Assembly: GCA_045601245.1 (NCBI GenBank) | Contig: JAZRZH010000052.1 | Span: forward strand, 48,975-112,974 | From: Bacteroidales bacterium | GTDB taxonomy: Bacteria; Bacteroidota; Bacteroidia; Bacteroidales; UBA932 | Direction: 5' to 3' | Length of the DNA stretch: 64,000 nt | The notes under the pieces: generated by a model | What the model saw: only the letters and a program-made list of their open reading frames with translations | Database searches by the model: none | Told to the model about the DNA's origin: nothing | Program-made: the position numbers and the translations under genes | In this document: positions 1-64,000 of the stretch, piece after piece | How positions within the stretch are numbered: position 1 is the first letter of the stretch | Layout of the letters: every line of letters starts with the position of its first letter

Positions 1-833
1 ATGACGACATCGACCGGGACGTTGGAGCCGAAGCCCTCATCCACGCACTCGAACTCGTGTCCGATGAATGAGACCTTGCGGTCCTCGATCATCGTGGCGT
101 CGAGGATGTTGCTCTCGCCGATGAAGTCGGCGACGAAGGAGTTTACAGGTTCGTTGTAAATGTCCGTAGGCGTGCCGATCTGCTGTATCTTGCCTTCATT
201 CATCACCACGATGGTATCGGAGAGCGTCAGAGCCTCCTCCTGGTCGTGGGTGACGTATATGAAGGTGATGCCGAGCTTCCTGTGCATCTCCTTCAACTCG
301 ATCTGCATATCCTTGCGCATCTTCAGGTCGAGGGCGGCCAGCGGCTCGTCGAGCAGCAGCACCTTCGGCTGGTTGATGATGGCCCGGGCTATCGCAACCC
401 TCTGCTGCTGGCCGCCGGACAGGGAATCTACATCACGGTCCTCATAGTCGGACATACTCACGAGCTTGAGGACCTTCTTGACGCGTTTGTTGATTTCTTC
501 CTGTGGGGTGCCGGTCAGCTTGAGGCCGAACGCGACATTGTCGAAGACATCGAGGTTGGGAAATAATGCGTAGCGCTGAAACACTGTGTTCAACGGACGG
601 CGGTACGGAGGGACCTCGGAGATGTCCCTACCGTCCATAAAAAGGCTGCCTTCGTCCGGCTTGGTGAAGCCGGCGATGATGCGGAGTGTCGTGGTCTTGC
701 CGCATCCGGACGGACCGAGGAGTGTGACGAATTCACCCTGCTTGATATTCAGGCTGATATCATCGAGCACCTTGACGCCGTCGAAGGTTTTGGAGACATG
801 CTCCAGTTTGATGATGAGGTCGTTTTCGTTCAT
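1..833 (-). CDS. potA: Spermidine/putrescine-type ABC transporter ATP-binding protein (PotA-like); 3' end lies outside the window
   Basis: Absent from the ORF track because it runs off the left edge. Minus-strand translation from the ATG at 833-831 reads [19 protein letters not shown]...[11 protein letters not shown] (Walker A), [14 protein letters not shown] (ABC signature), [11 protein letters not shown] (Walker B), then a PotA/MalK-like C-terminal part. Plus-strand ORFs 160-447, 246-566 and 586-915 are its shadows. Confidence 0.85.
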
Positions 834-902
834 TTCGGGCACAAAAATAAAAACTAATTCAATAGTTCATTGTTTTTTTGCAAAAAATGAATGCAAAATT
901 CG

Positions 903-2588
903 TCATTTTGCATAACTGCTGCCGCCGACGAACTCCCTGATGAGGGAAGTCGCCGGAATTTCCTTGTCTGGAACTGCCGTGAAATAGTGGAGGAACCTGA
1001 GCAGCCTGTGGGCTTCGCAATACTCCGGACAGTTCTTCGGAATGCTGGCCAGAATCGGCTCCGCGTGGTTGCGCATCACGGCGAATTCGATCAGATATGC
1101 AGAGTTGAACATCACGTCCGCGTTCTCCTGATAAGGATATATCCACTGCTCCTCGGCTTTGCGCACGTTAGGCCACTGGGCTATGGTCTCGCGTGGCGAA
1201 AAAGCGCCCTTGTTGTAGTCGCGCACAATGCGGCGGAGAAGACGGTTGTCGCTGGTAGGCACCCAGTTGTGGTCGTCCAGAGGGATGCTGGTGATGGTGG
1301 AGATGAATATCTTGAACTTGCTCTCGTCCGGAACCCTGTCGGTAAGCCGCGGATTGAGGGCGTGGATACCTTCGAGAAGCAGCACGGTACCCGGCGAGAG
1401 AGTGAGCTTCTTGCCGTTGTATTCGCGCAGTCCGGTGACGAAATTGAACTCAGGGACCTCGACGGTTTCGCCCGCGAGGAGCTTCAGGAGGTCTTCCTGC
1501 AGTGCATCGTGGTCGACGGTGTCGAAATTGTCGAAATCGTAGCTGCCGTCAGGAAGTTTCGGAGTCTCGACCCTGTTGACGAAATAATCATCCGTGGAGA
1601 ATGATACCGGGCGCAGGCCGCAGGCCTTTATCTGCACGCTGAGGCGGCGGCAGAAGGTGGTCTTTCCGCTGCTCGACGGGCCGGTGATCAGCACGACGCG
1701 CAGAGGGTTCTCACTGTGGCAGCGGCGCTCGATCTCCTCTGCGATCTGAACGATCTTCTTCTCCTGAAGCGCCTCCGACACCTGGATGAGTTCGCTGCCC
1801 TGACCGTTGAGGCAGGCGTGGTTGAGGTCGCCCACAGTGCTGAGGTTCATTATGATATTCCATTTGAGATTTTCGCTGAACATCTCGAATGTCTTCGGCT
1901 GGTCCACGAAAGGCGCGACGATGGACGGGTTCTCACTGTCCGGCACGCGCAGCAGCATCCCCTGCTGGTAAGGCATAAGGTCCCATACCTTCAGATATCC
2001 TGTGGAAGGGACTAGGCGTCCGTAATAATAGTCCGCAGTATCACCGAGCATATAGTAGTCCGAATAGACCTCTCCGCTGGTCTCGAGCAATTTTACCTTG
2101 TCGTCGCTGCCCTGCGCCGCAAATATCCTCACCGCCTCGTCAAGCGGCACCTCGAATCTGCGGAACGGGATATTCTCCGCCACGAGACGGAGCATTTCGG
2201 AACGGATGTCGCGGATATCGCATTCGGTGAGCGGGGTGTTGTCCGCCTTGTGGAAATTGCAGTAATATCCGTTGGAAATGGAGTGCTCCATATAAACCCG
2301 GCCGCCGGGGAACACGTCGGACGCCGCCTTTGTCAGCAGGAAACAGAGAGAACGGCAGTAGACGCGTCGTCCGCTGGATGAAGTATAGTCGACATACTCG
2401 ACCTCCTTATTGGTGAAAGCCCTGTATTTGAGCCCCTGGGAAACATTGTTGACCTTCGCGGAAATGGCCGCGAACCCGTCGGGGAGATTGAAGGAAGGAA
2501 GCATCTCCAGAAGCGAAGTGCCCTCTTCGAACTCCACTGCGCGGGAAGTGTTCTTGCAAAAAATTGTAATCATCCTCTTTCCGGACAC
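903..2588 (-). CDS. Nucleoside/uridine kinase family protein with N-terminal TGS/ThrRS-like region
   Basis: 561-aa ORF. P-loop ITGPSSSGKTTFCRRL sits in the C-terminal half, followed by a uridine-kinase-like region (LLLEGIHALNP). The N-terminal ~250 aa resemble the TGS plus second-additional-domain architecture. Alternative start is M6 at 2573. Confidence 0.6.
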   Translation of the reverse strand: MSGKRMITIFCKNTSRAVEFEEGTSLLEMLPSFNLPDGFAAISAKVNNVSQGLKYRAFTNKEVEYVDYTSSSGRRVYCRSLCFLLTKAASDVFPGGRVYMEHSISNGYYCNFHKADNTPLTECDIRDIRSEMLRLVAENIPFRRFEVPLDEAVRIFAAQGSDDKVKLLETSGEVYSDYYMLGDTADYYYGRLVPSTGYLKVWDLMPYQQGMLLRVPDSENPSIVAPFVDQPKTFEMFSENLKWNIIMNLSTVGDLNHACLNGQGSELIQVSEALQEKKIVQIAEEIERRCHSENPLRVVLITGPSSSGKTTFCRRLSVQIKACGLRPVSFSTDDYFVNRVETPKLPDGSYDFDNFDTVDHDALQEDLLKLLAGETVEVPEFNFVTGLREYNGKKLTLSPGTVLLLEGIHALNPRLTDRVPDESKFKIFISTITSIPLDDHNWVPTSDNRLLRRIVRDYNKGAFSPRETIAQWPNVRKAEEQWIYPYQENADVMFNSAYLIEFAVMRNHAEPILASIPKNCPEYCEAHRLLRFLHYFTAVPDKEIPATSLIREFVGGSSYAK

Positions 2589-2628
2589 CTGCCGTTCGGG
2601 TACGGTCCTGTGCGGCGGTGTCCGGGTA

Positions 2629-2636
2629 CAAAGTTA
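2629..2636 (-). promoter_or_regulatory. Candidate Bacteroidetes -7 promoter box TAACTTTG for the 903-2588 gene
   Basis: Plus strand reads CAAAGTTA, which is TAACTTTG on the minus strand and matches TAnnTTTG. It lies 40 nt upstream of the ATG at 2588. Confidence 0.4.
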
Positions 2637-2662
2637 ATTACAATTTGTATTGAATAATTGTG

Positions 2663-2670
2663 TATATTTG
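2663..2670 (+). promoter_or_regulatory. Candidate -7 promoter box TATATTTG for the EF-hand membrane protein gene
   Basis: TATATTTG matches TAnnTTTG and lies 33 nt upstream of the ATG at 2704, in a divergent intergenic region. Confidence 0.45.
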
Positions 2671-2703
2671 CCAATTATGAGATAATTATCAACAAAACCA
2701 AAT

Positions 2704-4713
2704 ATGAAGAACACAGACAAATACAACTGGCAGTTCTGCACTGTGGGCGGCGTCACCCGCGTCAACATCACAAGCGGAAAGGACATCGTGCACCTCGGAG
2801 AACTCGACCAGAAACTCTGGACCGCGCTCAGCTGCCCTGTCACGGGTCTCGAATTCGATGCGGCCACCCTCGCCTACCTTGACACGAACAATGACGGACG
2901 CATCCACGTCAACGAAGTTGTGGATGCAGCCAAGTGGCTCACAGCCATCGTGAAGGATCCCGAAACCCTGACAAAGGGCGCCGACGGAATCGCCACGGAT
3001 GCCATCAATCCAGAGACAGAGGAGGGCAAGGCGATACTTGAAGGCATCGCAAATGCTTTCAAGGCCGCGGGCATCGAAGCCAGGGAGACCATCGGCCCGG
3101 ACGACACCGCAGCGGCGCTCGAAGTGTTCGCCAAAGCAGCTGCCGAAGCCAAGGCAGCCGACGAGAAGGTGCTTCCTTACGGAGCGGATACCGAAGAGGT
3201 CCTCGGACTCGTGGCAAAGATCAAGGCCAAGATGGACGACTGGTTCCTCCGCAACCGTCTTGCAGCATTCGACACCGAGAGCACAGCCGCCCTCGACGTA
3301 TCTGCGGAACGCATCGCAACGATCAGCGCGAACGAACTTCCGGGCTGCATCGACGAGATTGCAACCTACCCTCTCGCCCGCATCACCGGTTCACCGGAAC
3401 TCTCACTCTCGGCTGCGATCAACCCGGCCTGGGCCGCTGATTTCGCAAGATTCAAGGCCATCGCGATAGACAAGGACCTCCCTGGTGCCACCGTTTTCAC
3501 GGAGGCAGACTGGAATGCCATCCAGGGCAAGCTCACGGACTACACCGCCTGGAAAGAGGAGGTAAAGAAGAAAGCCGATGACTTCCTCGCAGAGCAGAAG
3601 GCCGAAGCTGAGACCGTCAAAAACGTGGACAAATTCCTCCGCCTCAACAGGGATTTCTTCAAGTTCCTCAAGAATTTCGTGACATTCACTGATTTCTATT
3701 CAAGGAAAGAGGATGACCCTGCGATCTTCCAGGCAGGCAAGCTCTATATCGACCAGCGCTGCTGCGATCTCTGTATCAAGGTCAGCGACATGGGCCGTCA
3801 CGGCGACATGGCGGTCAGGAGTGGAATGTTCCTGCTCTACTGCAACTGCGTCTCCAAGGTGAAGGGCGCCGCTATGACAATAGCCGCACTTGTTTCCGTA
3901 GGCGATGTCCGCAGTCTCCACGAAGGCCAGAACGGTATCTTCTACGACCGCGACGGTCACGACTGGGACGCCACCGTCACAAAGATTGTCGAGAACCCTA
4001 TCAGCGTCCGCGAGGCATTCTGGTCCCCATACCGCAAGTTCGCGAAGTGGTGCAGCGACAAACTCGGAAAGTCTGCCGCCGACAAGGAGGCGAAAGCCAC
4101 CGGTGACCTCACCGCAAAGGCGGACGGCATCTCCATCCCGGCCGGCGGAGCCGCAGCGGACGGCAAGAAGCAGGCATTCGACATCGCCAAATTCGCCGGC
4201 ATCTTCGCAGCGATAGGAATGGCGTTGGGCTTCATTCTCGACGCTCTCGTAGGTCTGCTCGACAGCCTCATCAAGATGCCTTGGTGGGGATTCTTCGTAC
4301 TCATCGCAGCCATCATCCTGCTGATTTCCGGACCGTCGATGTTCATCGCCTGGAGCAAACTCCGCAGACGCAACCTCGCCCCTGTCCTCAACGCCAACGG
4401 ATGGGCAATCAACTCCCGCATCCTTGTCAATACCGCATTCGGCGCAACCCTCACCAATGTTGCAAAATACCCTAAGGTTAAGGGTGAGGATCCGTTCAAG
4501 AAGAAGACCCCGGCCTGGAAGAAGGCCGTCAGATGGTTCCTCCTGCTAGCGGCCATCGCATTCGCGGTTCTCTTCTTCACCGACAATCTCAAATGCATAG
4601 GACTGCCTTTCCACAAGGAGCAGCCGGCTGAGGAGATTGTCGAGGCTGTAGAAGCGGCAGAAACTCCGTCTGAGGCTCCCGCAGAGGAAGTCCCGGCCGA
4701 ACCGGCAATCTGA
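2704..4713 (+). CDS. Uncharacterised EF-hand-containing membrane protein (669 aa)
   Basis: Canonical 12-residue EF loop DTNNDGRIHVNE at nt 2881-2916. Then a long Ala/Glu/Lys-rich soluble region and a Cys-containing middle domain (IDQRCCDLCIKV...LLYCNCV). At least three C-terminal hydrophobic helices (FAGIFAAIGMALGFILDALVGLL, WWGFFVLIAAIILLISGPSMFIAW, VRWFLLLAAIAFAVLFFT) and an acidic Pro/Glu/Ala tail. A terminator follows. Confidence 0.85.
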   Translation: MKNTDKYNWQFCTVGGVTRVNITSGKDIVHLGELDQKLWTALSCPVTGLEFDAATLAYLDTNNDGRIHVNEVVDAAKWLTAIVKDPETLTKGADGIATDAINPETEEGKAILEGIANAFKAAGIEARETIGPDDTAAALEVFAKAAAEAKAADEKVLPYGADTEEVLGLVAKIKAKMDDWFLRNRLAAFDTESTAALDVSAERIATISANELPGCIDEIATYPLARITGSPELSLSAAINPAWAADFARFKAIAIDKDLPGATVFTEADWNAIQGKLTDYTAWKEEVKKKADDFLAEQKAEAETVKNVDKFLRLNRDFFKFLKNFVTFTDFYSRKEDDPAIFQAGKLYIDQRCCDLCIKVSDMGRHGDMAVRSGMFLLYCNCVSKVKGAAMTIAALVSVGDVRSLHEGQNGIFYDRDGHDWDATVTKIVENPISVREAFWSPYRKFAKWCSDKLGKSAADKEAKATGDLTAKADGISIPAGGAAADGKKQAFDIAKFAGIFAAIGMALGFILDALVGLLDSLIKMPWWGFFVLIAAIILLISGPSMFIAWSKLRRRNLAPVLNANGWAINSRILVNTAFGATLTNVAKYPKVKGEDPFKKKTPAWKKAVRWFLLLAAIAFAVLFFTDNLKCIGLPFHKEQPAEEIVEAVEAAETPSEAPAEEVPAEPAI

Positions 4714-4736
4714 GCCAGGTCGGATATCGTATAAAA

Positions 4737-4773
4737 GAAGTGGCTTCCGCGAGGGAAGTCACTTCTTTTTTTT
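4737..4773 (+). terminator. Rho-independent terminator after the EF-hand protein gene
   Basis: 12-bp stem GAAGTGGCTTCC / GGAAGTCACTTC (one G-U pair), 5-nt loop, followed by T8 (4766-4773). Confidence 0.7.
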
Positions 4774-4780
4774 ATCTTTG
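4773..4780 (+). promoter_or_regulatory. Candidate -7 promoter box TATCTTTG for the HAD hydrolase gene
   Basis: Matches TAnnTTTG and lies 22 nt upstream of the ATG at 4803. Confidence 0.45.
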
Positions 4781-4802
4781 CAAGATAAAGAAATCAGTTG
4801 CA

Positions 4803-5660
4803 ATGGCACACAAAAGACCTACTGTAGCACTCATCTACGACTTCGACGGCACCCTCTCGCCGGGCAACATGCAGGAGTTCGGTTTCATCCAGGCTATCGG
4901 CAAGACGCCGCAGGAATTCTGGGAACTCAGCAACCACAATCCGGAGGGACAGGAGGTGAATTCAATCCTCTCTTATATGAAACTTATGATCGAGGAGGCC
5001 GGGAAAGCTGGGATTTCCCTCACGAGGGATTCATTCGTTTCGTTCGGAAGGAACATCAAACTGCACAAGGGTGTGCTGGAATGGTTCTCCATCATCAATC
5101 AGTACGGCCGCGAACACGGCGTGAATGTGGAGCATTACATCAACTCCTCCGGGCAGACAGAGCTCATCGAAGGCACGCCAATCGCGAAGGAATTCAAGAA
5201 GATCTTCGCCTGCTCATTCTGGTACGACAAGAACGGCAAGGCCGTCTGGCCGGCAGTAGCCGTGGATTACACCGGCAAGACCCAGTTCATCTTCAAGATC
5301 GCGAAGGGAATTATGGACATCAGCGACAACAAGAAGGTCAATGAGAGCCAGAAGGAGGACGAGAAGCCGGTGCCTTACAACAATATGATCTATCTCGGCG
5401 ACGGAGAGACCGACGTACCTTGCATGAAAATCGTCAAGATGTTCGGCGGCAACTGCATCGCCGTCTATCAGGACGACAACGCAAAGCAGAAAAGCACAGC
5501 CCACAAACTCCTCAGGCAGGACAGGGTCAACTTCATCTGCAGGGCCGACTATTCCGTAGGCAGCGAGATTTACGAAGTCGTCACCACCATCATCAACAAA
5601 GTCAAAGCCGAAGATGACTTTGTAAGACTCCGCAAGAAGAAAGGTAACTATGCCAAATAA
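4803..5660 (+). CDS. HAD-superfamily hydrolase (phosphatase-like)
   Basis: ORF-track entry 4740-5660 starts at a GTG inside the terminator. The ATG at 4803 gives MAHKRPTVALIYDFDGTLSPG with HAD motif I (DxDGT), and a later GDGETD motif (HAD motif IV-like). Confidence 0.75.
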   Translation: MAHKRPTVALIYDFDGTLSPGNMQEFGFIQAIGKTPQEFWELSNHNPEGQEVNSILSYMKLMIEEAGKAGISLTRDSFVSFGRNIKLHKGVLEWFSIINQYGREHGVNVEHYINSSGQTELIEGTPIAKEFKKIFACSFWYDKNGKAVWPAVAVDYTGKTQFIFKIAKGIMDISDNKKVNESQKEDEKPVPYNNMIYLGDGETDVPCMKIVKMFGGNCIAVYQDDNAKQKSTAHKLLRQDRVNFICRADYSVGSEIYEVVTTIINKVKAEDDFVRLRKKKGNYAK

Positions 5661-6036
5661 ACGCAACCACCACGCCGCTTTCGTGGCGCTTTTCATCCTT
5701 TATATGGGTCTGGTGACCTACCTCTGCTTCGGTCACCCAACCACCGTTTTCAAGATTCCGAAGACACTCTGGGGACTTCCGTTCGACAAGTGCGTCCACT
5801 TCCTGATGTTCTTCCCGTATCCTTTCCTGGCACAGGAGGCATTCTACCGCAGGAACAAGTGGCGCTCGATGGTACTCGTAATCCTCACGGGCCTTGTGCT
5901 GTGCTTCACGATGGAGCTGCTTCAGGACAGGATCACCACATACCGCACCACCGACCCGTGGGATCTATCCGTCAACGTCGCCTCCATCACAATCGCTTCC
6001 ATCATCACTGCGATAATAAACCTTTTCAGAAAATAG
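5650..6036 (+). CDS. VanZ-like small membrane protein
   Basis: 128 aa with four hydrophobic segments and HFLMFFPYPFL, typical of the VanZ family. It overlaps the HAD gene by 11 nt. Confidence 0.55.
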   Translation: MPNKRNHHAAFVALFILYMGLVTYLCFGHPTTVFKIPKTLWGLPFDKCVHFLMFFPYPFLAQEAFYRRNKWRSMVLVILTGLVLCFTMELLQDRITTYRTTDPWDLSVNVASITIASIITAIINLFRK

Positions 6037-6043
6037 TCCGCCG

Positions 6044-9000
6044 ATGAAACGTCTCTTCACCCTGGCGGCATCGATGCTCCTCGCCTGCACCATTTCCCTG
6101 GCGGCGGAGAAGCCGATACCCGCGTTCGCAACGATGTGCGATTCGCTGACCGCATACCTCTGCCGCACCGCAAATCTTGAAAAGAAGCTCTATGTCTGCG
6201 GCGCATCGGTCTCGGGCGGCAAACTCAACCTCATCTTCAGCTTCGCGCTCAGCGAATACCCGTTGAGGGATACCACCGTGGCGCGCATATATGACATCGT
6301 GGACGACAACCTGCCAGCCAAATACAAAGAGTACCGCGGCAAGACCACAATCAGGACCAACGGCCAGAAGATCGAGGATCTTTCCTCTAAATATTATAAA
6401 TCCAACAGGAGCAACTCCTATGTGAAGGACCACGCCAGGCTGGTGGGTATCCCGCACGCCAACATACCCGCTCCGCTTGTCAAAGACCTATCACGCGTAT
6501 ATCCCGTGTTAAAGGGGCTTGAGAACAGGCATATCGCATTGTGGCAGAGCCACGGCTACTACTACGAGAACTCCCTCAAGCGCTGGGAATGGCAGCGCGG
6601 CAGGCTGATGCAGACCGTCGAGGACCTCTACACCCAGGGCTATGTCCTCCCGTTCCTTGTGCCGATGCTCGAGAATGCCGGTGCGAACGTGCTCCTGCCT
6701 CGCGAAAGGGACTGGAACACGGATGAGGTGATAGCCGACTACGATATGGCCGGCTCAGGATATGCGGAGAGCGGAACCTGGTCCGACGCGCAGGGTGAAG
6801 GGTTCTGCGACAAGGGCGGCGAATATATAGACGGCGAGAACCCGTTCACGATGGGCGGCGTCAGGATGACCTCCGGAATGGGCGATGACGGACAGAAATG
6901 TACAGCATCCTGGACGCCCGATTTTCCGCACAAGGGACGCTATGCCGTTTACGTATCGTACAAGACATTGAGCAACAGCACCACTGCGGCGCGGTACGAA
7001 GTCCGCCACAGCGGAGGGTCGTCATTCTTCTCGGTCAACCAGAAAATGGGCGGAAGCACCTGGATATACCTCGGCACGTTCCTTTTCGACAGCGGTGCCT
7101 GCGCCGGTCAGGGCGTCTACCTCACGAACTCCGCATCCGGCGGCAGGACGGTGGTCACCGCGGATGCAGTGCGCTTCGGCGGCGGAAAGGGCAATATCGC
7201 CCGCAGCCCGCTCAACCCGGACTTCGCCGTCAAGCCGGAGACATCCGGCTATCCGAGGGCGGCGGAAGCGGCCAGATACTGGCTGCAGTGGGCCGGATTC
7301 AACGATTCGATCTACTCCCCCACCAAATTCGAGAAAGATTACAATGACGACTACCTGTGCCGCGGCAAATGGGTCAACGCCCTGAGCAACGGCTCCTATG
7401 TCAATCCGAAGGAAACGGGATACAATATCCCGATAGACCTCTCCTTCGCATTCCACAGCGACGCCGGCATCGCCGACAGGGACTCCACCATCGGCACGCT
7501 GGCGATCTACACCAGGGTCGCAAGAGGCAAAGAACTTTACGCCAACGGCGAGAAACGCGCCATAGCACGCGACTACGCCGACATCGTGCAGACACAGATA
7601 GTCTCGGACATCCGCGCGTCATACGACCCGGAATGGTCCCGCCGCGCCCTGCGCGACAAGTCCTATTCGGAGAGCAGCACACAGGAAGTCCCGGCCATGC
7701 TGCTGGAATTCCTCTCCCACCAGAACTTCACCGATATGCGCTTCGGACTCGACCCGGGATTCAGGTTCGTGGTCTCCCGCGCTGTATATAAGGGAATGCT
7801 CAAGTATCTGGCCTACCTCAACGGCACCGACTATGTAGTGCAGCCGCTGCCGGTCAACAGTTTCTCCGCAGCGCTGTCGGAAAGCCAGAGCGGCGGAAAA
7901 TTCGCCGAACTCAAGTGGAAGCCGACGGAGGACGCGCTTGAAGAGACAGCGGCGCCGACCGGATATATCGTATACACCCGCAGGGGTGACGGCGGCTTTG
8001 ACAACGGCACTGTGACCGGGGAGTGCTCCTTCAGCGTCGAAATCGACGATGGGGAAATATACGGATTCAAGGTTGCGGCCTTCAACGAAGGCGGCGTCAG
8101 TTTCCCGTCAGAAGTGCTCTCAATCGGCACGTCAAAGGGCGAATCCCGGGGCAAGGTGCTCGTCGTGAACAATTTCGACAGAGTCAGCGCTCCTGCCTGG
8201 TTCTCTGCCGGAGACTCGACTTATGCGGGATTCCGCAACTTCATCGACGGTGGAGTGCCGTATATCGAGGATATCACCTTCTGCGGAGAACAATTCGACT
8301 ACAGATGCCGCAGTTCCTGGAAAGATGACGACAATGCCGGATTCGGAGCATCCTACGGCAATTACGAGACGATGGTCATCGCCGGCAATACATTCGATTT
8401 CCCGGCCGTCCACGGCAGGGCGCTGCTTGCAGCGGGCTACGACTTCTGCTCCTCATCCGCAGCCGCATACGCGGCCGGAGATGCGGATACCACAGGCATC
8501 TTCGCGCTGGACCTGATATGCGGCAAACAGATCACCACTTCGACCGGTTACAAGGGCGCCGGCAAACTCCGCTACACGGTATTCCCAGAGGCGCTCCGCA
8601 CCAGGATCAGCGGTTATGCCGCAGCCGGAGGCAACATACTGATATCCGGAGCCAATATCGCATCCGACCTGTGGGATCCGGTTTTCGACTATGACATCGA
8701 CTCCACGATGCGGGCGGATGTCATCGATCCGGGCCGCAAGTTCGTCACGGATATCCTCAAGTACAAATGGAGATCCAATATGGCTACCGCCACCGGTTCA
8801 GTGACTTCCGTACAGAATCCGCTCAAGCTGGAGCCGGGTGTGAAGTATGAATTCCACATCAAGCCAAACACTGTCCGCTACCACGTGGAATCCCCCGACG
8901 CAATAGAGCCGGCTGACAAGAGCGGCGCATACACGATATTCAGATATTCCGACAACAACATATCTGCCGGAGTGGCCTATATGGGCACCGATTACCGCGT

Positions 9001-9118
9001 GGTCTCGCTCGGATTCCCAGTAGAGACCCTCACCAGCCAGGAGCAGATCGACGGTCTGATGGCCGGAATAATGACACTTTTTCAAGTAAGTAGGCAAGAA
9101 GCCCGAAGCCTATTTTGA
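6044..9118 (+). CDS. Large secreted multidomain protein (amidase_3-like core, golvesin C-terminal-like and FN3-like modules; this family is often annotated 'xanthan lyase')
   Basis: 1024 aa with a signal peptide MKRLFTLAASMLLACTISLAA. Segment ARYEVRHSGGSSFFSVNQKMGGSTWIYLGTFLF resembles the golvesin C-terminal-like domain. SFAFHSDAG ... PAMLLEFLSHQNFTDM resembles zinc amidase_3 motifs. An FN3-like stretch is LKWKPTEDA...YGFKVAAFNEGGVSFPSEV. Confidence 0.5.
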   Translation: MKRLFTLAASMLLACTISLAAEKPIPAFATMCDSLTAYLCRTANLEKKLYVCGASVSGGKLNLIFSFALSEYPLRDTTVARIYDIVDDNLPAKYKEYRGKTTIRTNGQKIEDLSSKYYKSNRSNSYVKDHARLVGIPHANIPAPLVKDLSRVYPVLKGLENRHIALWQSHGYYYENSLKRWEWQRGRLMQTVEDLYTQGYVLPFLVPMLENAGANVLLPRERDWNTDEVIADYDMAGSGYAESGTWSDAQGEGFCDKGGEYIDGENPFTMGGVRMTSGMGDDGQKCTASWTPDFPHKGRYAVYVSYKTLSNSTTAARYEVRHSGGSSFFSVNQKMGGSTWIYLGTFLFDSGACAGQGVYLTNSASGGRTVVTADAVRFGGGKGNIARSPLNPDFAVKPETSGYPRAAEAARYWLQWAGFNDSIYSPTKFEKDYNDDYLCRGKWVNALSNGSYVNPKETGYNIPIDLSFAFHSDAGIADRDSTIGTLAIYTRVARGKELYANGEKRAIARDYADIVQTQIVSDIRASYDPEWSRRALRDKSYSESSTQEVPAMLLEFLSHQNFTDMRFGLDPGFRFVVSRAVYKGMLKYLAYLNGTDYVVQPLPVNSFSAALSESQSGGKFAELKWKPTEDALEETAAPTGYIVYTRRGDGGFDNGTVTGECSFSVEIDDGEIYGFKVAAFNEGGVSFPSEVLSIGTSKGESRGKVLVVNNFDRVSAPAWFSAGDSTYAGFRNFIDGGVPYIEDITFCGEQFDYRCRSSWKDDDNAGFGASYGNYETMVIAGNTFDFPAVHGRALLAAGYDFCSSSAAAYAAGDADTTGIFALDLICGKQITTSTGYKGAGKLRYTVFPEALRTRISGYAAAGGNILISGANIASDLWDPVFDYDIDSTMRADVIDPGRKFVTDILKYKWRSNMATATGSVTSVQNPLKLEPGVKYEFHIKPNTVRYHVESPDAIEPADKSGAYTIFRYSDNNISAGVAYMGTDYRVVSLGFPVETLTSQEQIDGLMAGIMTLFQVSRQEARSLF

Positions 9119-10387
9119 CCTCGGAAAATCGAACACAATCGCCAGGATCGCGCATCCGCCCATTATGAACGGATAATAGAGATGCGGGATGATGGCTGTC
9201 GTGGATATCCCTGCTATGCCGGCGGCCATCAGGAGCTGCGCTCCATATGGGATGAGCCCCTGGATGAGACAGGAGAACGTATCCAGAATGCTCGCCGTCT
9301 TGCGCGGAGAGATGCCGTAGCGTTCTGCGACCTCACGCGTGATATCGCCCACGCTGATGATGGCTATGGTATTGTTGGCAGTACAGACATTGGCGATCGA
9401 CACGAGCGCCGCGATTGCCGCCTGTGCCCCGCGCGGGCCCTTGATATGGGCTGTAAGCCGGCCTATGACATAATCCAGGCCGCCTTCGCTGCGCATTATC
9501 TCCAGCATACCGCCAGCCAGCAGCGTGACGATGATCAGGTCGTTCATCGACGCAATGCCGCCGCCCATCGCCTCGAGCAGTTCTATCCAGGAGAAATCGC
9601 CGTAGCAGAAGCCGAGCACCGTATTGAGAAGCAGTCCCAAGGCGAGGGTCAGAGTGACATTGCATCCCGCGATGCCGAGCGCGATGACCAGGATGTACGG
9701 CATAATCTTGACCAGCTGGAATTCACCCTGCACGGGGAATTCCCCCACCGTGCGGCCCATAAGCAGATATATGGCCGTCACTATGGCCACGGCAGGAAGG
9801 ACTATCAGGATATTTGTCTTGAATTTGTCGCTCATCCGACATCCGGCGTATCGCGTTGCGGCGATCGTCGTATCCGAGATGAAGGAGAGATTGTCACCGA
9901 AGAATGCACCTCCCACTATCACCGCCGTCATGAACGGCAGACTGATACCCGTCTGCCCTGCCATTCCCGCGCCCAGAGGCACGAGGGCGACGATTGTACC
10001 GACGCTAGTACCGATGGCCATAGATATGAAGCAGGCGGTCAGGAAGAGGCCGGCGAAAAGCATTTTCGGAGGGATTATGCCCAGCAGCGCATTGACCGTG
10101 GCATCCACTGAGCCGATGGCCCTGGCGGATCCGGTAAATGCTCCGGCAAGGATGAATATCCATATCATCAGCAGGACATTCGAATTGCCGGCGCCGCGCG
10201 AGAATGTCACCAGACGCTCATCCAGCGGCCCGCGGGCTATACATACCGCATAAATGCAGGAGAGCAGGAACGCGACTGTGATCGGGACTCTGTAGAAGTC
10301 CCCGACGGCGATGGAGGTCAGCAGATAGACCGCCAGAAAAACGGCTATCGGACTCAACGCCAGCAATCCCCTGCCCCTGCTTTCCAT
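9110..10387 (-). CDS. nhaC: Na+/H+ antiporter NhaC-family membrane transporter
   Basis: 425 aa, polytopic (10 or more hydrophobic segments), overall NhaC-like sequence. Its end overlaps the convergent 6044-9118 gene by 9 nt. Confidence 0.6.
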   Translation of the reverse strand: MESRGRGLLALSPIAVFLAVYLLTSIAVGDFYRVPITVAFLLSCIYAVCIARGPLDERLVTFSRGAGNSNVLLMIWIFILAGAFTGSARAIGSVDATVNALLGIIPPKMLFAGLFLTACFISMAIGTSVGTIVALVPLGAGMAGQTGISLPFMTAVIVGGAFFGDNLSFISDTTIAATRYAGCRMSDKFKTNILIVLPAVAIVTAIYLLMGRTVGEFPVQGEFQLVKIMPYILVIALGIAGCNVTLTLALGLLLNTVLGFCYGDFSWIELLEAMGGGIASMNDLIIVTLLAGGMLEIMRSEGGLDYVIGRLTAHIKGPRGAQAAIAALVSIANVCTANNTIAIISVGDITREVAERYGISPRKTASILDTFSCLIQGLIPYGAQLLMAAGIAGISTTAIIPHLYYPFIMGGCAILAIVFDFPRSK

Positions 10388-10393
10388 AATCCT

Positions 10394-11686
10394 CTATTTG
10401 AAATCGGCGGCCTTCTGCATCAGAGCCGCAATCCTGTCATTGCAGAGATTGCCTATGCTGCCGATATGAGTGTGGTTGACGGTCTTGTCAGCAACGAACC
10501 GGCCTTCATTCACCTCTATGCCGACAGTCCTGTATGCATCGCGGAAAGGCATTCCCGCAAGCACGCGGCGGTTGACCTCCTCGACGGTGAACATTGTGTC
10601 GTAGAGGGACGAATCGAGGATATGCTCGTTGACCTTTACCTGCGAGATCATATAATCCGCCATCTGCAGGCACTGATGCATCAGTTCGAGTACCGGGAAC
10701 AGGATATCCTTGAGCAGCTGGAACTCGCGGTGATAACCCTGATGCAGGTTGCCGCAGAGCATCGATATCTCATTTTCACAGGCCATGATGCGGTTGCAGT
10801 GGCCGCGCATTATCTCCCACACGTCAGGATTCTTCTTGTGCGGCATTATGCTGGAGCCGGTGGTCAGTTCGGCAGGGAATGATATGAATCCGTAGTTAGG
10901 GCACATATACATACAGCAGTCCGCAGCGAATTTATTGAGAGTCAACGCTATGGATCCGAGGGCGGAAGCCACTGCGCGCTCCGATGCGCCACGGCTGAGC
11001 TGGGCGGCGACGCTGTTGTAGACCGGGGAGTCGAAACCGAGAAGGTCGGTGGTCATCTGACGGTCCAGAGGGAAGGAGTTGCCGTATCCCGCTGCGGAGC
11101 CGAGCGGATTGCGGTTTACCACGCGGTAAGCCGCGGCCAGCTGGTACATATCATCCACGAGATTCTCGGCATATGCGCCGAACCAGAGGCCGAATGACGA
11201 CGGCATCGCTATCTGTTCGTGGGTATATCCCGGCACCAGAACGTCCTTGTATTTCTCGCTGAGGCTCTGGAGAGTGGTGAACAGCTGCATCATCTCATCG
11301 CGGAACGAGAGTATCTCGTCGCGCAGATAGAGCTTGAGGTCCACGAGGACCTGGTCGTTGCGGGAACGGCCTGAATGTATCTTCTTGCCCATATCGCCGA
11401 GACGGCGGGTGAGCAGCAGCTCGACCTGCGAATGGATATCCTCAACCTCATCCTCGAGCACGAAAGTGCCGGCTTCGATTTCGGAAAGTATCCCGTCCAG
11501 ACCGTCGGTAAGTGTTGCCAGTTCTTCGGAGCTCAGCAGTCCGATGCTCTCGAGCATCCTGATGTGTGCCTTGGACCCGATGACGTCATATTTTGCGAGG
11601 CGCAGGTCAAGCACGCGGTCTCCACAGACCGTGAAATCCTCGACGAGCGAAGTCGCTTCGGTACCCTTATTCCAGAGTGTTGCCAT
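10394..11686 (-). CDS. argH: Argininosuccinate lyase
   Basis: 430 aa with the fumarate-lyase signature GSSIMPHKKNPDV, plus GRSRNDQV and GYTHEQIAMP. Last gene of the arg operon. Confidence 0.92.
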   Translation of the reverse strand: MATLWNKGTEATSLVEDFTVCGDRVLDLRLAKYDVIGSKAHIRMLESIGLLSSEELATLTDGLDGILSEIEAGTFVLEDEVEDIHSQVELLLTRRLGDMGKKIHSGRSRNDQVLVDLKLYLRDEILSFRDEMMQLFTTLQSLSEKYKDVLVPGYTHEQIAMPSSFGLWFGAYAENLVDDMYQLAAAYRVVNRNPLGSAAGYGNSFPLDRQMTTDLLGFDSPVYNSVAAQLSRGASERAVASALGSIALTLNKFAADCCMYMCPNYGFISFPAELTTGSSIMPHKKNPDVWEIMRGHCNRIMACENEISMLCGNLHQGYHREFQLLKDILFPVLELMHQCLQMADYMISQVKVNEHILDSSLYDTMFTVEEVNRRVLAGMPFRDAYRTVGIEVNEGRFVADKTVNHTHIGSIGNLCNDRIAALMQKAADFK

Positions 11687-12755
11687 AGTTTTCTATAAAT
11701 TTGATGTAAGTATCGACAGCCTCATCCAGTTCGGAGATGAGGAGATATTCGTTCTTCTTGTGTGAGCGGGCCGAATTGCCGGGGCCCATCTTGATGGCGT
11801 CGCAGGCGATGCGGATCCAGTCGGAAGTGGTCGGCGAGGAGAATGTCTCTATGCCGAGGCTTTCCGCGCAGCGTACCAGCGGCGAGGAGAGCGGAGTGGC
11901 GGAGGATGCATTCCTGAGGTTGCGCGGCTTTAGCGTGCTTTTGCAGAATGACTGCATCTCGGCGACGAGTTCCGCATTGTCGTAGGCGTCCGTAGGACGG
12001 ACGTCCACCACGAACGTGCAGAGGTCCGGCACTACGTTGTGTACGGTGCCGGCCTGGATCTGGGTCACGTTGACGTGGACCCAGCCCATCTGCGGCGACA
12101 CCTTGGCGAATTTGTGGGAACGGATTGCGGCGATGTCCTCCATCGCGATGTAGAGGGCATTGACCCCCTCCTCCCTGGCTGCGTGGCCGCTGACGCCGTG
12201 GGCCTCGCAGTCCAGCACTATCAGGCCGCGCTCGGAAGTTGCCGCACGCATCTGCGTCGGCTCGCCGACTATTGCCCAGGTCACGCTGTCGCGCAATACC
12301 TTCTCCCATGTCAGGCGTATGCCGTTCTCCCCCGTCCTCTCCTCCTCGGCGGAGAGGGAAAGAATCAGATTGAAAGGCAGCTGCCTGCCATCGAAATACC
12401 TGAACGCCGCCATCATTGACACCACACTGCCGCCGTCATCGTTGCTGCCAAGGCCGCATATCGCATCCGGCATCGAAGGCTGTTCCGGCTCATACGGGTC
12501 GAAATCATATTCCGGGCTCGGCGGCACGGTATCGATATGCGCGTCCATCATAAGCGTCGGACGGCACGTGTCGTATCCCTTCGAACGGCAGATGATATTG
12601 CAGCCGATGCGCTCGAAGTCCACGCCCCACTCCGTGAGCCTGGATGCTATGAGGTCGCTCACCGCACCTTCCTCGAACGAAGGTGAAGGTATCCTGATCA
12701 TATCCCGCAGCAGCTGCGCCGCATCGCGCTTGAGAATATCTGTCCGTGTTTCCAT
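11667..12755 (-). CDS. argE: M20-family deacylase of the arginine pathway (ArgE-like)
   Basis: 362 aa with an M20 peptidase/deacylase pattern (AHIDTVP, GSNDDGG, EEE). Sits between argB and argH and overlaps argH by 20 nt. Confidence 0.7.
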   Translation of the reverse strand: METRTDILKRDAAQLLRDMIRIPSPSFEEGAVSDLIASRLTEWGVDFERIGCNIICRSKGYDTCRPTLMMDAHIDTVPPSPEYDFDPYEPEQPSMPDAICGLGSNDDGGSVVSMMAAFRYFDGRQLPFNLILSLSAEEERTGENGIRLTWEKVLRDSVTWAIVGEPTQMRAATSERGLIVLDCEAHGVSGHAAREEGVNALYIAMEDIAAIRSHKFAKVSPQMGWVHVNVTQIQAGTVHNVVPDLCTFVVDVRPTDAYDNAELVAEMQSFCKSTLKPRNLRNASSATPLSSPLVRCAESLGIETFSSPTTSDWIRIACDAIKMGPGNSARSHKKNEYLLISELDEAVDTYIKFIENYGNTLE

Positions 12756-13546
12756 TATTCTGATATGAGAGTTGTCTGAATATCGTTCGAAAGATTCTTG
12801 GCGTGCTTGATGATGACGCTCTTCACGCCGGCGGCGATTGCCTTGAAGGAGTTGTCGAGCTTGGGGATCATGCCGTCGGCTACAACGCCTTCAGCCTTCA
12901 GGGTCGCATATGCAGAGGGTGTGATGACCGGGATGACGGATGAATCGTCATCCTTGTCGGAGAGCACGCCGTCCTTCTCGAAGCAGTATATCAGTTCGAC
13001 GGCCGCGGCCGCAGCGAGCGCGGAGGCGATGGATGATGAGACAGTGTCCGCGTTGGTGTTGAGCAGATTGCCGTTGCCGTCGTGATTGATGGCGCAGAGC
13101 ACCGGTGTGATGCCTGCATCCAGCAGCTTCAGCAGCAGAGGGCAGTTGACGCCATCCGGATAGATGTCACCGACAAATCCGTAATCCACCGGTGTCGCGG
13201 GACGTTTGACAGCCTTGATGACATTGGCGTCGGCGCCGCTCATACCGAGGGCATTGCATCCCTGCGCCTGCAGGAGCGCCACCACGTTCTTGTTGCACCA
13301 GCCGGCATAGACCATAGTCACGACGCGGAGGGTGTCAGCATCGGTGACGCGCCGTCCCTCTATCATCACCGGAGTCTGTCCGAGCGCCTTCTGTATGGTG
13401 CTGGCCATCACTCCGCCGCCGTGGACGAGGATCTTCGGTCCTTCCAGGGCCGCGAAATCCTTCACGAACGCGGAGAGGAGTTCCGGATTGTCGACTACGT
13501 TGCCGCCTATCTTGATTACTTTGATTTCCATAATATTAAAGGTCAA
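12755..13546 (-). CDS. argB: N-acyl-glutamate kinase
   Basis: 263 aa of the amino-acid kinase family (VIKIGGNV, LVHGGG). Alternative start is M6 at 13531. Confidence 0.88.
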   Translation of the reverse strand: MTFNIMEIKVIKIGGNVVDNPELLSAFVKDFAALEGPKILVHGGGVMASTIQKALGQTPVMIEGRRVTDADTLRVVTMVYAGWCNKNVVALLQAQGCNALGMSGADANVIKAVKRPATPVDYGFVGDIYPDGVNCPLLLKLLDAGITPVLCAINHDGNGNLLNTNADTVSSSIASALAAAAAVELIYCFEKDGVLSDKDDDSSVIPVITPSAYATLKAEGVVADGMIPKLDNSFKAIAAGVKSVIIKHAKNLSNDIQTTLISE

Positions 13547-14489
13547 GCAGCATCTCCTTGAGAACAGTCTGGGCCGAAACCACGCGGTTGGCGGCCTCCG
13601 GTATCACGAGAGACTGCGGGCTTTCGATGACATCGTCGCTGACAATCATATTGCGGCGGACCGGAAGGCAGTGCATGAAGTATGCGTTGTTTGTGAGGGC
13701 CATCTTCTCAGTGGTGATGGTCCAGCTGCGGTCCTTGTTGATGACCTGGCCGTAATTCGGGTCCTGGTATGCGGACCAGTTCTTCGCATATACGAAGTCC
13801 GCACCTTCGAGCGCCTTGTCCTGGTCGTATTCGACGCGTGCGTTGCCGACAAACTCGGGAGCGAGCTCATAGCCGTGCGGATGGGTGATTACGAACTCAT
13901 AGTCGGTCATATTGATGCCTTCGGCAAATGAATTCGGCACGGCCTGCGGCAGAGCCTTTGGATGCGGAGCCCAGGACATCACGACCTTAGGCTTCGGGCT
14001 CTTCTTGTACTCCTCTATCGTGATAATGTCGGCGAAGGTCTGGAGTGGATGGCGTGTGGCCGCCTCCATACTGAAGACCGGCTTGCCGGAGTATTTTATG
14101 AACTGGCTGAGGATTTCCTCGTTGTAGTCAGCCTCCTTGCTCTCGAAGTGAGCGAACGAGCGCACTCCGATGATGTCGCAGTAGCAGCCCATCACTGGTA
14201 TTGCCTCGAGCAGATGTTCGGACTTGTCGCCGTCCATTATCACTCCCCTCTCGGTCTCGAGTTTCCAGGCGCCCTGATTGACATCGAGCACGATCACGTT
14301 CATACCGAGATTCATCGCAGCCTTCTGCGTGCTGAGCCTGGTGCGGAGGGAGTTGTTGAAAAAGATCATCAGCAGGGTCCTGTTGTGTCCGAGAGCCTGG
14401 TCGGCGAAAGGATTGCGCTTGACGGCAAACGCCTTCGCCAAAGCCTCCTCGAGGTTGCCCAGCTGCTTTATGCTTGTAAATGTTTTCAT
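13536..14489 (-). CDS. argF: N-acyl-L-ornithine carbamoyltransferase (ArgF'-type, N-succinylornithine transcarbamylase-like)
   Basis: 317 aa with the transcarbamylase motifs SLRTRLS (STRTR-like) and HCLP. The length and the lack of canonical OTCase ornithine-loop features fit the Bacteroides argF' type. Confidence 0.8.
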   Translation of the reverse strand: MKTFTSIKQLGNLEEALAKAFAVKRNPFADQALGHNRTLLMIFFNNSLRTRLSTQKAAMNLGMNVIVLDVNQGAWKLETERGVIMDGDKSEHLLEAIPVMGCYCDIIGVRSFAHFESKEADYNEEILSQFIKYSGKPVFSMEAATRHPLQTFADIITIEEYKKSPKPKVVMSWAPHPKALPQAVPNSFAEGINMTDYEFVITHPHGYELAPEFVGNARVEYDQDKALEGADFVYAKNWSAYQDPNYGQVINKDRSWTITTEKMALTNNAYFMHCLPVRRNMIVSDDVIESPQSLVIPEAANRVVSAQTVLKEMLLDL

Positions 14490-15616
14490 TTCTGTTCAGT
14501 CAATTTTTTCCAGGAGGCCACGAATCCTGCGGCGGTCTCCTCAGTGATTGTAAGCGCCGGCAGCAGGCGGATAACCTGAGCTCCTGCGGCTCCGGTGAAG
14601 AAATGCTCCTCGAAGAGCAGCCTGTCGCGCAGGCCGGCATATTCCGGCTTGATCTCGAGTCCGACCATCAGGCCGCGGCCGCGGTACTCCTGCACCGCCG
14701 CGTCACCAGCGAACGCCTTGCGGAAATACTCTCCCACCCTGGCGGCATTCTTCACCAGATGCTCGTTCTCAATGACATCGAGCACGGCGAGTGCCGCGGT
14801 GCAGGCGAGATGATTGCCGCCGAAAGTTGTGCCGAGCATCCCGTACTCCGGCTTGATGTCCGGAGCGATGAGCACGCCGCCGATCGGGAAACCGTTGCCC
14901 ATACCCTTCGCTGTGGTAATGATGTCCGGGCGGACACCGGAACGCTGATGGGCGAAGAAATTGCCCGTGCGTCCATAGCCGGACTGCACTTCGTCCAGGA
15001 TGAGACAAGTGCCGTATTTGTCACAGAGCCCACGAAGGGTCTGGAGAAATTCGTCAGTCGGTTCGTGGATGCCTGCGACGCCCTGTATGCCTTCGATGAT
15101 GACGGCTGCGAAATCCCCTTTCGAGAGTTCGCGGTCAACCTCATCCGCATCGTTCAGCGGAACGAAGACGACATTGGGCGTCCTGTTGAAAGGAGCCTGT
15201 ATCTTCGGATTGTCGGTGACTGCCACGGCGCCCGAAGTGCGGCCGTGGAATGCCTTGGAGAAGGCGAGCACCTTGCTTCTGCCGTTGCTGAATGACGCGA
15301 GCTTCATCGCGTTCTCATTGGCCTCCGCGCCGCTGTTGCAGAGGAAGAGGCTGTAATCCTCATACCCGGAGAGACGGCCGAGCCTGTCGGCGAGGTCCTT
15401 CTGGAGGGAGTTCTGCACTGCGTTGGAATAGAAGCCGAGCCTGTTCAACTGTGCGGTGATCATCTCCACGTAGTGCGGGTGACAGTGGCCGATGGATATC
15501 ACGGCGTGTCCGCCGTAGAGGTCGGTATATTCGACGCCCTTGATGTCCCACAGCGTGGTGCCGAGTCCCTTGACTGGCTCGATGTTCCAGAGTTTGTATA
15601 CTTCGAAAAGATCCAT
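14486..15616 (-). CDS. argD: Acyl-ornithine aminotransferase (class-III PLP aminotransferase)
   Basis: 376 aa. LILDEVQSGYGRTG and the TTAKG PLP-lysine region are typical of ArgD. Confidence 0.88.
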   Translation of the reverse strand: MDLFEVYKLWNIEPVKGLGTTLWDIKGVEYTDLYGGHAVISIGHCHPHYVEMITAQLNRLGFYSNAVQNSLQKDLADRLGRLSGYEDYSLFLCNSGAEANENAMKLASFSNGRSKVLAFSKAFHGRTSGAVAVTDNPKIQAPFNRTPNVVFVPLNDADEVDRELSKGDFAAVIIEGIQGVAGIHEPTDEFLQTLRGLCDKYGTCLILDEVQSGYGRTGNFFAHQRSGVRPDIITTAKGMGNGFPIGGVLIAPDIKPEYGMLGTTFGGNHLACTAALAVLDVIENEHLVKNAARVGEYFRKAFAGDAAVQEYRGRGLMVGLEIKPEYAGLRDRLLFEEHFFTGAAGAQVIRLLPALTITEETAAGFVASWKKLTEQK

Positions 15617-15617
15617 A

Positions 15618-16580
15618 TCAGAATGCCGAAGCCTTTAGTCTGAGGCCGGACTTCTCATCCAGGCCGCAGATGATGTTCATATTCTGGACCGCCTGTCCGC
15701 TCGCTCCCTTGAGCAGGTTGTCGATGGCGGAGCACACCAGCAGTTTGTCACCGTGCTTCTCGATGGAGATCACGCACTTGTTGGTGTTGACCACCTGCTT
15801 GAGATCCACCGGCGAGCCGCTGACGAAGGTGAATGCGGCGTCCTTGTAATAATTCCTGTACATTGAGACGGACTCCTCTGCTGAGAGATTGCTGTCCACA
15901 TATACACTGGCGAAGATTCCGCGGGCGAAATCACCGCGCATCGGCACGAAATTGATCCTGCCGCTGAAGTCCGGCTGCATTCCCTTGAGATTGCGGCAGA
16001 TCTCCAGCAGATGCTGGTGCTCGAACGCCTTGTAAACGGAGATATTGTTGTTCCTCCAGCTAAAATGCGTCGTGGCACCCGGCTTGACGCCGGCGCCGGT
16101 GGAACCCGTGATAGCGGTCACCTGCACCTCCTCCGGCAGCAGATGAGCGGCGGCGAGAGGCAGCAGCGCAAGCTGGATGGCCGTCGCGAAACAGCCCGGG
16201 TTGGCAATGAGCTCCGCCCCCTCTATCCTGCTCTTCTGCATTTCAGGCAGGCCATATATATAGCACTCGCTCTCATCGCGGAAGTCCTGCGCGAGGTCGA
16301 TGACCTTGAGGCCGGAAGGCCGTTCATTTTCACTCCAGAATTCACGGCTCTTGCCGTGCGCCGAGCAGAGGAAAAGCACGTCGATTGAGTTGAGGTCGAA
16401 CGTATCGCAGAAGCACATCTCTGTGTCACCGATCAGTCCGCTGTGCACGTCGCAGAGATGCGCGCCGGCATTGGATGAACTGTGAACGAATGCCAACTCC
16501 ACCTGAGGGTGGTTAATGAGCAGCCTGATGAGTTCTCCGGCGGTGTATCCCGCGCCGCCTATGATTCCGACTCTGATCAT
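15618..16580 (-). CDS. argC: N-acyl-gamma-glutamyl-phosphate reductase
   Basis: 320 aa with an N-terminal Rossmann motif GIIGGAGYTAGELIRLL and an active-site region NPGCFATA. Confidence 0.88.
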   Translation of the reverse strand: MIRVGIIGGAGYTAGELIRLLINHPQVELAFVHSSSNAGAHLCDVHSGLIGDTEMCFCDTFDLNSIDVLFLCSAHGKSREFWSENERPSGLKVIDLAQDFRDESECYIYGLPEMQKSRIEGAELIANPGCFATAIQLALLPLAAAHLLPEEVQVTAITGSTGAGVKPGATTHFSWRNNNISVYKAFEHQHLLEICRNLKGMQPDFSGRINFVPMRGDFARGIFASVYVDSNLSAEESVSMYRNYYKDAAFTFVSGSPVDLKQVVNTNKCVISIEKHGDKLLVCSAIDNLLKGASGQAVQNMNIICGLDEKSGLRLKASAF

Positions 16581-16583
16581 ACG

Positions 16584-17792
16584 TTATTCTGGAAGTTCGT
16601 CCTTATGGCTAAGGTAGTATGCCCTTAGTGCGGTGGAAGTCACCTTGATGAAGCCCTTGGCGTCATCGGAAGTCCAGCCCTTCGCGCCTTCGCCGTATTC
16701 GCCGAGCTTGTTCTTGACAAGGTCGTTAGGCGTATCGACGCCGATTGTCGAGAATGAGAGCGGTCGGAGTTCGAGGGTCACGGTACCGGTGACGTTGCGC
16801 TGGCTGCTGGTGAGCATAGCCTCGATGTCGCGCATCACAGGCTCGAGATACTGGCTCTCGTGGAGGAACATTCCGTACCAGTTTGCCACCTGGTCCTTCC
16901 AGTACTGCTGCCACTTGGAAAGAGTGAACTTCTCGAGGAACTTGTGGGCGCCGATGATGAGCATAGGTGCTGCAGCCTCGAAGCCTACGCGGCCCTTGAT
17001 GCCGATGATGGTGTCACCGACGTGCATGTCGCGGCCGATGCCGTATGCAGCGCCGATGGCTTCCACAGCCTGGATTGCCGCGATCTTGTCTTCGTACTCA
17101 GTGCCGTTTACGCTGCAGAGTTCGCCGTCCTTGAATCCGATGCTCAGCACTTCGCTGCCCTGCTTCTCCACCTGCTTGAGATATGCTGTCTCCGGGAGGC
17201 CCTGCTTCGAATCGAGGATTTCGCCTCCGCAGATGGAGGTGCCCCAGATACCTACATTATATGAATATTTGAGCTTCGTGAAATCAGCGAAGAATCCGTG
17301 CGCGTTGAGGTAGTCGATCTCCTCCTTGCGGGAGAGATTGCCGTCGCGAGTGAGAGTGATGATCTCCATCTTCGGGCACATCACGAGGAATGTCATATCG
17401 AAGCGTACCTGGTCGTTGCCGGCACCGGTGGAGCCGTGGGCGATGGCGTCCGCACCTATCTCATTTGCGTAGCGGGCGATGGCCATTCCCTGGAATATAC
17501 GCTCGGATGACACGGAGATAGGATATGTTCCGTTGCGGAGTACATTGCCGTAAATCATATATTTGAGGCTCTTCTCATAATATTCCTTCGTGACGTCGAG
17601 GGTGACGTACTTGGTTGCGCCTAGCTTGTAAGCGTTCTCCTCGTTGGTCCTGAGCTGCTCTTCGCTGAATCCGCCGGTATTGGCGCAGGCAGCATATACT
17701 TCATATCCCTTTTCCTTTGCAAGATACATCACTGTGTAGGATGTATCCAGACCGCCGCTGAAAGCAACGACAACTTTCTTTTTGTTTTCCAT
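16584..17792 (-). CDS. argG: Argininosuccinate synthase
   Basis: 402 aa with the PP-loop AFSGGLDTS and HGSTGAGNDQVRF. Confidence 0.93.
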   Translation of the reverse strand: MENKKKVVVAFSGGLDTSYTVMYLAKEKGYEVYAACANTGGFSEEQLRTNEENAYKLGATKYVTLDVTKEYYEKSLKYMIYGNVLRNGTYPISVSSERIFQGMAIARYANEIGADAIAHGSTGAGNDQVRFDMTFLVMCPKMEIITLTRDGNLSRKEEIDYLNAHGFFADFTKLKYSYNVGIWGTSICGGEILDSKQGLPETAYLKQVEKQGSEVLSIGFKDGELCSVNGTEYEDKIAAIQAVEAIGAAYGIGRDMHVGDTIIGIKGRVGFEAAAPMLIIGAHKFLEKFTLSKWQQYWKDQVANWYGMFLHESQYLEPVMRDIEAMLTSSQRNVTGTVTLELRPLSFSTIGVDTPNDLVKNKLGEYGEGAKGWTSDDAKGFIKVTSTALRAYYLSHKDELPE

Positions 17793-17795
17793 ATG

Positions 17796-18371
17796 TTATT
17801 TCTCCTTTTCTATTTCAAATGGTGTTCTGATGGTGATGCGGTCGTTCGGGTCATAAAGCAGACCTGTGCAGACGCATCGTTCGTAATCATTCCTGAGCAG
17901 AATGTCATAGTTGCGGCAACCCTCGCAGCCTTTCCAGAATTCGTGGTCTGTCGTAAGTTCGCAGAACGGGACCGGACGGAATCCGAATTCGTAGTTGAGC
18001 CGCATCACCGCGCCGCCGGTGGTGATGCTGAATATCTTGGCATCCGGGAAGAGCCTGCGCGAAAGGATGAATGTCTGTTCCTTGATCATCCTTGCGAGGC
18101 CCTCGCGTCGGTAACGGTGAGATACGATAAGTCCTGAATTGGCGACATACGCCTTGCCTCCCCAGGACTCGATATATGAAAATCCGGCGAATGCTCCTTC
18201 CTCATCGAGCGCGATGACCGCCTTGCCGTCGCGCATCTTTTCCGCTATGTACTCAGGAGTCCTCGTGGCAATGCCAGTATGGCGCTCCTGCGCCGAGATA
18301 AATATCTCCCTGGATATCTCCCCGGCAAATTTCGTGTGGCTCTCATCGGCCACCTGAACTGTAAAATTCAT
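17796..18371 (-). CDS. GNAT-family acyltransferase, first gene of the arg operon (probable glutamate N-acyltransferase)
   Basis: 191 aa with a GNAT core (VSHRYRREGLARMI). It leads the arg operon, as in other Bacteroidetes arg clusters. Confidence 0.7.
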   Translation of the reverse strand: MNFTVQVADESHTKFAGEISREIFISAQERHTGIATRTPEYIAEKMRDGKAVIALDEEGAFAGFSYIESWGGKAYVANSGLIVSHRYRREGLARMIKEQTFILSRRLFPDAKIFSITTGGAVMRLNYEFGFRPVPFCELTTDHEFWKGCEGCRNYDILLRNDYERCVCTGLLYDPNDRITIRTPFEIEKEK

Positions 18372-18412
18372 TGTCAGTTATAACAAACAACAATACGTCG
18401 AATATAAAATGA

Positions 18413-18420
18413 CAAAATTA
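18413..18420 (-). promoter_or_regulatory. Candidate -7 promoter box TAATTTTG for the arg operon
   Basis: Plus strand reads CAAAATTA, which matches TAnnTTTG on the minus strand. It lies 41 nt upstream of the GNAT ATG at 18371. Confidence 0.4.
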
Positions 18421-18455
18421 CTCACATCACCGCACAAATGCAAGAGAGAACGGGC

Positions 18456-18491
18456 AAAAAAAGCGGGGCCGGCCGCGATGGCCGGTCCCGC
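18456..18491 (-). terminator. Rho-independent terminator after the 18517-18993 gene
   Basis: GC-rich 12-bp stem GCGGGACCGGCC / GGCCGGCCCCGC on the minus strand (one G-U pair), 5-nt loop, followed by T7 (plus-strand A7 at 18456-18462). Confidence 0.75.
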
Positions 18492-18516
18492 ACAGGGTCT
18501 TGATCAATTGGAATGA

Positions 18517-18993
18517 TTACTTCTTCTTGAGGATGCCGCCGAGGATTGAGGTGGCCGCACCGAGGATGCCTGAGCCGCTCTTGGCGCTGCTCTTGGCTGC
18601 TCCGCCGCCCTTGAGCGTAAGGAGAATGTCCTGGAAATCAACGTCACCGTCGCCGTCCTTGTCCGAAAGGATGCCTGAGAGCTTGCCCATCACTGTAGGA
18701 ATGATATTGCCGAGAGCACCTGTGAGAACGGAGCCGAGACCGAGCTTGCCGGCGTTTGTCTTGAAGAGATTGCCTGCGAGAGCGGTGATCGGGCTGCTTG
18801 CAGCAGACTGCTTGCCTGTCAGCAGATTCTTGATCTGATCTACGCCACCGGCTTTGGTGACTGTCTGTGTGAGGCTCCCGAAGATTGAGTCGGAAAGGCC
18901 GCCAAGGGCTTTCTCCTTGAGATTATCAGGGATTTCGATTCCACCGGCGTTTGCCTTTACAGCTGACGCGATAATGTCTTGAATGTTTGCCAT
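18517..18993 (-). CDS. Small Gly/Ala/Leu-rich protein with an EF-loop-like DKDGDGDVDFQD motif (DUF937-like)
   Basis: The ORF-track start at 19032 lies only 10 nt from the -7 box. The ATG at 18993 (MANIQDIIASAVK) leaves a 49-nt leader from the -7 box at 19043-19050. Repetitive G-x-L-G composition and the Ca-binding-loop-like DKDGDGDVDFQD. The gene has its own promoter and terminator. Confidence 0.65.
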   Translation of the reverse strand: MANIQDIIASAVKANAGGIEIPDNLKEKALGGLSDSIFGSLTQTVTKAGGVDQIKNLLTGKQSAASSPITALAGNLFKTNAGKLGLGSVLTGALGNIIPTVMGKLSGILSDKDGDGDVDFQDILLTLKGGGAAKSSAKSGSGILGAATSILGGILKKK

Positions 18994-19042
18994 GATCGAT
19001 AAATTTATTTGGTTTTGATAATTGGAATTCATTGTGTGTCCA

Positions 19043-19050
19043 CAAAGTTA
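19043..19050 (-). promoter_or_regulatory. Candidate -7 promoter box TAACTTTG for the 18517-18993 gene
   Basis: Plus strand reads CAAAGTTA, which matches TAnnTTTG on the minus strand. Confidence 0.4.
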
Positions 19051-19074
19051 AAAAGATTTGTCAAAATGATGAAT

Positions 19075-19139
19075 AATCTGTTTTGAAATAATTGATTTAA
19101 GATATGTAATAGAAAAATTGAATTGTTTCAAAACAGATT
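19075..19139. repeat. Perfect 14-bp inverted repeat AATCTGTTTTGAAA / TTTCAAAACAGATT with a 37-nt AT-rich spacer, in a divergent promoter region
   Basis: Arms at 19075-19088 and 19126-19139. The right arm ends 1 nt before the TAACTTTG -7 box of the M64 peptidase gene. Confidence 0.6.
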
Positions 19140-19140
19140 C

Positions 19141-19148
19141 TAACTTTG
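19141..19148 (+). promoter_or_regulatory. Candidate -7 promoter box TAACTTTG for the M64 peptidase gene
   Basis: Matches TAnnTTTG and lies 23 nt upstream of the ATG at 19172. Confidence 0.5.
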
Positions 19149-19171
19149 CATAAACATTGATTCCAAAAATT

Positions 19172-20518
19172 ATGAAACGACACACAACGGTGCTGCTGGC
19201 CGCGGCACTGGCAGTATTCACCGCCTGCAACGGGAAACCGGCCGCTGAGGCGCCCGCAACGGAAGGCAACGGCACCGCATCCTGCTCATTCACCGGCAAG
19301 GTGGATTATGACACTTATTTCACGGGGGAACGACTCCGCATCGACCTCGCCCTTGCGGGCAACGCCGACAGCCAATGCGCCTACCTCAACGGCCTCGCCC
19401 GCGAATCGCAGTGGACGGGCAATCCAGGGAACCTGATCGACCCGTTCGGATACGGCGACTACTACTTCGAGGCATTCTCCGGAGGGAACCTCATCTTCTC
19501 GAAGGGATTCTCCACCCTCTTCCAGGAATGGCGCACGACCGAAGAGGCCGCCAGAGTCAGCAAGACAATGTCCCAGACCATCTGGATGCCGTTCCCGAAG
19601 GACAGCATACATATAGTGATATACCGGAGGGAATTCAGCGACAACAGGCTCGAACCCCTCTTCGAATTTGACGTCGACCCTGCCGACAAGCTCATCCGCA
19701 CCGGCGCGGAGAATGATTTCGCAGTCGAGGAGATGCAGATCTCCGGCGACCCGGCGCACAAGGTGGACATCCTCTTCGTGGCCGAAGGATACACTGCCGC
19801 CGAGATGGACAAATACCGTGCTGACGCCCGCAAATTCGTCGACTACCTCTTCTCGATGGAGCCGTACTGCAACCGCCGCGAAGACTTCAACATCAGGCTC
19901 CTGCTCTCCGCATCGGCGGATTCCGGAGTCTCCATCCCGCAGGATGACAACTGGAAGCAGACGGTCTGCGGTTCGAACTTCTACACGTTCTACACGGACC
20001 GCTACCTCACGATCTCCAATCACACGCAACTGGCGTCCGTAGTATCCGGAGCGCCTTTCGACGCCCTCTTCATCATCGCCAACGGCTCCAAATACGGCGG
20101 AGGCGGGATCTTCAACTCCTACGCGATGGGAACGTCGGACAACAAACTCTCCAACGAAGTCTTCATCCACGAATTCGGCCACAGTTTCGCCGGCCTCGCG
20201 GACGAATATTTCGGCAAGGAGGTGGCATATGAGGACTTCTATAACCTCAAAACCGAGCCTTGGGAGCCGAACATCACCACGCTCGTCAATTTCGATGCGA
20301 AATGGAAGGATATGCTCTCCGATGACGCAGTCATCCCGACAACGCCCAACGACTCTACGATGACCGGAATCCTCGGCGTCTATGAAGGGGGCGGATATAT
20401 GGTCCACGGAGTCTACAGGCCATATGTCTACTGCCGTATGCGAAACAACACGTCAGACGGATTCTGTCCTGTCTGCCAGCGCGCAATCAACAAAATGACA
20501 GACTATTATGTACAGTAG
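19172..20518 (+). CDS. M64-family (IgA-peptidase-like) zinc metallopeptidase, lipoprotein
   Basis: The ORF-track start 19157 is a TTG. The ATG at 19172 gives MKRHTTVLLAAALAVFTACNG (lipobox). HEFGHSFAGLADEY is the M64 HExxH region. Confidence 0.8.
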   Translation: MKRHTTVLLAAALAVFTACNGKPAAEAPATEGNGTASCSFTGKVDYDTYFTGERLRIDLALAGNADSQCAYLNGLARESQWTGNPGNLIDPFGYGDYYFEAFSGGNLIFSKGFSTLFQEWRTTEEAARVSKTMSQTIWMPFPKDSIHIVIYRREFSDNRLEPLFEFDVDPADKLIRTGAENDFAVEEMQISGDPAHKVDILFVAEGYTAAEMDKYRADARKFVDYLFSMEPYCNRREDFNIRLLLSASADSGVSIPQDDNWKQTVCGSNFYTFYTDRYLTISNHTQLASVVSGAPFDALFIIANGSKYGGGGIFNSYAMGTSDNKLSNEVFIHEFGHSFAGLADEYFGKEVAYEDFYNLKTEPWEPNITTLVNFDAKWKDMLSDDAVIPTTPNDSTMTGILGVYEGGGYMVHGVYRPYVYCRMRNNTSDGFCPVCQRAINKMTDYYVQ

Positions 20519-21359
20519 TCCGATACTCCTGGACTTCTCCGACACCCTTACGGAAGAACGGCTCGCGGAACACCTCGCGGGCCGTTCCCCGATAGTGTGC
20601 GACTGCCGCGGCATCGAAGGCTGCGGCCGGTTCTGCGACGATGATGCCGCGGACAGCATCCGTTCAAGGATAGCGGAAATGCCGGCCGGAGCGCTGCATT
20701 GGATAGACAGCGGGGACTACCATTTCGTGACGCTCTTCTGGTGCGAAAAGATCCGGGAGCCATTTGACCTGGTGCTCTTCGACAACCACACCGACATGCA
20801 GGAGACCCGTTTCGAAGGGCTGCTATCCTGCGGCAGCTGGCTGCTGGAAATGCTGCGGCACAATGCATTTCTGCGCCACGCATACATCATCGGAGCATCA
20901 GAAGCGCTGCGGTGCGAGACGCTCGGATTCGCTGACCGCGTCACGATGGTCAGCGGCCGCGAGCCCTACGGGGTTCCTGAAACCGAAGTCCTGGCGATGC
21001 TGCGCGAGGCGGGACTGGAAGCGCCGGGCCGCTGCACGACTGCGCAGGCCTGCGGCAGTGAAGGACGGTCCGACGACGATTCCCGCAGGCTGCCGCTCTA
21101 CATCTCCGTGGACAAGGACGTCCTCTCCCCCGCCGACGCCGCGACCAACTGGGACCAGGGGACAATGCGGCTCGCGACGCTCTGCGGGATACTGCGGCAA
21201 CTGCGCGCCGGCCGCCGCATCATCGGTGCTGACATCTGCGGCGGAGCGCCCCTCAACGCCATTGCCGACTTCTCCGCGAACTGCTGCAGCCTCCGCCCCA
21301 TTCCCGCCGCCGAACTCAATCTGAAGGCCGATCTGGCGGTCATCAATGCCCTCTCCTAG
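20508..21359 (+). CDS. Divergent arginase/ureohydrolase-family protein
   Basis: 283 aa. LVLFDNHTDMQ matches the DxHxD Mn-binding motif and YISVDKDVLSP matches SxDxDxxxP. SGDYHF stands in place of GGDHS. It overlaps the M64 gene by 11 nt. Confidence 0.6.
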   Translation: MYSSPILLDFSDTLTEERLAEHLAGRSPIVCDCRGIEGCGRFCDDDAADSIRSRIAEMPAGALHWIDSGDYHFVTLFWCEKIREPFDLVLFDNHTDMQETRFEGLLSCGSWLLEMLRHNAFLRHAYIIGASEALRCETLGFADRVTMVSGREPYGVPETEVLAMLREAGLEAPGRCTTAQACGSEGRSDDDSRRLPLYISVDKDVLSPADAATNWDQGTMRLATLCGILRQLRAGRRIIGADICGGAPLNAIADFSANCCSLRPIPAAELNLKADLAVINALS

Positions 21360-21421
21360 CCTTTGGCACGATATTGGATATATCCAGTATCAAACGAACA
21401 AATCAACAGGAGGAAAGCATT

Positions 21422-22051
21422 ATGAAGAACATTTCAGCATCAGCTCTGATCATCGCAATCGCAATGATGGGCGCAGTTTCTTACAATGCAGCCGCCGACA
21501 ACCACGGTAGAGGTCCAGGCAACGGCCGCATCGAATCCAACCACGGCAACCGCAGCAACGGTCACCACAACGGAGGAGCAAATGCTTATCATCCCGGCGA
21601 CAAGCACGGCGCCCCGGCGCACAATCCGGGAATGGGTCGCGGCAACGCCCCTGCAGGCCACCACGGCGCAGTAGGACACAATCCGGGCCACAACTCCGGA
21701 CCGGCATCAATTCACCGTCCGGCACCGGCACCAAGGCACGATATCCACCGTCCGGCACCGAGACCGGCAGTGGTTCACCATCACGCCCCAAGACCTGTGG
21801 TATACCACAACTACCCGGCGAGATACTACAGGAGAGCAGCAAGGCGAGCAGCGGCTGCAATGGCAACCATAGCGGCAATAGAAGCCACAAGATACGCAAT
21901 CGGCGCAATAGTCTCGGCACTGCCTCCATACTACACCGAAGTGATCATCGACGGCATCCCATACTACCTCTCCGGCAACATTCTCTACAGGCCGATAGTA
22001 ATCAACGGAGCCCCTTGCTTCGAAGTAGTGGACAATAACTACATCTACTGA
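21422..22051 (+). CDS. Secreted His/Gly/Asn/Pro-rich protein with a Tyr-rich C-terminal domain (DUF6515-like)
   Basis: The ATG at 21422 gives the signal peptide MKNISASALIIAIAMMGAVSYNAAA. About 120 aa of low complexity rich in H, G, N and P (GHHNGG, GHHGAVGHNPGHN, repeated HRPAP). C-terminal YYTEVIIDGIPYYLSGNILYRP. Confidence 0.7.
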   Translation: MKNISASALIIAIAMMGAVSYNAAADNHGRGPGNGRIESNHGNRSNGHHNGGANAYHPGDKHGAPAHNPGMGRGNAPAGHHGAVGHNPGHNSGPASIHRPAPAPRHDIHRPAPRPAVVHHHAPRPVVYHNYPARYYRRAARRAAAAMATIAAIEATRYAIGAIVSALPPYYTEVIIDGIPYYLSGNILYRPIVINGAPCFEVVDNNYIY

Positions 22052-22074
22052 TCATCAGTATTTTCAAACAAAAT

Positions 22075-22104
22075 AAGAAAGGCTCCGAAACCGGAGCCTT
22101 TCTT
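22075..22104. terminator. Bidirectional rho-independent terminator
   Basis: Perfect 13-bp stem AAGAAAGGCTCCG / CGGAGCCTTTCTT with a 4-nt loop and T/A-rich flanks on both sides. It sits between convergent genes ending at 22051 and 22156. Confidence 0.8.
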
Positions 22105-22155
22105 ATTTGTCCATTATATGAATCAATCTGAATATACGGACTCTATCTCTAATGG

Positions 22156-22338
22156 TTAATCAAACGAAACATCCTGAAAATCATTACCTTCAGGACCTAT
22201 AGAAAAACCTGCGTCAAACTCTTCCACCTCAACGGTATTGACCTTGATTTTAACAGAAGTCACCGAACCCGTGAGTATAGAAGCCTCCGAAAAGATAGCA
22301 AGGCTCTCTATGCTCATATGCTTGTAAATTCTCTTCAT
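22156..22338 (-). CDS. Small acidic hypothetical protein (60 aa)
   Basis: ATG-initiated ORF lying 96 nt downstream of the DUF697-like gene and just upstream of the bidirectional terminator. No recognisable motif. Alternative start is M8 (MSIESLAIF). Confidence 0.4.
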   Translation of the reverse strand: MKRIYKHMSIESLAIFSEASILTGSVTSVKIKVNTVEVEEFDAGFSIGPEGNDFQDVSFD

Positions 22339-22434
22339 TATTGAACAAAAAAATCCAGTATTTCACTAAGGCAATGGATATTCGTGCAAAATTTGCAATA
22401 ATCTGCAACATTGCAATCAAAAATTATTATTTAA

Positions 22435-23472
22435 CTAAACGGTTTGATTGCTTACATCAGACTTTTCTTTATGCGTGAAGAGTTCAACAAGTTTACCTGC
22501 GACTCCTTTACCCAAAACAGAAGCCGAGCTGGAGACGATAGCAGGGAGTGTGGCATAGGCCTCCTTGGTGGCGGCTCGCTTGACGGCACGTCGGACCTGC
22601 TTGTCGGAGAGAGCCTTGGTACCCTTGAGAATATAGGACTTGGTGACATAGCCTATTCGGAGCGTAAGAAGAGCGTTTACAGCGCCGTCCATCGCTGAGC
22701 CGAGAATAACCTCCGGGATGCGCAACCGTCTGAAGGAATCGAGGAATTTGCCGTTTCCAGTATCCGCAACATCTCCCGCGACACTGCCGGAATCAAAAGT
22801 ATGGCCGATGTCATCAAGCGCATCCGATGCCATCAGGCTGATAAGAGACGTGGCAAGGACATTGGCATAGATACGAAACATCTGCGGACGCGTCGGACGG
22901 AAGCCGGACGAAAGAATTATATCTTCAATCATCTTATAATTCAGTGCAATCACGGACAGAGAGTCGAACTTGCTGTTCTGGGAGATAGCGGTGACCATAA
23001 AGACAGTGCGGGACCATTCGCGGATGCGTTTGTCTATGCCCACGACGCCAAGATCCTTGTCGCCCTTGACGCGGAGGGCAATCTCATCATTGATCAGCGC
23101 GCGCATCTGTGCAGCATCGCCGGAGGCGGCATGCAGACCGTCTGACAGCACTGCACGATGCTCCTTACGTACCGCCTCGTCGGGTAGATAACCGCAGTTA
23201 GCTGCAAGTTTGCGCCCCAGCTGTGACAACGCTACCGGATCAGTGGCATCATCAGTATTCATAGCGGGCATTTCCGGAGCAGCCCAGACCTTGATGATCG
23301 GGACAATGATAAAGACGATGAGCAGAAGGCCGATAATACCATAAAAGATATACTCCGCCACCGGCGTGGCCACTTCTCCGATCTTACCACCAATTTCGAC
23401 AATGCTGCCGAGGACAAGGATTGCGACAAGACCGAGAGTAACACAAAGAATGAGAATAATATTCTTTTTCAT
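22435..23472 (-). CDS. DUF697/YcjF-like membrane protein
   Basis: The ORF-track start 23550 overlaps the upstream gene. The ATG at 23472 gives MKKNIILILCVTLGLVAILVLG plus a second TM segment. VTAISQNSKFDSLSVIALNYKMIEDIILSSGFRP and DGAVNALLTLRIGYVTKSY resemble the DUF697 core. Confidence 0.5.
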   Translation of the reverse strand: MKKNIILILCVTLGLVAILVLGSIVEIGGKIGEVATPVAEYIFYGIIGLLLIVFIIVPIIKVWAAPEMPAMNTDDATDPVALSQLGRKLAANCGYLPDEAVRKEHRAVLSDGLHAASGDAAQMRALINDEIALRVKGDKDLGVVGIDKRIREWSRTVFMVTAISQNSKFDSLSVIALNYKMIEDIILSSGFRPTRPQMFRIYANVLATSLISLMASDALDDIGHTFDSGSVAGDVADTGNGKFLDSFRRLRIPEVILGSAMDGAVNALLTLRIGYVTKSYILKGTKALSDKQVRRAVKRAATKEAYATLPAIVSSSASVLGKGVAGKLVELFTHKEKSDVSNQTV

Positions 23473-23495
23473 AACAATATCAAATTCTTGCAATA

Positions 23496-25673
23496 TCAGA
23501 ACGGATAGCCGATACCGAAGTGTACAGAATAGCCATCCCTGGTGAACCACTTACGCGGAGCACACCAGGACTGAGTGAATGGATCGTATGTCTTGAAACC
23601 GGCATCCAGACGGACCAGCAGCAAGCCAAAATCGAGACGAAGGCCGAGTCCCCAATCAAATGCTGTTGTATTCAGAAAGTTATCCCAAGTAAAGACACCT
23701 TCATCAATATGATCAACATCAATATGGGTATACCAGACATTTCCGGCATCCGCGAATAGACCGCCATACAACTTCCAGAAGAGCGGGAAGCGGAACTCCA
23801 GATTAGCCTCGAGATGCATATCACCCGACTGGTTGGCGATGGCGAACGTCTTGTCCAACGGAGCGTTTCCAGGGCCCACCGAGCGTGCTTGCCATCCGCG
23901 GAGACTGTTGGCACCCCCGGCATAAAACAACTTTTCAAACGGCAGTGCGTACGAATTGCCGTATGCATATCCTGCACCTGCAAGAGCCCTGACTGCTATA
24001 GCAAACTGATTGAAATTACCGAAACGGAGCGTCTGCACAGCCTGGACCTCTCCCCTTACATACTGCGAATATGGCACGCCGAAAAGCAGATGAGAGCCCT
24101 GACCGTTGTTCTTAAGGACCCCGTCGAAGAGACTTAGCACGTTGCCGGCGACATCAAAGTTCATACGGGTATAGAAATATGTGCGCTTCGTGTTCACGGT
24201 CGGATCGGTCGTGAAATAAAAATTCGCCCCGCTGCCAAAGTCAAGGTGATCGTGGTATGCATTCCTCAGATAAGGGTCCATCAGGGATGAATAGAAGTCA
24301 TCGGAAATATTGTAGATGCGGACAAAATTCATTACAAGCGGATAAATCTGGTACATATACCTGCGGTTGACAGACCAGTTGTATCCATATCCTACTGACG
24401 TAATGTTTCGAGTATATTCAGGGCGGTCCTGATAATTGAAGAGCAGCGACACTTCGGTCTGCGGCACGGATGACTTGAAAAGTCTGGACGGCAGCGGCAC
24501 GAAGCGCGGGAAAACTATGGATGAATTGACTGCGAATTCATTGTTCCTTGCAGGGTCGTTGAACCGGAACTGGAAGTTGCCGCGAAAGCCAAGGGAGAAA
24601 ACCTCACCTCCGCCGAAAAGATTCTTGTGAGAATATGACACAGACGGAGTGACGCCGAAAAGCCCGGTTGAATTGACCGAACTTTCGAGATTAAGTTTGA
24701 GACTCTGCAGTTTGGATGTACCAAGAATAATGTTGCAGTCTACCAGAGCACTGTCGCGCTCCTGCAACTGCACATTGACGGAATTGAAGAGGCCGAGGCT
24801 GGAGAAACGGTTATAGGTATTGTCCACCAGCGCCTCGGCGTAAACCATTCCCGGCTTGATGCGGTTGATGTCCTCGAGGAAACTATTGCGGATCCCAAAC
24901 CGGCCGTTGTTGATGATATTGACATCCCCGAATCTATAGCGGAGATGGGGCTTTGCCGCAGCAGGGAGTTCGTTACGAGTATAATCCTCCACATTTACAG
25001 TAAGGTCGACAGTACCATCATTGGCCGATGTATCGGCTGAAAAGAAAAAGTAATTTTTGGTAAAGCCGAAATAACCGGCGTTTCGCAGCATCTTCGCCAT
25101 ACGCTCGGATTCATCCTCAAGCACCTGCTGGGACAGATACGCTCCACTGTGAATCGGGCTGTCTTCAGCCAAGCGGTCTATAAGCTTCCTGACTGTGGTA
25201 TCTTTGACGGAATATGACAGGGAATCTATAACAAACCGCTTACCTGGATTCACCACATAGGTCACTCTCGCTCTCTGGCCAGATGTCATAACATTGGCAT
25301 GAACCCTGGAACCATAATAACCGAGATACTCCATATGCGAACGGATACCGCTGTTGCTGCCATCGACCAGGTAAGGGTTGAACACTACCGGAGCCACGCC
25401 CAATTTCTCGACAAAACGGTCCCAGGCGGTACCGCGTCCGCTGCTCCAATTATATACATACAGGAATGGATTCCATTTTCCTATGAAATAAGGGTTCGGC
25501 TTCTGTTTAATGTAGGACTCAAGTTCTGACTCCTGTGGTCCGTCACCGTCTATGAGTACCTTATTTTCAACCAGACGACATTCTCCGTCCTGAAGGACCC
25601 TTGTCGTAGAGCAGGAAAACGCTGCCATCAGTATAGACAGAATTGACACCGTGAGCGTGAAAGACCTTCTCAT
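23496..25673 (-). CDS. BamA/TamA-family outer-membrane protein (surface antigen D15-like)
   Basis: 725 aa with a signal peptide and a POTRA-like N-terminal part. The C-terminal beta-barrel ends in the aromatic residue ...HFGIGYPF. Confidence 0.7.
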   Translation of the reverse strand: MRRSFTLTVSILSILMAAFSCSTTRVLQDGECRLVENKVLIDGDGPQESELESYIKQKPNPYFIGKWNPFLYVYNWSSGRGTAWDRFVEKLGVAPVVFNPYLVDGSNSGIRSHMEYLGYYGSRVHANVMTSGQRARVTYVVNPGKRFVIDSLSYSVKDTTVRKLIDRLAEDSPIHSGAYLSQQVLEDESERMAKMLRNAGYFGFTKNYFFFSADTSANDGTVDLTVNVEDYTRNELPAAAKPHLRYRFGDVNIINNGRFGIRNSFLEDINRIKPGMVYAEALVDNTYNRFSSLGLFNSVNVQLQERDSALVDCNIILGTSKLQSLKLNLESSVNSTGLFGVTPSVSYSHKNLFGGGEVFSLGFRGNFQFRFNDPARNNEFAVNSSIVFPRFVPLPSRLFKSSVPQTEVSLLFNYQDRPEYTRNITSVGYGYNWSVNRRYMYQIYPLVMNFVRIYNISDDFYSSLMDPYLRNAYHDHLDFGSGANFYFTTDPTVNTKRTYFYTRMNFDVAGNVLSLFDGVLKNNGQGSHLLFGVPYSQYVRGEVQAVQTLRFGNFNQFAIAVRALAGAGYAYGNSYALPFEKLFYAGGANSLRGWQARSVGPGNAPLDKTFAIANQSGDMHLEANLEFRFPLFWKLYGGLFADAGNVWYTHIDVDHIDEGVFTWDNFLNTTAFDWGLGLRLDFGLLLVRLDAGFKTYDPFTQSWCAPRKWFTRDGYSVHFGIGYPF

Positions 25674-26389
25674 CCGCGCACCCTCCTTCTGAATTCGCTG
25701 CAGACGATGGCAGTGGCGACGGCCACGTTAAGAGATTCGCTGCCTGTGCCGGATTCCGGATATGGCGGAATGAAAAGCTTTTGGCTGACGGCAGTGCGCA
25801 CCTCATCGGAGATTCCGAAGGATTCGGAACCCATCACGATGACGCCATCCGCGGTCAGTGGAGTAGCGTAGATATTGTCGCCCTCCAGGAATGTCCCATA
25901 AACTGGAACACCCGCCTTTCGCAGTCCGGAAAGAGTCTGCGGCAGGTCGCTGTATATGAAACGGACTCTGAATATGGCACCCATCGTGGCCTGAACGACC
26001 TTAGGGTTATAAATGTCAACAGTATCGTGGCTAGCAATAATGGTCCTGATGCCGAACCAGTCCGCAAGGCGGATGATAGTACCGACATTGCCCGGATCAC
26101 GAAGCGAATCCAACGCCAGGACGAGTTCGCCCGCAGATGGCGCAATGGCGTCCGGATTATCCGGGATTCTGACCAGGGCCAGAGCCGGCGAAGGAGATGA
26201 AAGACCTGATATCCTCGACATCGCATCCTCTCCAATCTCCGCAGTACGGAATACCTTCACCACTTCGAAGCCGGAAGACAGAGCCTCGGCCACCATCTTC
26301 TCCCCTTCAACGACAAACAACCCGCTCTCGTCGCGAAATTTCTTCTGCGACAAGGCTTTTATCTGCTTTATCTCATTCTTGGATATCAC
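25670..26389 (-). CDS. TrmH/SpoU-family RNA 2'-O-methyltransferase
   Basis: 239 aa with SPOUT motifs [30 protein letters not shown] and [23 protein letters not shown]. Confidence 0.8.
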
Positions 26390-26424
26390 GCCAATATATT
26401 TTACAGTGTAAAGATATAAATTAT

Positions 26425-26432
26425 TACATTTG
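26425..26432 (+). promoter_or_regulatory. Candidate -7 promoter box TACATTTG for pfkA
   Basis: Matches TAnnTTTG and lies 22 nt upstream of the ATG at 26455. Confidence 0.45.
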
Positions 26433-26454
26433 CATAATTAATCAGAGTGCACAA

Positions 26455-27435
26455 ATGAAGAAAATAAGCACAATCGGCGTCCTCACCTCAGGTGGCGACT
26501 CACCTGGAATGAATGCGGCGGTGCGCGCGGTCACCAGATCGGCCATCTGCTGCGGATGGAGGGTAATCGGAATATACCGAGGCTTCGAAGGCCTCATAAA
26601 CAACGAATGCGGAGAACTCACGACACAGAGCGTGAGCAATATCATACAGCGCGGCGGCACCATCCTCAAGACCGCACGCAGCAAGGACTTCATGACCAAA
26701 GAGGGTCGCAAGAAAGCATACCAGACGCTCAAGACATACGATATCGACGCTCTTATCATCATCGGCGGAAACGGATCACTCGCCGGAGCACAAGTATTTG
26801 CGGAAGAATACGACATCCCTTGTATCGGCATTCCAGGGACCATTGACAATGACATATACGGCACAGACGCCACCATCGGATACGATACGGCTCTCAACAC
26901 GATTGTTGAGGCAGTGGACAAGATCCGCGACACCGCCAGCTCGCACGACCGCATATTCTTTGTCGAGGTGATGGGCCGTGACGCGGGATTCCTAGCACAG
27001 AACAGCGCCATCGCAGCCGGCGCCGAAGCGGCGATAATCCCTGAAGAGACCACAACCATCGACCAGCTTGACCAGTTTATCAGCAGAGGAGTGCGCAAAA
27101 GCAAGAACAGCAGCATCGTAATCGTATCGGAGAGCCCGGCCAGCGGCGGCATAATGCAATATGCCGAGCGCATGCGCCAAGCATACCCTGACTACGATGT
27201 CCGCGTCACAATCCTAGGCTATCTGCAGCGCGGTGGCAAGCCGAGTGCATTAGACCGCATCCTCGCAAGCAGGCTCGGAGTAGCTTCCATCAATGCGCTC
27301 AACGAAGGCCAGCGCAATGTAATGGTGGGTATCGACAATGATGAAATTGTATACGTACCGTTCACCCGTGCAACCAAGATGAACAAACCTATCGCACAGG
27401 AACTCATCAACGTACTCGGAATTCTTTCAATCTAA
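26455..27435 (+). CDS. pfkA: ATP-dependent 6-phosphofructokinase
   Basis: The ORF-track start 26197 lies inside the divergent trmH-like gene. The ATG at 26455 gives [26 protein letters not shown]. Also [16 protein letters not shown] and LGYLQRGG. Confidence 0.92.
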
Positions 27436-27445
27436 TCCTCACAAT

Positions 27446-28066
27446 ATGATGAAGAAACTGATTTCAATCGCCATCCTGACCATCTGCACATCGCTCAGCA
27501 TCTGCGCCCAAAACAAAGAGGAAAGAGCAAATACCATCAAAGACCTGCGCAGACGCGCTCCCGAAGCTGCCTATATGTCACCTGAAATGATAGGGTCAAG
27601 GCAAAGCTGGCTGATGCCAAACCACAGCATCTCTGCAACGGTTGTCGGACTGGAATACGGCTACGAGCAACCTCTTGGAGAGATTGTTTCCATTATTGGC
27701 CGAGTAGGGTTCATGCCCAATACACTGAATATCGATTACAGCCACAAATGGTCCGAATGCGGCATTCATTTCACTTCGGCTCCTGGCCTGACACTTGAGC
27801 CACGCGTCTATACATCTTTCTACAAGAGAGCGCGCCAGGGCCGCAACATCTATATGAATTCCGGAGATTTCATCTCATTCAGATTCACGGCTGCAGTGGG
27901 GTTTGACGGCAAGGGCGATGTCAGCCTCACCCCGGTCTACGGCATCCGCCGTGTATTTCTGGCACACTGGTTCCACGAATTCACGGTAGGGCCAAGTTTC
28001 GGATACCTTTCAAAAGAGTTATATTTCACACCATATCTCCAGTACAGACTGGGCTTCGTTTTTTAA
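27446..28066 (+). CDS. Signal-peptide protein, probable small outer-membrane beta-barrel
   Basis: 206 aa with signal peptide MMKKLISIAILTICTSLSICAQ, alternating hydrophobic pattern and a C-terminal YRLGFVF. Confidence 0.6.
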   Translation: MMKKLISIAILTICTSLSICAQNKEERANTIKDLRRRAPEAAYMSPEMIGSRQSWLMPNHSISATVVGLEYGYEQPLGEIVSIIGRVGFMPNTLNIDYSHKWSECGIHFTSAPGLTLEPRVYTSFYKRARQGRNIYMNSGDFISFRFTAAVGFDGKGDVSLTPVYGIRRVFLAHWFHEFTVGPSFGYLSKELYFTPYLQYRLGFVF

Positions 28067-28097
28067 CTTCAAATTATTCTAAACTATCATCAAGTCA

Positions 28098-29207
28098 ATG
28101 AAAAGACTCATCGCAGCTTCCGCAGCCGTTCTTCTCTCGGCTTTACCTATGTTTTCACAAACCGTATCCGATACCGCACTGACAACAGAGGAAGAAGAGA
28201 CCGGACTTACGCTTTCCCTTATCCCAAGACTCGACGGTTCCATCCTTAATTGGAATGAAGGCAACGGCAATGTAAACTCCTACACACTAGGAAACTCGAT
28301 TCTCTATTCCATACTCGATGGCAATATCACCGATAACCTGTCGGTCTATGCCTGTTTCCATCTCCTCGCCCCGGATCCGTCCTGGCTCTACACAAACACA
28401 TTCCATTCAGATGAATGCAGCTGGCTGGATATGCTTTCATTTACATACAGCCTCGGTAATTTCGATATCTCGCTCGGCAAAGAGAATCTCGCATTCGGGG
28501 GATTCGAGCAGGATGCCGACATCTGCGATCCATATCTTGACCTCAGCACCAACTCCTGGCACAATATCCAGTCTTTCCTCTGGGGCGGCAGACTCGCATA
28601 CAACTTCGGTGAGGATCAGAATGTTTTTTTCCAGGGCCTTGCGTCACCTTGCAGTATATATCCTTTCCAGGACAAGCTTTTCTGCGCCACTGTGGGCTGG
28701 AACGGCAGCATAGGCAACTATGAGACAATGTGGTCATTCGGCAATATGAAAACCGGAGACGAGACTCCGGGCTATGAGAACCTCAAGCTCCTCTCCCTCG
28801 GCAACCGGCTCACCCTTGGAGATTTTGTCACCACACTCGACATCAACTTCAGAGCGTTCTCATTCAAGAGTTTCTTCAACGAAGAGATGAGTTCCCTCCT
28901 CGATGTACGCTACTGCTTCCCGAAAGTCGAAATATTCGCAAAGGGAGGTTGGGAATACTGCCACGCGGATGATTTCAACTACTTCGCATACGATGAAGAG
29001 GATGCCACCTGGAATGTGGACGGCACCATCGTCCCGAACTACATCTACGATTCCAAGGATTACCTCTTCGCTGGTCTCGGCGTGGAGTATTATCCGCTTG
29101 CTGACCGCAGCCTCAAACTCCATCTCGTAGGCGCAGCAAACAACTATAACAACGCCAAGTCCATCACCGCGGGCATCACATACTATTTCGATATCAACCT
29201 GAAATAG
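28098..29207 (+). CDS. Putative porin / outer-membrane beta-barrel protein
   Basis: 369 aa with signal peptide [21 protein letters not shown], Gly/Asn/Tyr-rich beta-strand-like composition and a C-terminal ...[10 protein letters not shown]. Confidence 0.55.
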
Positions 29208-29220
29208 CGACCTGCGGCGG

Positions 29221-30012
29221 ATGGGTGCATTCAAATGGATAGGCGGCCTGCTGGGCTGGGCATCTGGAGGTCCGATCGGCGCGCTGATCGGTTATCTGCT
29301 CGGCTCTGTGGTCGAATCTGCCGTTTCAGTACGGGTCATCAATATGAACAATCCCGGGCAAAACGGCGGCTCTACATATGAAAGACGGACATACAGCAAC
29401 AGAACATCAGGGTACAGCGCCGAGCAGCAGCGCAACAGCTTTCTCGCGAGCCTGATGGTTCTCTCTTCCGCCGTCATACGCGCTGACGGGAAGACCCTCC
29501 AATCCGAGATTAACTATGTCCGCGCATTTGTGCGCAACAACTTTGGTTTTCCGGCCGAAAACGAGGCCATACGCATTCTCAACGAGCTTGAGAACAAGCA
29601 GATCAACATTTACGAGGTTGGCTCACAGATTGCCGCGAATATGAATTATTCGCAGCGTCTGCAGTTGTTTCACTACCTTGCTGACATTGCAAATGCAGAT
29701 GGGAGTGTCTGCAGGCAGGAGATCGACATACTTCACGCAATTGCCTCAGCTATCGGTCTATCATCGGCCGATACCGAATCCATCCTGGCGATGTTCAAGA
29801 AGGCCGACACGTCGGCAGCATATACAGTACTTGAAATCAGTCCGTCCGCTACAGACGACGAGGTCAAGAAGGCTTACCGCCGTCTGGCTATGAAATACCA
29901 CCCGGACAAGGTCGCACAGCTCGGCCCGGACGTGCAGAAGGCCGCCGAAGCCAAGTTCAAGAGCATCCAGGAGGCATACGAAACCATCAAGAAGGAACGC
30001 GGCATCAATTAG
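29221..30012 (+). CDS. djlA: DjlA-like co-chaperone (N-terminal TM, TerB-like domain, C-terminal J domain)
   Basis: 263 aa with an N-terminal hydrophobic segment. The C-terminal J domain is [30 protein letters not shown], carrying the HPD motif. Confidence 0.7.
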
Positions 30013-30019
30013 AAATAAT

Positions 30020-30700
30020 ATGAGAATAGATATCCTTACCGTAGTACCGGAACTGCTGGAAAGTCCGTTGAATTATTCGATAGTCAAACGCGCCCGTGAC
30101 AAGGGGCTCGTGGAAATCCACGTGCACAATCTGCGCGAATATGGCAAGGGATTCTACCGGCAGGTGGATGATTACAGCTACGGCGGTGACGCCGGGATGG
30201 TAATGATGGTGGAGCCGGTATGGCAATGCATCAACGACCTGAAGGCCGAGCAAGATTATGACGAGATCATCTTCACCGCTCCGGACGGCGACATCCTCAC
30301 CCAGGGCATTGCAAACGAACTTTCCTGCAAGAAGAACATAATAATTCTCTGCGGACATTACAAGGGCATCGACCACCGCATCAGGGAACATATCATCACC
30401 CGTGAGATATCCGTCGGAGACTATGTCCTGAGCGGCGGAGAAATTCCTGCTGCAATCATCACAGATGCCATCGTGCGCCTGCTTCCGGGTGCCCTCGGAG
30501 ATGAAACATCCGCCCTCTCCGACTCATTCCAGGACAATCTTCTCGCCCCGCCGGTATACACCCGTCCTGCCGAATTCAACGGCTGGAAGGTACCGGACGT
30601 GCTGCTCTCCGGTGACCCTAAAAAAATCAAAGCCTGGCAGGATGCACAGGCTTTGGAACGTACGGCGCGTCTGCGTCCCGAACTTCTGAACCAGGACTAG
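30020..30700 (+). CDS. trmD: tRNA (guanine37-N1)-methyltransferase
   Basis: 226 aa: [17 protein letters not shown]..., [35 protein letters not shown]. Confidence 0.92.
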
Positions 30701-32691
30701 TCTATGGCGTCCAACCTAGCCAGGACTGACTTATAGAGATTTCCCTTATCCTCCATATGAGTGCGGATTGAGCATACAAATTTATTGTTCTCGAAAGTTG
30801 TTCCCCTCGCCTGCTCAAAATCCTTCAGCTTGTCAGCCGCATCGCCATCAGCGCCGAAACCGGTCATAGCGCTGAGTGAAAATTCCTTGCTGGCGTCATC
30901 ATAATACATCTGGTCCATTGTCTGGACTGAATGGTTCCACTTGTTGATAATTGACATTATATCATCCTTTCCTGCTTCAGCCAGATCGATTCCGTAATAC
31001 TTACTGATAGCCTCATAAGCCCAGGCCCATTCAAACGTATAATAGTTATCATGAATCTTATGGAAACGGCTATTAACTTTATGATAATCAGAAACAAGCC
31101 CATTTTCAATATCATTAAGCAAATTATGGACTTCAGTTTTCGGAGCAATCATTCCTCCCACATCCACCCAGTCTCCGAGCCCGTCATCCGATTCAGGGCT
31201 CAGCGCTTTGCGCAGAGAATCGATATCAGTGAATTCCGAATTCTGTATTCTTGTAATAAGCGAATTGCCGAGGAATTTATTAATGGCCATATCATAATAG
31301 ACAAGACCTTTCTCCAAAGAAGTACGGCGTATTCTGCCGCTTTGGAATGTATATTCAGCCGATGTGCGCCCCGATACCCGTTGCATTTCCTTTAAAATAG
31401 CGATAGCGTTAAACATCTTCTGCACCGTATAAGGGCTTAACAGATTATAATTGATACAATCTAGCAGTTCCTCTTTATCAGTACGGGCATCCCGGTCAGG
31501 CCATTTACGGGCATCCCGGATTGTGCCGACACTGTGCAGATTGGCGCCAGGGACAATATATGTCGATGTGTTCTCCTCTATCAGGTATGAAAATGGCAGA
31601 TTGGACGTATCCTGATGGCTTACGTGACGGCCCATAACCAGGGAAAAAGCCCCCACCTTAGCAGGCCATAGCACATATGAATCAGAGGCCGTCTTTGCGC
31701 CTCGCTCCATAATACCCTGATGTACAGGGCCGAGCTTATAGAGATGATTGCTCTGATTAGAGCCGGATCCTGCATTCATAAATGAAAACATACCGGCTAT
31801 CAGCAGAGTGGATTTGTGATGTGTCACGGTATATGGTCCGGCGAATATTGCGCAAGCTTCTCCGTTTTCACCGAAACAGTTCGCAAAGAACAGGGAATCA
31901 GTTGCGGAATAAGTACGTCCCAGCTCACACGACTGCCCCACAAAGCAGCGCTGCAGTGTGACTCCGTCAGTCACCGATGTACCGCTGCATATAATGAAGT
32001 CATCGGCAATGACGCCATTACCGATATGGGACGGAGCCGAGGCATTGCAATTGACAGTCCCGTTCTTGAGCCTGCGTGCTCCCTCTATCCGACAACAATC
32101 TCCAATCCTCACATTCTTGATATAACCGGCATCCACAATTGTAACATTACTGCCGATAATACCTCTGGAAGATGTTACAGAATCCGCATAATCATTAATA
32201 ATGCGCTCAAGGGCTGCAACCGCTTCAGGCCGATAACGATAAAGAGCAAGGATATATGCCTGTTGTGCAGACAGCTTGTCATATATTGTAACTTCACGCC
32301 CGCCTGTTTCATTCAGGACACACACTTTCACTCCATTGCCGAAGGACGATTCGCCTTCAGTCAGGATTATGTCGACATTTTCAATAAAGGTATTGTCTCC
32401 TATATCGTAGTTGGCAATATAATTACCGATATTTTCTATCAGGCAGTTGTCACCAACAGCAGTATTGTGCAGCGTAGCCTTATACACGCCGCAACTCTTT
32501 GAAATTCCTCCTGATAACTGTATCTTGCCATCAAAGACACCCAGTCGGATATCACCGGACATTGTGACATTTCGGACGTGCTTTACAATAAACCCTTCCT
32601 TGACCAAGACACGGTCCCAGTCCTCAGCAACGCAGTTCTGCGACTTGAGAGACTCTATCTCATCAGAGGTAAGATGTCTGTATTCATTCAT
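30697..32691 (-). CDS. DUF4954-like left-handed beta-helix protein of unknown function
   Basis: The ORF-track start 32877 runs into galE. The ATG at 32691 gives [30 protein letters not shown]. Hexapeptide-like repeats ([30 protein letters not shown]) are followed by an ~300-aa helical C-terminal part. Confidence 0.6.
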
Positions 32692-32704
32692 GATAATTTC
32701 TTTT

Positions 32705-33733
32705 TCAAAGCGTCTGCTGCCACTTCCACGCTGACGCGAGGACATCTTCGACCGGGGTATCAGCACTCCACCCAAGGACTGTATTTGCCTTCGCAGGATT
32801 GGCCCACACCTGCTCAATGTCACCTTCGCGGCGCGGGCCGATACGGTAGTTGAGCTTGACACCGGTGGCACGCTCAAAGGCGTTCACCAACTCGAGCACG
32901 GAAAGTCCGCGACCGGTGCCGAGGTTGAATATCTCGAAGCGGCTGCGTTCCTCCTTTCCGGCGAAAAGCATACGGTCGATCGCCTTGACGTGAGCCTTTG
33001 CCAGATCGACGACATATATGTAGTCTCGGATGCAGGAGCCGTCAGGGGTATTGTAGTCGTTGCCGAAAACTGTCAGGCACTGACGGATGCCGGCAGCGGT
33101 CTGGGTGATGTACGGCACGAGATTCTGAGGGACTCCGTTAGGCAGTTCACCGATATGTGCTGACGGATGCGCTCCGATAGGGTTGAAATAGCGCAGTGCC
33201 GTGACAGCGAGTCCCGGATACGCGTGTACGCAGTCAGAGAGAATGTCCTCTGCCATCTGCTTCGTGCGGCCGTAAGGTGACGTGGCTGGTTGCAAGGGAG
33301 CATTCTCGGTAATCGGCAGATTCTCCTTAGTCGGCTGACCGTATACAGTGCAGGATGATGAGAATACGATATTTGCTGACTTGGCCTTCTCCACCATCAG
33401 TGTGATGAGATTTACCAAGCTCCGGATATTGTTATTGTAATACATCAGAGGCTTCTCTACGCTCTCCCCCACCGCCTTGCTGGCAGCGAAATGAATCGCA
33501 GCCTCGATGTCGGGATACTTCTCGAATACCTTTGCAAATGCATCATAATCCTTGCAGTCAACCTCCACGAAGTCAATTCTGCGACCCGTGATCTCCTCAA
33601 TGCCGTCCAGAACCTCTGGTCTTGAGTTTGAGAAATTGTCAACGCCAACGACATCATACCCTGAATTGATCAGTTCAACGGCCGTATGGGAGCCAATATA
33701 ACCGGTACATCCGGTAAGTAGTATTCTTGCCAT
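32705..33733 (-). CDS. galE: UDP-glucose 4-epimerase
   Basis: 342 aa: ILLTGCTGYIGSH (Rossmann), SSSCTVYG, YGRTK (YxxxK). Confidence 0.88.
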   Translation of the reverse strand: MARILLTGCTGYIGSHTAVELINSGYDVVGVDNFSNSRPEVLDGIEEITGRRIDFVEVDCKDYDAFAKVFEKYPDIEAAIHFAASKAVGESVEKPLMYYNNNIRSLVNLITLMVEKAKSANIVFSSSCTVYGQPTKENLPITENAPLQPATSPYGRTKQMAEDILSDCVHAYPGLAVTALRYFNPIGAHPSAHIGELPNGVPQNLVPYITQTAAGIRQCLTVFGNDYNTPDGSCIRDYIYVVDLAKAHVKAIDRMLFAGKEERSRFEIFNLGTGRGLSVLELVNAFERATGVKLNYRIGPRREGDIEQVWANPAKANTVLGWSADTPVEDVLASAWKWQQTL

Positions 33734-33736
33734 ATA

Positions 33737-34807
33737 TTAATCGTATTTTTTAATTTTTCTCCAAATAAACTGCCATAATCTATATCCAGGATACCATAGC
33801 ACCTCGGACGGATACTGTGTAATGAACCGCATCTGACGGACTGACTTGGTAATGAACTTCTTGAGACGGGAATCCTTGTCCGATGTCCTGTACCGAGGGT
33901 CAAACTGCCCGAAATTACCGGCTTTCATTATCTCAGCGAGCAGGAACTCACCGGCCCTGGCATCCGGCCTGCAGAGCATATACTGCGTATCGAGACCGAA
34001 CACCTTCTCCTCCACATACATCAGTGCCGAGGCGAAACGGTCCATCCTGAACCGCTTGAGCGTATCCATAACTTCCCGGCGGTCAGACGGGTCAAGATGC
34101 TGCAGTATATAGAAATAATCCATCACCTGACGCAGGCCCACGCCCTCTTCAAGCAGATGCCTGTAGATGTGGACCATCGAAAAGACCGCGTCAAACCTGA
34201 CATCCGGTGCGGCGAAGCCCCTGTCATCAAGAACGTTGTCAAATTGTCGCCCCTTATTGTCCCGAAAGAAAGTCTGAAGTCTTGCATTGATGCGCGGATT
34301 ATACATCCAGCTTGGCATAAAATGCACCTCGACCTCCTCTTTCTCGAACACGTCAACCTCGGCGTGGTGATAAACGATATTCGTAACCTTGAACCGGCTT
34401 CTGAGGAACTCTATGACAGCCTTCCTGTCACCGTCCACCCAGATGTCGATATCACCGGTCTGGCGAGCCTCAGGCTTCGGATAATAGCGTGCAACGGCCT
34501 GTCCCTTGATGATACAGGCATCAAATCCGGCATCCTTGAATATCCTGTATGCCTCAGCCGATTTTTCGTCCAACCGATGGTTATCCAAAGCGATTTTGCG
34601 CTGCATACACATCCATTTCATGAATGTCTGGTGTGACGGGAACTGTTCATCCGGAAGCTTGTCATAAAAGACATCAGCGAGAACACCGCCCAGCGATTGT
34701 TTGACCGCGGCCGAAGAAACCACAAGCCACTCCTCTTCACTCGGAACGGCATCGAATGAAGGTTTGCGCCCCATCGCAACTGATATCAGGTCGAAAAGAG
34801 TAATCAT
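33737..34807 (-). CDS. Uncharacterised nucleotidyltransferase-family protein (PF14907/NTP_transf_5-like)
   Basis: 356 aa with GDIDIWV, a pol-beta-type DxD nucleotidyltransferase motif. The N-terminus resembles the family commonly found in Bacteroides glycan loci. Confidence 0.55.
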   Translation of the reverse strand: MITLFDLISVAMGRKPSFDAVPSEEEWLVVSSAAVKQSLGGVLADVFYDKLPDEQFPSHQTFMKWMCMQRKIALDNHRLDEKSAEAYRIFKDAGFDACIIKGQAVARYYPKPEARQTGDIDIWVDGDRKAVIEFLRSRFKVTNIVYHHAEVDVFEKEEVEVHFMPSWMYNPRINARLQTFFRDNKGRQFDNVLDDRGFAAPDVRFDAVFSMVHIYRHLLEEGVGLRQVMDYFYILQHLDPSDRREVMDTLKRFRMDRFASALMYVEEKVFGLDTQYMLCRPDARAGEFLLAEIMKAGNFGQFDPRYRTSDKDSRLKKFITKSVRQMRFITQYPSEVLWYPGYRLWQFIWRKIKKYD

Positions 34808-34944
34808 CAGCTCCAGAACCCATTCGTTTCTCCAGAATCTTCGGCACCGGCTATTCCACAGCAGGACTGAAGAATATCCGTTCCTAAAGCAAGGATTCCC
34901 AATTCGAACTGATGGCGGATATTTTCAGACAATTCTATCTTCAT
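34807..34944 (-). CDS. Candidate unannotated small ORF, 45 aa (MKIELSENIRHQFELGILALGTDILQSCCGIAGAEDSGETNGFWS)
   Basis: Hand-translated from the 184-nt gap between the GT4 gene and the PF14907-like gene; it is below the 60-aa cutoff of the ORF track. It is ATG-initiated, and its TGA overlaps the downstream ATG as TGATG (34809-34805). No promoter box of its own was seen. Confidence 0.3.
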   Translation of the reverse strand: MKIELSENIRHQFELGILALGTDILQSCCGIAGAEDSGETNGFWS

Positions 34945-34991
34945 CTTCAAAACGAATAGTGTTGATTGTGGTAAATATAATAATAATTACG

Positions 34992-36107
34992 TCAATATCG
35001 TGTAATCCCGGACACATATTCCGCATAACGCTTCGCTACGCTATCCCACGTATACCCCACCGTGATCTTTCTGAAATTGTACCCGCACCAGCCAGCGAGA
35101 ATATCCGGCTCTGCGATGCAGTATTCGACAGCCTTGCGGATATCATCGTCAATCTCCGGCGCCACCCATACCGCCTTGTCCTTCTCAAGCACCTCACGGT
35201 TGGCTTCTATATCTGATGCAAGAATCGGAAGCTTGTAGCTCATCGCCTCTAGAAGCACAATTGAAAGACCCTCTATGGTCGACGGAAGGCAGAATACAAA
35301 CGCATTGCGGAGCAGCGCGTCCTTGTCAGCGCCATACACCGCCCCGGTAAAGATAATGTCAGAGCACCCTTCCCCGAGAGCGTGGAGATGTTCCACATAT
35401 TCCGGCATCGCATCATTAGAGCCGGCTATGACAAGCTTGAAACCATCGTGCCGCGCGGCACGGAAGCCGCGGATGAGATAATCCGGGTTCTTGTCCTGCA
35501 CCAGGCGGCCCATATAGAGGAAGTACCTTCCCTTTTCCAGCGCGTAGCGGCTCAGTACAGATGATTCGAACTGCGGTTCCTCCACCGGCAGATTGACCGC
35601 TGTCGGCATTGTGTACGGCAGCACACCGTAGTTCTTCTTGAAATACCGAGTCTGCGCTTCACTGCACATCAGGAGGTTCCGATTTGAATGTGCGGTGTAT
35701 TTCTCCATGAATTTCAGCACTTTCCGCTGACGCGGAGAGTACTTGCTGCGCTGCCATTCGTGGCCGTGGCCCATCATCAGAGAAGGGATTCCCGCTATCG
35801 TGGCGATCCAGCTCCAGAGCGAAGGCGGCCAGGCGTTGTAATGTATCAAGCTGACATCCTTCTCCTTGAATATCGTGCGCAACGTGGCCTTGAGCCCCAC
35901 CCACGGCTTGCAGAGCAGATTACTCTTCGGCCCCTTCATATAGATGACCTTCACCCCTTCCACCGACTCGACGGCGTTATGGTCGCTCTCGCAATAGACA
36001 ACAGCCTCGTGCCCCATCGACACAAGCCGTGTCGAAAGGTTATACATATAGTTCTCTATGCCGCCGAGAATATGAATGTCGCGGCAACCGATGAATACTA
36101 TTTTCAT
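34992..36107 (-). CDS. Glycosyltransferase family 4
   Basis: The ORF-track start 36116 is a TTG. The ATG at 36107 (MKIVFIGCRDIH) overlaps the radical SAM stop codon as ATGA. GT4/GT-B features are present, including an EX7E-like region EGLSIVLLEAMSYKLPILASD. Confidence 0.75.
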   Translation of the reverse strand: MKIVFIGCRDIHILGGIENYMYNLSTRLVSMGHEAVVYCESDHNAVESVEGVKVIYMKGPKSNLLCKPWVGLKATLRTIFKEKDVSLIHYNAWPPSLWSWIATIAGIPSLMMGHGHEWQRSKYSPRQRKVLKFMEKYTAHSNRNLLMCSEAQTRYFKKNYGVLPYTMPTAVNLPVEEPQFESSVLSRYALEKGRYFLYMGRLVQDKNPDYLIRGFRAARHDGFKLVIAGSNDAMPEYVEHLHALGEGCSDIIFTGAVYGADKDALLRNAFVFCLPSTIEGLSIVLLEAMSYKLPILASDIEANREVLEKDKAVWVAPEIDDDIRKAVEYCIAEPDILAGWCGYNFRKITVGYTWDSVAKRYAEYVSGITRY

Positions 36108-37177
36108 TTCTCGCAATCTGTGCAGGACGGTTCATCAACCACAGGGCGGATGCCCTGCAGGTCGTTGCTGCCGACGTGATAGAACGGGATGCAGGAGGTG
36201 TCCACGCGTCCGCCGCGCATCACCTTGAGCTTGTTCTTCACAATCCACGGAGCGATGCTGGTGATATATTTCTTCATCACCGGAGAGACGCTGCCGATCA
36301 TCCAGCAGCTCTTCGGGCAGTGTGCCACCTTGTCGCGTATCTCAGCGGCCTTCGGGCTGTTCCATATCTCCTCGAAAGATGCGGCCTCATTGAGGTTGCC
36401 CATTGTGTCGAACCAGTACCCCTCCTCCATTCCGTTGCAAGGCAGAATATTGCCGTACGGGTCGAGGAAGAAGTTCTCGCTACCGGCCTCGCAAGGCAGC
36501 ATCCTGCGGCCGCCGTTGATATAGTTGATCAAGCCGAGGTTGAAGAATGCGCGCGCCCAGGACTTCGGATGATTCTCCTTCATCAGGCGCTGGATCAGTT
36601 CGTCAAAGTTGCCGCAGACCTCTTCCTTGTTGGTAACGGCATTGTCATACTTGTGAAAATAGAAGGAATTGTGGAAGCTGGCGGTGGCGAACTGCATGTT
36701 CAGGTTCTTGCTGAGTTCGTAGAGGTCCAGCATATCCTTGGAATTGTTGTTGGACACCGTGATACCGAATCCTATGTCCTTGATGCCCATGCGACGGAGT
36801 TCCAGAAGGGTGCGGAGGCCCTTGTCAAAGCCGCCCTCGCGTCCGCGAAGTTCGTCGTTCTTGCAGCTCAGCCCCTCAATGCTGATGCGGTAGCCCACCT
36901 GCGGATATTTCTTCGCCATTTCGATGATCCTGTCTCCGAACCACCCGCTGGTGGAGAATACGATTCTCTCGGTCTTGGTGAGAAGTATCTTTACAATCTC
37001 CTCGATATCCTCGCGCACAAACGGTTCACCGCCCGTAATGTTTACGGAACGCATACGCGGAAGTTTCTTGAGAAGTTCCGGTTTGAATTCTTCAGATGGT
37101 TTTGTCGGGTTGTCCCAGATGTTGCACATCTTGCAGTGCATCGGACACCTGTAGGTAACTATTATTGATCCGTCCAT
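36104..37177 (-). CDS. Radical SAM enzyme with SPASM/twitch-like C-terminal Cys-rich domain
   Basis: 357 aa. CPMHCKMC (CxxxCxxC) lies 10 residues from the N-terminus, followed by ITGGEPF. The C-terminal CEAGSENFFLDPYGNILPC fits C-x12-G-x4-C, with further Cys in HCPKSC, TSC and SCTDC. Confidence 0.8.
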   Translation of the reverse strand: MDGSIIVTYRCPMHCKMCNIWDNPTKPSEEFKPELLKKLPRMRSVNITGGEPFVREDIEEIVKILLTKTERIVFSTSGWFGDRIIEMAKKYPQVGYRISIEGLSCKNDELRGREGGFDKGLRTLLELRRMGIKDIGFGITVSNNNSKDMLDLYELSKNLNMQFATASFHNSFYFHKYDNAVTNKEEVCGNFDELIQRLMKENHPKSWARAFFNLGLINYINGGRRMLPCEAGSENFFLDPYGNILPCNGMEEGYWFDTMGNLNEAASFEEIWNSPKAAEIRDKVAHCPKSCWMIGSVSPVMKKYITSIAPWIVKNKLKVMRGGRVDTSCIPFYHVGSNDLQGIRPVVDEPSCTDCEK

Positions 37178-38429
37178 TTCTTTTTTTTCTATTTAATATC
37201 AAGGCCGCTAGGCCCGTATACACTATCATAAAATTAAAACTCTTCGGCAGTGCTAGCACTATTGACTCAAAGAAGAGTGTCAGGATGCCTGCTCTGATAA
37301 TATACGTGTAATACTTTCGTATCTTATCATCTTCACCATTCAGCCTTTTTCCGACATTTTTTGCCGGGAAAAAGAAAAGCATAAGATATAAAACGGTTCC
37401 AATATAGCCCATCTCACCTATAATCGAAGCCCAGTGAGCATCCATCTTGAAACTGAAATCGGTATCATCACCAAGTCCCCATATCTTGTCCAGCTCGTAG
37501 TCAGAATATATACGGCTGCCGACCAAATTAACCGGCACACTGCCATATGTCCCCTGCCCGGAACCGAACGGGAAGAAGTCATTGGCTATCTCAAAACCGC
37601 GATAATACAAGGCAGGTCTTGCGATTTTTGCATACGAATCTTCCATCTGGGCGCTATTGAAATAGTTTTCAAATTTAAGCATGAACATCGCCGACACTGA
37701 CAATACCGCAACAATTCCAGCCAGTCCGGCGGTAATAATGAAAATTTTGACCGGCCGGCGTATCCGTGTCAGGTAAAAAATAAAGATTGTCACAACCAAC
37801 ATCATTCCGACAATCGCCTTCATCTGGTTTGTCAGAATTACTACAACTGCCAGATAGCCAGCCACAATCAGGAACAGACTCTTCGAAGTTCTGAAATATT
37901 CCGCCAGAGACAAGACAATGGCCTGATTGCACATAGAGGAAAAACTGCCCAACACTATTATCCCGGAAGACAGGATGCCATCCTGGAACAGGTTATTGGC
38001 CGTATGGAATACAAACGAGTCCGCAATGACAATGAGAGAAACGAAAAGCACCAGCGCTATCACAAGCCTGATGTACATATAAATCTCATCATCTTCCATA
38101 CGGAGGTTGTAGTACATTACAAACATCAGGAAAGGCATAAATGTGATAACACCGCCTATCACACAATATATGAATGGTGGAGAATACTTGGAAATAATAG
38201 CATTGACAATCATCATCCCCATGATTATCAGTGCCACAATGGCATATTTACGAGGGATAAAGAACTTGCGGTTATAAACTGCATAAAACACGATGACAGC
38301 ACATACCAGAGCATACAGAGGATAGTCAAACGACGGCAGTCCAAGAACAGATTCATCCACAAGGCCTGCAAAGCCGAGCAGGATCGACAGAACTGTCACA
38401 AGGATATTGAAAAACGACCTAGTCTTCAT
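37092..38429 (-). CDS. wzy: O-antigen polymerase/ligase-family polytopic membrane protein (Wzy-like)
   Basis: 445 aa with about 10-12 hydrophobic segments and one large loop, AT-rich codon usage, and a position between the acyltransferase and radical SAM genes. Its 3' end overlaps the radical SAM gene by 86 nt. Confidence 0.55.
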   Translation of the reverse strand: MKTRSFFNILVTVLSILLGFAGLVDESVLGLPSFDYPLYALVCAVIVFYAVYNRKFFIPRKYAIVALIIMGMMIVNAIISKYSPPFIYCVIGGVITFMPFLMFVMYYNLRMEDDEIYMYIRLVIALVLFVSLIVIADSFVFHTANNLFQDGILSSGIIVLGSFSSMCNQAIVLSLAEYFRTSKSLFLIVAGYLAVVVILTNQMKAIVGMMLVVTIFIFYLTRIRRPVKIFIITAGLAGIVAVLSVSAMFMLKFENYFNSAQMEDSYAKIARPALYYRGFEIANDFFPFGSGQGTYGSVPVNLVGSRIYSDYELDKIWGLGDDTDFSFKMDAHWASIIGEMGYIGTVLYLMLFFFPAKNVGKRLNGEDDKIRKYYTYIIRAGILTLFFESIVLALPKSFNFMIVYTGLAALILNRKKRNGRINNSYLQVSDALQDVQHLGQPDKTI

Positions 38430-38473
38430 CTGTATCAGAAATTGATCGCGACATTCGCTGACTACTTATCTTA

Positions 38474-38481
38474 CAAAGATA
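38474..38481 (-). promoter_or_regulatory. Candidate internal -7 promoter box TATCTTTG upstream of wzy
   Basis: Plus strand reads CAAAGATA. It lies 45 nt upstream of the ATG at 38429. Confidence 0.35.
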
Positions 38482-38501
38482 TGAATTAATATTCAATTCA
38501 G

Positions 38502-39524
38502 TTATGCGGCATTGCCATTAGCCGGAGATTTTCTGCCATACCCAAAAAGAAATCTTAAAACAGGACATCCGGTAATGACGAACCTGTCGATGAGAAGAGG
38601 CAACAGCACCCCTGTGGCAACAACACAAAACGCACAGACGGCGAATCCGGAATTTCCCGAAAAAGAAAGATGCATATGATTCATTGCCGATTTCGTGAAA
38701 CCCATGAAGGTGGTATGCAGCAAATAAATGACATAACTTGACTCGCCTAATACCTGAACTGCACGTCCAAAGCCCTTACACTTCGAACGATCGAGCAAAC
38801 TGCTCAATGAAATAACTGCAGCAATGCCGAAATATGGAAGAAGGAATTCGGCAGTCCTGTCACCTCCACGAATGAAGAAAATTGCAGAGAACGCAAAAAA
38901 AACAATAATGGTGGAGAATCTGGCACAATCGGTATTGAGGAACCGGTTTATGTTTGCTGGGATATTAGCGGAAACGCAGCCGAACACAAACCACATCATC
39001 ATTTTTTTGGTCTCGTTCAAAGCGAAAACTTTCGTGAATTCGAAGCCGAAATCCGCATAATGCAATACAATAGCAAGCAAAAGAAGAACAAATATGGCCC
39101 GCTGTCCCTTAAAAGCCGGCACTATGACAAACATAGTCATCAAGGACCAGATGAACCACAAAAAATAACCGGCAGATGGCAGATAGAACATCGTCAGATA
39201 TGACGATGGAGTCACAGGATTCTCAAGGGACGGATCTCCTCCCATAATCAACTTCAGTGATATTATCACCGTCGATACAAAAAAATAGGGTACGAGCAGT
39301 CGTTTCGACTTGGCCAGAATAAAATCAAAATATCCCGACTCCTTGCCAAAACGCTTATATACATACCCAGAAAGAAACATAAAGAGAGGCATATGAAACA
39401 AATAGATCCACTGTCTCATCAAGACATACCATTCCGGAGCCCCATCGGGAAAATAATGCCCTGTTACGACCAGAACAATGCACAATCCCTTTGCAATGTC
39501 AATTATCCGATTACGTTCCCCCAT
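38502..39524 (-). CDS. Acyltransferase-3 family membrane O-acyltransferase
   Basis: 340 aa. The N-terminal NRIIDIAKGLCIVLVVTGH is typical of acyltransferase_3, with about 10 TM segments. Confidence 0.7.
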   Translation of the reverse strand: MGERNRIIDIAKGLCIVLVVTGHYFPDGAPEWYVLMRQWIYLFHMPLFMFLSGYVYKRFGKESGYFDFILAKSKRLLVPYFFVSTVIISLKLIMGGDPSLENPVTPSSYLTMFYLPSAGYFLWFIWSLMTMFVIVPAFKGQRAIFVLLLLAIVLHYADFGFEFTKVFALNETKKMMMWFVFGCVSANIPANINRFLNTDCARFSTIIVFFAFSAIFFIRGGDRTAEFLLPYFGIAAVISLSSLLDRSKCKGFGRAVQVLGESSYVIYLLHTTFMGFTKSAMNHMHLSFSGNSGFAVCAFCVVATGVLLPLLIDRFVITGCPVLRFLFGYGRKSPANGNAA

Positions 39525-39553
39525 CCTGTGTCTTTGAAATTGTATCAGTACTC

Positions 39554-41092
39554 TTATTGACGATTGAAGAACTTACCTATTAGCGGTATGCCCTTCAGAA
39601 TTCCACGCTCAGACTTGTCAAGTACCAGCCCCACCCCGACAAGGATTGTCAGAGTAACAGCAACGGCTGAAGATATCAGGAACCCCGTAACCCCCGGGCC
39701 AAGAAGTTTTGAAATAATGATCGGTAACGGCACAACAAGCACAAATAGCATCGAAATGGGGATGGCCACCTTTCTGAAGTATTCCTTCAAATCCAAATCG
39801 ATCAGATAATGCATATATAGCGTACGTGCTATTGCGCATATTGCATTCAAGGCAGCCCAGATATAGAGCGCGACCTCTCCAGAACATCCGCTTTTAAGCG
39901 CAATATACATAGCAGGGATTGCAATCACCTTGATCGATGCAATCATTATCTGATGGGCCCTGATCTTTCCAGTGGCGTGTACCGCCTGCCATAATGGCTC
40001 CTGAAAACAATCAAAGAGGAAGTATGCAATCACAGCAATGACATATTCAGGAGTGAACTGCGGGTAATCATCAAGCCATAATTCAAGAATAAAACCCACG
40101 TTCGCAACTATCGGCACCGATATCAGAAGGTACAGTATGAATGAAATCTTCGATGTCGAGAACAGGAGACGGTTGAAAAACTCAGTATTCCCGGCCGCGT
40201 ATGACTTCACTATCTGAGGCTTATATGACTGCGAAAAATTGGCTATAAACATCGCGATGCCAGCACTGACCTGATTCGCAAATCCCAGCGACGCATTTGC
40301 GACCGAGCCGAGGATATTGAAGAAAAAAATGCTGATGCACTGTTGGGCGGCGATTACTACCCCGTTGACAAGAAGACTCCAACCGGAGTACGACGTAAAC
40401 TGCAGGAGGAGACCGCCGTCCCAATACTTCAAGTACTTCGTATCATCAAATTTTCTTGAACTGTACAATGCATAGCAGACAAGCATCACAAGCGATACCA
40501 GAAACAGCAGGAATGCATAGGCAATAAGTTTGTCCACAGGACTGAAAGCCAGAAGAAACACTATGCCAAGCTTGAGAACGGCATCGAGAACACTCAGGAA
40601 TGCATAGTAGTCCATCTTCTCGTGAGCCACGATATTCGAATGGAACGGTGTCTGCACCACACTTAAACAGAATGTCAGCAGGGAGAACTGGAACACCCAG
40701 TTGGCAGCCGTCAGCCTCTCCGGTGAAATATTCAACTGATGGTTGACAAACCATACACCACCGATTTCCATTACAACCCACAGCCCGGCAGCGAGGATAA
40801 TATGGCAATTAACCGCCATTGAAAACACCTGTCTCAGTTTTTCGACGTTGCCGGTACCCAGTTCATATGTAAGATATCTGGAAGTGGCATTTGTCAGGGC
40901 CGCCTTCAATGAACCCAGGAACACCACGACACTGCCGACGACATTATATATCCCAAAATCCTCTACGCCAAGAGCTTTTAGAACAGCTCTGGACGTATAT
41001 AGCGTCACAAGCAGAACAATTACCATCCTGACGAACAGCAGGACGGTATTTCGTGCGAGCCTTCTTGCATCATCCTGATTGTTATCTGCCAT
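39554..41092 (-). CDS. wzx: Oligosaccharide flippase (Wzx, MOP superfamily)
   Basis: 512 aa with about 12-14 TM segments. N-terminal RRLARNTVLLFVRMVIVLLVTLYTSRAVLKALGVEDFGIYNVV is typical of polysaccharide-biosynthesis flippases. Confidence 0.7.
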   Translation of the reverse strand: MADNNQDDARRLARNTVLLFVRMVIVLLVTLYTSRAVLKALGVEDFGIYNVVGSVVVFLGSLKAALTNATSRYLTYELGTGNVEKLRQVFSMAVNCHIILAAGLWVVMEIGGVWFVNHQLNISPERLTAANWVFQFSLLTFCLSVVQTPFHSNIVAHEKMDYYAFLSVLDAVLKLGIVFLLAFSPVDKLIAYAFLLFLVSLVMLVCYALYSSRKFDDTKYLKYWDGGLLLQFTSYSGWSLLVNGVVIAAQQCISIFFFNILGSVANASLGFANQVSAGIAMFIANFSQSYKPQIVKSYAAGNTEFFNRLLFSTSKISFILYLLISVPIVANVGFILELWLDDYPQFTPEYVIAVIAYFLFDCFQEPLWQAVHATGKIRAHQIMIASIKVIAIPAMYIALKSGCSGEVALYIWAALNAICAIARTLYMHYLIDLDLKEYFRKVAIPISMLFVLVVPLPIIISKLLGPGVTGFLISSAVAVTLTILVGVGLVLDKSERGILKGIPLIGKFFNRQ

Positions 41093-42308
41093 TTCTTCCT
41101 ATATACGAATCAATAATTTCATTATAGAACGTCATGACTTCCCTGATGTATATGTCATCTGTAAAATGCTTCAGGAAAAAGTCATACGCATTGCCGGACA
41201 TTTCCGCTTTCATCTCCGGAGTCAGGCTCAGCGACCTGTCGATGGCTTCAAGCAGGGAATTCCCGTTGCCGGATTCAAAGAGAAATCCGGTTTCACCGTC
41301 ACGTACGATTTCAGTTATTCCACCAATGGACGCTGCGATGACCGGACGTCCGAATGAATATGGTTCAACTATTGTCATACCAAGCGTTTCATACCATTCT
41401 GACGGAACCACGACGAATGACGCACCTCTAACCACCGAATACAGGTCCTCCCCTGTTTTGAAACCGAGAAATTCGACATTGTCAAGTCCGAGTGAAGCCA
41501 CGCGGGACCGCAGTTCTTCTTCCATAGGTCCGGTACCTACGATTTTAAACTTCACAGACGGTCGGAGCGCCGCGACGGAAATCAGAGTTGAAACACCCTT
41601 TTCGTGCGACAGTCTTCCGTAATACAGATAATATCCGCCATCCTCGACAACAGTCCTGCCTGACAGTGGGAACGAATTGTATATCACCCTGCCAGGTCTG
41701 TCCATGAATGATGGCTGAAGCTCGAAATGCTTGTCCCTGCTGAATTTGCTGACAAAGATGAATCCATCAATATTCTTCACAGGATTGAACCAGGTGTTCC
41801 TGAAGTACATTTCCGCTGCCATCATCAAACTCTTGACCAAAGAACCCTTTGAACACCGGTTCATGACACAATTGAAATATTTTCCGCCCCTGCATTTTTC
41901 GCATATTCGACCTGACCCATCTCTGAATGTATAAGCAGGACATATCATCCTGTAATCGTGGACCGTATGCACCAGAGGAATCCCATGCTTGCGCAATGGC
42001 TTGAAAACAGATGGTGACATACCGCCCCATATCAGATGGACATGAGCAATATCCGGTTTCTCCGCCTTGATGAACTCATCGAGCGCCCTGCTGACCTTCC
42101 TGTTATAAAAATAGCCAGTGACACCTGACAGGCTGTGCGGCCTGCCAACGAATGAATGAGGCTGACTACACGTTATATTCTGAGGATCATCAAAGGCAAA
42201 CCATACAACCTCGTGTCCATTTTCAGAAAGGAGCCGACCTGTATTGAAATAGACGGTTTCCGAACCACCCTTGCGATAATGAAAATTATTTATTAAAAGT
42301 ACCTTCAT
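41082..42308 (-). CDS. Glycosyltransferase family 4
   Basis: The ATG at 42308 (MKVLLINNFHYRKGGSE) is preferred over the track start 42374, which overlaps licD. GT-B features include the C-terminal VVPSEWYETLGMTIVEPYSFGRPVIAASIGG. Confidence 0.75.
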   Translation of the reverse strand: MKVLLINNFHYRKGGSETVYFNTGRLLSENGHEVVWFAFDDPQNITCSQPHSFVGRPHSLSGVTGYFYNRKVSRALDEFIKAEKPDIAHVHLIWGGMSPSVFKPLRKHGIPLVHTVHDYRMICPAYTFRDGSGRICEKCRGGKYFNCVMNRCSKGSLVKSLMMAAEMYFRNTWFNPVKNIDGFIFVSKFSRDKHFELQPSFMDRPGRVIYNSFPLSGRTVVEDGGYYLYYGRLSHEKGVSTLISVAALRPSVKFKIVGTGPMEEELRSRVASLGLDNVEFLGFKTGEDLYSVVRGASFVVVPSEWYETLGMTIVEPYSFGRPVIAASIGGITEIVRDGETGFLFESGNGNSLLEAIDRSLSLTPEMKAEMSGNAYDFFLKHFTDDIYIREVMTFYNEIIDSYIGRNGR

Positions 42309-42327
42309 ATCTGCGTTTTCACCCGAT

Positions 42328-43137
42328 TCACTTATACCAGGCCTTGAATTTGTGATGTGAAACGCGTTTCTCAACAGGAGGCAGCTGCATGTAATCCCCG
42401 AATGCCGCTGTCAGGCATTCGTCGTATCCGGCGAAACACTTGAATGTGCGGTCCTCAAAAGGAATATCGATAATATCATCGAATAGTGATTTGCGGAAAG
42501 GATTGTTCGCGAAAAGTCCGAGTGAGCAATTATACACCATTCCTGAACCGCATCCGTCCCATTTCTTCGCCAATTTATCCATCTTTTCCGCCATAGTGCG
42601 TTTGCTCCACGGCAGAAGCGCAATTTTGACCGGAACCAGAAGGACCGTTTTCCACCACGCCCTGCTTTTGTCGAAGAGTATCCTGTCCTTCATCAGATAA
42701 AGATTGCAGAAAAAGATCCTGCGCCTGTTGTATCTGCGCCATAGCGCCTCATCCGCAGGCACGTCATCTATCGGGAAGATATCTATGTTCACGCCTGTCT
42801 CGACGGCATCCCGACGATTCTCCACCAGAACAGTACGATTATCGAAAAACTTGGCGAACATCCTGTCCCATTTCGGATTGGTTTCGAGCGACCCGACTTC
42901 GTAACGGCCTTCGTATGCCTTCGGGAATCCTTTGAGCAATCGGTCATAATCATCCCTGAGCATATAGATGTCAATGTCATCATCCCACGGAATGAACCCC
43001 TTGTGGCGGACCGCCCCGATAAGGGAGCCGCCGGCAAGGCTGTATATGAGAGCATTTTCCACGCAGTAACGCTGGAAAGCCTCCAATATGTCCATCTGGA
43101 GTTTCTTCAGCTCCTCAGTATCAATATCCTTCGCCAT
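42328..43137 (-). CDS. licD: LicD-family phosphotransferase (transfers phospho-alcohol head groups from CDP-activated donors)
   Basis: 269 aa. GGSLIGAVRHKGFIPWDDDIDIYM is the LicD nucleotidyltransferase-fold motif. Its ATG overlaps the upstream stop as TAATG. Confidence 0.75.
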   Translation of the reverse strand: MAKDIDTEELKKLQMDILEAFQRYCVENALIYSLAGGSLIGAVRHKGFIPWDDDIDIYMLRDDYDRLLKGFPKAYEGRYEVGSLETNPKWDRMFAKFFDNRTVLVENRRDAVETGVNIDIFPIDDVPADEALWRRYNRRRIFFCNLYLMKDRILFDKSRAWWKTVLLVPVKIALLPWSKRTMAEKMDKLAKKWDGCGSGMVYNCSLGLFANNPFRKSLFDDIIDIPFEDRTFKCFAGYDECLTAAFGDYMQLPPVEKRVSHHKFKAWYK

Positions 43138-45320
43138 TATCTGAATTTAAAAGAATTGAATAAAATGTTATTGTTATAATATTCATCACGGACTGTATTA
43201 TAGACTGATATTGATACGCTGTCATCTTCAGGTCCGGCATTGAGCATCATTATCCAGCCGTCACCGCCGTTAGGCATCATCTGGAGATTGAACTCTATGA
43301 CAGGAACAGTGCGTCCGTCACCGGTCCTCATTGCGACAAACTGGGCGAACGGATCCACGTGACCGCAGATAAGGCACAGGATATTATCATAGCAGGAAAC
43401 AAGGATATCCCAAAGCTCCTGTGGAGATGTAGCGGAAATGCCGGTCCCCGCGAAATGGCGGACCGAATATGGATTCTCCCTTAATAGCATTCCGTTGTGT
43501 CCCAGAAACTCGTGGGTGACGAGAATAAACTTCCGGTCGCTATGTTCATCAAGATATTTCCTGGCCCATTGAACGACCTCCGCCCTCGGTGCAAATTCCA
43601 ACATCATCACATCTATACGCTCCCCTGCGAAATAGTTGCGGAATACTGCATTCTCCAAGCGAAGCGGCTCATACTGGGCGACCACGTTCTTTATCGGCAA
43701 AGGAAAATCGAAATAATCCATTATGTAGGAACTGCGCCTGTCATAGATTTTGGAATCCGAGGCCCAGGTATAATCATGATTTCCAGTGCTGGTATAGAAT
43801 GGGATGCAGTCAGAAACAATGTCTGTGCATTTGCGGAAACGACGCCACTGATGCCCCAGATTGGTATTCGCTATATCACCGGTATGAATGATACAGGCAA
43901 TGTTGTTCTCAACCGCTTGCTTTGACTTCAACCATTCGAGCGAATTCACATAATACTCTGCACATCGATCATCCTCCGTATAAACCTGGATATCGCCAAA
44001 AACCGCTATGCAGGTATTGTTTGCCTTGAGGAAATCGTCATCCAGTTCATTTGCCACCGAATGATCAGGCAGACCCGTATCAGACGAGCCGCATGATGTG
44101 AGCGATACAGCAGCAAGCATAAGTGCTACAGCCAATGCCGGCGCATCAATCGAACGTGTGCGGTCCACAAATGACTGGAAGCGCTTCCACGGCCCCATCT
44201 TTTCGAGATGAGTGGCCTCTCCTACTCCTTTGACGAATCTGCTGACGCGTGTATCACGGCCGATCTGGCGTTTCAGGAAAGCCGCCATACCGAATGTCAT
44301 CAGCAATGACGCTCCTATGACGCAGTAAAGCTGAACGCCGACGGATGCGCCGAGTGTCCAGACAAGGACCCAGACTGCGACCACAAAGAGATTCATCACT
44401 ATCTCGGACATTGTCGTACCTATGTGGGAGAAGCCTAGTTCGATGAATATGTGGTGCATATGGTTCTTATCAGGATGAAACGGGGACTTTCCCCTGGAAA
44501 TCCTGTATATCATAACCCTGAGCGTATCAAAGACCGGAACGGCAAGCACCGCGAGTGAGAAAGCGATGACACTGAATCTGCTGGTGATGAGATTCTCATA
44601 ATCCACGCGGTATTTGCAGATCGCTATTACCATCGAAGCGAGAATTGTGCCGACCATCATAGTGCCACCGTCCCCAATGAACATCTTCGTTCCGTGACCG
44701 AATACATTGTGAACAAAGAACGGAATCAGTGCACCGACCGAAACAGCCGCAAGGGCGGCAAATGAATATTCGTGCTCACAGAAAAAAATGACGCCAAACA
44801 ATGTGAAGGCGACAATGCAGAAGCCAGAAACCATTCCGTCCACGCCATCGATCATATTGATGGCATTTATGATGCCGACCATAGCGATAATACTCAGCGG
44901 CACGGAGAATATCGTCGGAAGAAGGCCAATCCCCCAAAGCCCCTGAAAATTGCAAATTGAAAAATGGGTTCCGTAAATGAGCAGCATCATCACAATAACT
45001 TCAACTGCGAGTCTGAGATACGGAGACAGATTCAGAATATCATCTATCGTCCCAAGATACAGCATTACAATCATGGCAGTAAGCACGGCGAAAAGGCTCG
45101 TGAAACTCAGCATCGTCTTGAAGAAGCACAGCCCCACGACTATGCCGAAGAATACGGCGATACCGCCCAGCACCGGCACCGGCACGCGCTGGAGCTTTCG
45201 GGCGTCCGGGTTGTCAACGATGCCCTTCTCCCTGGCAATCTTGAGAATCGGCCAGTAGACGAAATAGGTCACAACGAGCGATATGACGAACAGCAGGAAT
45301 ATTCTATATTTCGGGGCCAT
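43137..45320 (-). CDS. In-frame fusion of a WecA/MraY-family polyprenyl-phosphate HexNAc-1-phosphate transferase and a calcineurin-like metallophosphoesterase, joined by a lipoprotein-signal-like segment
   Basis: 727-aa uninterrupted ORF. N-terminal motifs: GTIDDILNL, NAINMIDGVDG, FIGDGGTMMVG, KNHMHHIF (HIHH-like). From codon 375 (ATG 44198-44196): MGPWKRFQSFVDRTRSIDAPALAVALMLAAVSLTSCGSS (lipobox LTSC). Then IAVFGDIQ, HTGDIAN, GNHDY, LVTHEF, CGHVD. Confidence 0.75.
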   Translation of the reverse strand: MAPKYRIFLLFVISLVVTYFVYWPILKIAREKGIVDNPDARKLQRVPVPVLGGIAVFFGIVVGLCFFKTMLSFTSLFAVLTAMIVMLYLGTIDDILNLSPYLRLAVEVIVMMLLIYGTHFSICNFQGLWGIGLLPTIFSVPLSIIAMVGIINAINMIDGVDGMVSGFCIVAFTLFGVIFFCEHEYSFAALAAVSVGALIPFFVHNVFGHGTKMFIGDGGTMMVGTILASMVIAICKYRVDYENLITSRFSVIAFSLAVLAVPVFDTLRVMIYRISRGKSPFHPDKNHMHHIFIELGFSHIGTTMSEIVMNLFVVAVWVLVWTLGASVGVQLYCVIGASLLMTFGMAAFLKRQIGRDTRVSRFVKGVGEATHLEKMGPWKRFQSFVDRTRSIDAPALAVALMLAAVSLTSCGSSDTGLPDHSVANELDDDFLKANNTCIAVFGDIQVYTEDDRCAEYYVNSLEWLKSKQAVENNIACIIHTGDIANTNLGHQWRRFRKCTDIVSDCIPFYTSTGNHDYTWASDSKIYDRRSSYIMDYFDFPLPIKNVVAQYEPLRLENAVFRNYFAGERIDVMMLEFAPRAEVVQWARKYLDEHSDRKFILVTHEFLGHNGMLLRENPYSVRHFAGTGISATSPQELWDILVSCYDNILCLICGHVDPFAQFVAMRTGDGRTVPVIEFNLQMMPNGGDGWIMMLNAGPEDDSVSISVYNTVRDEYYNNNILFNSFKFR

Positions 45321-45332
45321 ATTGCAGAGTAT

Positions 45333-46469
45333 CTATCGGTTGTTGTACATTTCTTCGTAATACTTCAGATAATCTCCTGATGTCACGTTGTCCATCCATT
45401 CCTGATTGTCAAGATACCACCTGACCGTTTTCTCGATGCCCTCCTCGAACTGCAGGGAAGGCTCCCAGCCAAGCTCGCGCTGGAGTTTTGAAGAGTCTAT
45501 GGCATATCGCAAGTCATGACCGGCACGGTCGGTGACATATGTGATCAGGTCCAAATCGGCGCCTTCAGGTCTGCCGAGAAGCCGGTCGACGGTATTGATG
45601 AGGACCTTGATGATATCGATGTTCTTCCATTCGTTGAACCCGCCGATATTGTATGTCTCGGCTACCTTGCCATTGTGGAAGATGGTATCGATGGCGCGTG
45701 CGTGATCCTCGACGAAGAGCCAGTCTCGGACATTCTCGCCCTTCCCGTAGACGGGAAGCGGCTTACGATTGCGGATATTATTAATAAACAGAGGGATAAG
45801 CTTCTCCGGAAATTGATATGGGCCATAGTTGTTAGAGCAGTTGGTCACTATGGTCGGCATCCCGTAGGTATCGTGGAATGCTCTGACAAAATGGTCACTG
45901 CCGGCCTTGGCGGCGCTGTAAGGGCTGTGCGGCTGATATTTGAGGTCCTCGGTAAAGAATTTCTCACCGTATGCCAGATGATGCTTACCGCTCGATGCCT
46001 TGGTGGTGAACGGCGGTTCTATGCCAGCCGGATGGGTCATCTCAAGCGCACCGTACACCTCGTCCGTACTGATATGGTAGAAGAGCTTGCCGTCCCATTT
46101 TTCCGGAAGGCTCTCCCAATAGAGTTTCGCTGCCTGAAGAATCGAAAGCGTACCCATCACATTCGTCTTCGCAAAAGTGAAAGGATCCTTTATGCTGCGG
46201 TCCACGTGGCTTTCAGCGGCGAGATGGATGACACCGTCCACATTCCTGCCGCACATCAGTGCATAGATCGTATCGAAATCGCATATATCGGCTTTTACGA
46301 AGGAATAATTCGGTCTGTCCTCGATATCCCTGAGGTTGGCCAGGTTGCCGGCATATGTCAGTTTGTCGACATTGATGATGTCGTATTCCGGATATTTGTT
46401 GACGAACAGCCTTACTACGTGGGAGCCGATGAATCCCGCCCCACCGGTGATAATGATAGTGCGCTTCAT
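45333..46469 (-). CDS. rfbB: dTDP-glucose 4,6-dehydratase
   Basis: The ORF-track start 46484 is a TTG. The ATG at 46469 gives MKRTIIITGGAGFIGSH. Also STDEVYG and YSAAKAGSD (YxxxK). Confidence 0.88.
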   Translation of the reverse strand: MKRTIIITGGAGFIGSHVVRLFVNKYPEYDIINVDKLTYAGNLANLRDIEDRPNYSFVKADICDFDTIYALMCGRNVDGVIHLAAESHVDRSIKDPFTFAKTNVMGTLSILQAAKLYWESLPEKWDGKLFYHISTDEVYGALEMTHPAGIEPPFTTKASSGKHHLAYGEKFFTEDLKYQPHSPYSAAKAGSDHFVRAFHDTYGMPTIVTNCSNNYGPYQFPEKLIPLFINNIRNRKPLPVYGKGENVRDWLFVEDHARAIDTIFHNGKVAETYNIGGFNEWKNIDIIKVLINTVDRLLGRPEGADLDLITYVTDRAGHDLRYAIDSSKLQRELGWEPSLQFEEGIEKTVRWYLDNQEWMDNVTSGDYLKYYEEMYNNR

Positions 46470-46534
46470 ATAGTCAGTGTACAACTATTGCATATTATAT
46501 TATTTTACAAATATAACAATAGTTTACTGACTAT
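46470..46534. repeat. Imperfect inverted repeat (9 + 8 bp arms) directly abutting the rfbB start codon and enclosing a candidate -7 box
   Basis: ATAGTCAGT(gtac)AACTATTG at 46470-46490 pairs with CAATAGTT(t)ACTGACTAT at 46517-46534. The 26-nt AT-rich loop contains CAAATATA. Confidence 0.5.
46508..46515 (-). promoter_or_regulatory. Candidate -7 promoter box TATATTTG for rfbB
   Basis: Plus strand reads CAAATATA. It lies 38 nt upstream of the ATG at 46469, inside the loop of the inverted repeat. Confidence 0.4.
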
Positions 46535-46569
46535 CAAAAAGTAAGTGGACGGCCCTGACGGGCGGCGGC

Positions 46570-47610
46570 TCAGAGCTCCGAAATAGCGCGGATGAGTGCC
46601 GCGACAGCCTCATCCGTCGTCGCCCAGCTGGTGCAGAACCGGACTGCGGAAAGGCCGTCGCCCATATTCTGCCAATACTCGAAGCCAAACTTTTCTCCAA
46701 GTCTGTCAAGCGCAGCCTGCGTCAGTATCGGAAACTGCTGGTTGGTAGGACTCCTGACGAGCAACGGCACGCCGGCAGCCTTGAACGCCTCCCTGATCTT
46801 CAACGCCTTGGAAACGGCGGAAGATGAGAGCTTGAAGTACAAGTCGTCGGTGAAAAGCGTCTCGAACTGGATGCCGAGGAGCCTGCCCTTTGCGAGCATA
46901 CCGCCGTTCTGCTTTATGAAATATCGGAAATTCTTCCTGAGCGCGGGGTTGCAGATGACCAGGGCCTCCCCGAAAAGCGCGCCCTGTTTCGTGCCGCCGA
47001 TATAGAACACATCGGCAATGTCCGAAAGGTCCTCGATCTTGATATCACATTCCACGGATGAAAGGCCGTAACCCAGACGGGCGCCGTCGACGTAGAGCGG
47101 AGCCTCCCATTTGCGGCACACGTCGCGGATGGCCAGCAGTTCCGACTTCGTGTAGAGCATTCCCAGCTCTGTCGGAAGCGAAATATAAACCATCCCCGGT
47201 TGGACCATATGTTCGTGGTTGCAGTCATTGTAGTGATCATAGAAGCAGCGGTCGATCTGCTCCGCAGTAATCTTCGAGTCCACTGACGGCAATGCCAGCA
47301 CCTTGTGTCCTGAATGCTCTATGGCGCCGGTTTCGTGGACGTTCACGTGCCCGCAGTCGGCACATACGACGCCCTGATAAGGCTTGAGAACCGATGCTAT
47401 GACCGTGGCGTTGGTCTGCGTACCGCCAACCAGAAAATGGATGCCGGAAACGTCCACGCCGCATTTTGCCGATATCAGCCGGCGCGCGGAAGCACAGAAT
47501 TCATCCTCGCCATAACCCACGGTCTGGCACATATTTGTCTCTGCAAGGCGGTTCAGGATTGTGGGATGCGCCCCCTCGCCGTAATCGCACACGAAAAGCA
47601 TCTTATCCAT
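46570..47610 (-). CDS. Threonine-aldolase-family (beta-eliminating lyase fold) PLP-dependent enzyme
   Basis: 346 aa: FLVGGTQTNATVIA, YIGGTKQGALFGEA (PLP-lysine region), and an overall LtaE-like length and order. Confidence 0.7.
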   Translation of the reverse strand: MDKMLFVCDYGEGAHPTILNRLAETNMCQTVGYGEDEFCASARRLISAKCGVDVSGIHFLVGGTQTNATVIASVLKPYQGVVCADCGHVNVHETGAIEHSGHKVLALPSVDSKITAEQIDRCFYDHYNDCNHEHMVQPGMVYISLPTELGMLYTKSELLAIRDVCRKWEAPLYVDGARLGYGLSSVECDIKIEDLSDIADVFYIGGTKQGALFGEALVICNPALRKNFRYFIKQNGGMLAKGRLLGIQFETLFTDDLYFKLSSSAVSKALKIREAFKAAGVPLLVRSPTNQQFPILTQAALDRLGEKFGFEYWQNMGDGLSAVRFCTSWATTDEAVAALIRAISEL

Positions 47611-47622
47611 AATATCAATCTT

Positions 47623-48339
47623 TTACTCTATCCCGATATGGGATTCCGCATAAGCCAGATCGGCTTCATCATCTATCTCGTACCACTTGAGGGCGTCAAT
47701 CTTAAGCACATTCATAGGTTTTATGCGATTGCTGACGTCCAGCAGCATATATTCATAACCCAGCTTCGGCTTTTCATCCAGCACCCTCGAATACTCATCC
47801 ACGCAAATGCGATAGAACTCATTCGAAAGCCTGTGGATGCCGACCAGTTCACCGGAAGGTTCGAAAGCATTTTCATCGGTAGAGCAGTCCACCAGTTCGC
47901 ATCTGCCGTTCATCTTCACATAATACTGGTCCTGGAATTTCGTCACCGGAGAGATAAGCATCGCCGAATCGAAATCACATCCGAGAAGGCCCGATATCGC
48001 CTTGCGCTCAAAGACAAGGTCGCTCTCGAGAAGGAGGAAATCGTCATTTCCGACTGCCTCGCGGCAATTGTACAGCGTGTACATGCTGTTGGTCTCCGCA
48101 AAGCGAGGACTGTAGACACACTCTATCATCGGAAAGCGCTTCTGCAGAGCCTCATAGCTCTCCTTCCTCCACCCCGTCCCGATGATTATCCTTTCTATGC
48201 CGCAGTCAATCAGCGTCTCGATGCTGCGGACCACCATCGGCTTGTCCCTGAATTCGACGAATCCCTTAGGGATCATTTCGGTATGCTTCCCGAAACGCGA
48301 GCCGAGGCCGGCGGCCATTATCACTGCTGTCTTTATCAT
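47623..48339 (-). CDS. LicC-like nucleotidyltransferase (cytidylyltransferase-type NTP transferase)
   Basis: The ORF-track start 48345 is a TTG. The ATG at 48339 gives MIKTAVIMAAGLGSRFG, the NTP_transferase signature. About 238 aa. It starts 2 nt after the permease stop. Confidence 0.65.
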   Translation of the reverse strand: MIKTAVIMAAGLGSRFGKHTEMIPKGFVEFRDKPMVVRSIETLIDCGIERIIIGTGWRKESYEALQKRFPMIECVYSPRFAETNSMYTLYNCREAVGNDDFLLLESDLVFERKAISGLLGCDFDSAMLISPVTKFQDQYYVKMNGRCELVDCSTDENAFEPSGELVGIHRLSNEFYRICVDEYSRVLDEKPKLGYEYMLLDVSNRIKPMNVLKIDALKWYEIDDEADLAYAESHIGIE

Positions 48340-48341
48340 AA

Positions 48342-49811
48342 TCAATTATCAACGTTTCCCTTTACAAAATATTTATACTGCCTGATGAAGAAGCAGAGCC
48401 CCAGGAGGCACCAGATAGCGAACATAATATACGACTGCCTGCAGAAATGGACCCCTTCAAGACCTTCAATCGGAACAAGCTGCAGCTCGATAAAACCGAG
48501 TGACAGAATGCACCCGACCGCAGCCACAAGCTTGTGACGGAAAGTGCATTCAGGATCCCAGTTCATAGTCACGACGGTCGATGCGCAGGTGAAGAAAAAT
48601 CCGATGGAAGCACCTACCGCACTCATATCCACAAACCATCCCAGAGCCTCGCGTCCGAGAACCGGACCGCTGAGGGATACCAGTATGCAGAAGAGCATCG
48701 CATTGACAGGAGTGCCGTATTTCGGGCTTACCTTCGCGAATATCATCGGAAGATATCCATCCCTCGCCATAGCGTACATCAGACGGCTGGAGGCAAGGTA
48801 GAAGCCCATGATACCGGATAGTACCGCGCAGGAAACAGCAACTCCGAGCAGTACCTTGCCGAAAGTGCCGAGCATCTCTTCGGCGGCGACCATAAGCACC
48901 CAGTCCCCCGACATCACACGGTCCGGCCAATTTGCCACAGCAACGGCCGCGACGGTATTGTTGGCGATATACACAAAAGTACCGAATATGATGGCGACGC
49001 CCATTATCAGCATCACTTTCTTATGCGGGAACTTGAACTCCTCCGCTGCCTGCGGAATAGTCTCAAACCCTACGAAAGCCCAAGGTGCGATGGCAAGAGT
49101 GGCCATTATCGCGGAGAGGACACCCTTCGGACCGGACTTGGCGAATTCGGCCAGGCCACTGCCGGAAGCGCCGGCGCCAAGCGCGGCCTGCCTGTCGAAG
49201 CCCCACGGCATCTGAACGTTGCTCCAGTCCGCCTTCGTGCTGACCAACGCGGATACCGTCAGTATGAAAACCGACAGCGCAAGCATAGATGTCAGTACTG
49301 TCTGTATGAATCCCGCCTTGCGGACCCCGATGATGTTGAGCCAGCCGAAAACGACCAGCACCGCGGAGGCGAAGAACACCTCACCGGCCCATACGTCAAA
49401 TCCCGCAACGGTATAATGGAAGCCCCATTTGAGGATATCGGCGCTGCCGTCAAGGCCGTCGACTATCAGACCTATGGCTGTCGAATTCATAGGGACGTTC
49501 GTCAGATATGCGGCGACGAGAAACCATCCGCACACATAGGCGAAGGTCCTGCCGAAACATTTTTTGGTATAATTGAATTCGCCCCCGGCGGTCGGATTCC
49601 TCGGCACCATATAGGCGTATGCATAGGCGATGACAAACATTATCAGCGCGCCGGCGACCATGGCGATGGCCGTACCGCAGACTCCGGAATTGGGAAGGAA
49701 CTTCTTGCCGGGATTGACGAATGCGCCCCAGCCGATTATGCAGCCGAAGGCGAGCGCCCAGACGTGTGTGGGCGACAATTGTTTCCTGAGTTCCGGTTTA
49801 TCCTTTCCCAT
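48342..49811 (-). CDS. APC-superfamily amino acid / amine permease
   Basis: 489 aa with about 12 TM segments and an N-terminal LSPTHVWALAFGCIIGWGAFVNPG, typical of APC permeases. Confidence 0.7.
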   Translation of the reverse strand: MGKDKPELRKQLSPTHVWALAFGCIIGWGAFVNPGKKFLPNSGVCGTAIAMVAGALIMFVIAYAYAYMVPRNPTAGGEFNYTKKCFGRTFAYVCGWFLVAAYLTNVPMNSTAIGLIVDGLDGSADILKWGFHYTVAGFDVWAGEVFFASAVLVVFGWLNIIGVRKAGFIQTVLTSMLALSVFILTVSALVSTKADWSNVQMPWGFDRQAALGAGASGSGLAEFAKSGPKGVLSAIMATLAIAPWAFVGFETIPQAAEEFKFPHKKVMLIMGVAIIFGTFVYIANNTVAAVAVANWPDRVMSGDWVLMVAAEEMLGTFGKVLLGVAVSCAVLSGIMGFYLASSRLMYAMARDGYLPMIFAKVSPKYGTPVNAMLFCILVSLSGPVLGREALGWFVDMSAVGASIGFFFTCASTVVTMNWDPECTFRHKLVAAVGCILSLGFIELQLVPIEGLEGVHFCRQSYIMFAIWCLLGLCFFIRQYKYFVKGNVDN

Positions 49812-49818
49812 AGCTATA

Positions 49819-50763
49819 TTATACCCAGAGACGCCGGGTCTCCTTTTCTATCTCCACTTCGGGCGCGGTAGATATCAAATCGTATATCTTTGATGCAAAA
49901 ACGGCATCGTGCAGGCCAAGGCCCACATTATAACTGATTATCCGCTGCCCGTCGTCAGTCCTGCCCTCAGCCCTGCCCTCAATGACATCCTGTATTTCAG
50001 CGAAATACTTATACTGGCTGAAATACTTGAAGCCCTGGATATGAGCCGTATCATCACCGAATATCCTGTCAAAAACCAAATCGCAGTTCTGGAATCCTCT
50101 GGTATGGACAGGAATAAGCGTGACGCCCGGTCTGAAGCAGTTGTCATCCTCACAAAGCAGTCCGTCAGCCTGAGTTATGCAACTGTATATGACATCAGAA
50201 AGGGAGAACATTTCCGGTATTGAATCGAATACCGTGAATCTGACATTCGAATAATCCTTGAAACGCCCGATGAAAAGATCGGCTTCGTTCCTGAATCTAT
50301 ACAGGAAAACATTATGCATTGTATCAGGCTCGGATTCGAGCAGGCACAGCATAGTGGCAATGGCCACGTTTCCAAGCCCGACAAAGCAATAATTGATCTC
50401 TCCGCTTCTGCGGAATGTCTGCGCAGCCAGAGTAGCCACGGCACCGGTCCTCATAGCCGTGATCCAATCGCAGTCCATAAGGGCCAGAAGTGTCCCCGTA
50501 GAGGCTTCGTATACCTGGATATTGCTGCTCAGCGCCGGTGTGGCGTTCTGAAGCCGGCTCACAAGCTTGAGACAATAGCGGTTATAGGATTCGGGGAGCA
50601 GACACGGCATAGCCGTATAAAAATCCACACCGTCGGGATGTACACTGACCTTTGGCGGGAGCTGGGAGAATCGCTTCAACGAGAAACTCTCCTTGACCCA
50701 ATCGAGACATGTAGCCGGAGAAATCCGCAGGCCCGCTATGGTGGATTTGCTTATTATTTTCAT
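49819..50763 (-). CDS. Ornithine cyclodeaminase / mu-crystallin family NAD(P)-dependent enzyme
   Basis: 314 aa: ITAMRTGAVATLAAQ followed by the Rossmann motif CFVGLGNVA, as in the OCD/mu-crystallin family. Confidence 0.65.
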   Translation of the reverse strand: MKIISKSTIAGLRISPATCLDWVKESFSLKRFSQLPPKVSVHPDGVDFYTAMPCLLPESYNRYCLKLVSRLQNATPALSSNIQVYEASTGTLLALMDCDWITAMRTGAVATLAAQTFRRSGEINYCFVGLGNVAIATMLCLLESEPDTMHNVFLYRFRNEADLFIGRFKDYSNVRFTVFDSIPEMFSLSDVIYSCITQADGLLCEDDNCFRPGVTLIPVHTRGFQNCDLVFDRIFGDDTAHIQGFKYFSQYKYFAEIQDVIEGRAEGRTDDGQRIISYNVGLGLHDAVFASKIYDLISTAPEVEIEKETRRLWV

Positions 50764-50767
50764 ATAT

Positions 50768-51883
50768 CTACTTGATCACCACCCTGTTGATGCGGCGGCT
50801 CATTCGTGTCATAAGTTCATATGGGATAGTCCCGAGGATATCCGAGAGTTCCTCAAGACGCGGGCTGTCGCCGAATATCGTGACGACATCCCCCACCTTG
50901 GCATCCACGCCCGTGACATCGATCATGCAGGCATCCATACAGATATTGCCGATGGTCGGTACAAGACGGCCGTTTACCGAGAAATGCGCCCCACCGTTGC
51001 TGAAGCGGCGGTCAATGCCGTCGGCATAGCCGAGTGAGATGGTGGCGGTCGTGGTCGGACCGTTTATCTTTCCCTTGCGGGAATATCCCACAGTACCGTC
51101 CGCGACATCCAGATGCTTCACCTGAACCACCTTGGTCTTGAGGGATGCAACCGGCTTCACATCTTCGTCAGCCAAGGTGCGATAACCGTACAGGCCGATT
51201 CCGAGACGGACCATATCATACTGATACTGAGGATATTTTTCAGCAAACCGCTCAATACCTGCGGTATTGCAAAGGTGACGCATCGGAGTATATCCCAGGA
51301 AATCCGATATCTTGCCGGAAATACGGTCGAAGGTCCGGGCCTGCCCCAGCGTGAATTCATCGAAGCACTCCTCGTCCGCGCCTGCAAGGTGCGAATATAT
51401 CGACTTGACTTTCAGAGTCTGATCATTTGCGAAGAACTCTTTCAGTTCATCGAGTTCGCCATCCATAAAGCCGACGCGGTGCATGCCGGAATCGACCTTT
51501 ATATGGACAGGATAGTCCTTGAGTCCGCGCAGTGCCACATATCCGCTGAAGAGCTTCAGGGAGAACATATCGGTCATACCCGGCTCGAGATTGTATCCCA
51601 CGATATCCTCCAGCGCCTCACGGCTCCAGTTGAGGACAAGTATCGGCAGGCCTATTCCCGCGCGGCGGAGTTCGACGCCCTCATTCACAAATGCAACCCC
51701 GATATAATCCACGCCCATATGCTCTATCGAATGGGCCACCTCCACGGCACCCATACCGTATGCATTGGCCTTGAGCAGCACAAGCATCTTTGTGGAGTCC
51801 TTCAGCCTGGACTTGAAATGATTTATATTATAACGGAGATTATCCTCATCTATCTCCAGCCTTGGATAATTTGTAACATTCAT
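50768..51883 (-). CDS. alr: Alanine racemase (stand-alone)
   Basis: 371 aa: VLLKANAYGMGAVEVA (PLP-lysine motif KANAYGxG), with a C-terminal beta domain LVPTIGNICMDACMIDVT. Confidence 0.85.
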   Translation of the reverse strand: MNVTNYPRLEIDEDNLRYNINHFKSRLKDSTKMLVLLKANAYGMGAVEVAHSIEHMGVDYIGVAFVNEGVELRRAGIGLPILVLNWSREALEDIVGYNLEPGMTDMFSLKLFSGYVALRGLKDYPVHIKVDSGMHRVGFMDGELDELKEFFANDQTLKVKSIYSHLAGADEECFDEFTLGQARTFDRISGKISDFLGYTPMRHLCNTAGIERFAEKYPQYQYDMVRLGIGLYGYRTLADEDVKPVASLKTKVVQVKHLDVADGTVGYSRKGKINGPTTTATISLGYADGIDRRFSNGGAHFSVNGRLVPTIGNICMDACMIDVTGVDAKVGDVVTIFGDSPRLEELSDILGTIPYELMTRMSRRINRVVIK

Positions 51884-51903
51884 AATTTCGTTGTTTGGGG
51901 CTG

Positions 51904-51911
51904 CAAAGATA
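51904..51911 (-). promoter_or_regulatory. Candidate -7 promoter box TATCTTTG for the alr-led cassette
   Basis: Plus strand reads CAAAGATA. It lies 21 nt upstream of the alr ATG at 51883, in the 35-nt gap after the capD-like gene. Confidence 0.4.
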
Positions 51912-51918
51912 GCAAAAA

Positions 51919-53871
51919 CTACTGCGGCAAGTCAAGGACTTCGTATACGGAATTCTTGCTCCTGTACTCAGGCACAGCCTTTTTCATCAACTTGACCATA
52001 TCCATAATATCTACCTTTATGGCCAGATCTGCCAGCTGATCAATGATTCCGCATATCTCGGAATAGTCATAAGGACGGACTTGTGCAACCCTTATGCGGT
52101 CGTGAGATGTCGAAGTTGTCCCCTCCAGGTCAGCAAGCACCTCTTCATAAAGCTTCTCACCAGGACGGAGTCCGGTATATTCGACCATAATGTCCACATC
52201 CGGCACAAAGCCGGAGAGTTCTATCATCCTTCTGGCAAGCGTATCTATCTTCACTGATTTGCCCATATCGAACACGAATATGTCGTTCCCGGCAGACATT
52301 GTCGCAGCTTCAAGGACCAGTCTGCACGCCTCCGGAATTGTCATAAAGAAGCGAGTGATATCAGGATGTGTGACTGTAACCGGGCCGCCCGCAGCGATCT
52401 GATCACGGAAACGCGGTATTACTGAGCCATTTGAGCCAAGGACATTTCCGAAACGAGTCGTAACGAACTTTGTTTTGCCCACAACCGCCCCATCGGCCAT
52501 AGCTGTGCCGAGACTCTGCACATAGATTTCAGCCAATCTTTTCGAGCATCCCATCACATTCGTAGGATTCACAGCCTTGTCCGTTGAAATCATCACCATC
52601 TTCTCAACTCCATACTCAACACATTTCTCCGCAACCATCCTGGAACCAAACACATTCACCAGAACAGCCTCGCACGGATTCTCCTCCATTAACGGCACGT
52701 GCTTGTATGCTGCTGCGTGGAACACGACCTGAGGTTTGTATTTCCGGAATGCAAAATCAAGTCTTTCCTTATGGCGGACATCCCCGATAACAGGTACGAA
52801 ATTGAATTTGGGAAATGACTCCTCGAGACTGAGACGCAGATTATGCATCGGGGTTTCGGCATTGTCGTACAAAATCAGTTTACTGACTCCGAACTTCGCC
52901 AACTGGCGGCACAGTTCGGATCCGATACTTCCGGCAGCACCGGTGACCATCACTGTCTTGCCGGCAAAGTTTTCTATGATTTTATCCATAGAAATCTTGA
53001 TTTCCTCCCTTCCCAGAAGGTCCTCCACCCTGACTTCCCTGATGCGGGAAGTGAACTCATGACCCGAAGCATCCTCCAGAGATGGCACGACAAGCACCTT
53101 CATATTCTTCTGAAGAGCAAATTTGACACATCTGTCATGTTCATCGCGGACATCATTATCGTCAGCGAAGAGAATTGCATCAATGGCCAGTTTGTCGACA
53201 ATCCGTGAAAATGACTCTTTGTCGGAGAAATAATATGTCACATTGTTAGCAATGCGGAGATTGTCTTCGTCCTTTGACGCTGTCAGAAATCCACAGACCT
53301 TATATTTCTGTGATTTCTGCAATCTTGTCAAAAGGGAGACAGCCTTGTTAAGGGTCCCGAAAACCAGAACTTTGGTCAATTTCTTGTCCTTGCGTGACTG
53401 ATTGAGGAAATGATAATAAACGGTTATCATCAGTATCCTGACCAGAATAAGGAAGAAGAATGATAGCAGAAAATCAGCTAAAAGTATGGCAATCGTGGAA
53501 TAACGCCACAGTGAAACGCTTATCAGAGTGATTGAAATCAATATCTCTTTCCCAGCAAGTGCCAGCGCCAGTTTCATTACATCGTGGAAAGACGAATATC
53601 TGATAATGATATGGTGACTCTTGACCAGAAGAAACATCAGCGCCGAATAAATCAGCGATGTGACAAGGATGAGATTGTAATAGCTGCCCGAAGACTTACA
53701 GTATATTTCCCGAATCTGCGGTATCATCAGAAAAACAAGAATGATAGCCGTGGAAACGAAGGATATGAACGTATCCAAAAGTAAAACGACTCTTTTATCA
53801 AGATGCTTGGCTATGAGGCGTTTTATGCGCACATACAAAGCAGATAACACTTTTTGGTCCTTTAATCCCAT
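51919..53871 (-). CDS. CapD/WbpM/PglF-type membrane-anchored NDP-sugar 4,6-dehydratase (polysaccharide biosynthesis protein)
   Basis: The ORF-track start 53892 is a TTG. The ATG at 53871 gives MGLKDQKVLS. Four N-terminal TM segments, then VMVTGAAGSIGSEL (Rossmann), and GCSKRLAE in the Yxx(x)K position (Met replaces Tyr in NVMGCSKR, as in many CapD-like enzymes). Confidence 0.75.
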   Translation of the reverse strand: MGLKDQKVLSALYVRIKRLIAKHLDKRVVLLLDTFISFVSTAIILVFLMIPQIREIYCKSSGSYYNLILVTSLIYSALMFLLVKSHHIIIRYSSFHDVMKLALALAGKEILISITLISVSLWRYSTIAILLADFLLSFFFLILVRILMITVYYHFLNQSRKDKKLTKVLVFGTLNKAVSLLTRLQKSQKYKVCGFLTASKDEDNLRIANNVTYYFSDKESFSRIVDKLAIDAILFADDNDVRDEHDRCVKFALQKNMKVLVVPSLEDASGHEFTSRIREVRVEDLLGREEIKISMDKIIENFAGKTVMVTGAAGSIGSELCRQLAKFGVSKLILYDNAETPMHNLRLSLEESFPKFNFVPVIGDVRHKERLDFAFRKYKPQVVFHAAAYKHVPLMEENPCEAVLVNVFGSRMVAEKCVEYGVEKMVMISTDKAVNPTNVMGCSKRLAEIYVQSLGTAMADGAVVGKTKFVTTRFGNVLGSNGSVIPRFRDQIAAGGPVTVTHPDITRFFMTIPEACRLVLEAATMSAGNDIFVFDMGKSVKIDTLARRMIELSGFVPDVDIMVEYTGLRPGEKLYEEVLADLEGTTSTSHDRIRVAQVRPYDYSEICGIIDQLADLAIKVDIMDMVKLMKKAVPEYRSKNSVYEVLDLPQ

Positions 53872-53889
53872 ATAATGAATTTTAACTTT

Positions 53890-53897
53890 CAAATTTA
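53890..53897 (-). promoter_or_regulatory. Candidate -7 promoter box TAAATTTG for the capD-like gene
   Basis: Plus strand reads CAAATTTA. It lies 19 nt upstream of the ATG at 53871. Confidence 0.4.
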
Positions 53898-53930
53898 CGA
53901 CATTAATTTAAAAAAGCGATTGTTTTTTAT

Positions 53931-53938
53931 TAACTTTG
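53931..53938 (+). promoter_or_regulatory. Candidate -7 promoter box TAACTTTG for the small Cys-rich lipoprotein gene
   Basis: Matches TAnnTTTG and lies 25 nt upstream of the ATG at 53964. Confidence 0.45.
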
Positions 53939-53963
53939 CGAAAACGAAAAAAGGATATTGATT

Positions 53964-54176
53964 ATGAAGAAATTATTTCTTGCCATCATTACTACTGCTA
54001 CCGTACTTTCATGCGCCGGATGTGCCAAAACTTGCAATTGTGTAAGCAGATTCGACGATCAGGTACTTGAAAGAACCGTCACTCTTGAAGAAGGTGAGAG
54101 ATGCGGTGACAGTGACTACGATGTAACTGCCCTGGGCCACCACTCTTCACTCAAATGCCGCCCGCAGCTCTTCTAG
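53964..54176 (+). CDS. Small Cys-rich lipoprotein (70 aa)
   Basis: The ATG at 53964 gives MKKLFLAIITTATVLSCAGC (lipobox LSC). The ~52-aa mature part contains about 6 Cys. Confidence 0.6.
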   Translation: MKKLFLAIITTATVLSCAGCAKTCNCVSRFDDQVLERTVTLEEGERCGDSDYDVTALGHHSSLKCRPQLF

Positions 54177-54185
54177 CAACAAAGG

Positions 54186-54659
54186 ATGGCATTGCTTAAA
54201 ACAATAGAAAAAATACGATCCCGGGTACTTCCCGGGATTCTTTTTATTCTGCTGATACTGACCGCGGCTGCATTTCTCCGTGGTTTTGATATCAAGGTTG
54301 ACAGGGACGCAATGCGCAGTGCGGTGGAACGCGGTGAAGTGCCGGCAGGACTGATGCAGGGCACGCAGGTAGTCTGTTTCTATTCGATGGTCTGCCCATA
54401 CTGCGAGAAAAATGCACAATGGCTGGAGCGCACACGTTCGTGTTTCGGTATGAAGGACGTGCCGCTGACAGTCATCTTCGGCAGGCCGTCGGTCGAGCGC
54501 AACCCGCAGGATTTCTTTGACGCCTGCGGCCTGGAATACGACAGGATTGAATACCTGGACCAGGACACCTTCATTGAAATAGTCTGCGGCAGATGGCCGC
54601 TTGTACTGGTGCTCAGGGACGGAAAGATAGTCCACAAATTCACGCACCGCGGATTATAA
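54186..54659 (+). CDS. Membrane-anchored thioredoxin-fold protein with a CPYC active site
   Basis: 157 aa with the N-terminal anchor VLPGILFILLILTAAAFL. VVCFYSMVCPYCEKNAQWL carries a CxxC redox motif. It starts 10 nt after the small lipoprotein gene. Confidence 0.65.
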   Translation: MALLKTIEKIRSRVLPGILFILLILTAAAFLRGFDIKVDRDAMRSAVERGEVPAGLMQGTQVVCFYSMVCPYCEKNAQWLERTRSCFGMKDVPLTVIFGRPSVERNPQDFFDACGLEYDRIEYLDQDTFIEIVCGRWPLVLVLRDGKIVHKFTHRGL

Positions 54660-54671
54660 GGGAAGGATATA

Positions 54672-54697
54672 AAAAAGAGGAATCACTTCCTCTTTTT
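54672..54697. terminator. Hairpin terminator between convergent genes (overlaps the ffh stop codon)
   Basis: 11-bp stem AAAAAGAGGAA / TTCCTCTTTTT with a 4-nt loop (TCAC), followed by a T-rich tract on the plus strand. Confidence 0.5.
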
Positions 54698-56011
54698 CTT
54701 TTTCAATATCTGGTTGTTCATCCTTCCAGCCGATATACTCTTCATCGCCTTGCGTGTCCCTTCAAACTGCTTCAGCAGACGGTTAATATCTGCTATGGAT
54801 GTACCGCTGCCGGCAGCGATGCGCTTGCGGCGCGACCCGTTGATCTGTTCAGGATTCTGTCTCTCATACGGAGTCATTGAGAGAATGATTGCCTCGACAC
54901 CCTTGAAGGAGTCATTGTCTATATCCACATCCTTAAGAGCCTTGCCCACACCAGGTATCATAGATGCAAGATCCTTGATGTTGCCCATCTTCTTGATCTG
55001 CTGTATCTGCTTGTAGAAATCATCGAGGGTGAACTGGTCCTTTGCGATCTTTTTGTGAAGTTTGCGGGCCTCTTCCTCATCGAACTGCTCCTGAGCCTTC
55101 TCAACGAGGGAGACAACGTCACCCATACCGAGGATACGGTCAGCGATACGTGCAGGATAGAATATGTCGAGGGCCTCCATTTTCTCGCCCTGACTTATAA
55201 ATTTGATCGGTTTGCCTACGACGGCCTTAATGGAAAGGGCCGCACCACCGCGGGTGTCGCCGTCCATCTTCGTGAGAACCACTCCGTCGAAATCGAGGCG
55301 CTCGTTGAATATCTTCGCGGTCTCGACAGCATCCTGACCGGTCATCGCATCCACAACGAAGAGTGTCTCTGAAGGAGCCACAGCCTTGTGGAGTGCGGAA
55401 ATCTCGTCCATCAGTTCGTCATCGACAGCAAGACGGCCAGCGGTATCGATGATGACCACCTGGTAGTCCTCCCTCTTCGCGAGAGCTATTGCGTTCCGGG
55501 CAATTGAAATAGGGTCCTTGACTCCCTCCTCGCTGTAACAATTGACCTCCACCTGCGAACAGAGGGTCTTCAACTGTTCGACAGCGGCCGGACGGAATGT
55601 ATCACAGGCTGCGACGAGGACCTTCTTTCCCTTTTTTGTCTTGAGGTTGAGAGCGAGTTTGCCGCAGAATGTAGTCTTACCGGAACCGTTGAGACCGGCG
55701 ACCAGCACTATGCCCGGATTGCCCTTGATATTGATCTCCGATGCATCGCTTCCCATAAGGGCGGCAAGTTCGTCGTGGACAATCTTGACCATCATCTGCT
55801 CCGGACGGACAGCCTTGAGCACATCCTGTCCGATAGCCTTCTGCTTCACCTCGTCGCAGAAACTCTTCGCAACCTTATAACTCACATCTGCGTCAAGGAG
55901 TGCCTTGCGTACATCCTTGAGCGTCTCGGATATATTGACTTCCGTTATCTTGCCCTGCCCCTTGATGAGTTTAAAAGAACTCTCGAGGCGATCCATCAGA
56001 TTTTCAAACAT
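54683..56011 (-). CDS. ffh: Signal recognition particle protein Ffh
   Basis: 442 aa: GLNGSGKTTFCGKLA (G1), DTAGRL, TKMDGD, and a Met-rich M domain. Confidence 0.93.
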   Translation of the reverse strand: MFENLMDRLESSFKLIKGQGKITEVNISETLKDVRKALLDADVSYKVAKSFCDEVKQKAIGQDVLKAVRPEQMMVKIVHDELAALMGSDASEINIKGNPGIVLVAGLNGSGKTTFCGKLALNLKTKKGKKVLVAACDTFRPAAVEQLKTLCSQVEVNCYSEEGVKDPISIARNAIALAKREDYQVVIIDTAGRLAVDDELMDEISALHKAVAPSETLFVVDAMTGQDAVETAKIFNERLDFDGVVLTKMDGDTRGGAALSIKAVVGKPIKFISQGEKMEALDIFYPARIADRILGMGDVVSLVEKAQEQFDEEEARKLHKKIAKDQFTLDDFYKQIQQIKKMGNIKDLASMIPGVGKALKDVDIDNDSFKGVEAIILSMTPYERQNPEQINGSRRKRIAAGSGTSIADINRLLKQFEGTRKAMKSISAGRMNNQILKKKKRK

Positions 56012-56032
56012 TGTATCTCAGATTTGATTCTG

Positions 56033-56040
56033 CAAAAATA
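56033..56040 (-). promoter_or_regulatory. Candidate -7 promoter box TATTTTTG for ffh
   Basis: Plus strand reads CAAAAATA. It lies 21 nt upstream of the ATG at 56011. Confidence 0.45.
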
Positions 56041-56078
56041 GTAATTATCCTTTTTAATTAAACGCGCCGTCGCGGCAT

Positions 56079-56867
56079 CTACCACTCGAACAGCTCCGAA
56101 GGGTCGCGGCGCGGAAGATAATGCAGCGTCGTTCCCGCCGCCCCGACCTCATTCAGCACATCGGAAGCCGCGCGCATCGCGCGTGTGGGAGTGTTGTTGT
56201 TTTCGCTCAGGTGGCACAGATATATGTCCTTGAGCTCCGGATGCCAGCTGCGTCGCAGCAACGTGGCCATCTCATCGTTGGAAAGATGCCCGTGGCCCTG
56301 CATTATCCTCATTTTCAATTCCTGTGGATAGGAACCGGCAACCAGCATATCCACATCGTAGTTCGCCTCCACCACCAGATGATCGGCAAGAGACGCATAG
56401 CGCACGGCCGAATCAGTCGGAGCCCCAATATCGGTCATGAACGTAAATTTTTCACCGCAGAACTCGATATAATACCCCACGGTGTCCGCGGCATCGTGCG
56501 GCACCCTGAAAGGCGTCACCTTTACGTCGTCAATGGCATTCTCCTGCTCGGGAACAAGGGCGTGTGTGCATCCGCGCATATATCCGGCGGTACAGAAATG
56601 GGTCTCAAGCGCACGCAGGACCTCAGCTGTAGCGTACACCGGCTTTTTGAAGCGCTCAGTGAAGGTGCCGAGACTGCGGATATGGTCAAAATGGTCGTGG
56701 GAGACCAGAACGAAAGATATCTTCTCAATTCCGATGCCGTTCTGCAGCAGACGTTTCTTGATGCTTCGCCCGCCTATACCGACATCGATCAGAAAACCCT
56801 TTTCACCGTTACCTACGTAATAACAGTTGCCGTTACTTCCGCTTGAGAGACTGATAAAATGTACCAT
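56079..56867 (-). CDS. MBL-fold metallo-hydrolase (YycJ/WalJ-like)
   Basis: 262 aa with VSHDHFDH (HxHxDH) and a later conserved His/Asp pattern. Confidence 0.75.
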   Translation of the reverse strand: MVHFISLSSGSNGNCYYVGNGEKGFLIDVGIGGRSIKKRLLQNGIGIEKISFVLVSHDHFDHIRSLGTFTERFKKPVYATAEVLRALETHFCTAGYMRGCTHALVPEQENAIDDVKVTPFRVPHDAADTVGYYIEFCGEKFTFMTDIGAPTDSAVRYASLADHLVVEANYDVDMLVAGSYPQELKMRIMQGHGHLSNDEMATLLRRSWHPELKDIYLCHLSENNNTPTRAMRAASDVLNEVGAAGTTLHYLPRRDPSELFEW

Positions 56868-56872
56868 TCCCC

Positions 56873-57700
56873 TTAAAGCGTCTCGATGATTCTGGTAAAT
56901 ATCTTCGCCATCTTGTCTGATGCCTCATTGGCGATACGGACCACGTCCGCGCCGTCATTGAGCTTGTCGTTGCAGACAACCTTGTTGGCGACGTTCGTGA
57001 TGATCGAGATGCCGAATACCGGTATCTGGCTGTGGCGTGCAACAATCACCTCCGGAACGGTTGACATCCCGACAGCATCAGCGCCCGCCTTGTAGTAGAA
57101 GCGGATTTCGGCAGGAGTTTCGTATGTAGGACCGGTATTTGCAAGATAGACTCCCTTGCGGAGCGTAATGCCGAGCTCTTCGGCAGCCTTCTCCGCCTTT
57201 GCGATAAGGTCGCGGTCGTATGCGCAGGACATATCCGGGAAGCGGGTTCCGAACTCGTCCATATTGCCGCCGATCAGCGGGTTAGGCATAAGGTTGATAT
57301 GGTCCTCGATGACCATCAGGTCACCTATGCTGAAGTCCGGGTTGAGTCCGCCTGAAGCATTGGAAACGAAGAAATATTTGATGCCGAGAAGTTTCATCAC
57401 CCTTATCGGGAGCGTCACCTTATCCATATTGTATCCTTCGTAATAGTGGAAGCGGCCCTGCATCGCGCAGACCACCTTTCCACCCAGTCTTCCGAAAATG
57501 AAATTGCCCTTGTGGCCGATGGCCGTGGATTGTGCGAAATGCGGAATCGTGCTGTAAGAAATGATTTCTTCCGCATCGATGCTTTCTCCGAATTTGCCCA
57601 GACCGCTGCCCAAGACTATTCCAACCTCCGGCTGGAGGCCGTGAAGTTTCTCTTTGAGGAACTCAGCCGCCTCAATGACGTTTTGTGATCTTTCGTCCAT
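56873..57700 (-). CDS. Purine nucleoside phosphorylase, trimeric PNP/MTAP (NP-I) family
   Basis: 275 aa: [34 protein letters not shown]. Confidence 0.82.
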
Positions 57701-57704
57701 ATTA

Positions 57705-58979
57705 TTATGCTTTTGATTTTTTCATAAGTTTCCAGGCCTGCTCGCCGGCCTTCTCCATAATCTCATCCTCGCCTGCGACCTTCCTGCCTTCCATAATGAT
57801 CCGTCCGTCGCAGATAACAGTGTCCACGCAGGAACTGTTGGCCGCGAACACGAAGTTGCTGAGGAAATCTATGTCAGGAACGAGTTCCGGAGTGCGCATA
57901 TTGATCAGTGAAATGTCAGCCAGAGCCCCCTCCTCTATCCTGCCGGCATTGATGCCGAGGGCGCGCGCGCCATTGACCGTAGCTACGTCCAGCAACTCGT
58001 TGAGCGGCATTGCCTGAGGGTCGTTACGCCACGCGTGCTGCAGCAGCGCCATAGTCTTCATACTCTCGCGCACGTCCTGGTTGTCGGAGGATGCGCAGCC
58101 GTCGGTGCCGATGCAGACATTCACGCTTGCGTCGCGCAACTCGTTGTATTTGAAACGGTAACCGGAGCTGAGCATGAGGTTGGAGTTGATATTGTGGACT
58201 ATGCTGGCGCCGCGGGAACCGAGTATCTCTATGTCCTCATCGGTCAGCCAGAGACCGTGCGCGCCAATGAAGTCGCTGTCAATGAGGCCCAGGTCGTCGA
58301 AATGGCGTACAGGAGTCTTGCCGTACTTTGCGATATCGTCGTTCACTTCATTTTCCGTCTCGGAAATGTGGACGTGCAACTTGGCACCCAGTTCCTTTGC
58401 TGTCCTGCCGGCCCACAGCATATTGTCCTCATTGACGGTATAATCAGCGTGAATGGCAATACCAAGGGTAATGCGATCGGACCATTCCTCCGACTGCTTG
58501 ACTATCTGCATACATTCCTTGCGCTGGGCAAGGCCCCTTTCGACATCGCCGCCGTCGAGCACCACGTAATTGAGCAGAGCCCTGGTGCCCATATCCTCCA
58601 CGGCCTCGCGGACCTGGGGCACGTGCCAGTACATATCGTTGAAACAGGTTGTGCCGCACTTGATCATCTCAAGTATTGCAAGTTTGCTGCCCCAGTAAAT
58701 GGCTTCAGGATCGAGATGGTCCTCTATGCCCCATATCATATTGAGCCAGGACTGAAGGGACAGCCCCTTGCCCACGCCGCGCATAAGAGTCATCGCTGCG
58801 TGTGTATGCGCATTTATCAGACCCGGGACAGCGCAGAAACCGCTGCAGTCAATCACCCTGTCTGCCGGACCCGCAGGCTCGGATACCGAAGTGACCGCCG
58901 CAATATGCTTGTCCCTGATCGAAATATTGACACGCCTGCCATCAATCAGCCTGGCATTATTCAACAAGATGGTGCTCAT
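57705..58979 (-). CDS. mtaD: Amidohydrolase of the MTA/SAH/adenosine-type deaminase family (MtaD-like)
   Basis: The ORF-track start 58991 is a TTG. The ATG at 58979 gives [14 protein letters not shown]. Metal-binding HxH is present in [15 protein letters not shown], plus HISE, GAHG and GTDG motifs. Confidence 0.7.
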
Positions 58980-59002
58980 AACTCTGCCCAATTAAAATTG
59001 GA

Positions 59003-59010
59003 CAAAGTTA
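59003..59010 (-). promoter_or_regulatory. Candidate -7 promoter box TAACTTTG for the deaminase-PNP-MBL gene string
   Basis: Plus strand reads CAAAGTTA. It lies 23 nt upstream of the ATG at 58979. Confidence 0.45.
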
Positions 59011-59042
59011 CATAATATCCCGTGAATTATCAACAAGCCGCT

Positions 59043-59783
59043 TCAACAGCCCCTGCCATACATCCGCCATACACCTGCCCGCCTATGTCTCACCGATACC
59101 GAGGCAACGTGATTGCCGCCAGAGCGGCGGCTCCTGATATCACGACGGATTGACGTTGGGAATGTCATAACTGATAATAACATGGCAAAAGTTGCGAGTC
59201 GTGACATCAAATTGGTAAATATGAGTGGTTTCCCTGTCACGAGCAGCAAATATCAACTAAAACTGTCGATTCGTGACAAAAGCCATCCCGCGGAGTTTGC
59301 GAGATGGCTTTGCGAAAATTATTATCGATTGGCTCCGCCGATGGCTGACGCACAGATTGCAACTGGCCCACTTGACGGACAGGCCGAGATCCACCGATGT
59401 GATATCCTTTGTCTTGAAAGACTTGACATTCCCATATTGGTACAAGCACGATGCATACCTTATGTATGCTTTATAGCAATATTCGGTATCCGAAGAGAGG
59501 GCTTTGAGGACAACCTCAAATTTTATTTGAATCCAGTTCAATACTCGCCTCTAAAATTCCGTTTTCGTTTGAGGGGTCAGGCTCGTGGAAAACAGAATGC
59601 CGAATCGGCATGCAGAACGAATGGATTCGCCCACGTTCAGATAACCATAGAGTATTACATAGTTTTCAGAAACCTAGGCAGAACCAGCTGTAACAACCTC
59701 GCCGGAAGATGCCGGCCAGTCAATCTGACAAGAAGGGAAAATTGCAGCCACTAATATAGAACGATAACTAGCGACCTTTTCAT
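59043..59783 (-). pseudogene. Decayed surface-lipoprotein gene (several frameshifts and in-frame stops)
   Basis: Hand translation from the ATG at 59783 gives MKRSLVIVLY*, then after a 1-nt frame slip LVAAIFPSCQIDWP (lipobox FPSC). Downstream fragments in other frames: ...RFGILFSTSLTPQT, LKALSSDTEYCYKAYIRYASCLYQYGNVKSFKT (FN3-like strand pattern) and VDLGLSVKWASCNL (a motif I recall from many Bacteroidales surface lipoproteins). No frame stays open. The region is more AT-rich than its flanks. The 3' limit is uncertain. Confidence 0.55.
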
Positions 59784-59804
59784 CTTTTTATCCAGTTACT
59801 CAAG

Positions 59805-59812
59805 CAAATGTA
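59805..59812 (-). promoter_or_regulatory. Candidate -7 promoter box TACATTTG retained upstream of the pseudogene
   Basis: Plus strand reads CAAATGTA. It lies 21 nt upstream of the ATG at 59783. Confidence 0.4.
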
Positions 59813-59899
59813 CGAATTATCCAATAATCATTACGTAAGCGAAAATATTATTCAGGAATAAACGTATCATAAGAAGTCCGGCAGGCGACGATGCCGAGC

Positions 59900-61015
59900 T
59901 TATTTCAGCGGCTTGCCGGCCTTGACCATTGCGAACGGCTGCTCGTTCCCGAGGAAGATCTGTTGGATGGCATCGGTGATGTTGTATGGATTGATACCGT
60001 TGATGAAGTACACCAGCGAGGTTTGAGTCTTCGGTATGAACATCGCCAGGCCCTTGAAGTTGCCGTTGTTGCCGAAATGGTAATACATCGTGCCGAACTG
60101 TTCACTGTCCTCGCGGCAGAGGCCGAGGGCCCTGTAGAACGATCCGCGTTCCGGAAAATCGGACGGCACAGGGTCGGCGTATGCGGCGAACATCATTTCG
60201 TAGGACTCCTCGCTCATACCCCAATGGCGCATCATCGCGCGGAAGAAAGCGGTGCATTCCGCAGCGTTCGTGGTCATCGAGAATGCAGCGTTCGGATGAT
60301 TGGTCTTCCATTTGTTCTTGGTAATCGTATCCTTTTTGTATCCGTTCACGTGAATATCCTCATATCCGCTCATCCACTGATAGTTGGTATTCTTCATACC
60401 GAGCGGGTCAAAGATATATTTTCTGGCAATCGGAGTCAGTGTCTCACCCTTGAGATATTCAATCGTGCGCTGGAGACAGTAGATACCGGGACCGGAATAG
60501 CCGTACTTAGTATCAGGAGCGCAGAGGAATTTCATATCCTTGTAGCCCTTGTTCGGCAGGCCAGTGCGGTGTATCATGCATAGACGCGGGGTAAGCACTT
60601 TCGCCATCTCCTTATCCGCATCAGTGGCAAAGAAATCCAGCAGCCCCGGATAATACTCGACGAGCGGACGGTCCAGTTCGAGGGTCCCCTCCTCTATCAT
60701 CTTTACGGCAATCCACGAAAGCGGGATCTTGCTTATCGAGCAGGCCTCGTAGACTGACTTGTCAGTGATTGGCTTATCCTCCTGCGGGAGAGTTGTCGCA
60801 GCGTAGAAACCCTTGTTGACCACGGTGAAACTCAAGCTGTCGTCAGGTGTCACATAGACCAGCTGAATCGAAGGGACATTCGCCCTTTTGATGATATCCA
60901 GCAGAGCGGACTCGTATGCCTTGTATTGTTTCTTCGATACTTTCGCCTCTGCAGGCCGGGCGGCACAGAGGACAAGCAGCGCGACGGCTGCAACGATTAA
61001 GAAAGGTTTCTTCAT
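59900..61015 (-). CDS. Serine hydrolase, beta-lactamase / penicillin-binding-protein-like family
   Basis: 371 aa with signal peptide MKKPFLIVAAVALLVLCAARPAEA and the SxxK motif in ACSISKIPL. Confidence 0.7.
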   Translation of the reverse strand: MKKPFLIVAAVALLVLCAARPAEAKVSKKQYKAYESALLDIIKRANVPSIQLVYVTPDDSLSFTVVNKGFYAATTLPQEDKPITDKSVYEACSISKIPLSWIAVKMIEEGTLELDRPLVEYYPGLLDFFATDADKEMAKVLTPRLCMIHRTGLPNKGYKDMKFLCAPDTKYGYSGPGIYCLQRTIEYLKGETLTPIARKYIFDPLGMKNTNYQWMSGYEDIHVNGYKKDTITKNKWKTNHPNAAFSMTTNAAECTAFFRAMMRHWGMSEESYEMMFAAYADPVPSDFPERGSFYRALGLCREDSEQFGTMYYHFGNNGNFKGLAMFIPKTQTSLVYFINGINPYNITDAIQQIFLGNEQPFAMVKAGKPLK

Positions 61016-61042
61016 TATTTAACTACATTTATATTCCTGGTA

Positions 61043-61951
61043 TCAGTCCGCAAGTCTCGCTACGCGGATGCCGTTGATGGTTTTGTGGGAGACGACATAG
61101 TCGGCAAGAGGCTTGCTGTTGACGATGACCTTACCGGCGCCGGACGAGGCATGGATGAAGGTCAGGACACCATTTTCGCGCAGGGCGAAGCCGACGTGGG
61201 CGATGTCAAGACCACCCACGATGGAATTGAAGCAGACGATGTCTCCACTCTTGATCTTTGATGCGCAGGATGCGATATCCTCCATGCCGATCAGGTAATA
61301 CTCCCTCGCGTTGAGACGCTGCTCGGCCGCCTTGATACCGTCCATCTGGCGCCGGGCCTCATCATCTCCGGACAGGACACCGGCGAGCTGCATATACGAT
61401 TGCGGATGCCTGGACATAAAGGAGAATCTCTGCGGATGCGGCTTGCCGCCGATGATGCCGGTAATCTCCTCGAGCCGGCCCATATTCTCCGCCTGGAGGA
61501 GCCATTCGGAAGTGTAATGCAGACGTGACGAATATCCGTCCACTATGCCGTCGCGATAGCGGAGCGACTGCAGGAATCCGCAGTAAGTCTCGAAGTCCGG
61601 CGTGGCGCTGCGGGCGGTGAGGGTCATTGCGACACACATCTCGACGAATAATATGCAGTCGGTCTCACGTGTGCTGACCCGCAGCATTTCGGGTTCTTTC
61701 TCCAGACTTCCGGCAACATAAGGAGTCCCGGCAAAATGCTTCGCGCACGCTATCACAATTTCAGCGGCAGGTTTGTCCTTCATCGGCACGAGAACCTTCA
61801 TCGCCGCCTCGAAATCATCGGCTGTCTGCTGTGAATAATCCACGTCGGACAGACGGACCTGAACGCCCTGCGCACACCCACCCGCGCACATCATAAGGCA
61901 GATGGTAAATGAAATCAATCGTCGCAGCATATCAATACTTTTCTGAAGCAT
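61043..61951 (-). CDS. DUF1460-like (N-acetylmuramoyl-L-alanine amidase-like domain) secreted protein
   Basis: 302 aa. RYRDGIVDGYSSRLHYTSEWLLQAENMG and DIAHVGFAL resemble DUF1460. The alternative start M8 at 61930 (MLRRLISFTICLMMCAGGCAQG) would remove the 20-nt overlap with the upstream gene. Confidence 0.5.
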   Translation of the reverse strand: MLQKSIDMLRRLISFTICLMMCAGGCAQGVQVRLSDVDYSQQTADDFEAAMKVLVPMKDKPAAEIVIACAKHFAGTPYVAGSLEKEPEMLRVSTRETDCILFVEMCVAMTLTARSATPDFETYCGFLQSLRYRDGIVDGYSSRLHYTSEWLLQAENMGRLEEITGIIGGKPHPQRFSFMSRHPQSYMQLAGVLSGDDEARRQMDGIKAAEQRLNAREYYLIGMEDIASCASKIKSGDIVCFNSIVGGLDIAHVGFALRENGVLTFIHASSGAGKVIVNSKPLADYVVSHKTINGIRVARLAD

Positions 61952-62408
61952 CGGTCACTTTCCAGCGGAGGCGCCATACGCCGTCATTGAAATCGTGGCT
62001 TATGATGCTGAAATGCCCTATCTCGGAAGTATTCGCGACGTGCGCGCCTATGCAGGCGCAGGCATCATAACCGCCTATGCGCACTATGCGGAGAGTGTCG
62101 GAAGCATCCGCAGGAAGTTTGCTAAGGTCCACGATGGCCGCAGCCTCGGACTTCGGCATAAAGTCTATGCTGATATCCAACCCGGCTGCTATCACTTCGT
62201 TGACCCTGGCCTCGATCTCAGCGACTTGCGCGTCGGACGGGCATTCTGAAAGGGAATAGTCGCATTTGGACTTCTTGCGTTCCACGTGCGCGTTGCGGCT
62301 GCGCGGGCAGCCGAACATCTTCACCATTGTGGCGTTGAGTATGTGCTCCGCGCTGTGCGCAGGCTCATATTCGGACTTATTGTGTACGTTGAGTACCGGT
62401 TCTTCCAT
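61932..62408 (-). CDS. AlaX-S-like alanyl-tRNA editing domain protein
   Basis: 158 aa with the zinc motifs HSAEH (HxxxH) and CACIGAHV (CxxxH) of the Thr/Ala-tRNA synthetase second additional domain. Confidence 0.75.
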   Translation of the reverse strand: MEEPVLNVHNKSEYEPAHSAEHILNATMVKMFGCPRSRNAHVERKKSKCDYSLSECPSDAQVAEIEARVNEVIAAGLDISIDFMPKSEAAAIVDLSKLPADASDTLRIVRIGGYDACACIGAHVANTSEIGHFSIISHDFNDGVWRLRWKVTDASEKY

Positions 62409-62412
62409 AATA

Positions 62413-62886
62413 TTAGAATCTGCTGAAAATATTGACGATATATGTACCTGAAGTCAGCTGTTCCCTGCTGCTGATGGTGTTCTGGTCGATAACCTTGAAA
62501 TAATAGGTCCTGCCGCGCTCATACTCGGGATCCTCGTCGGACAGGTACTGATTTTTCCTGTATTCCTCTTCGGTATAGATGGTGATTCCGGCGGGGTATT
62601 TCTCATAACGGAACGTATCGATCTCTTTCTTCGTCCCGTCCGGCGCAAGGATGAGAGTGCGGCCGAAGCCCTTATCCATGAATTCCATAAGGGTTTCAGG
62701 CTCCACCGCTTTGCTCTCGGTGACACCCGCGGTGAAATACTGCACCTCCGTCAGCCCCCATGCGCCGATGATATCGATTGTATTGCCCTGCGAATCGCGG
62801 TACAACTTCATCTTCTCCTTGTCGCAGGTCGATGCAGTCAGCATCACGACGGCGAGCACCGGTATAAGTCTCAGGAAACCCCTCAT
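62413..62886 (-). CDS. Hypothetical lipoprotein
   Basis: 157 aa. MRGFLRLIPVLAVVMLTASTCDKE is a signal peptide with Cys. No other motif recognised. Confidence 0.6.
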   Translation of the reverse strand: MRGFLRLIPVLAVVMLTASTCDKEKMKLYRDSQGNTIDIIGAWGLTEVQYFTAGVTESKAVEPETLMEFMDKGFGRTLILAPDGTKKEIDTFRYEKYPAGITIYTEEEYRKNQYLSDEDPEYERGRTYYFKVIDQNTISSREQLTSGTYIVNIFSRF

Positions 62887-62893
62887 AGAATCG

Positions 62894-63490
62894 TTATATC
62901 ACCTCGACCGTCTCTTCGATCGGACGGTATTCACTGTGCTTCGGTGACGGAGCGGCATCCTCGGCGGCATAGCCGAAAGGCATCAGGAGCACAGGATGAA
63001 TCGTTTCAGGAAGATTGAGCTCCCTGCAGAGTTCAACAGGATCGAAGCGACCGACCATACAGGTGCCTATTCCTATTTCTGCAGCCTGAAGCATCATATG
63101 GGTCAGGACTATGGTAGCATCTATGTCACCGTAATTGCCGTTCTCGCCGCGCTTGCAAACGGTATCGTCATTATAGCACATTATGAAGCACTGTGGCGCG
63201 CCGTACATACAAGGCGACACCTTGTTGAGCTTGGCCATCACCTCAGGGCTCTTTGCGACATAAATCTTCTGCGGCTGCGAATTGACCGCCGTAGGAGCCA
63301 CCCTGCCGGCTTCGATGATGAGATCTATCTTCTCCTGCTCCACAGGAGTATCAGAAAAATGGCGCACCGAATAGCGCTCGGTGGCGAGTGTGAGAAAATC
63401 TTTGTTCATAGGCTCTTCTGTCTGCTGGGTTTTGGAGCCGCACGCCGCAAGAGAAAGGAGCGTTGCGACAAGAATCAATGCTTTTTTCAT
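62894..63490 (-). CDS. Nitroreductase-family flavoprotein carrying a lipoprotein signal peptide
   Basis: 198 aa. MKKALILVATLLSLAACGS (lipobox LAAC) is followed by a nitroreductase core (ERYSVRHFSDTPV, APTAVNSQP, GIGTCMVG). A -7 box lies 22 nt upstream of the MKKAL start. Confidence 0.75.
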   Translation of the reverse strand: MKKALILVATLLSLAACGSKTQQTEEPMNKDFLTLATERYSVRHFSDTPVEQEKIDLIIEAGRVAPTAVNSQPQKIYVAKSPEVMAKLNKVSPCMYGAPQCFIMCYNDDTVCKRGENGNYGDIDATIVLTHMMLQAAEIGIGTCMVGRFDPVELCRELNLPETIHPVLLMPFGYAAEDAAPSPKHSEYRPIEETVEVI

Positions 63491-63512
63491 ATTCGTATAC
63501 TTAATGTTCCTA

Positions 63513-63520
63513 CAAAGTTA
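63513..63520 (-). promoter_or_regulatory. Candidate -7 promoter box TAACTTTG for the nitroreductase gene
   Basis: Plus strand reads CAAAGTTA. It lies 22 nt upstream of the ATG at 63490. Confidence 0.45.
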
Positions 63521-63528
63521 TACCTTTG
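63521..63528 (+). promoter_or_regulatory. Candidate -7 promoter box TACCTTTG for the EamA-like transporter gene
   Basis: It is directly back-to-back with the minus-strand box and lies 18 nt upstream of the ATG at 63547. Confidence 0.45.
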
Positions 63529-63546
63529 CGCCGCAAATCCAAAGCA

Positions 63547-64000
63547 ATGGAAAAGAAACTAAGCCATAGTCTTGCGTGGGCCGCGGCGATATGCACCGTA
63601 GCCATCTGGAGCGAGACCTTCATCTCCAGCAAAATCCTTCTGGCCAACGGGATGACGCCGGCTGAGATATTTATGTGCAGATTCCTGCTGGCATACTTGC
63701 TGATATGGTTCATAGCCCCGAAGCGGCTCTTCTCCGGCTCGATAAAGGACGAACTGAACTTCGCACTGCTGGGATTTGCGGGCGGTTCACTGTATTTCTT
63801 CTGTGAAAACACGGCACTGACATACTCCACCGCCGCGAATGTCGCCATCCTGGTCTGCTGTTCGCCTCTGCTGACCGCCCTGCTGATGGCAATATTCTAC
63901 AAAGAGGAACGGATGAATCTCAGACAGGTGGCGGGCTCCGTCATCGCATTCGTCGGAATGGCGCTCGTGGTCCTAAACGGCGAATTCATACTGCACCTCA
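63547..64000 (+). CDS. DMT-superfamily (EamA-like) transporter; 3' end lies outside the window
   Basis: Hand-translated: MEKKLSHSLAWAAAICTVAIWSETFISSKILLANGMTPAEIFMCRFLLAYLLIW...YFFCENTALTYSTAANVAIL. This is a typical EamA repeat and it runs off the right edge. Confidence 0.75.
   Translation, partial: MEKKLSHSLAWAAAICTVAIWSETFISSKILLANGMTPAEIFMCRFLLAYLLIWFIAPKRLFSGSIKDELNFALLGFAGGSLYFFCENTALTYSTAANVAILVCCSPLLTALLMAIFYKEERMNLRQVAGSVIAFVGMALVVLNGEFILHL

Follow-up and report, generated by a model that had tools for sequence, protein, structure and literature searches.

What brings five tightly packed genes, for an alanine racemase (alr), an OCD/mu-crystallin-like enzyme, an APC-superfamily permease, a nucleotidyltransferase (NTase) and a threonine-aldolase-type PLP enzyme (TA), together between two sugar 4,6-dehydratases? 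A sequence-only reading of the window, by which we mean the whole 64-kb stretch of DNA analysed here, part of a 123-kb contig, took them for one operon, which may take up an amino acid, racemise it and attach it to a glycan, possibly by opine-like reductive condensation with an NDP-4-keto-6-deoxyhexose. Its gene-level description was borne out: ORF reading, profile searches and the sequence itself agree on the five minus-strand genes, their families and the spacers of 4, 7, 2 and 12 nt between them, as well as on the -7 box before alr and on the flanking CapD and rfbB genes. Pfam scans of all large ORFs and tblastn likewise detected no RmlA/C/D or DegT in the window, and no PEP mutase or kinase. 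The relevant features, all on the minus strand, are the following:

51919..53892, minus strand: CapD/WbpM-type membrane 4,6-dehydratase (Pfam Polysacc_synt_2, 5e-116); present in the related locus L097, not in L096
51904..51911, minus strand: TATCTTTG, Bacteroidetes-type -7 promoter-like motif, 20 nt before the alr ATG
50768..51883, minus strand: alr, alanine racemase (TIGR00492); backbone gene
49819..50763, minus strand: OCD/mu-crystallin-family NAD(P) enzyme (Pfam PF02423, 77 bits)
48342..49811, minus strand: APC-superfamily permease (AA_permease_2, 138 bits), candidate importer of 2-aminoethylphosphonate (AEP)
47623..48345 (probable ATG at 48339), minus strand: NTase, PntC-type (LicC-like) cytidylyltransferase (NTP_transf_3, 50 bits), candidate CMP-AEP synthase
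47611..50767, minus strand: three-gene indel OCD-APC-NTase, 3.16 kb, from the alr stop to the aldolase start (blastn against L096 and L097)
46570..47610, minus strand: threonine-aldolase-type (low-specificity) PLP enzyme, TA (Beta_elim_lyase, 67 bits; PDB 1svv)
46508..46515, minus strand: TATATTTG, second TAnnTTTG promoter-like motif, in a 100-nt AT-rich spacer before rfbB
45333..46469, minus strand: rfbB, dTDP-glucose 4,6-dehydratase (TIGR01181, 447 bits against a cut-off of 365)
43137..45320, minus strand: WecA-like polyprenyl-phosphate sugar-1-P transferase with a fused Metallophos phosphoesterase domain (Pfam Glycos_transf_4 and Metallophos)
42328..43137, minus strand: LicD-family phosphotransferase (Pfam LicD, 2e-46, 159 bits against a cut-off of 22.6), candidate AEP transferase from CMP-AEP to the glycan

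The LicD gene (42328-43137), which lies three genes downstream of the five-gene block in the same glycan locus, and the second TAnnTTTG motif (46508-46515) had gone unmentioned in the sequence-only reading. The motif is over-represented in the window: it occurs 36 times, whereas shuffled sequence gives 20 +/- 5 matches.

The five-gene block is a composite, and neither an evolutionary nor a functional unit. In the related loci L096 and L097, alr and TA stand in the same CapD/rfbB/WecA-Metallophos/LicD setting (CapD being absent from L096), and in blastn of these loci against the window the alignment breaks off at 50775/50757 and resumes at 47604/47607; because alr and TA lie only 2 nt apart in both, the OCD, permease and NTase genes are recognised as a 3.16-kb indel. 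The alr gene is 91% identical to its counterparts in the two loci, where it directly abuts the aldolase gene, and the TA orthologues that follow it are 90% (L097) and 77% (L096) identical. L097 has the order CapD-alr-TA-rfbB, and its ORF upstream of alr aligns to window positions 52268-51919, within CapD. L096, which lacks both OCD-APC-NTase and CapD, otherwise matches the window in gene order from tRNA_SAD through Wzx, except that GT1 and Wzx have changed places and that there is a further small indel; its WecA-Metallophos orthologue is 64% identical, and its TA-rfbB junction measures 6 nt compared with 100 nt in the window. The inserted genes have a GC3 of 0.58-0.67, which does not differ notably from that of the neighbouring genes. 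A neighbourhood search found no repeat of the five-gene order in 80 loci around the NTase, 10 around the APC permease, 7 contexts of OCD and 4 of TA/alr, which leaves a single five-gene unit unsupported. Same-strand orientation and tight spacing had made two backbone genes and a three-gene insert resemble a single-purpose operon, which is a caution for annotation.

The alr and TA genes themselves are conserved syntenic backbone genes, and probably housekeeping ones. The racemase scores 269 bits against TIGR00492 (cut-off 168) and has both Ala_racemase_N and Ala_racemase_C, and TA matches the L. major threonine aldolase (PDB 1svv) at 7e-84; homologues of TA at about 64% identity are very common among Bacteroidales proteins, and those few whose source gives a name are annotated as low-specificity L-threonine aldolase. 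The pair resembles LtaE and a housekeeping alanine racemase both in these strong sequence matches and in its syntenic retention in relatives, and differs from them in being embedded in a glycan operon. In L014 and L015 a different gene, encoding an OMP-like protein (X210), occupies the alr/TA junction with no glycan gene between the two. The fallback explanation of the sequence-only reading, an unrelated amino-acid operon, suits alr and the aldolase and fails for the three inserted genes.

For these three genes, a first indication of function comes from the NTase. Its best solved relative is the N-domain of Tde1415 PntC (PDB 6pd1, 4.7e-37, residues 3-234), and its identity to T. denticola PntC is about 45%, while the match to LicC (1jyk) is weaker (1.4e-15, 98 residues). 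In the 240-aa ORF, E107 and E198 align with E104 and E196 of Tde-PntC, two glutamates that contact the AEP amine and are replaced by Asp in LicC (PMC6697681); all 41 relatives that are 45% or more identical have Glu/Glu at these positions. We regard the NTase as PntC-type, with a preference for AEP predicted from the two residues and from gene context.

That context is provided by the Pnt pathway, which consists of Ppm-Ppd-AEPT, the cytidylyltransferase PntC and a LicD-like transferase and leads to phosphonoglycans of the B. fragilis polysaccharide B type; PntC was defined operationally by its location near ppm, and about a third of PntC-type genes lie more than five genes away from it (Rice et al., 2019, PMC6697681). 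Relatives of the window NTase are embedded in Ppm-Ppd-AEPT operons: within the limits set by contig ends, Ppm (recognised by its EDKxxxxxNS motif), Ppd and AEPT are encoded beside the NTase in all 37 permease-less loci where it is 49-77% identical, and LicD or Glyphos_transf accompanies most PntC loci. The window itself carries LicD in the same glycan locus, but no Ppm, Ppd or AEPT within its 64 kb. In addition to lacking these genes, it departs from the Pnt pathway in the APC permease coupled to PntC and in the attached OCD/mu-crystallin enzyme.

Close homologues of the NTase are named 'phosphocholine cytidylyltransferase family protein' in their sources, PntC enzymes also take phosphocholine weakly, and LicD is classically a phosphocholine transferase. 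The NTase might accordingly act as a classical LicC on phosphocholine or phosphoethanolamine, with the permease, which matches the ethanolamine permease model TIGR00908 weakly (68 bits), importing choline or ethanolamine, and with a kinase encoded elsewhere. We consider this improbable, as neither the locus nor the window holds a LicA-type kinase, the Glu/Glu pair and the 45% identity point to PntC over the much weaker LicC match, and the 37 permease-less relatives without exception adjoin ppm.

The permease is a specific partner of PntC and AEP operons. Its seven nearest homologues, 70-81% identical, all lie beside PntC or inside Ppm-Ppd-AEPT operons: those of 77-81% identity inside the AEP operons L098-L100, and those of 70-71% directly before PntC in L016-L019. 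Three loci, namely the window, L018 and L019, have no de novo AEP genes, and all three have the permease, while no permease-less locus lacks these genes; the hypergeometric probability of this association is about 0.005 by our own arithmetic. In L018 and L019, a DUF2490 protein with a signal peptide is encoded between permease and NTase, which suggests uptake across both membranes; X210 of L014 and L015 was tested as a relative of this protein and proved unrelated. A search of solved structures with the permease returned generic APC/LAT/CAT matches only. The literature on PntC and phosphonate branch points that we covered describes neither a permease nor salvage, its lone mention of a transporter being PhnCDE in another context, and we know of no APC-family AEP transporter.

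Together with LicD, these two inserted genes would form a phosphonate head-group module, and we hold it somewhat probable that AEP is imported, activated to CMP-AEP and transferred to the surface polysaccharide. The host is probably an uncultured Bacteroidales lineage of ruminant-gut type, in which OCD-APC-NTase would have been inserted between alr and TA at the 5' edge of a Wzy-type polysaccharide locus. The permease would take up exogenous AEP, the PntC-type enzyme would convert AEP and CTP to CMP-AEP, and LicD may then place the AEP group on the glycan. The sequence-only reading came close here in naming the transfer of a nucleotide-activated derivative as one option, to which the PntC-type NTase, the LicD gene and the importer-like permease now give substance. 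Most related loci come from ruminant-gut MAGs, and AEP was first isolated from rumen protozoa.

Such a route is proposed as the phosphonate counterpart of Lic choline salvage (LicB, LicA, LicC and LicD of S. pneumoniae and H. influenzae), with which it would share the import of a ready head group, activation by CTP and transfer by LicD. The differences are that the permease belongs to the APC superfamily and not to LicB/DMT, that a kinase is missing, that the NTase bears the PntC and not the LicC signature, and that the proposed substrate is a phosphonate. The window contains neither of the head-group sources of the Lic and Pnt systems, a LicA kinase or Ppm-Ppd-AEPT, and the permease is proposed to stand in for them; since AEP already carries phosphorus, a LicA-type kinase would be unnecessary. 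LicD need not draw its donor from the insert, however, as L096 retains LicD although it has no NTase at this position.

In five of the eight permease loci (L016, L017 and L098-L100), however, the permease coexists with a complete de novo AEP pathway, and it could therefore carry another substrate, such as L-alanine as amino donor, or export a product. The search covered 64 kb of the 123-kb contig, and ppm-ppd-aept could lie elsewhere in the genome. If AEP is made there, the insert would add just a PntC copy and a supply of L-alanine. The OCD-like enzyme would then be an alanine dehydrogenase of archaeal type (AlaDH; pyruvate + NH3 + NAD(P)H to L-Ala), and alanine or another amino donor for the AEP transaminase and the neighbouring racemase would enter through the permease. 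This alternative, possible if on the unlikely side, draws on the same full-pathway loci, but the permease stays with the NTase where AEPT is missing (window, L018 and L019), and a dedicated alanine source for a minor glycan substituent answers no obvious need.

The OCD-like gene, which AEP salvage leaves unexplained, bears on this alternative as well. The protein belongs to its family (PF02423, 77 bits against a cut-off of 24), and its AF2 model (pLDDT 88) superposes by Foldseek on CRYM, SbnB, AlaDH and OCD with TM-scores of 0.75-0.85. It has this fold, a Rossmann domain and the Lys and Arg that bind the carboxylate in common with SbnB/CmnK, the A. fulgidus AlaDH and the Pyr2C/ketimine reductases, but is only 15-22% identical to any characterised member and has no SbnA-type partner. 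Assignment to a subfamily failed by HMM profile against PDB and by AF2 with Foldseek alike, since the protein is equidistant from all characterised members (CRYM, Pyr2C reductase, AlaDH and SbnB) and scores below every NCBIfam subfamily cut-off: 60 bits for SbnB (TIGR03944, cut-off 327), 50 for AlaDH (TIGR02371, 409), 57 for Pyr2C/Pip2C reductase (322) and 23 for OCD (350).

By gene context, the enzyme is an optional but recurrent accessory of PntC/LicC head-group modules that also occurs outside glycan loci, a setting undescribed for the OCD/mu-crystallin family; the literature on OCD with LicD, AEP, O-antigen or capsule yielded nothing relevant. In five independent arrangements (L004, L011, L030, L065 and L108), its gene comes immediately after AEPT or an NTase of PntC/LicC type. 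It stands directly after AEPT in L011-13, and also follows NTase/Ser-P-decarboxylase-like fusions. Two copies, 79% and 65% identical, lie away from any NTase or glycan gene, and the gene occurs in only 1 of 39 GTDB PntC loci, so that it is dispensable.

Two reactions are candidates. An L-alanine supply of the AlaDH type would suit the copies in non-glycan contexts, which suggest a general metabolic reaction, as well as the position after AEPT in L011-13 and after alr in the window, since both of these enzymes use L-alanine; the family profile also aligns full-length to the A. fulgidus AlaDH (4.8e-18), with the carboxylate-binding Lys66 and Arg105 conserved. The low TIGR02371 score speaks against it, as do the NTase/Ser-P-decarboxylase-like fusions, which need no amino donor. 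Alternatively, the enzyme may N-alkylate the aminoethyl head group reductively to an opine-like N-(1-carboxyalkyl)aminoethyl-phosph(on)ate, to be CMP/CDP-activated and transferred by LicD. The five arrangements have 2-aminoethyl-phosph(on)ate as their common product, and SbnB is the best single-sequence PDB match, the best NCBIfam match and the top TM-score (0.85). N-(1-carboxyethyl)ethanolamine phosphate is reported from a Proteus O antigen, a precedent for which our literature search retrieved neither paper nor gene cluster. We regard such tailoring as doubtful, given the copies away from NTase and glycan genes, the rarity in PntC loci, the TIGR03944 score and a literature search that found no support.

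The opine-like condensation of a racemised amino acid with a 4-keto sugar fares worse. The tight spacing with the promoter-like motif before alr, the two flanking 4,6-dehydratases and the lack of a recognised aminotransferase or ketoreductase in the window were in its favour. Nothing, however, joins the OCD-like enzyme to NDP-4-keto sugars, as its recurrent neighbours are PntC/LicC-type NTases and AEP genes and not dehydratases; moreover, NTase and permease are components of AEP/PntC modules, L096 and L097 have alr directly next to TA with none of the other three genes, and LicD offers a complete alternative route. Comparative genomics argues strongly against this coupling, which we regard as highly improbable and have rejected; most likely, the locus holds a variant of a known pathway and not a new opine-type sugar chemistry.

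Until now, phosphonates on surface glycans have been linked with PEP mutase, and surveys use the number of ppm genes to count phosphonate producers. If AEP salvage is correct, a ppm-less route of permease, PntC and LicD means that such surveys undercount phosphonate producers, and scavenging of AEP across kingdoms, for instance protozoal AEP on a bacterial capsule, can shape the surface chemistry of gut and rumen. The permease is a concrete candidate for a new AEP transporter family. A broader scenario is quite doubtful as a whole: rumen or gut Bacteroidales unable to form a C-P bond at this locus would scavenge the AEP of others, such as rumen protozoa, through a new APC-family transporter, joined in some relatives by a DUF2490 protein in the outer membrane, and would expose it on the capsule by means of PntC and LicD; in some strains the OCD-like enzyme would also make an opine-like N-carboxyalkyl head group. 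If true, such a head group would add a new class to the glycan substituents, and its synthesis a new activity to the OCD/mu-crystallin family. The analysis in any case flags an uncharacterised OCD/mu-crystallin clade that repeatedly accompanies aminoethyl-phosph(on)ate modules. At one stand-alone OCD gene (L001), the neighbouring M20 gene product is 41% identical to the M20 of the arg operon in the window, a weak hint of a link to ornithine.

The five minus-strand genes that the sequence-only reading took for one amino-acid cassette are present as it described:

50768-51883, minus strand: alr (TIGR00492, 269 bits against a cut-off of 168)
49819-50763, minus strand: OCD/mu-crystallin-family enzyme, hereafter OCD (PF02423, 77 bits)
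48342-49811, minus strand: APC permease (AA_permease_2, 138 bits)
47623-48345, minus strand: MobA/LicC-like nucleotidyltransferase, hereafter NTase, likely starting at the ATG at 48339 to give 238 aa
46570-47610, minus strand: threonine-aldolase-type PLP enzyme, hereafter aldolase (Beta_elim_lyase, 67 bits; PDB 1svv, 7e-84)

The spacers between them, taken straight from the sequence, measure 4, 7, 2 and 12 nt, and the -7-like motif TATCTTTG is located 20 nt 5' of the alr ATG; TAnnTTTG is over-represented in the window (36 matches versus 20 +/- 5 in shuffles). The flanking genes are indeed CapD (5e-116) and rfbB (TIGR01181, 447 bits against 365). Pfam scans covering practically all large ORFs, together with tblastn searches using reference proteins, detected no RmlA, RmlC, RmlD or DegT-type aminotransferase in the window, as had been claimed, and likewise no PEP mutase or kinase. 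Overlooked by that reading was a LicD phosphotransferase gene three genes downstream (42328-43137; Pfam, 2e-46), which belongs to a Wzy/Wzx-type locus bounded by CapD at 53.9 kb and an NTP_transf_5 gene at 33.7 kb.

Comparison with relatives separates the five genes into a backbone pair and an insert. Two related loci, L096 and L097, were reached through exact-cluster look-ups. L097 has the order CapD-alr-aldolase-rfbB, with alr and aldolase 91% and 90% identical to those of the window and only 2 nt apart. L096, from a Bacteroidales MAG (GCA_024398365.1), shares the gene order of the window across a tRNA_SAD gene, ffh, alr, aldolase, rfbB, a WecA-Metallophos fusion, LicD and Wzx, apart from a swapped GT1/Wzx order after LicD and one other small indel; it lacks both CapD and OCD-APC-NTase. 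In blastn against the window, the alignments of both loci skip from ~50775 to ~47604. In the more distant relatives L014 and L015, an unrelated signal-peptide protein, rather than any glycan gene, separates alr from the aldolase that comes after it, and in L014 rfbB lies further downstream. Because alr and aldolase adjoin in the close relatives, the alignments skip the intervening segment and another gene occupies the site in the distant ones, OCD-APC-NTase (47611-50767) is a 3.16-kb indel at a variable alr/aldolase junction, and alr and aldolase are backbone genes. Bacteroidales proteins include very many aldolase homologues at ~64% identity; where the source gives a name, as it does for a few, that name is low-specificity L-threonine aldolase.

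The main proposal for these genes, a five-gene unit coupling an amino acid to a 4-keto sugar, is not supported by these comparisons: the five-gene order was not repeated in any locus retrieved by any search, and none of the evidence gathered links the OCD-like enzyme to NDP-4-keto sugars. The fallback, unrelated amino-acid genes lying inside the locus, suits the backbone pair alr and aldolase and fails for the insert.

The loci differ elsewhere too. CapD (51919-53892) is itself an indel: the window and L097 have it and L096 lacks it. Only in part of the lineage have alr and aldolase become enclosed by glycan genes to either side. A segment at 59044-59896 is missing from the otherwise collinear L096; it holds a plus-strand ORF (59113-59754, 213 aa) with no Pfam match. 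In the window, a 100-nt AT-rich spacer (46470-46569) separates the aldolase stop from the rfbB ATG, with the -7-like motif TATATTTG at 46508-46515 and the region's best sigma-70-like match. In L096 just 6 nt separate the two genes, in contrast to the motif-bearing spacer of the window, so this spacer may hold a separate promoter for rfbB and the genes downstream of it.

The best solved relative of the NTase is the PntC domain of Treponema denticola Tde1415 (6pd1, 4.7e-37, ~45% identity), with Streptococcus pneumoniae LicC far behind (1.4e-15). In Tde-PntC, Glu104 and Glu196 touch the amine of 2-aminoethylphosphonate (AEP), where LicC has Asp (Rice et al., PMC6697681). The window NTase has Glu at both positions, as do 41 of 41 relatives at 45% identity or more. 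When one genome per GTDB species was scanned, 39 loci had an NTase 49-77% identical; within the limits set by contig ends, all 37 APC-less NTase loci adjoin the de novo AEP genes, namely PEP mutase (Ppm, with the EDKxxxxxNS motif), phosphonopyruvate decarboxylase (Ppd) and AEP transaminase (AEPT), and most also have a LicD or Glyphos_transf gene. By homology, signature residues and gene context, the NTase belongs to the PntC-type CMP-AEP synthase family. The suggestion of a nucleotide-activated derivative holds up in part, for the PntC-type NTase and LicD.

The permease has phosphonate associations as well. Homologues at 77-81% identity lie inside three AEP operons, ordered Ppd-APC-NTase-AEPT (L098), Ppd-APC-AEPT-NTase (L099) and LicD-Ppm-Ppd-APC-AEPT-NTase (L100), and homologues at 70-71% identity immediately precede PntC in L016-L019. 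As all its nearest homologues are in or beside phosphonate modules, the permease is a specific, though uncommon, component of phosphonate head-group modules. It occurs together with the full de novo pathway in five of eight permease loci. De novo AEP genes are missing altogether from just three PntC loci (the window, L018 and L019), each of which has the permease; no APC-less locus lacks them. By a hand calculation, C(8,3)/C(43,3), the chance of such an overlap is about 0.005.

Taken in this context, exogenous AEP would be imported by the APC permease, activated with CTP to CMP-AEP by the PntC-type enzyme, as homology, the two signature residues and gene context suggest, and placed on the glycan by LicD, a step to which co-location and the LicD/PntC association in relatives point. 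A phosphonate already carries its phosphorus and needs no kinase, which explains the absence of one. The chief reservation about this route is that a ppm gene may lie elsewhere in the genome, as the search covered the 64-kb window; the co-occurrence of the permease with full de novo pathways is another. The related loci are mostly from ruminant-gut MAGs, and rumen protozoa were the first source from which AEP was isolated (Horiguchi & Kandatsu 1959, cited in PMC10590968). In how it works the window system resembles the Pnt pathway described by Rice et al., and in its logic Lic choline salvage; it differs in having no C-P-forming genes, in pairing an APC permease with PntC and in carrying an OCD-like accessory. 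The phosphonate papers checked mention neither a permease nor salvage, and their sole transporter is PhnCDE, in another context.

Between APC and PntC, a signal-peptide DUF2490 protein is encoded in L018 (5379-6005) and L019 (9301-9921), exactly the two relatives without Ppm-Ppd-AEPT. A possible role for it is that of uptake partner in the outer membrane, consistent with uptake across both membranes. The 727-aa fusion of a WecA-like GT4 initiating transferase and a calcineurin-like Metallophos domain (43137-45320, minus strand) is kept beside LicD in L096 (13312-15468), and in L007 (1158-2189) OCD is followed by a Metallophos gene that stands alone; the fusion might hydrolyse a CMP/CDP donor or edit a phosphodiester.

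The OCD-like enzyme has more than 3000 homologues, with copies directly after a PntC/LicC-type NTase or AEPT in several independent arrangements: NTase then OCD, each 79% identical (L108), Ppm-Ppd-AEPT-NTase-OCD-LicD (L030), AEPT-OCD (L011-13), and an NTase fused to a serine-phosphate-decarboxylase-like domain, then OCD, in L004 (Alistipes) and L065 (Tannerellaceae). Non-glycan settings also occur, with a 79%-identical copy after a lactonase (L109/L110) and a 65%-identical stand-alone copy beside an M20 deacylase (L001-3). Its score is far below every NCBIfam subfamily cut-off, a family profile matches Pyr2C reductase (1.6e-24), SbnB (3e-21) and archaeal AlaDH (5e-18) about equally, and Foldseek places its AF2 model (pLDDT 88) equally far from every characterised member (15-22% identity, TM 0.75-0.85); the carboxylate-binding Lys and Arg are kept. 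These results leave two candidate reactions: AlaDH-type alanine supply for AEPT and alr, which fits the non-glycan copies, and reductive N-carboxyalkylation of the aminoethyl head group, which fits NTase adjacency.

A Gfo/Idh/MocA oxidoreductase gene lies upstream of APC-PntC in four loci (L016-L019) and its homologue follows OCD in L008 (10865-12013), beside a GHMP kinase and an NTP transferase, so that OCD, the oxidoreductase, APC and PntC form a linked neighbourhood network. Fusions of a LicC-like NTase to a serine/threonine-phosphate-decarboxylase-like domain (best PDB match 6oux, 3.6e-44; L004 8187-9998, L065 9995-11824, L060-L073, L079) are widespread in Alistipes, Tannerellaceae and Prevotella, some followed by an OCD-like gene, and probably make CDP-ethanolamine-type donors. 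Just beyond the glycan locus, the window encodes a 726-aa DUF4954 + DUF6819 protein (30697-32877, minus strand; 3e-220). Its arginine-biosynthesis operon (10394-17792, minus strand) comprises argG, argC, a class-III aminotransferase, an OTCase-like gene, an amino-acid kinase, an M20 deacylase and an argH-like lyase; this M20 is 41% identical to the one adjoining the stand-alone OCD homologue in L001.
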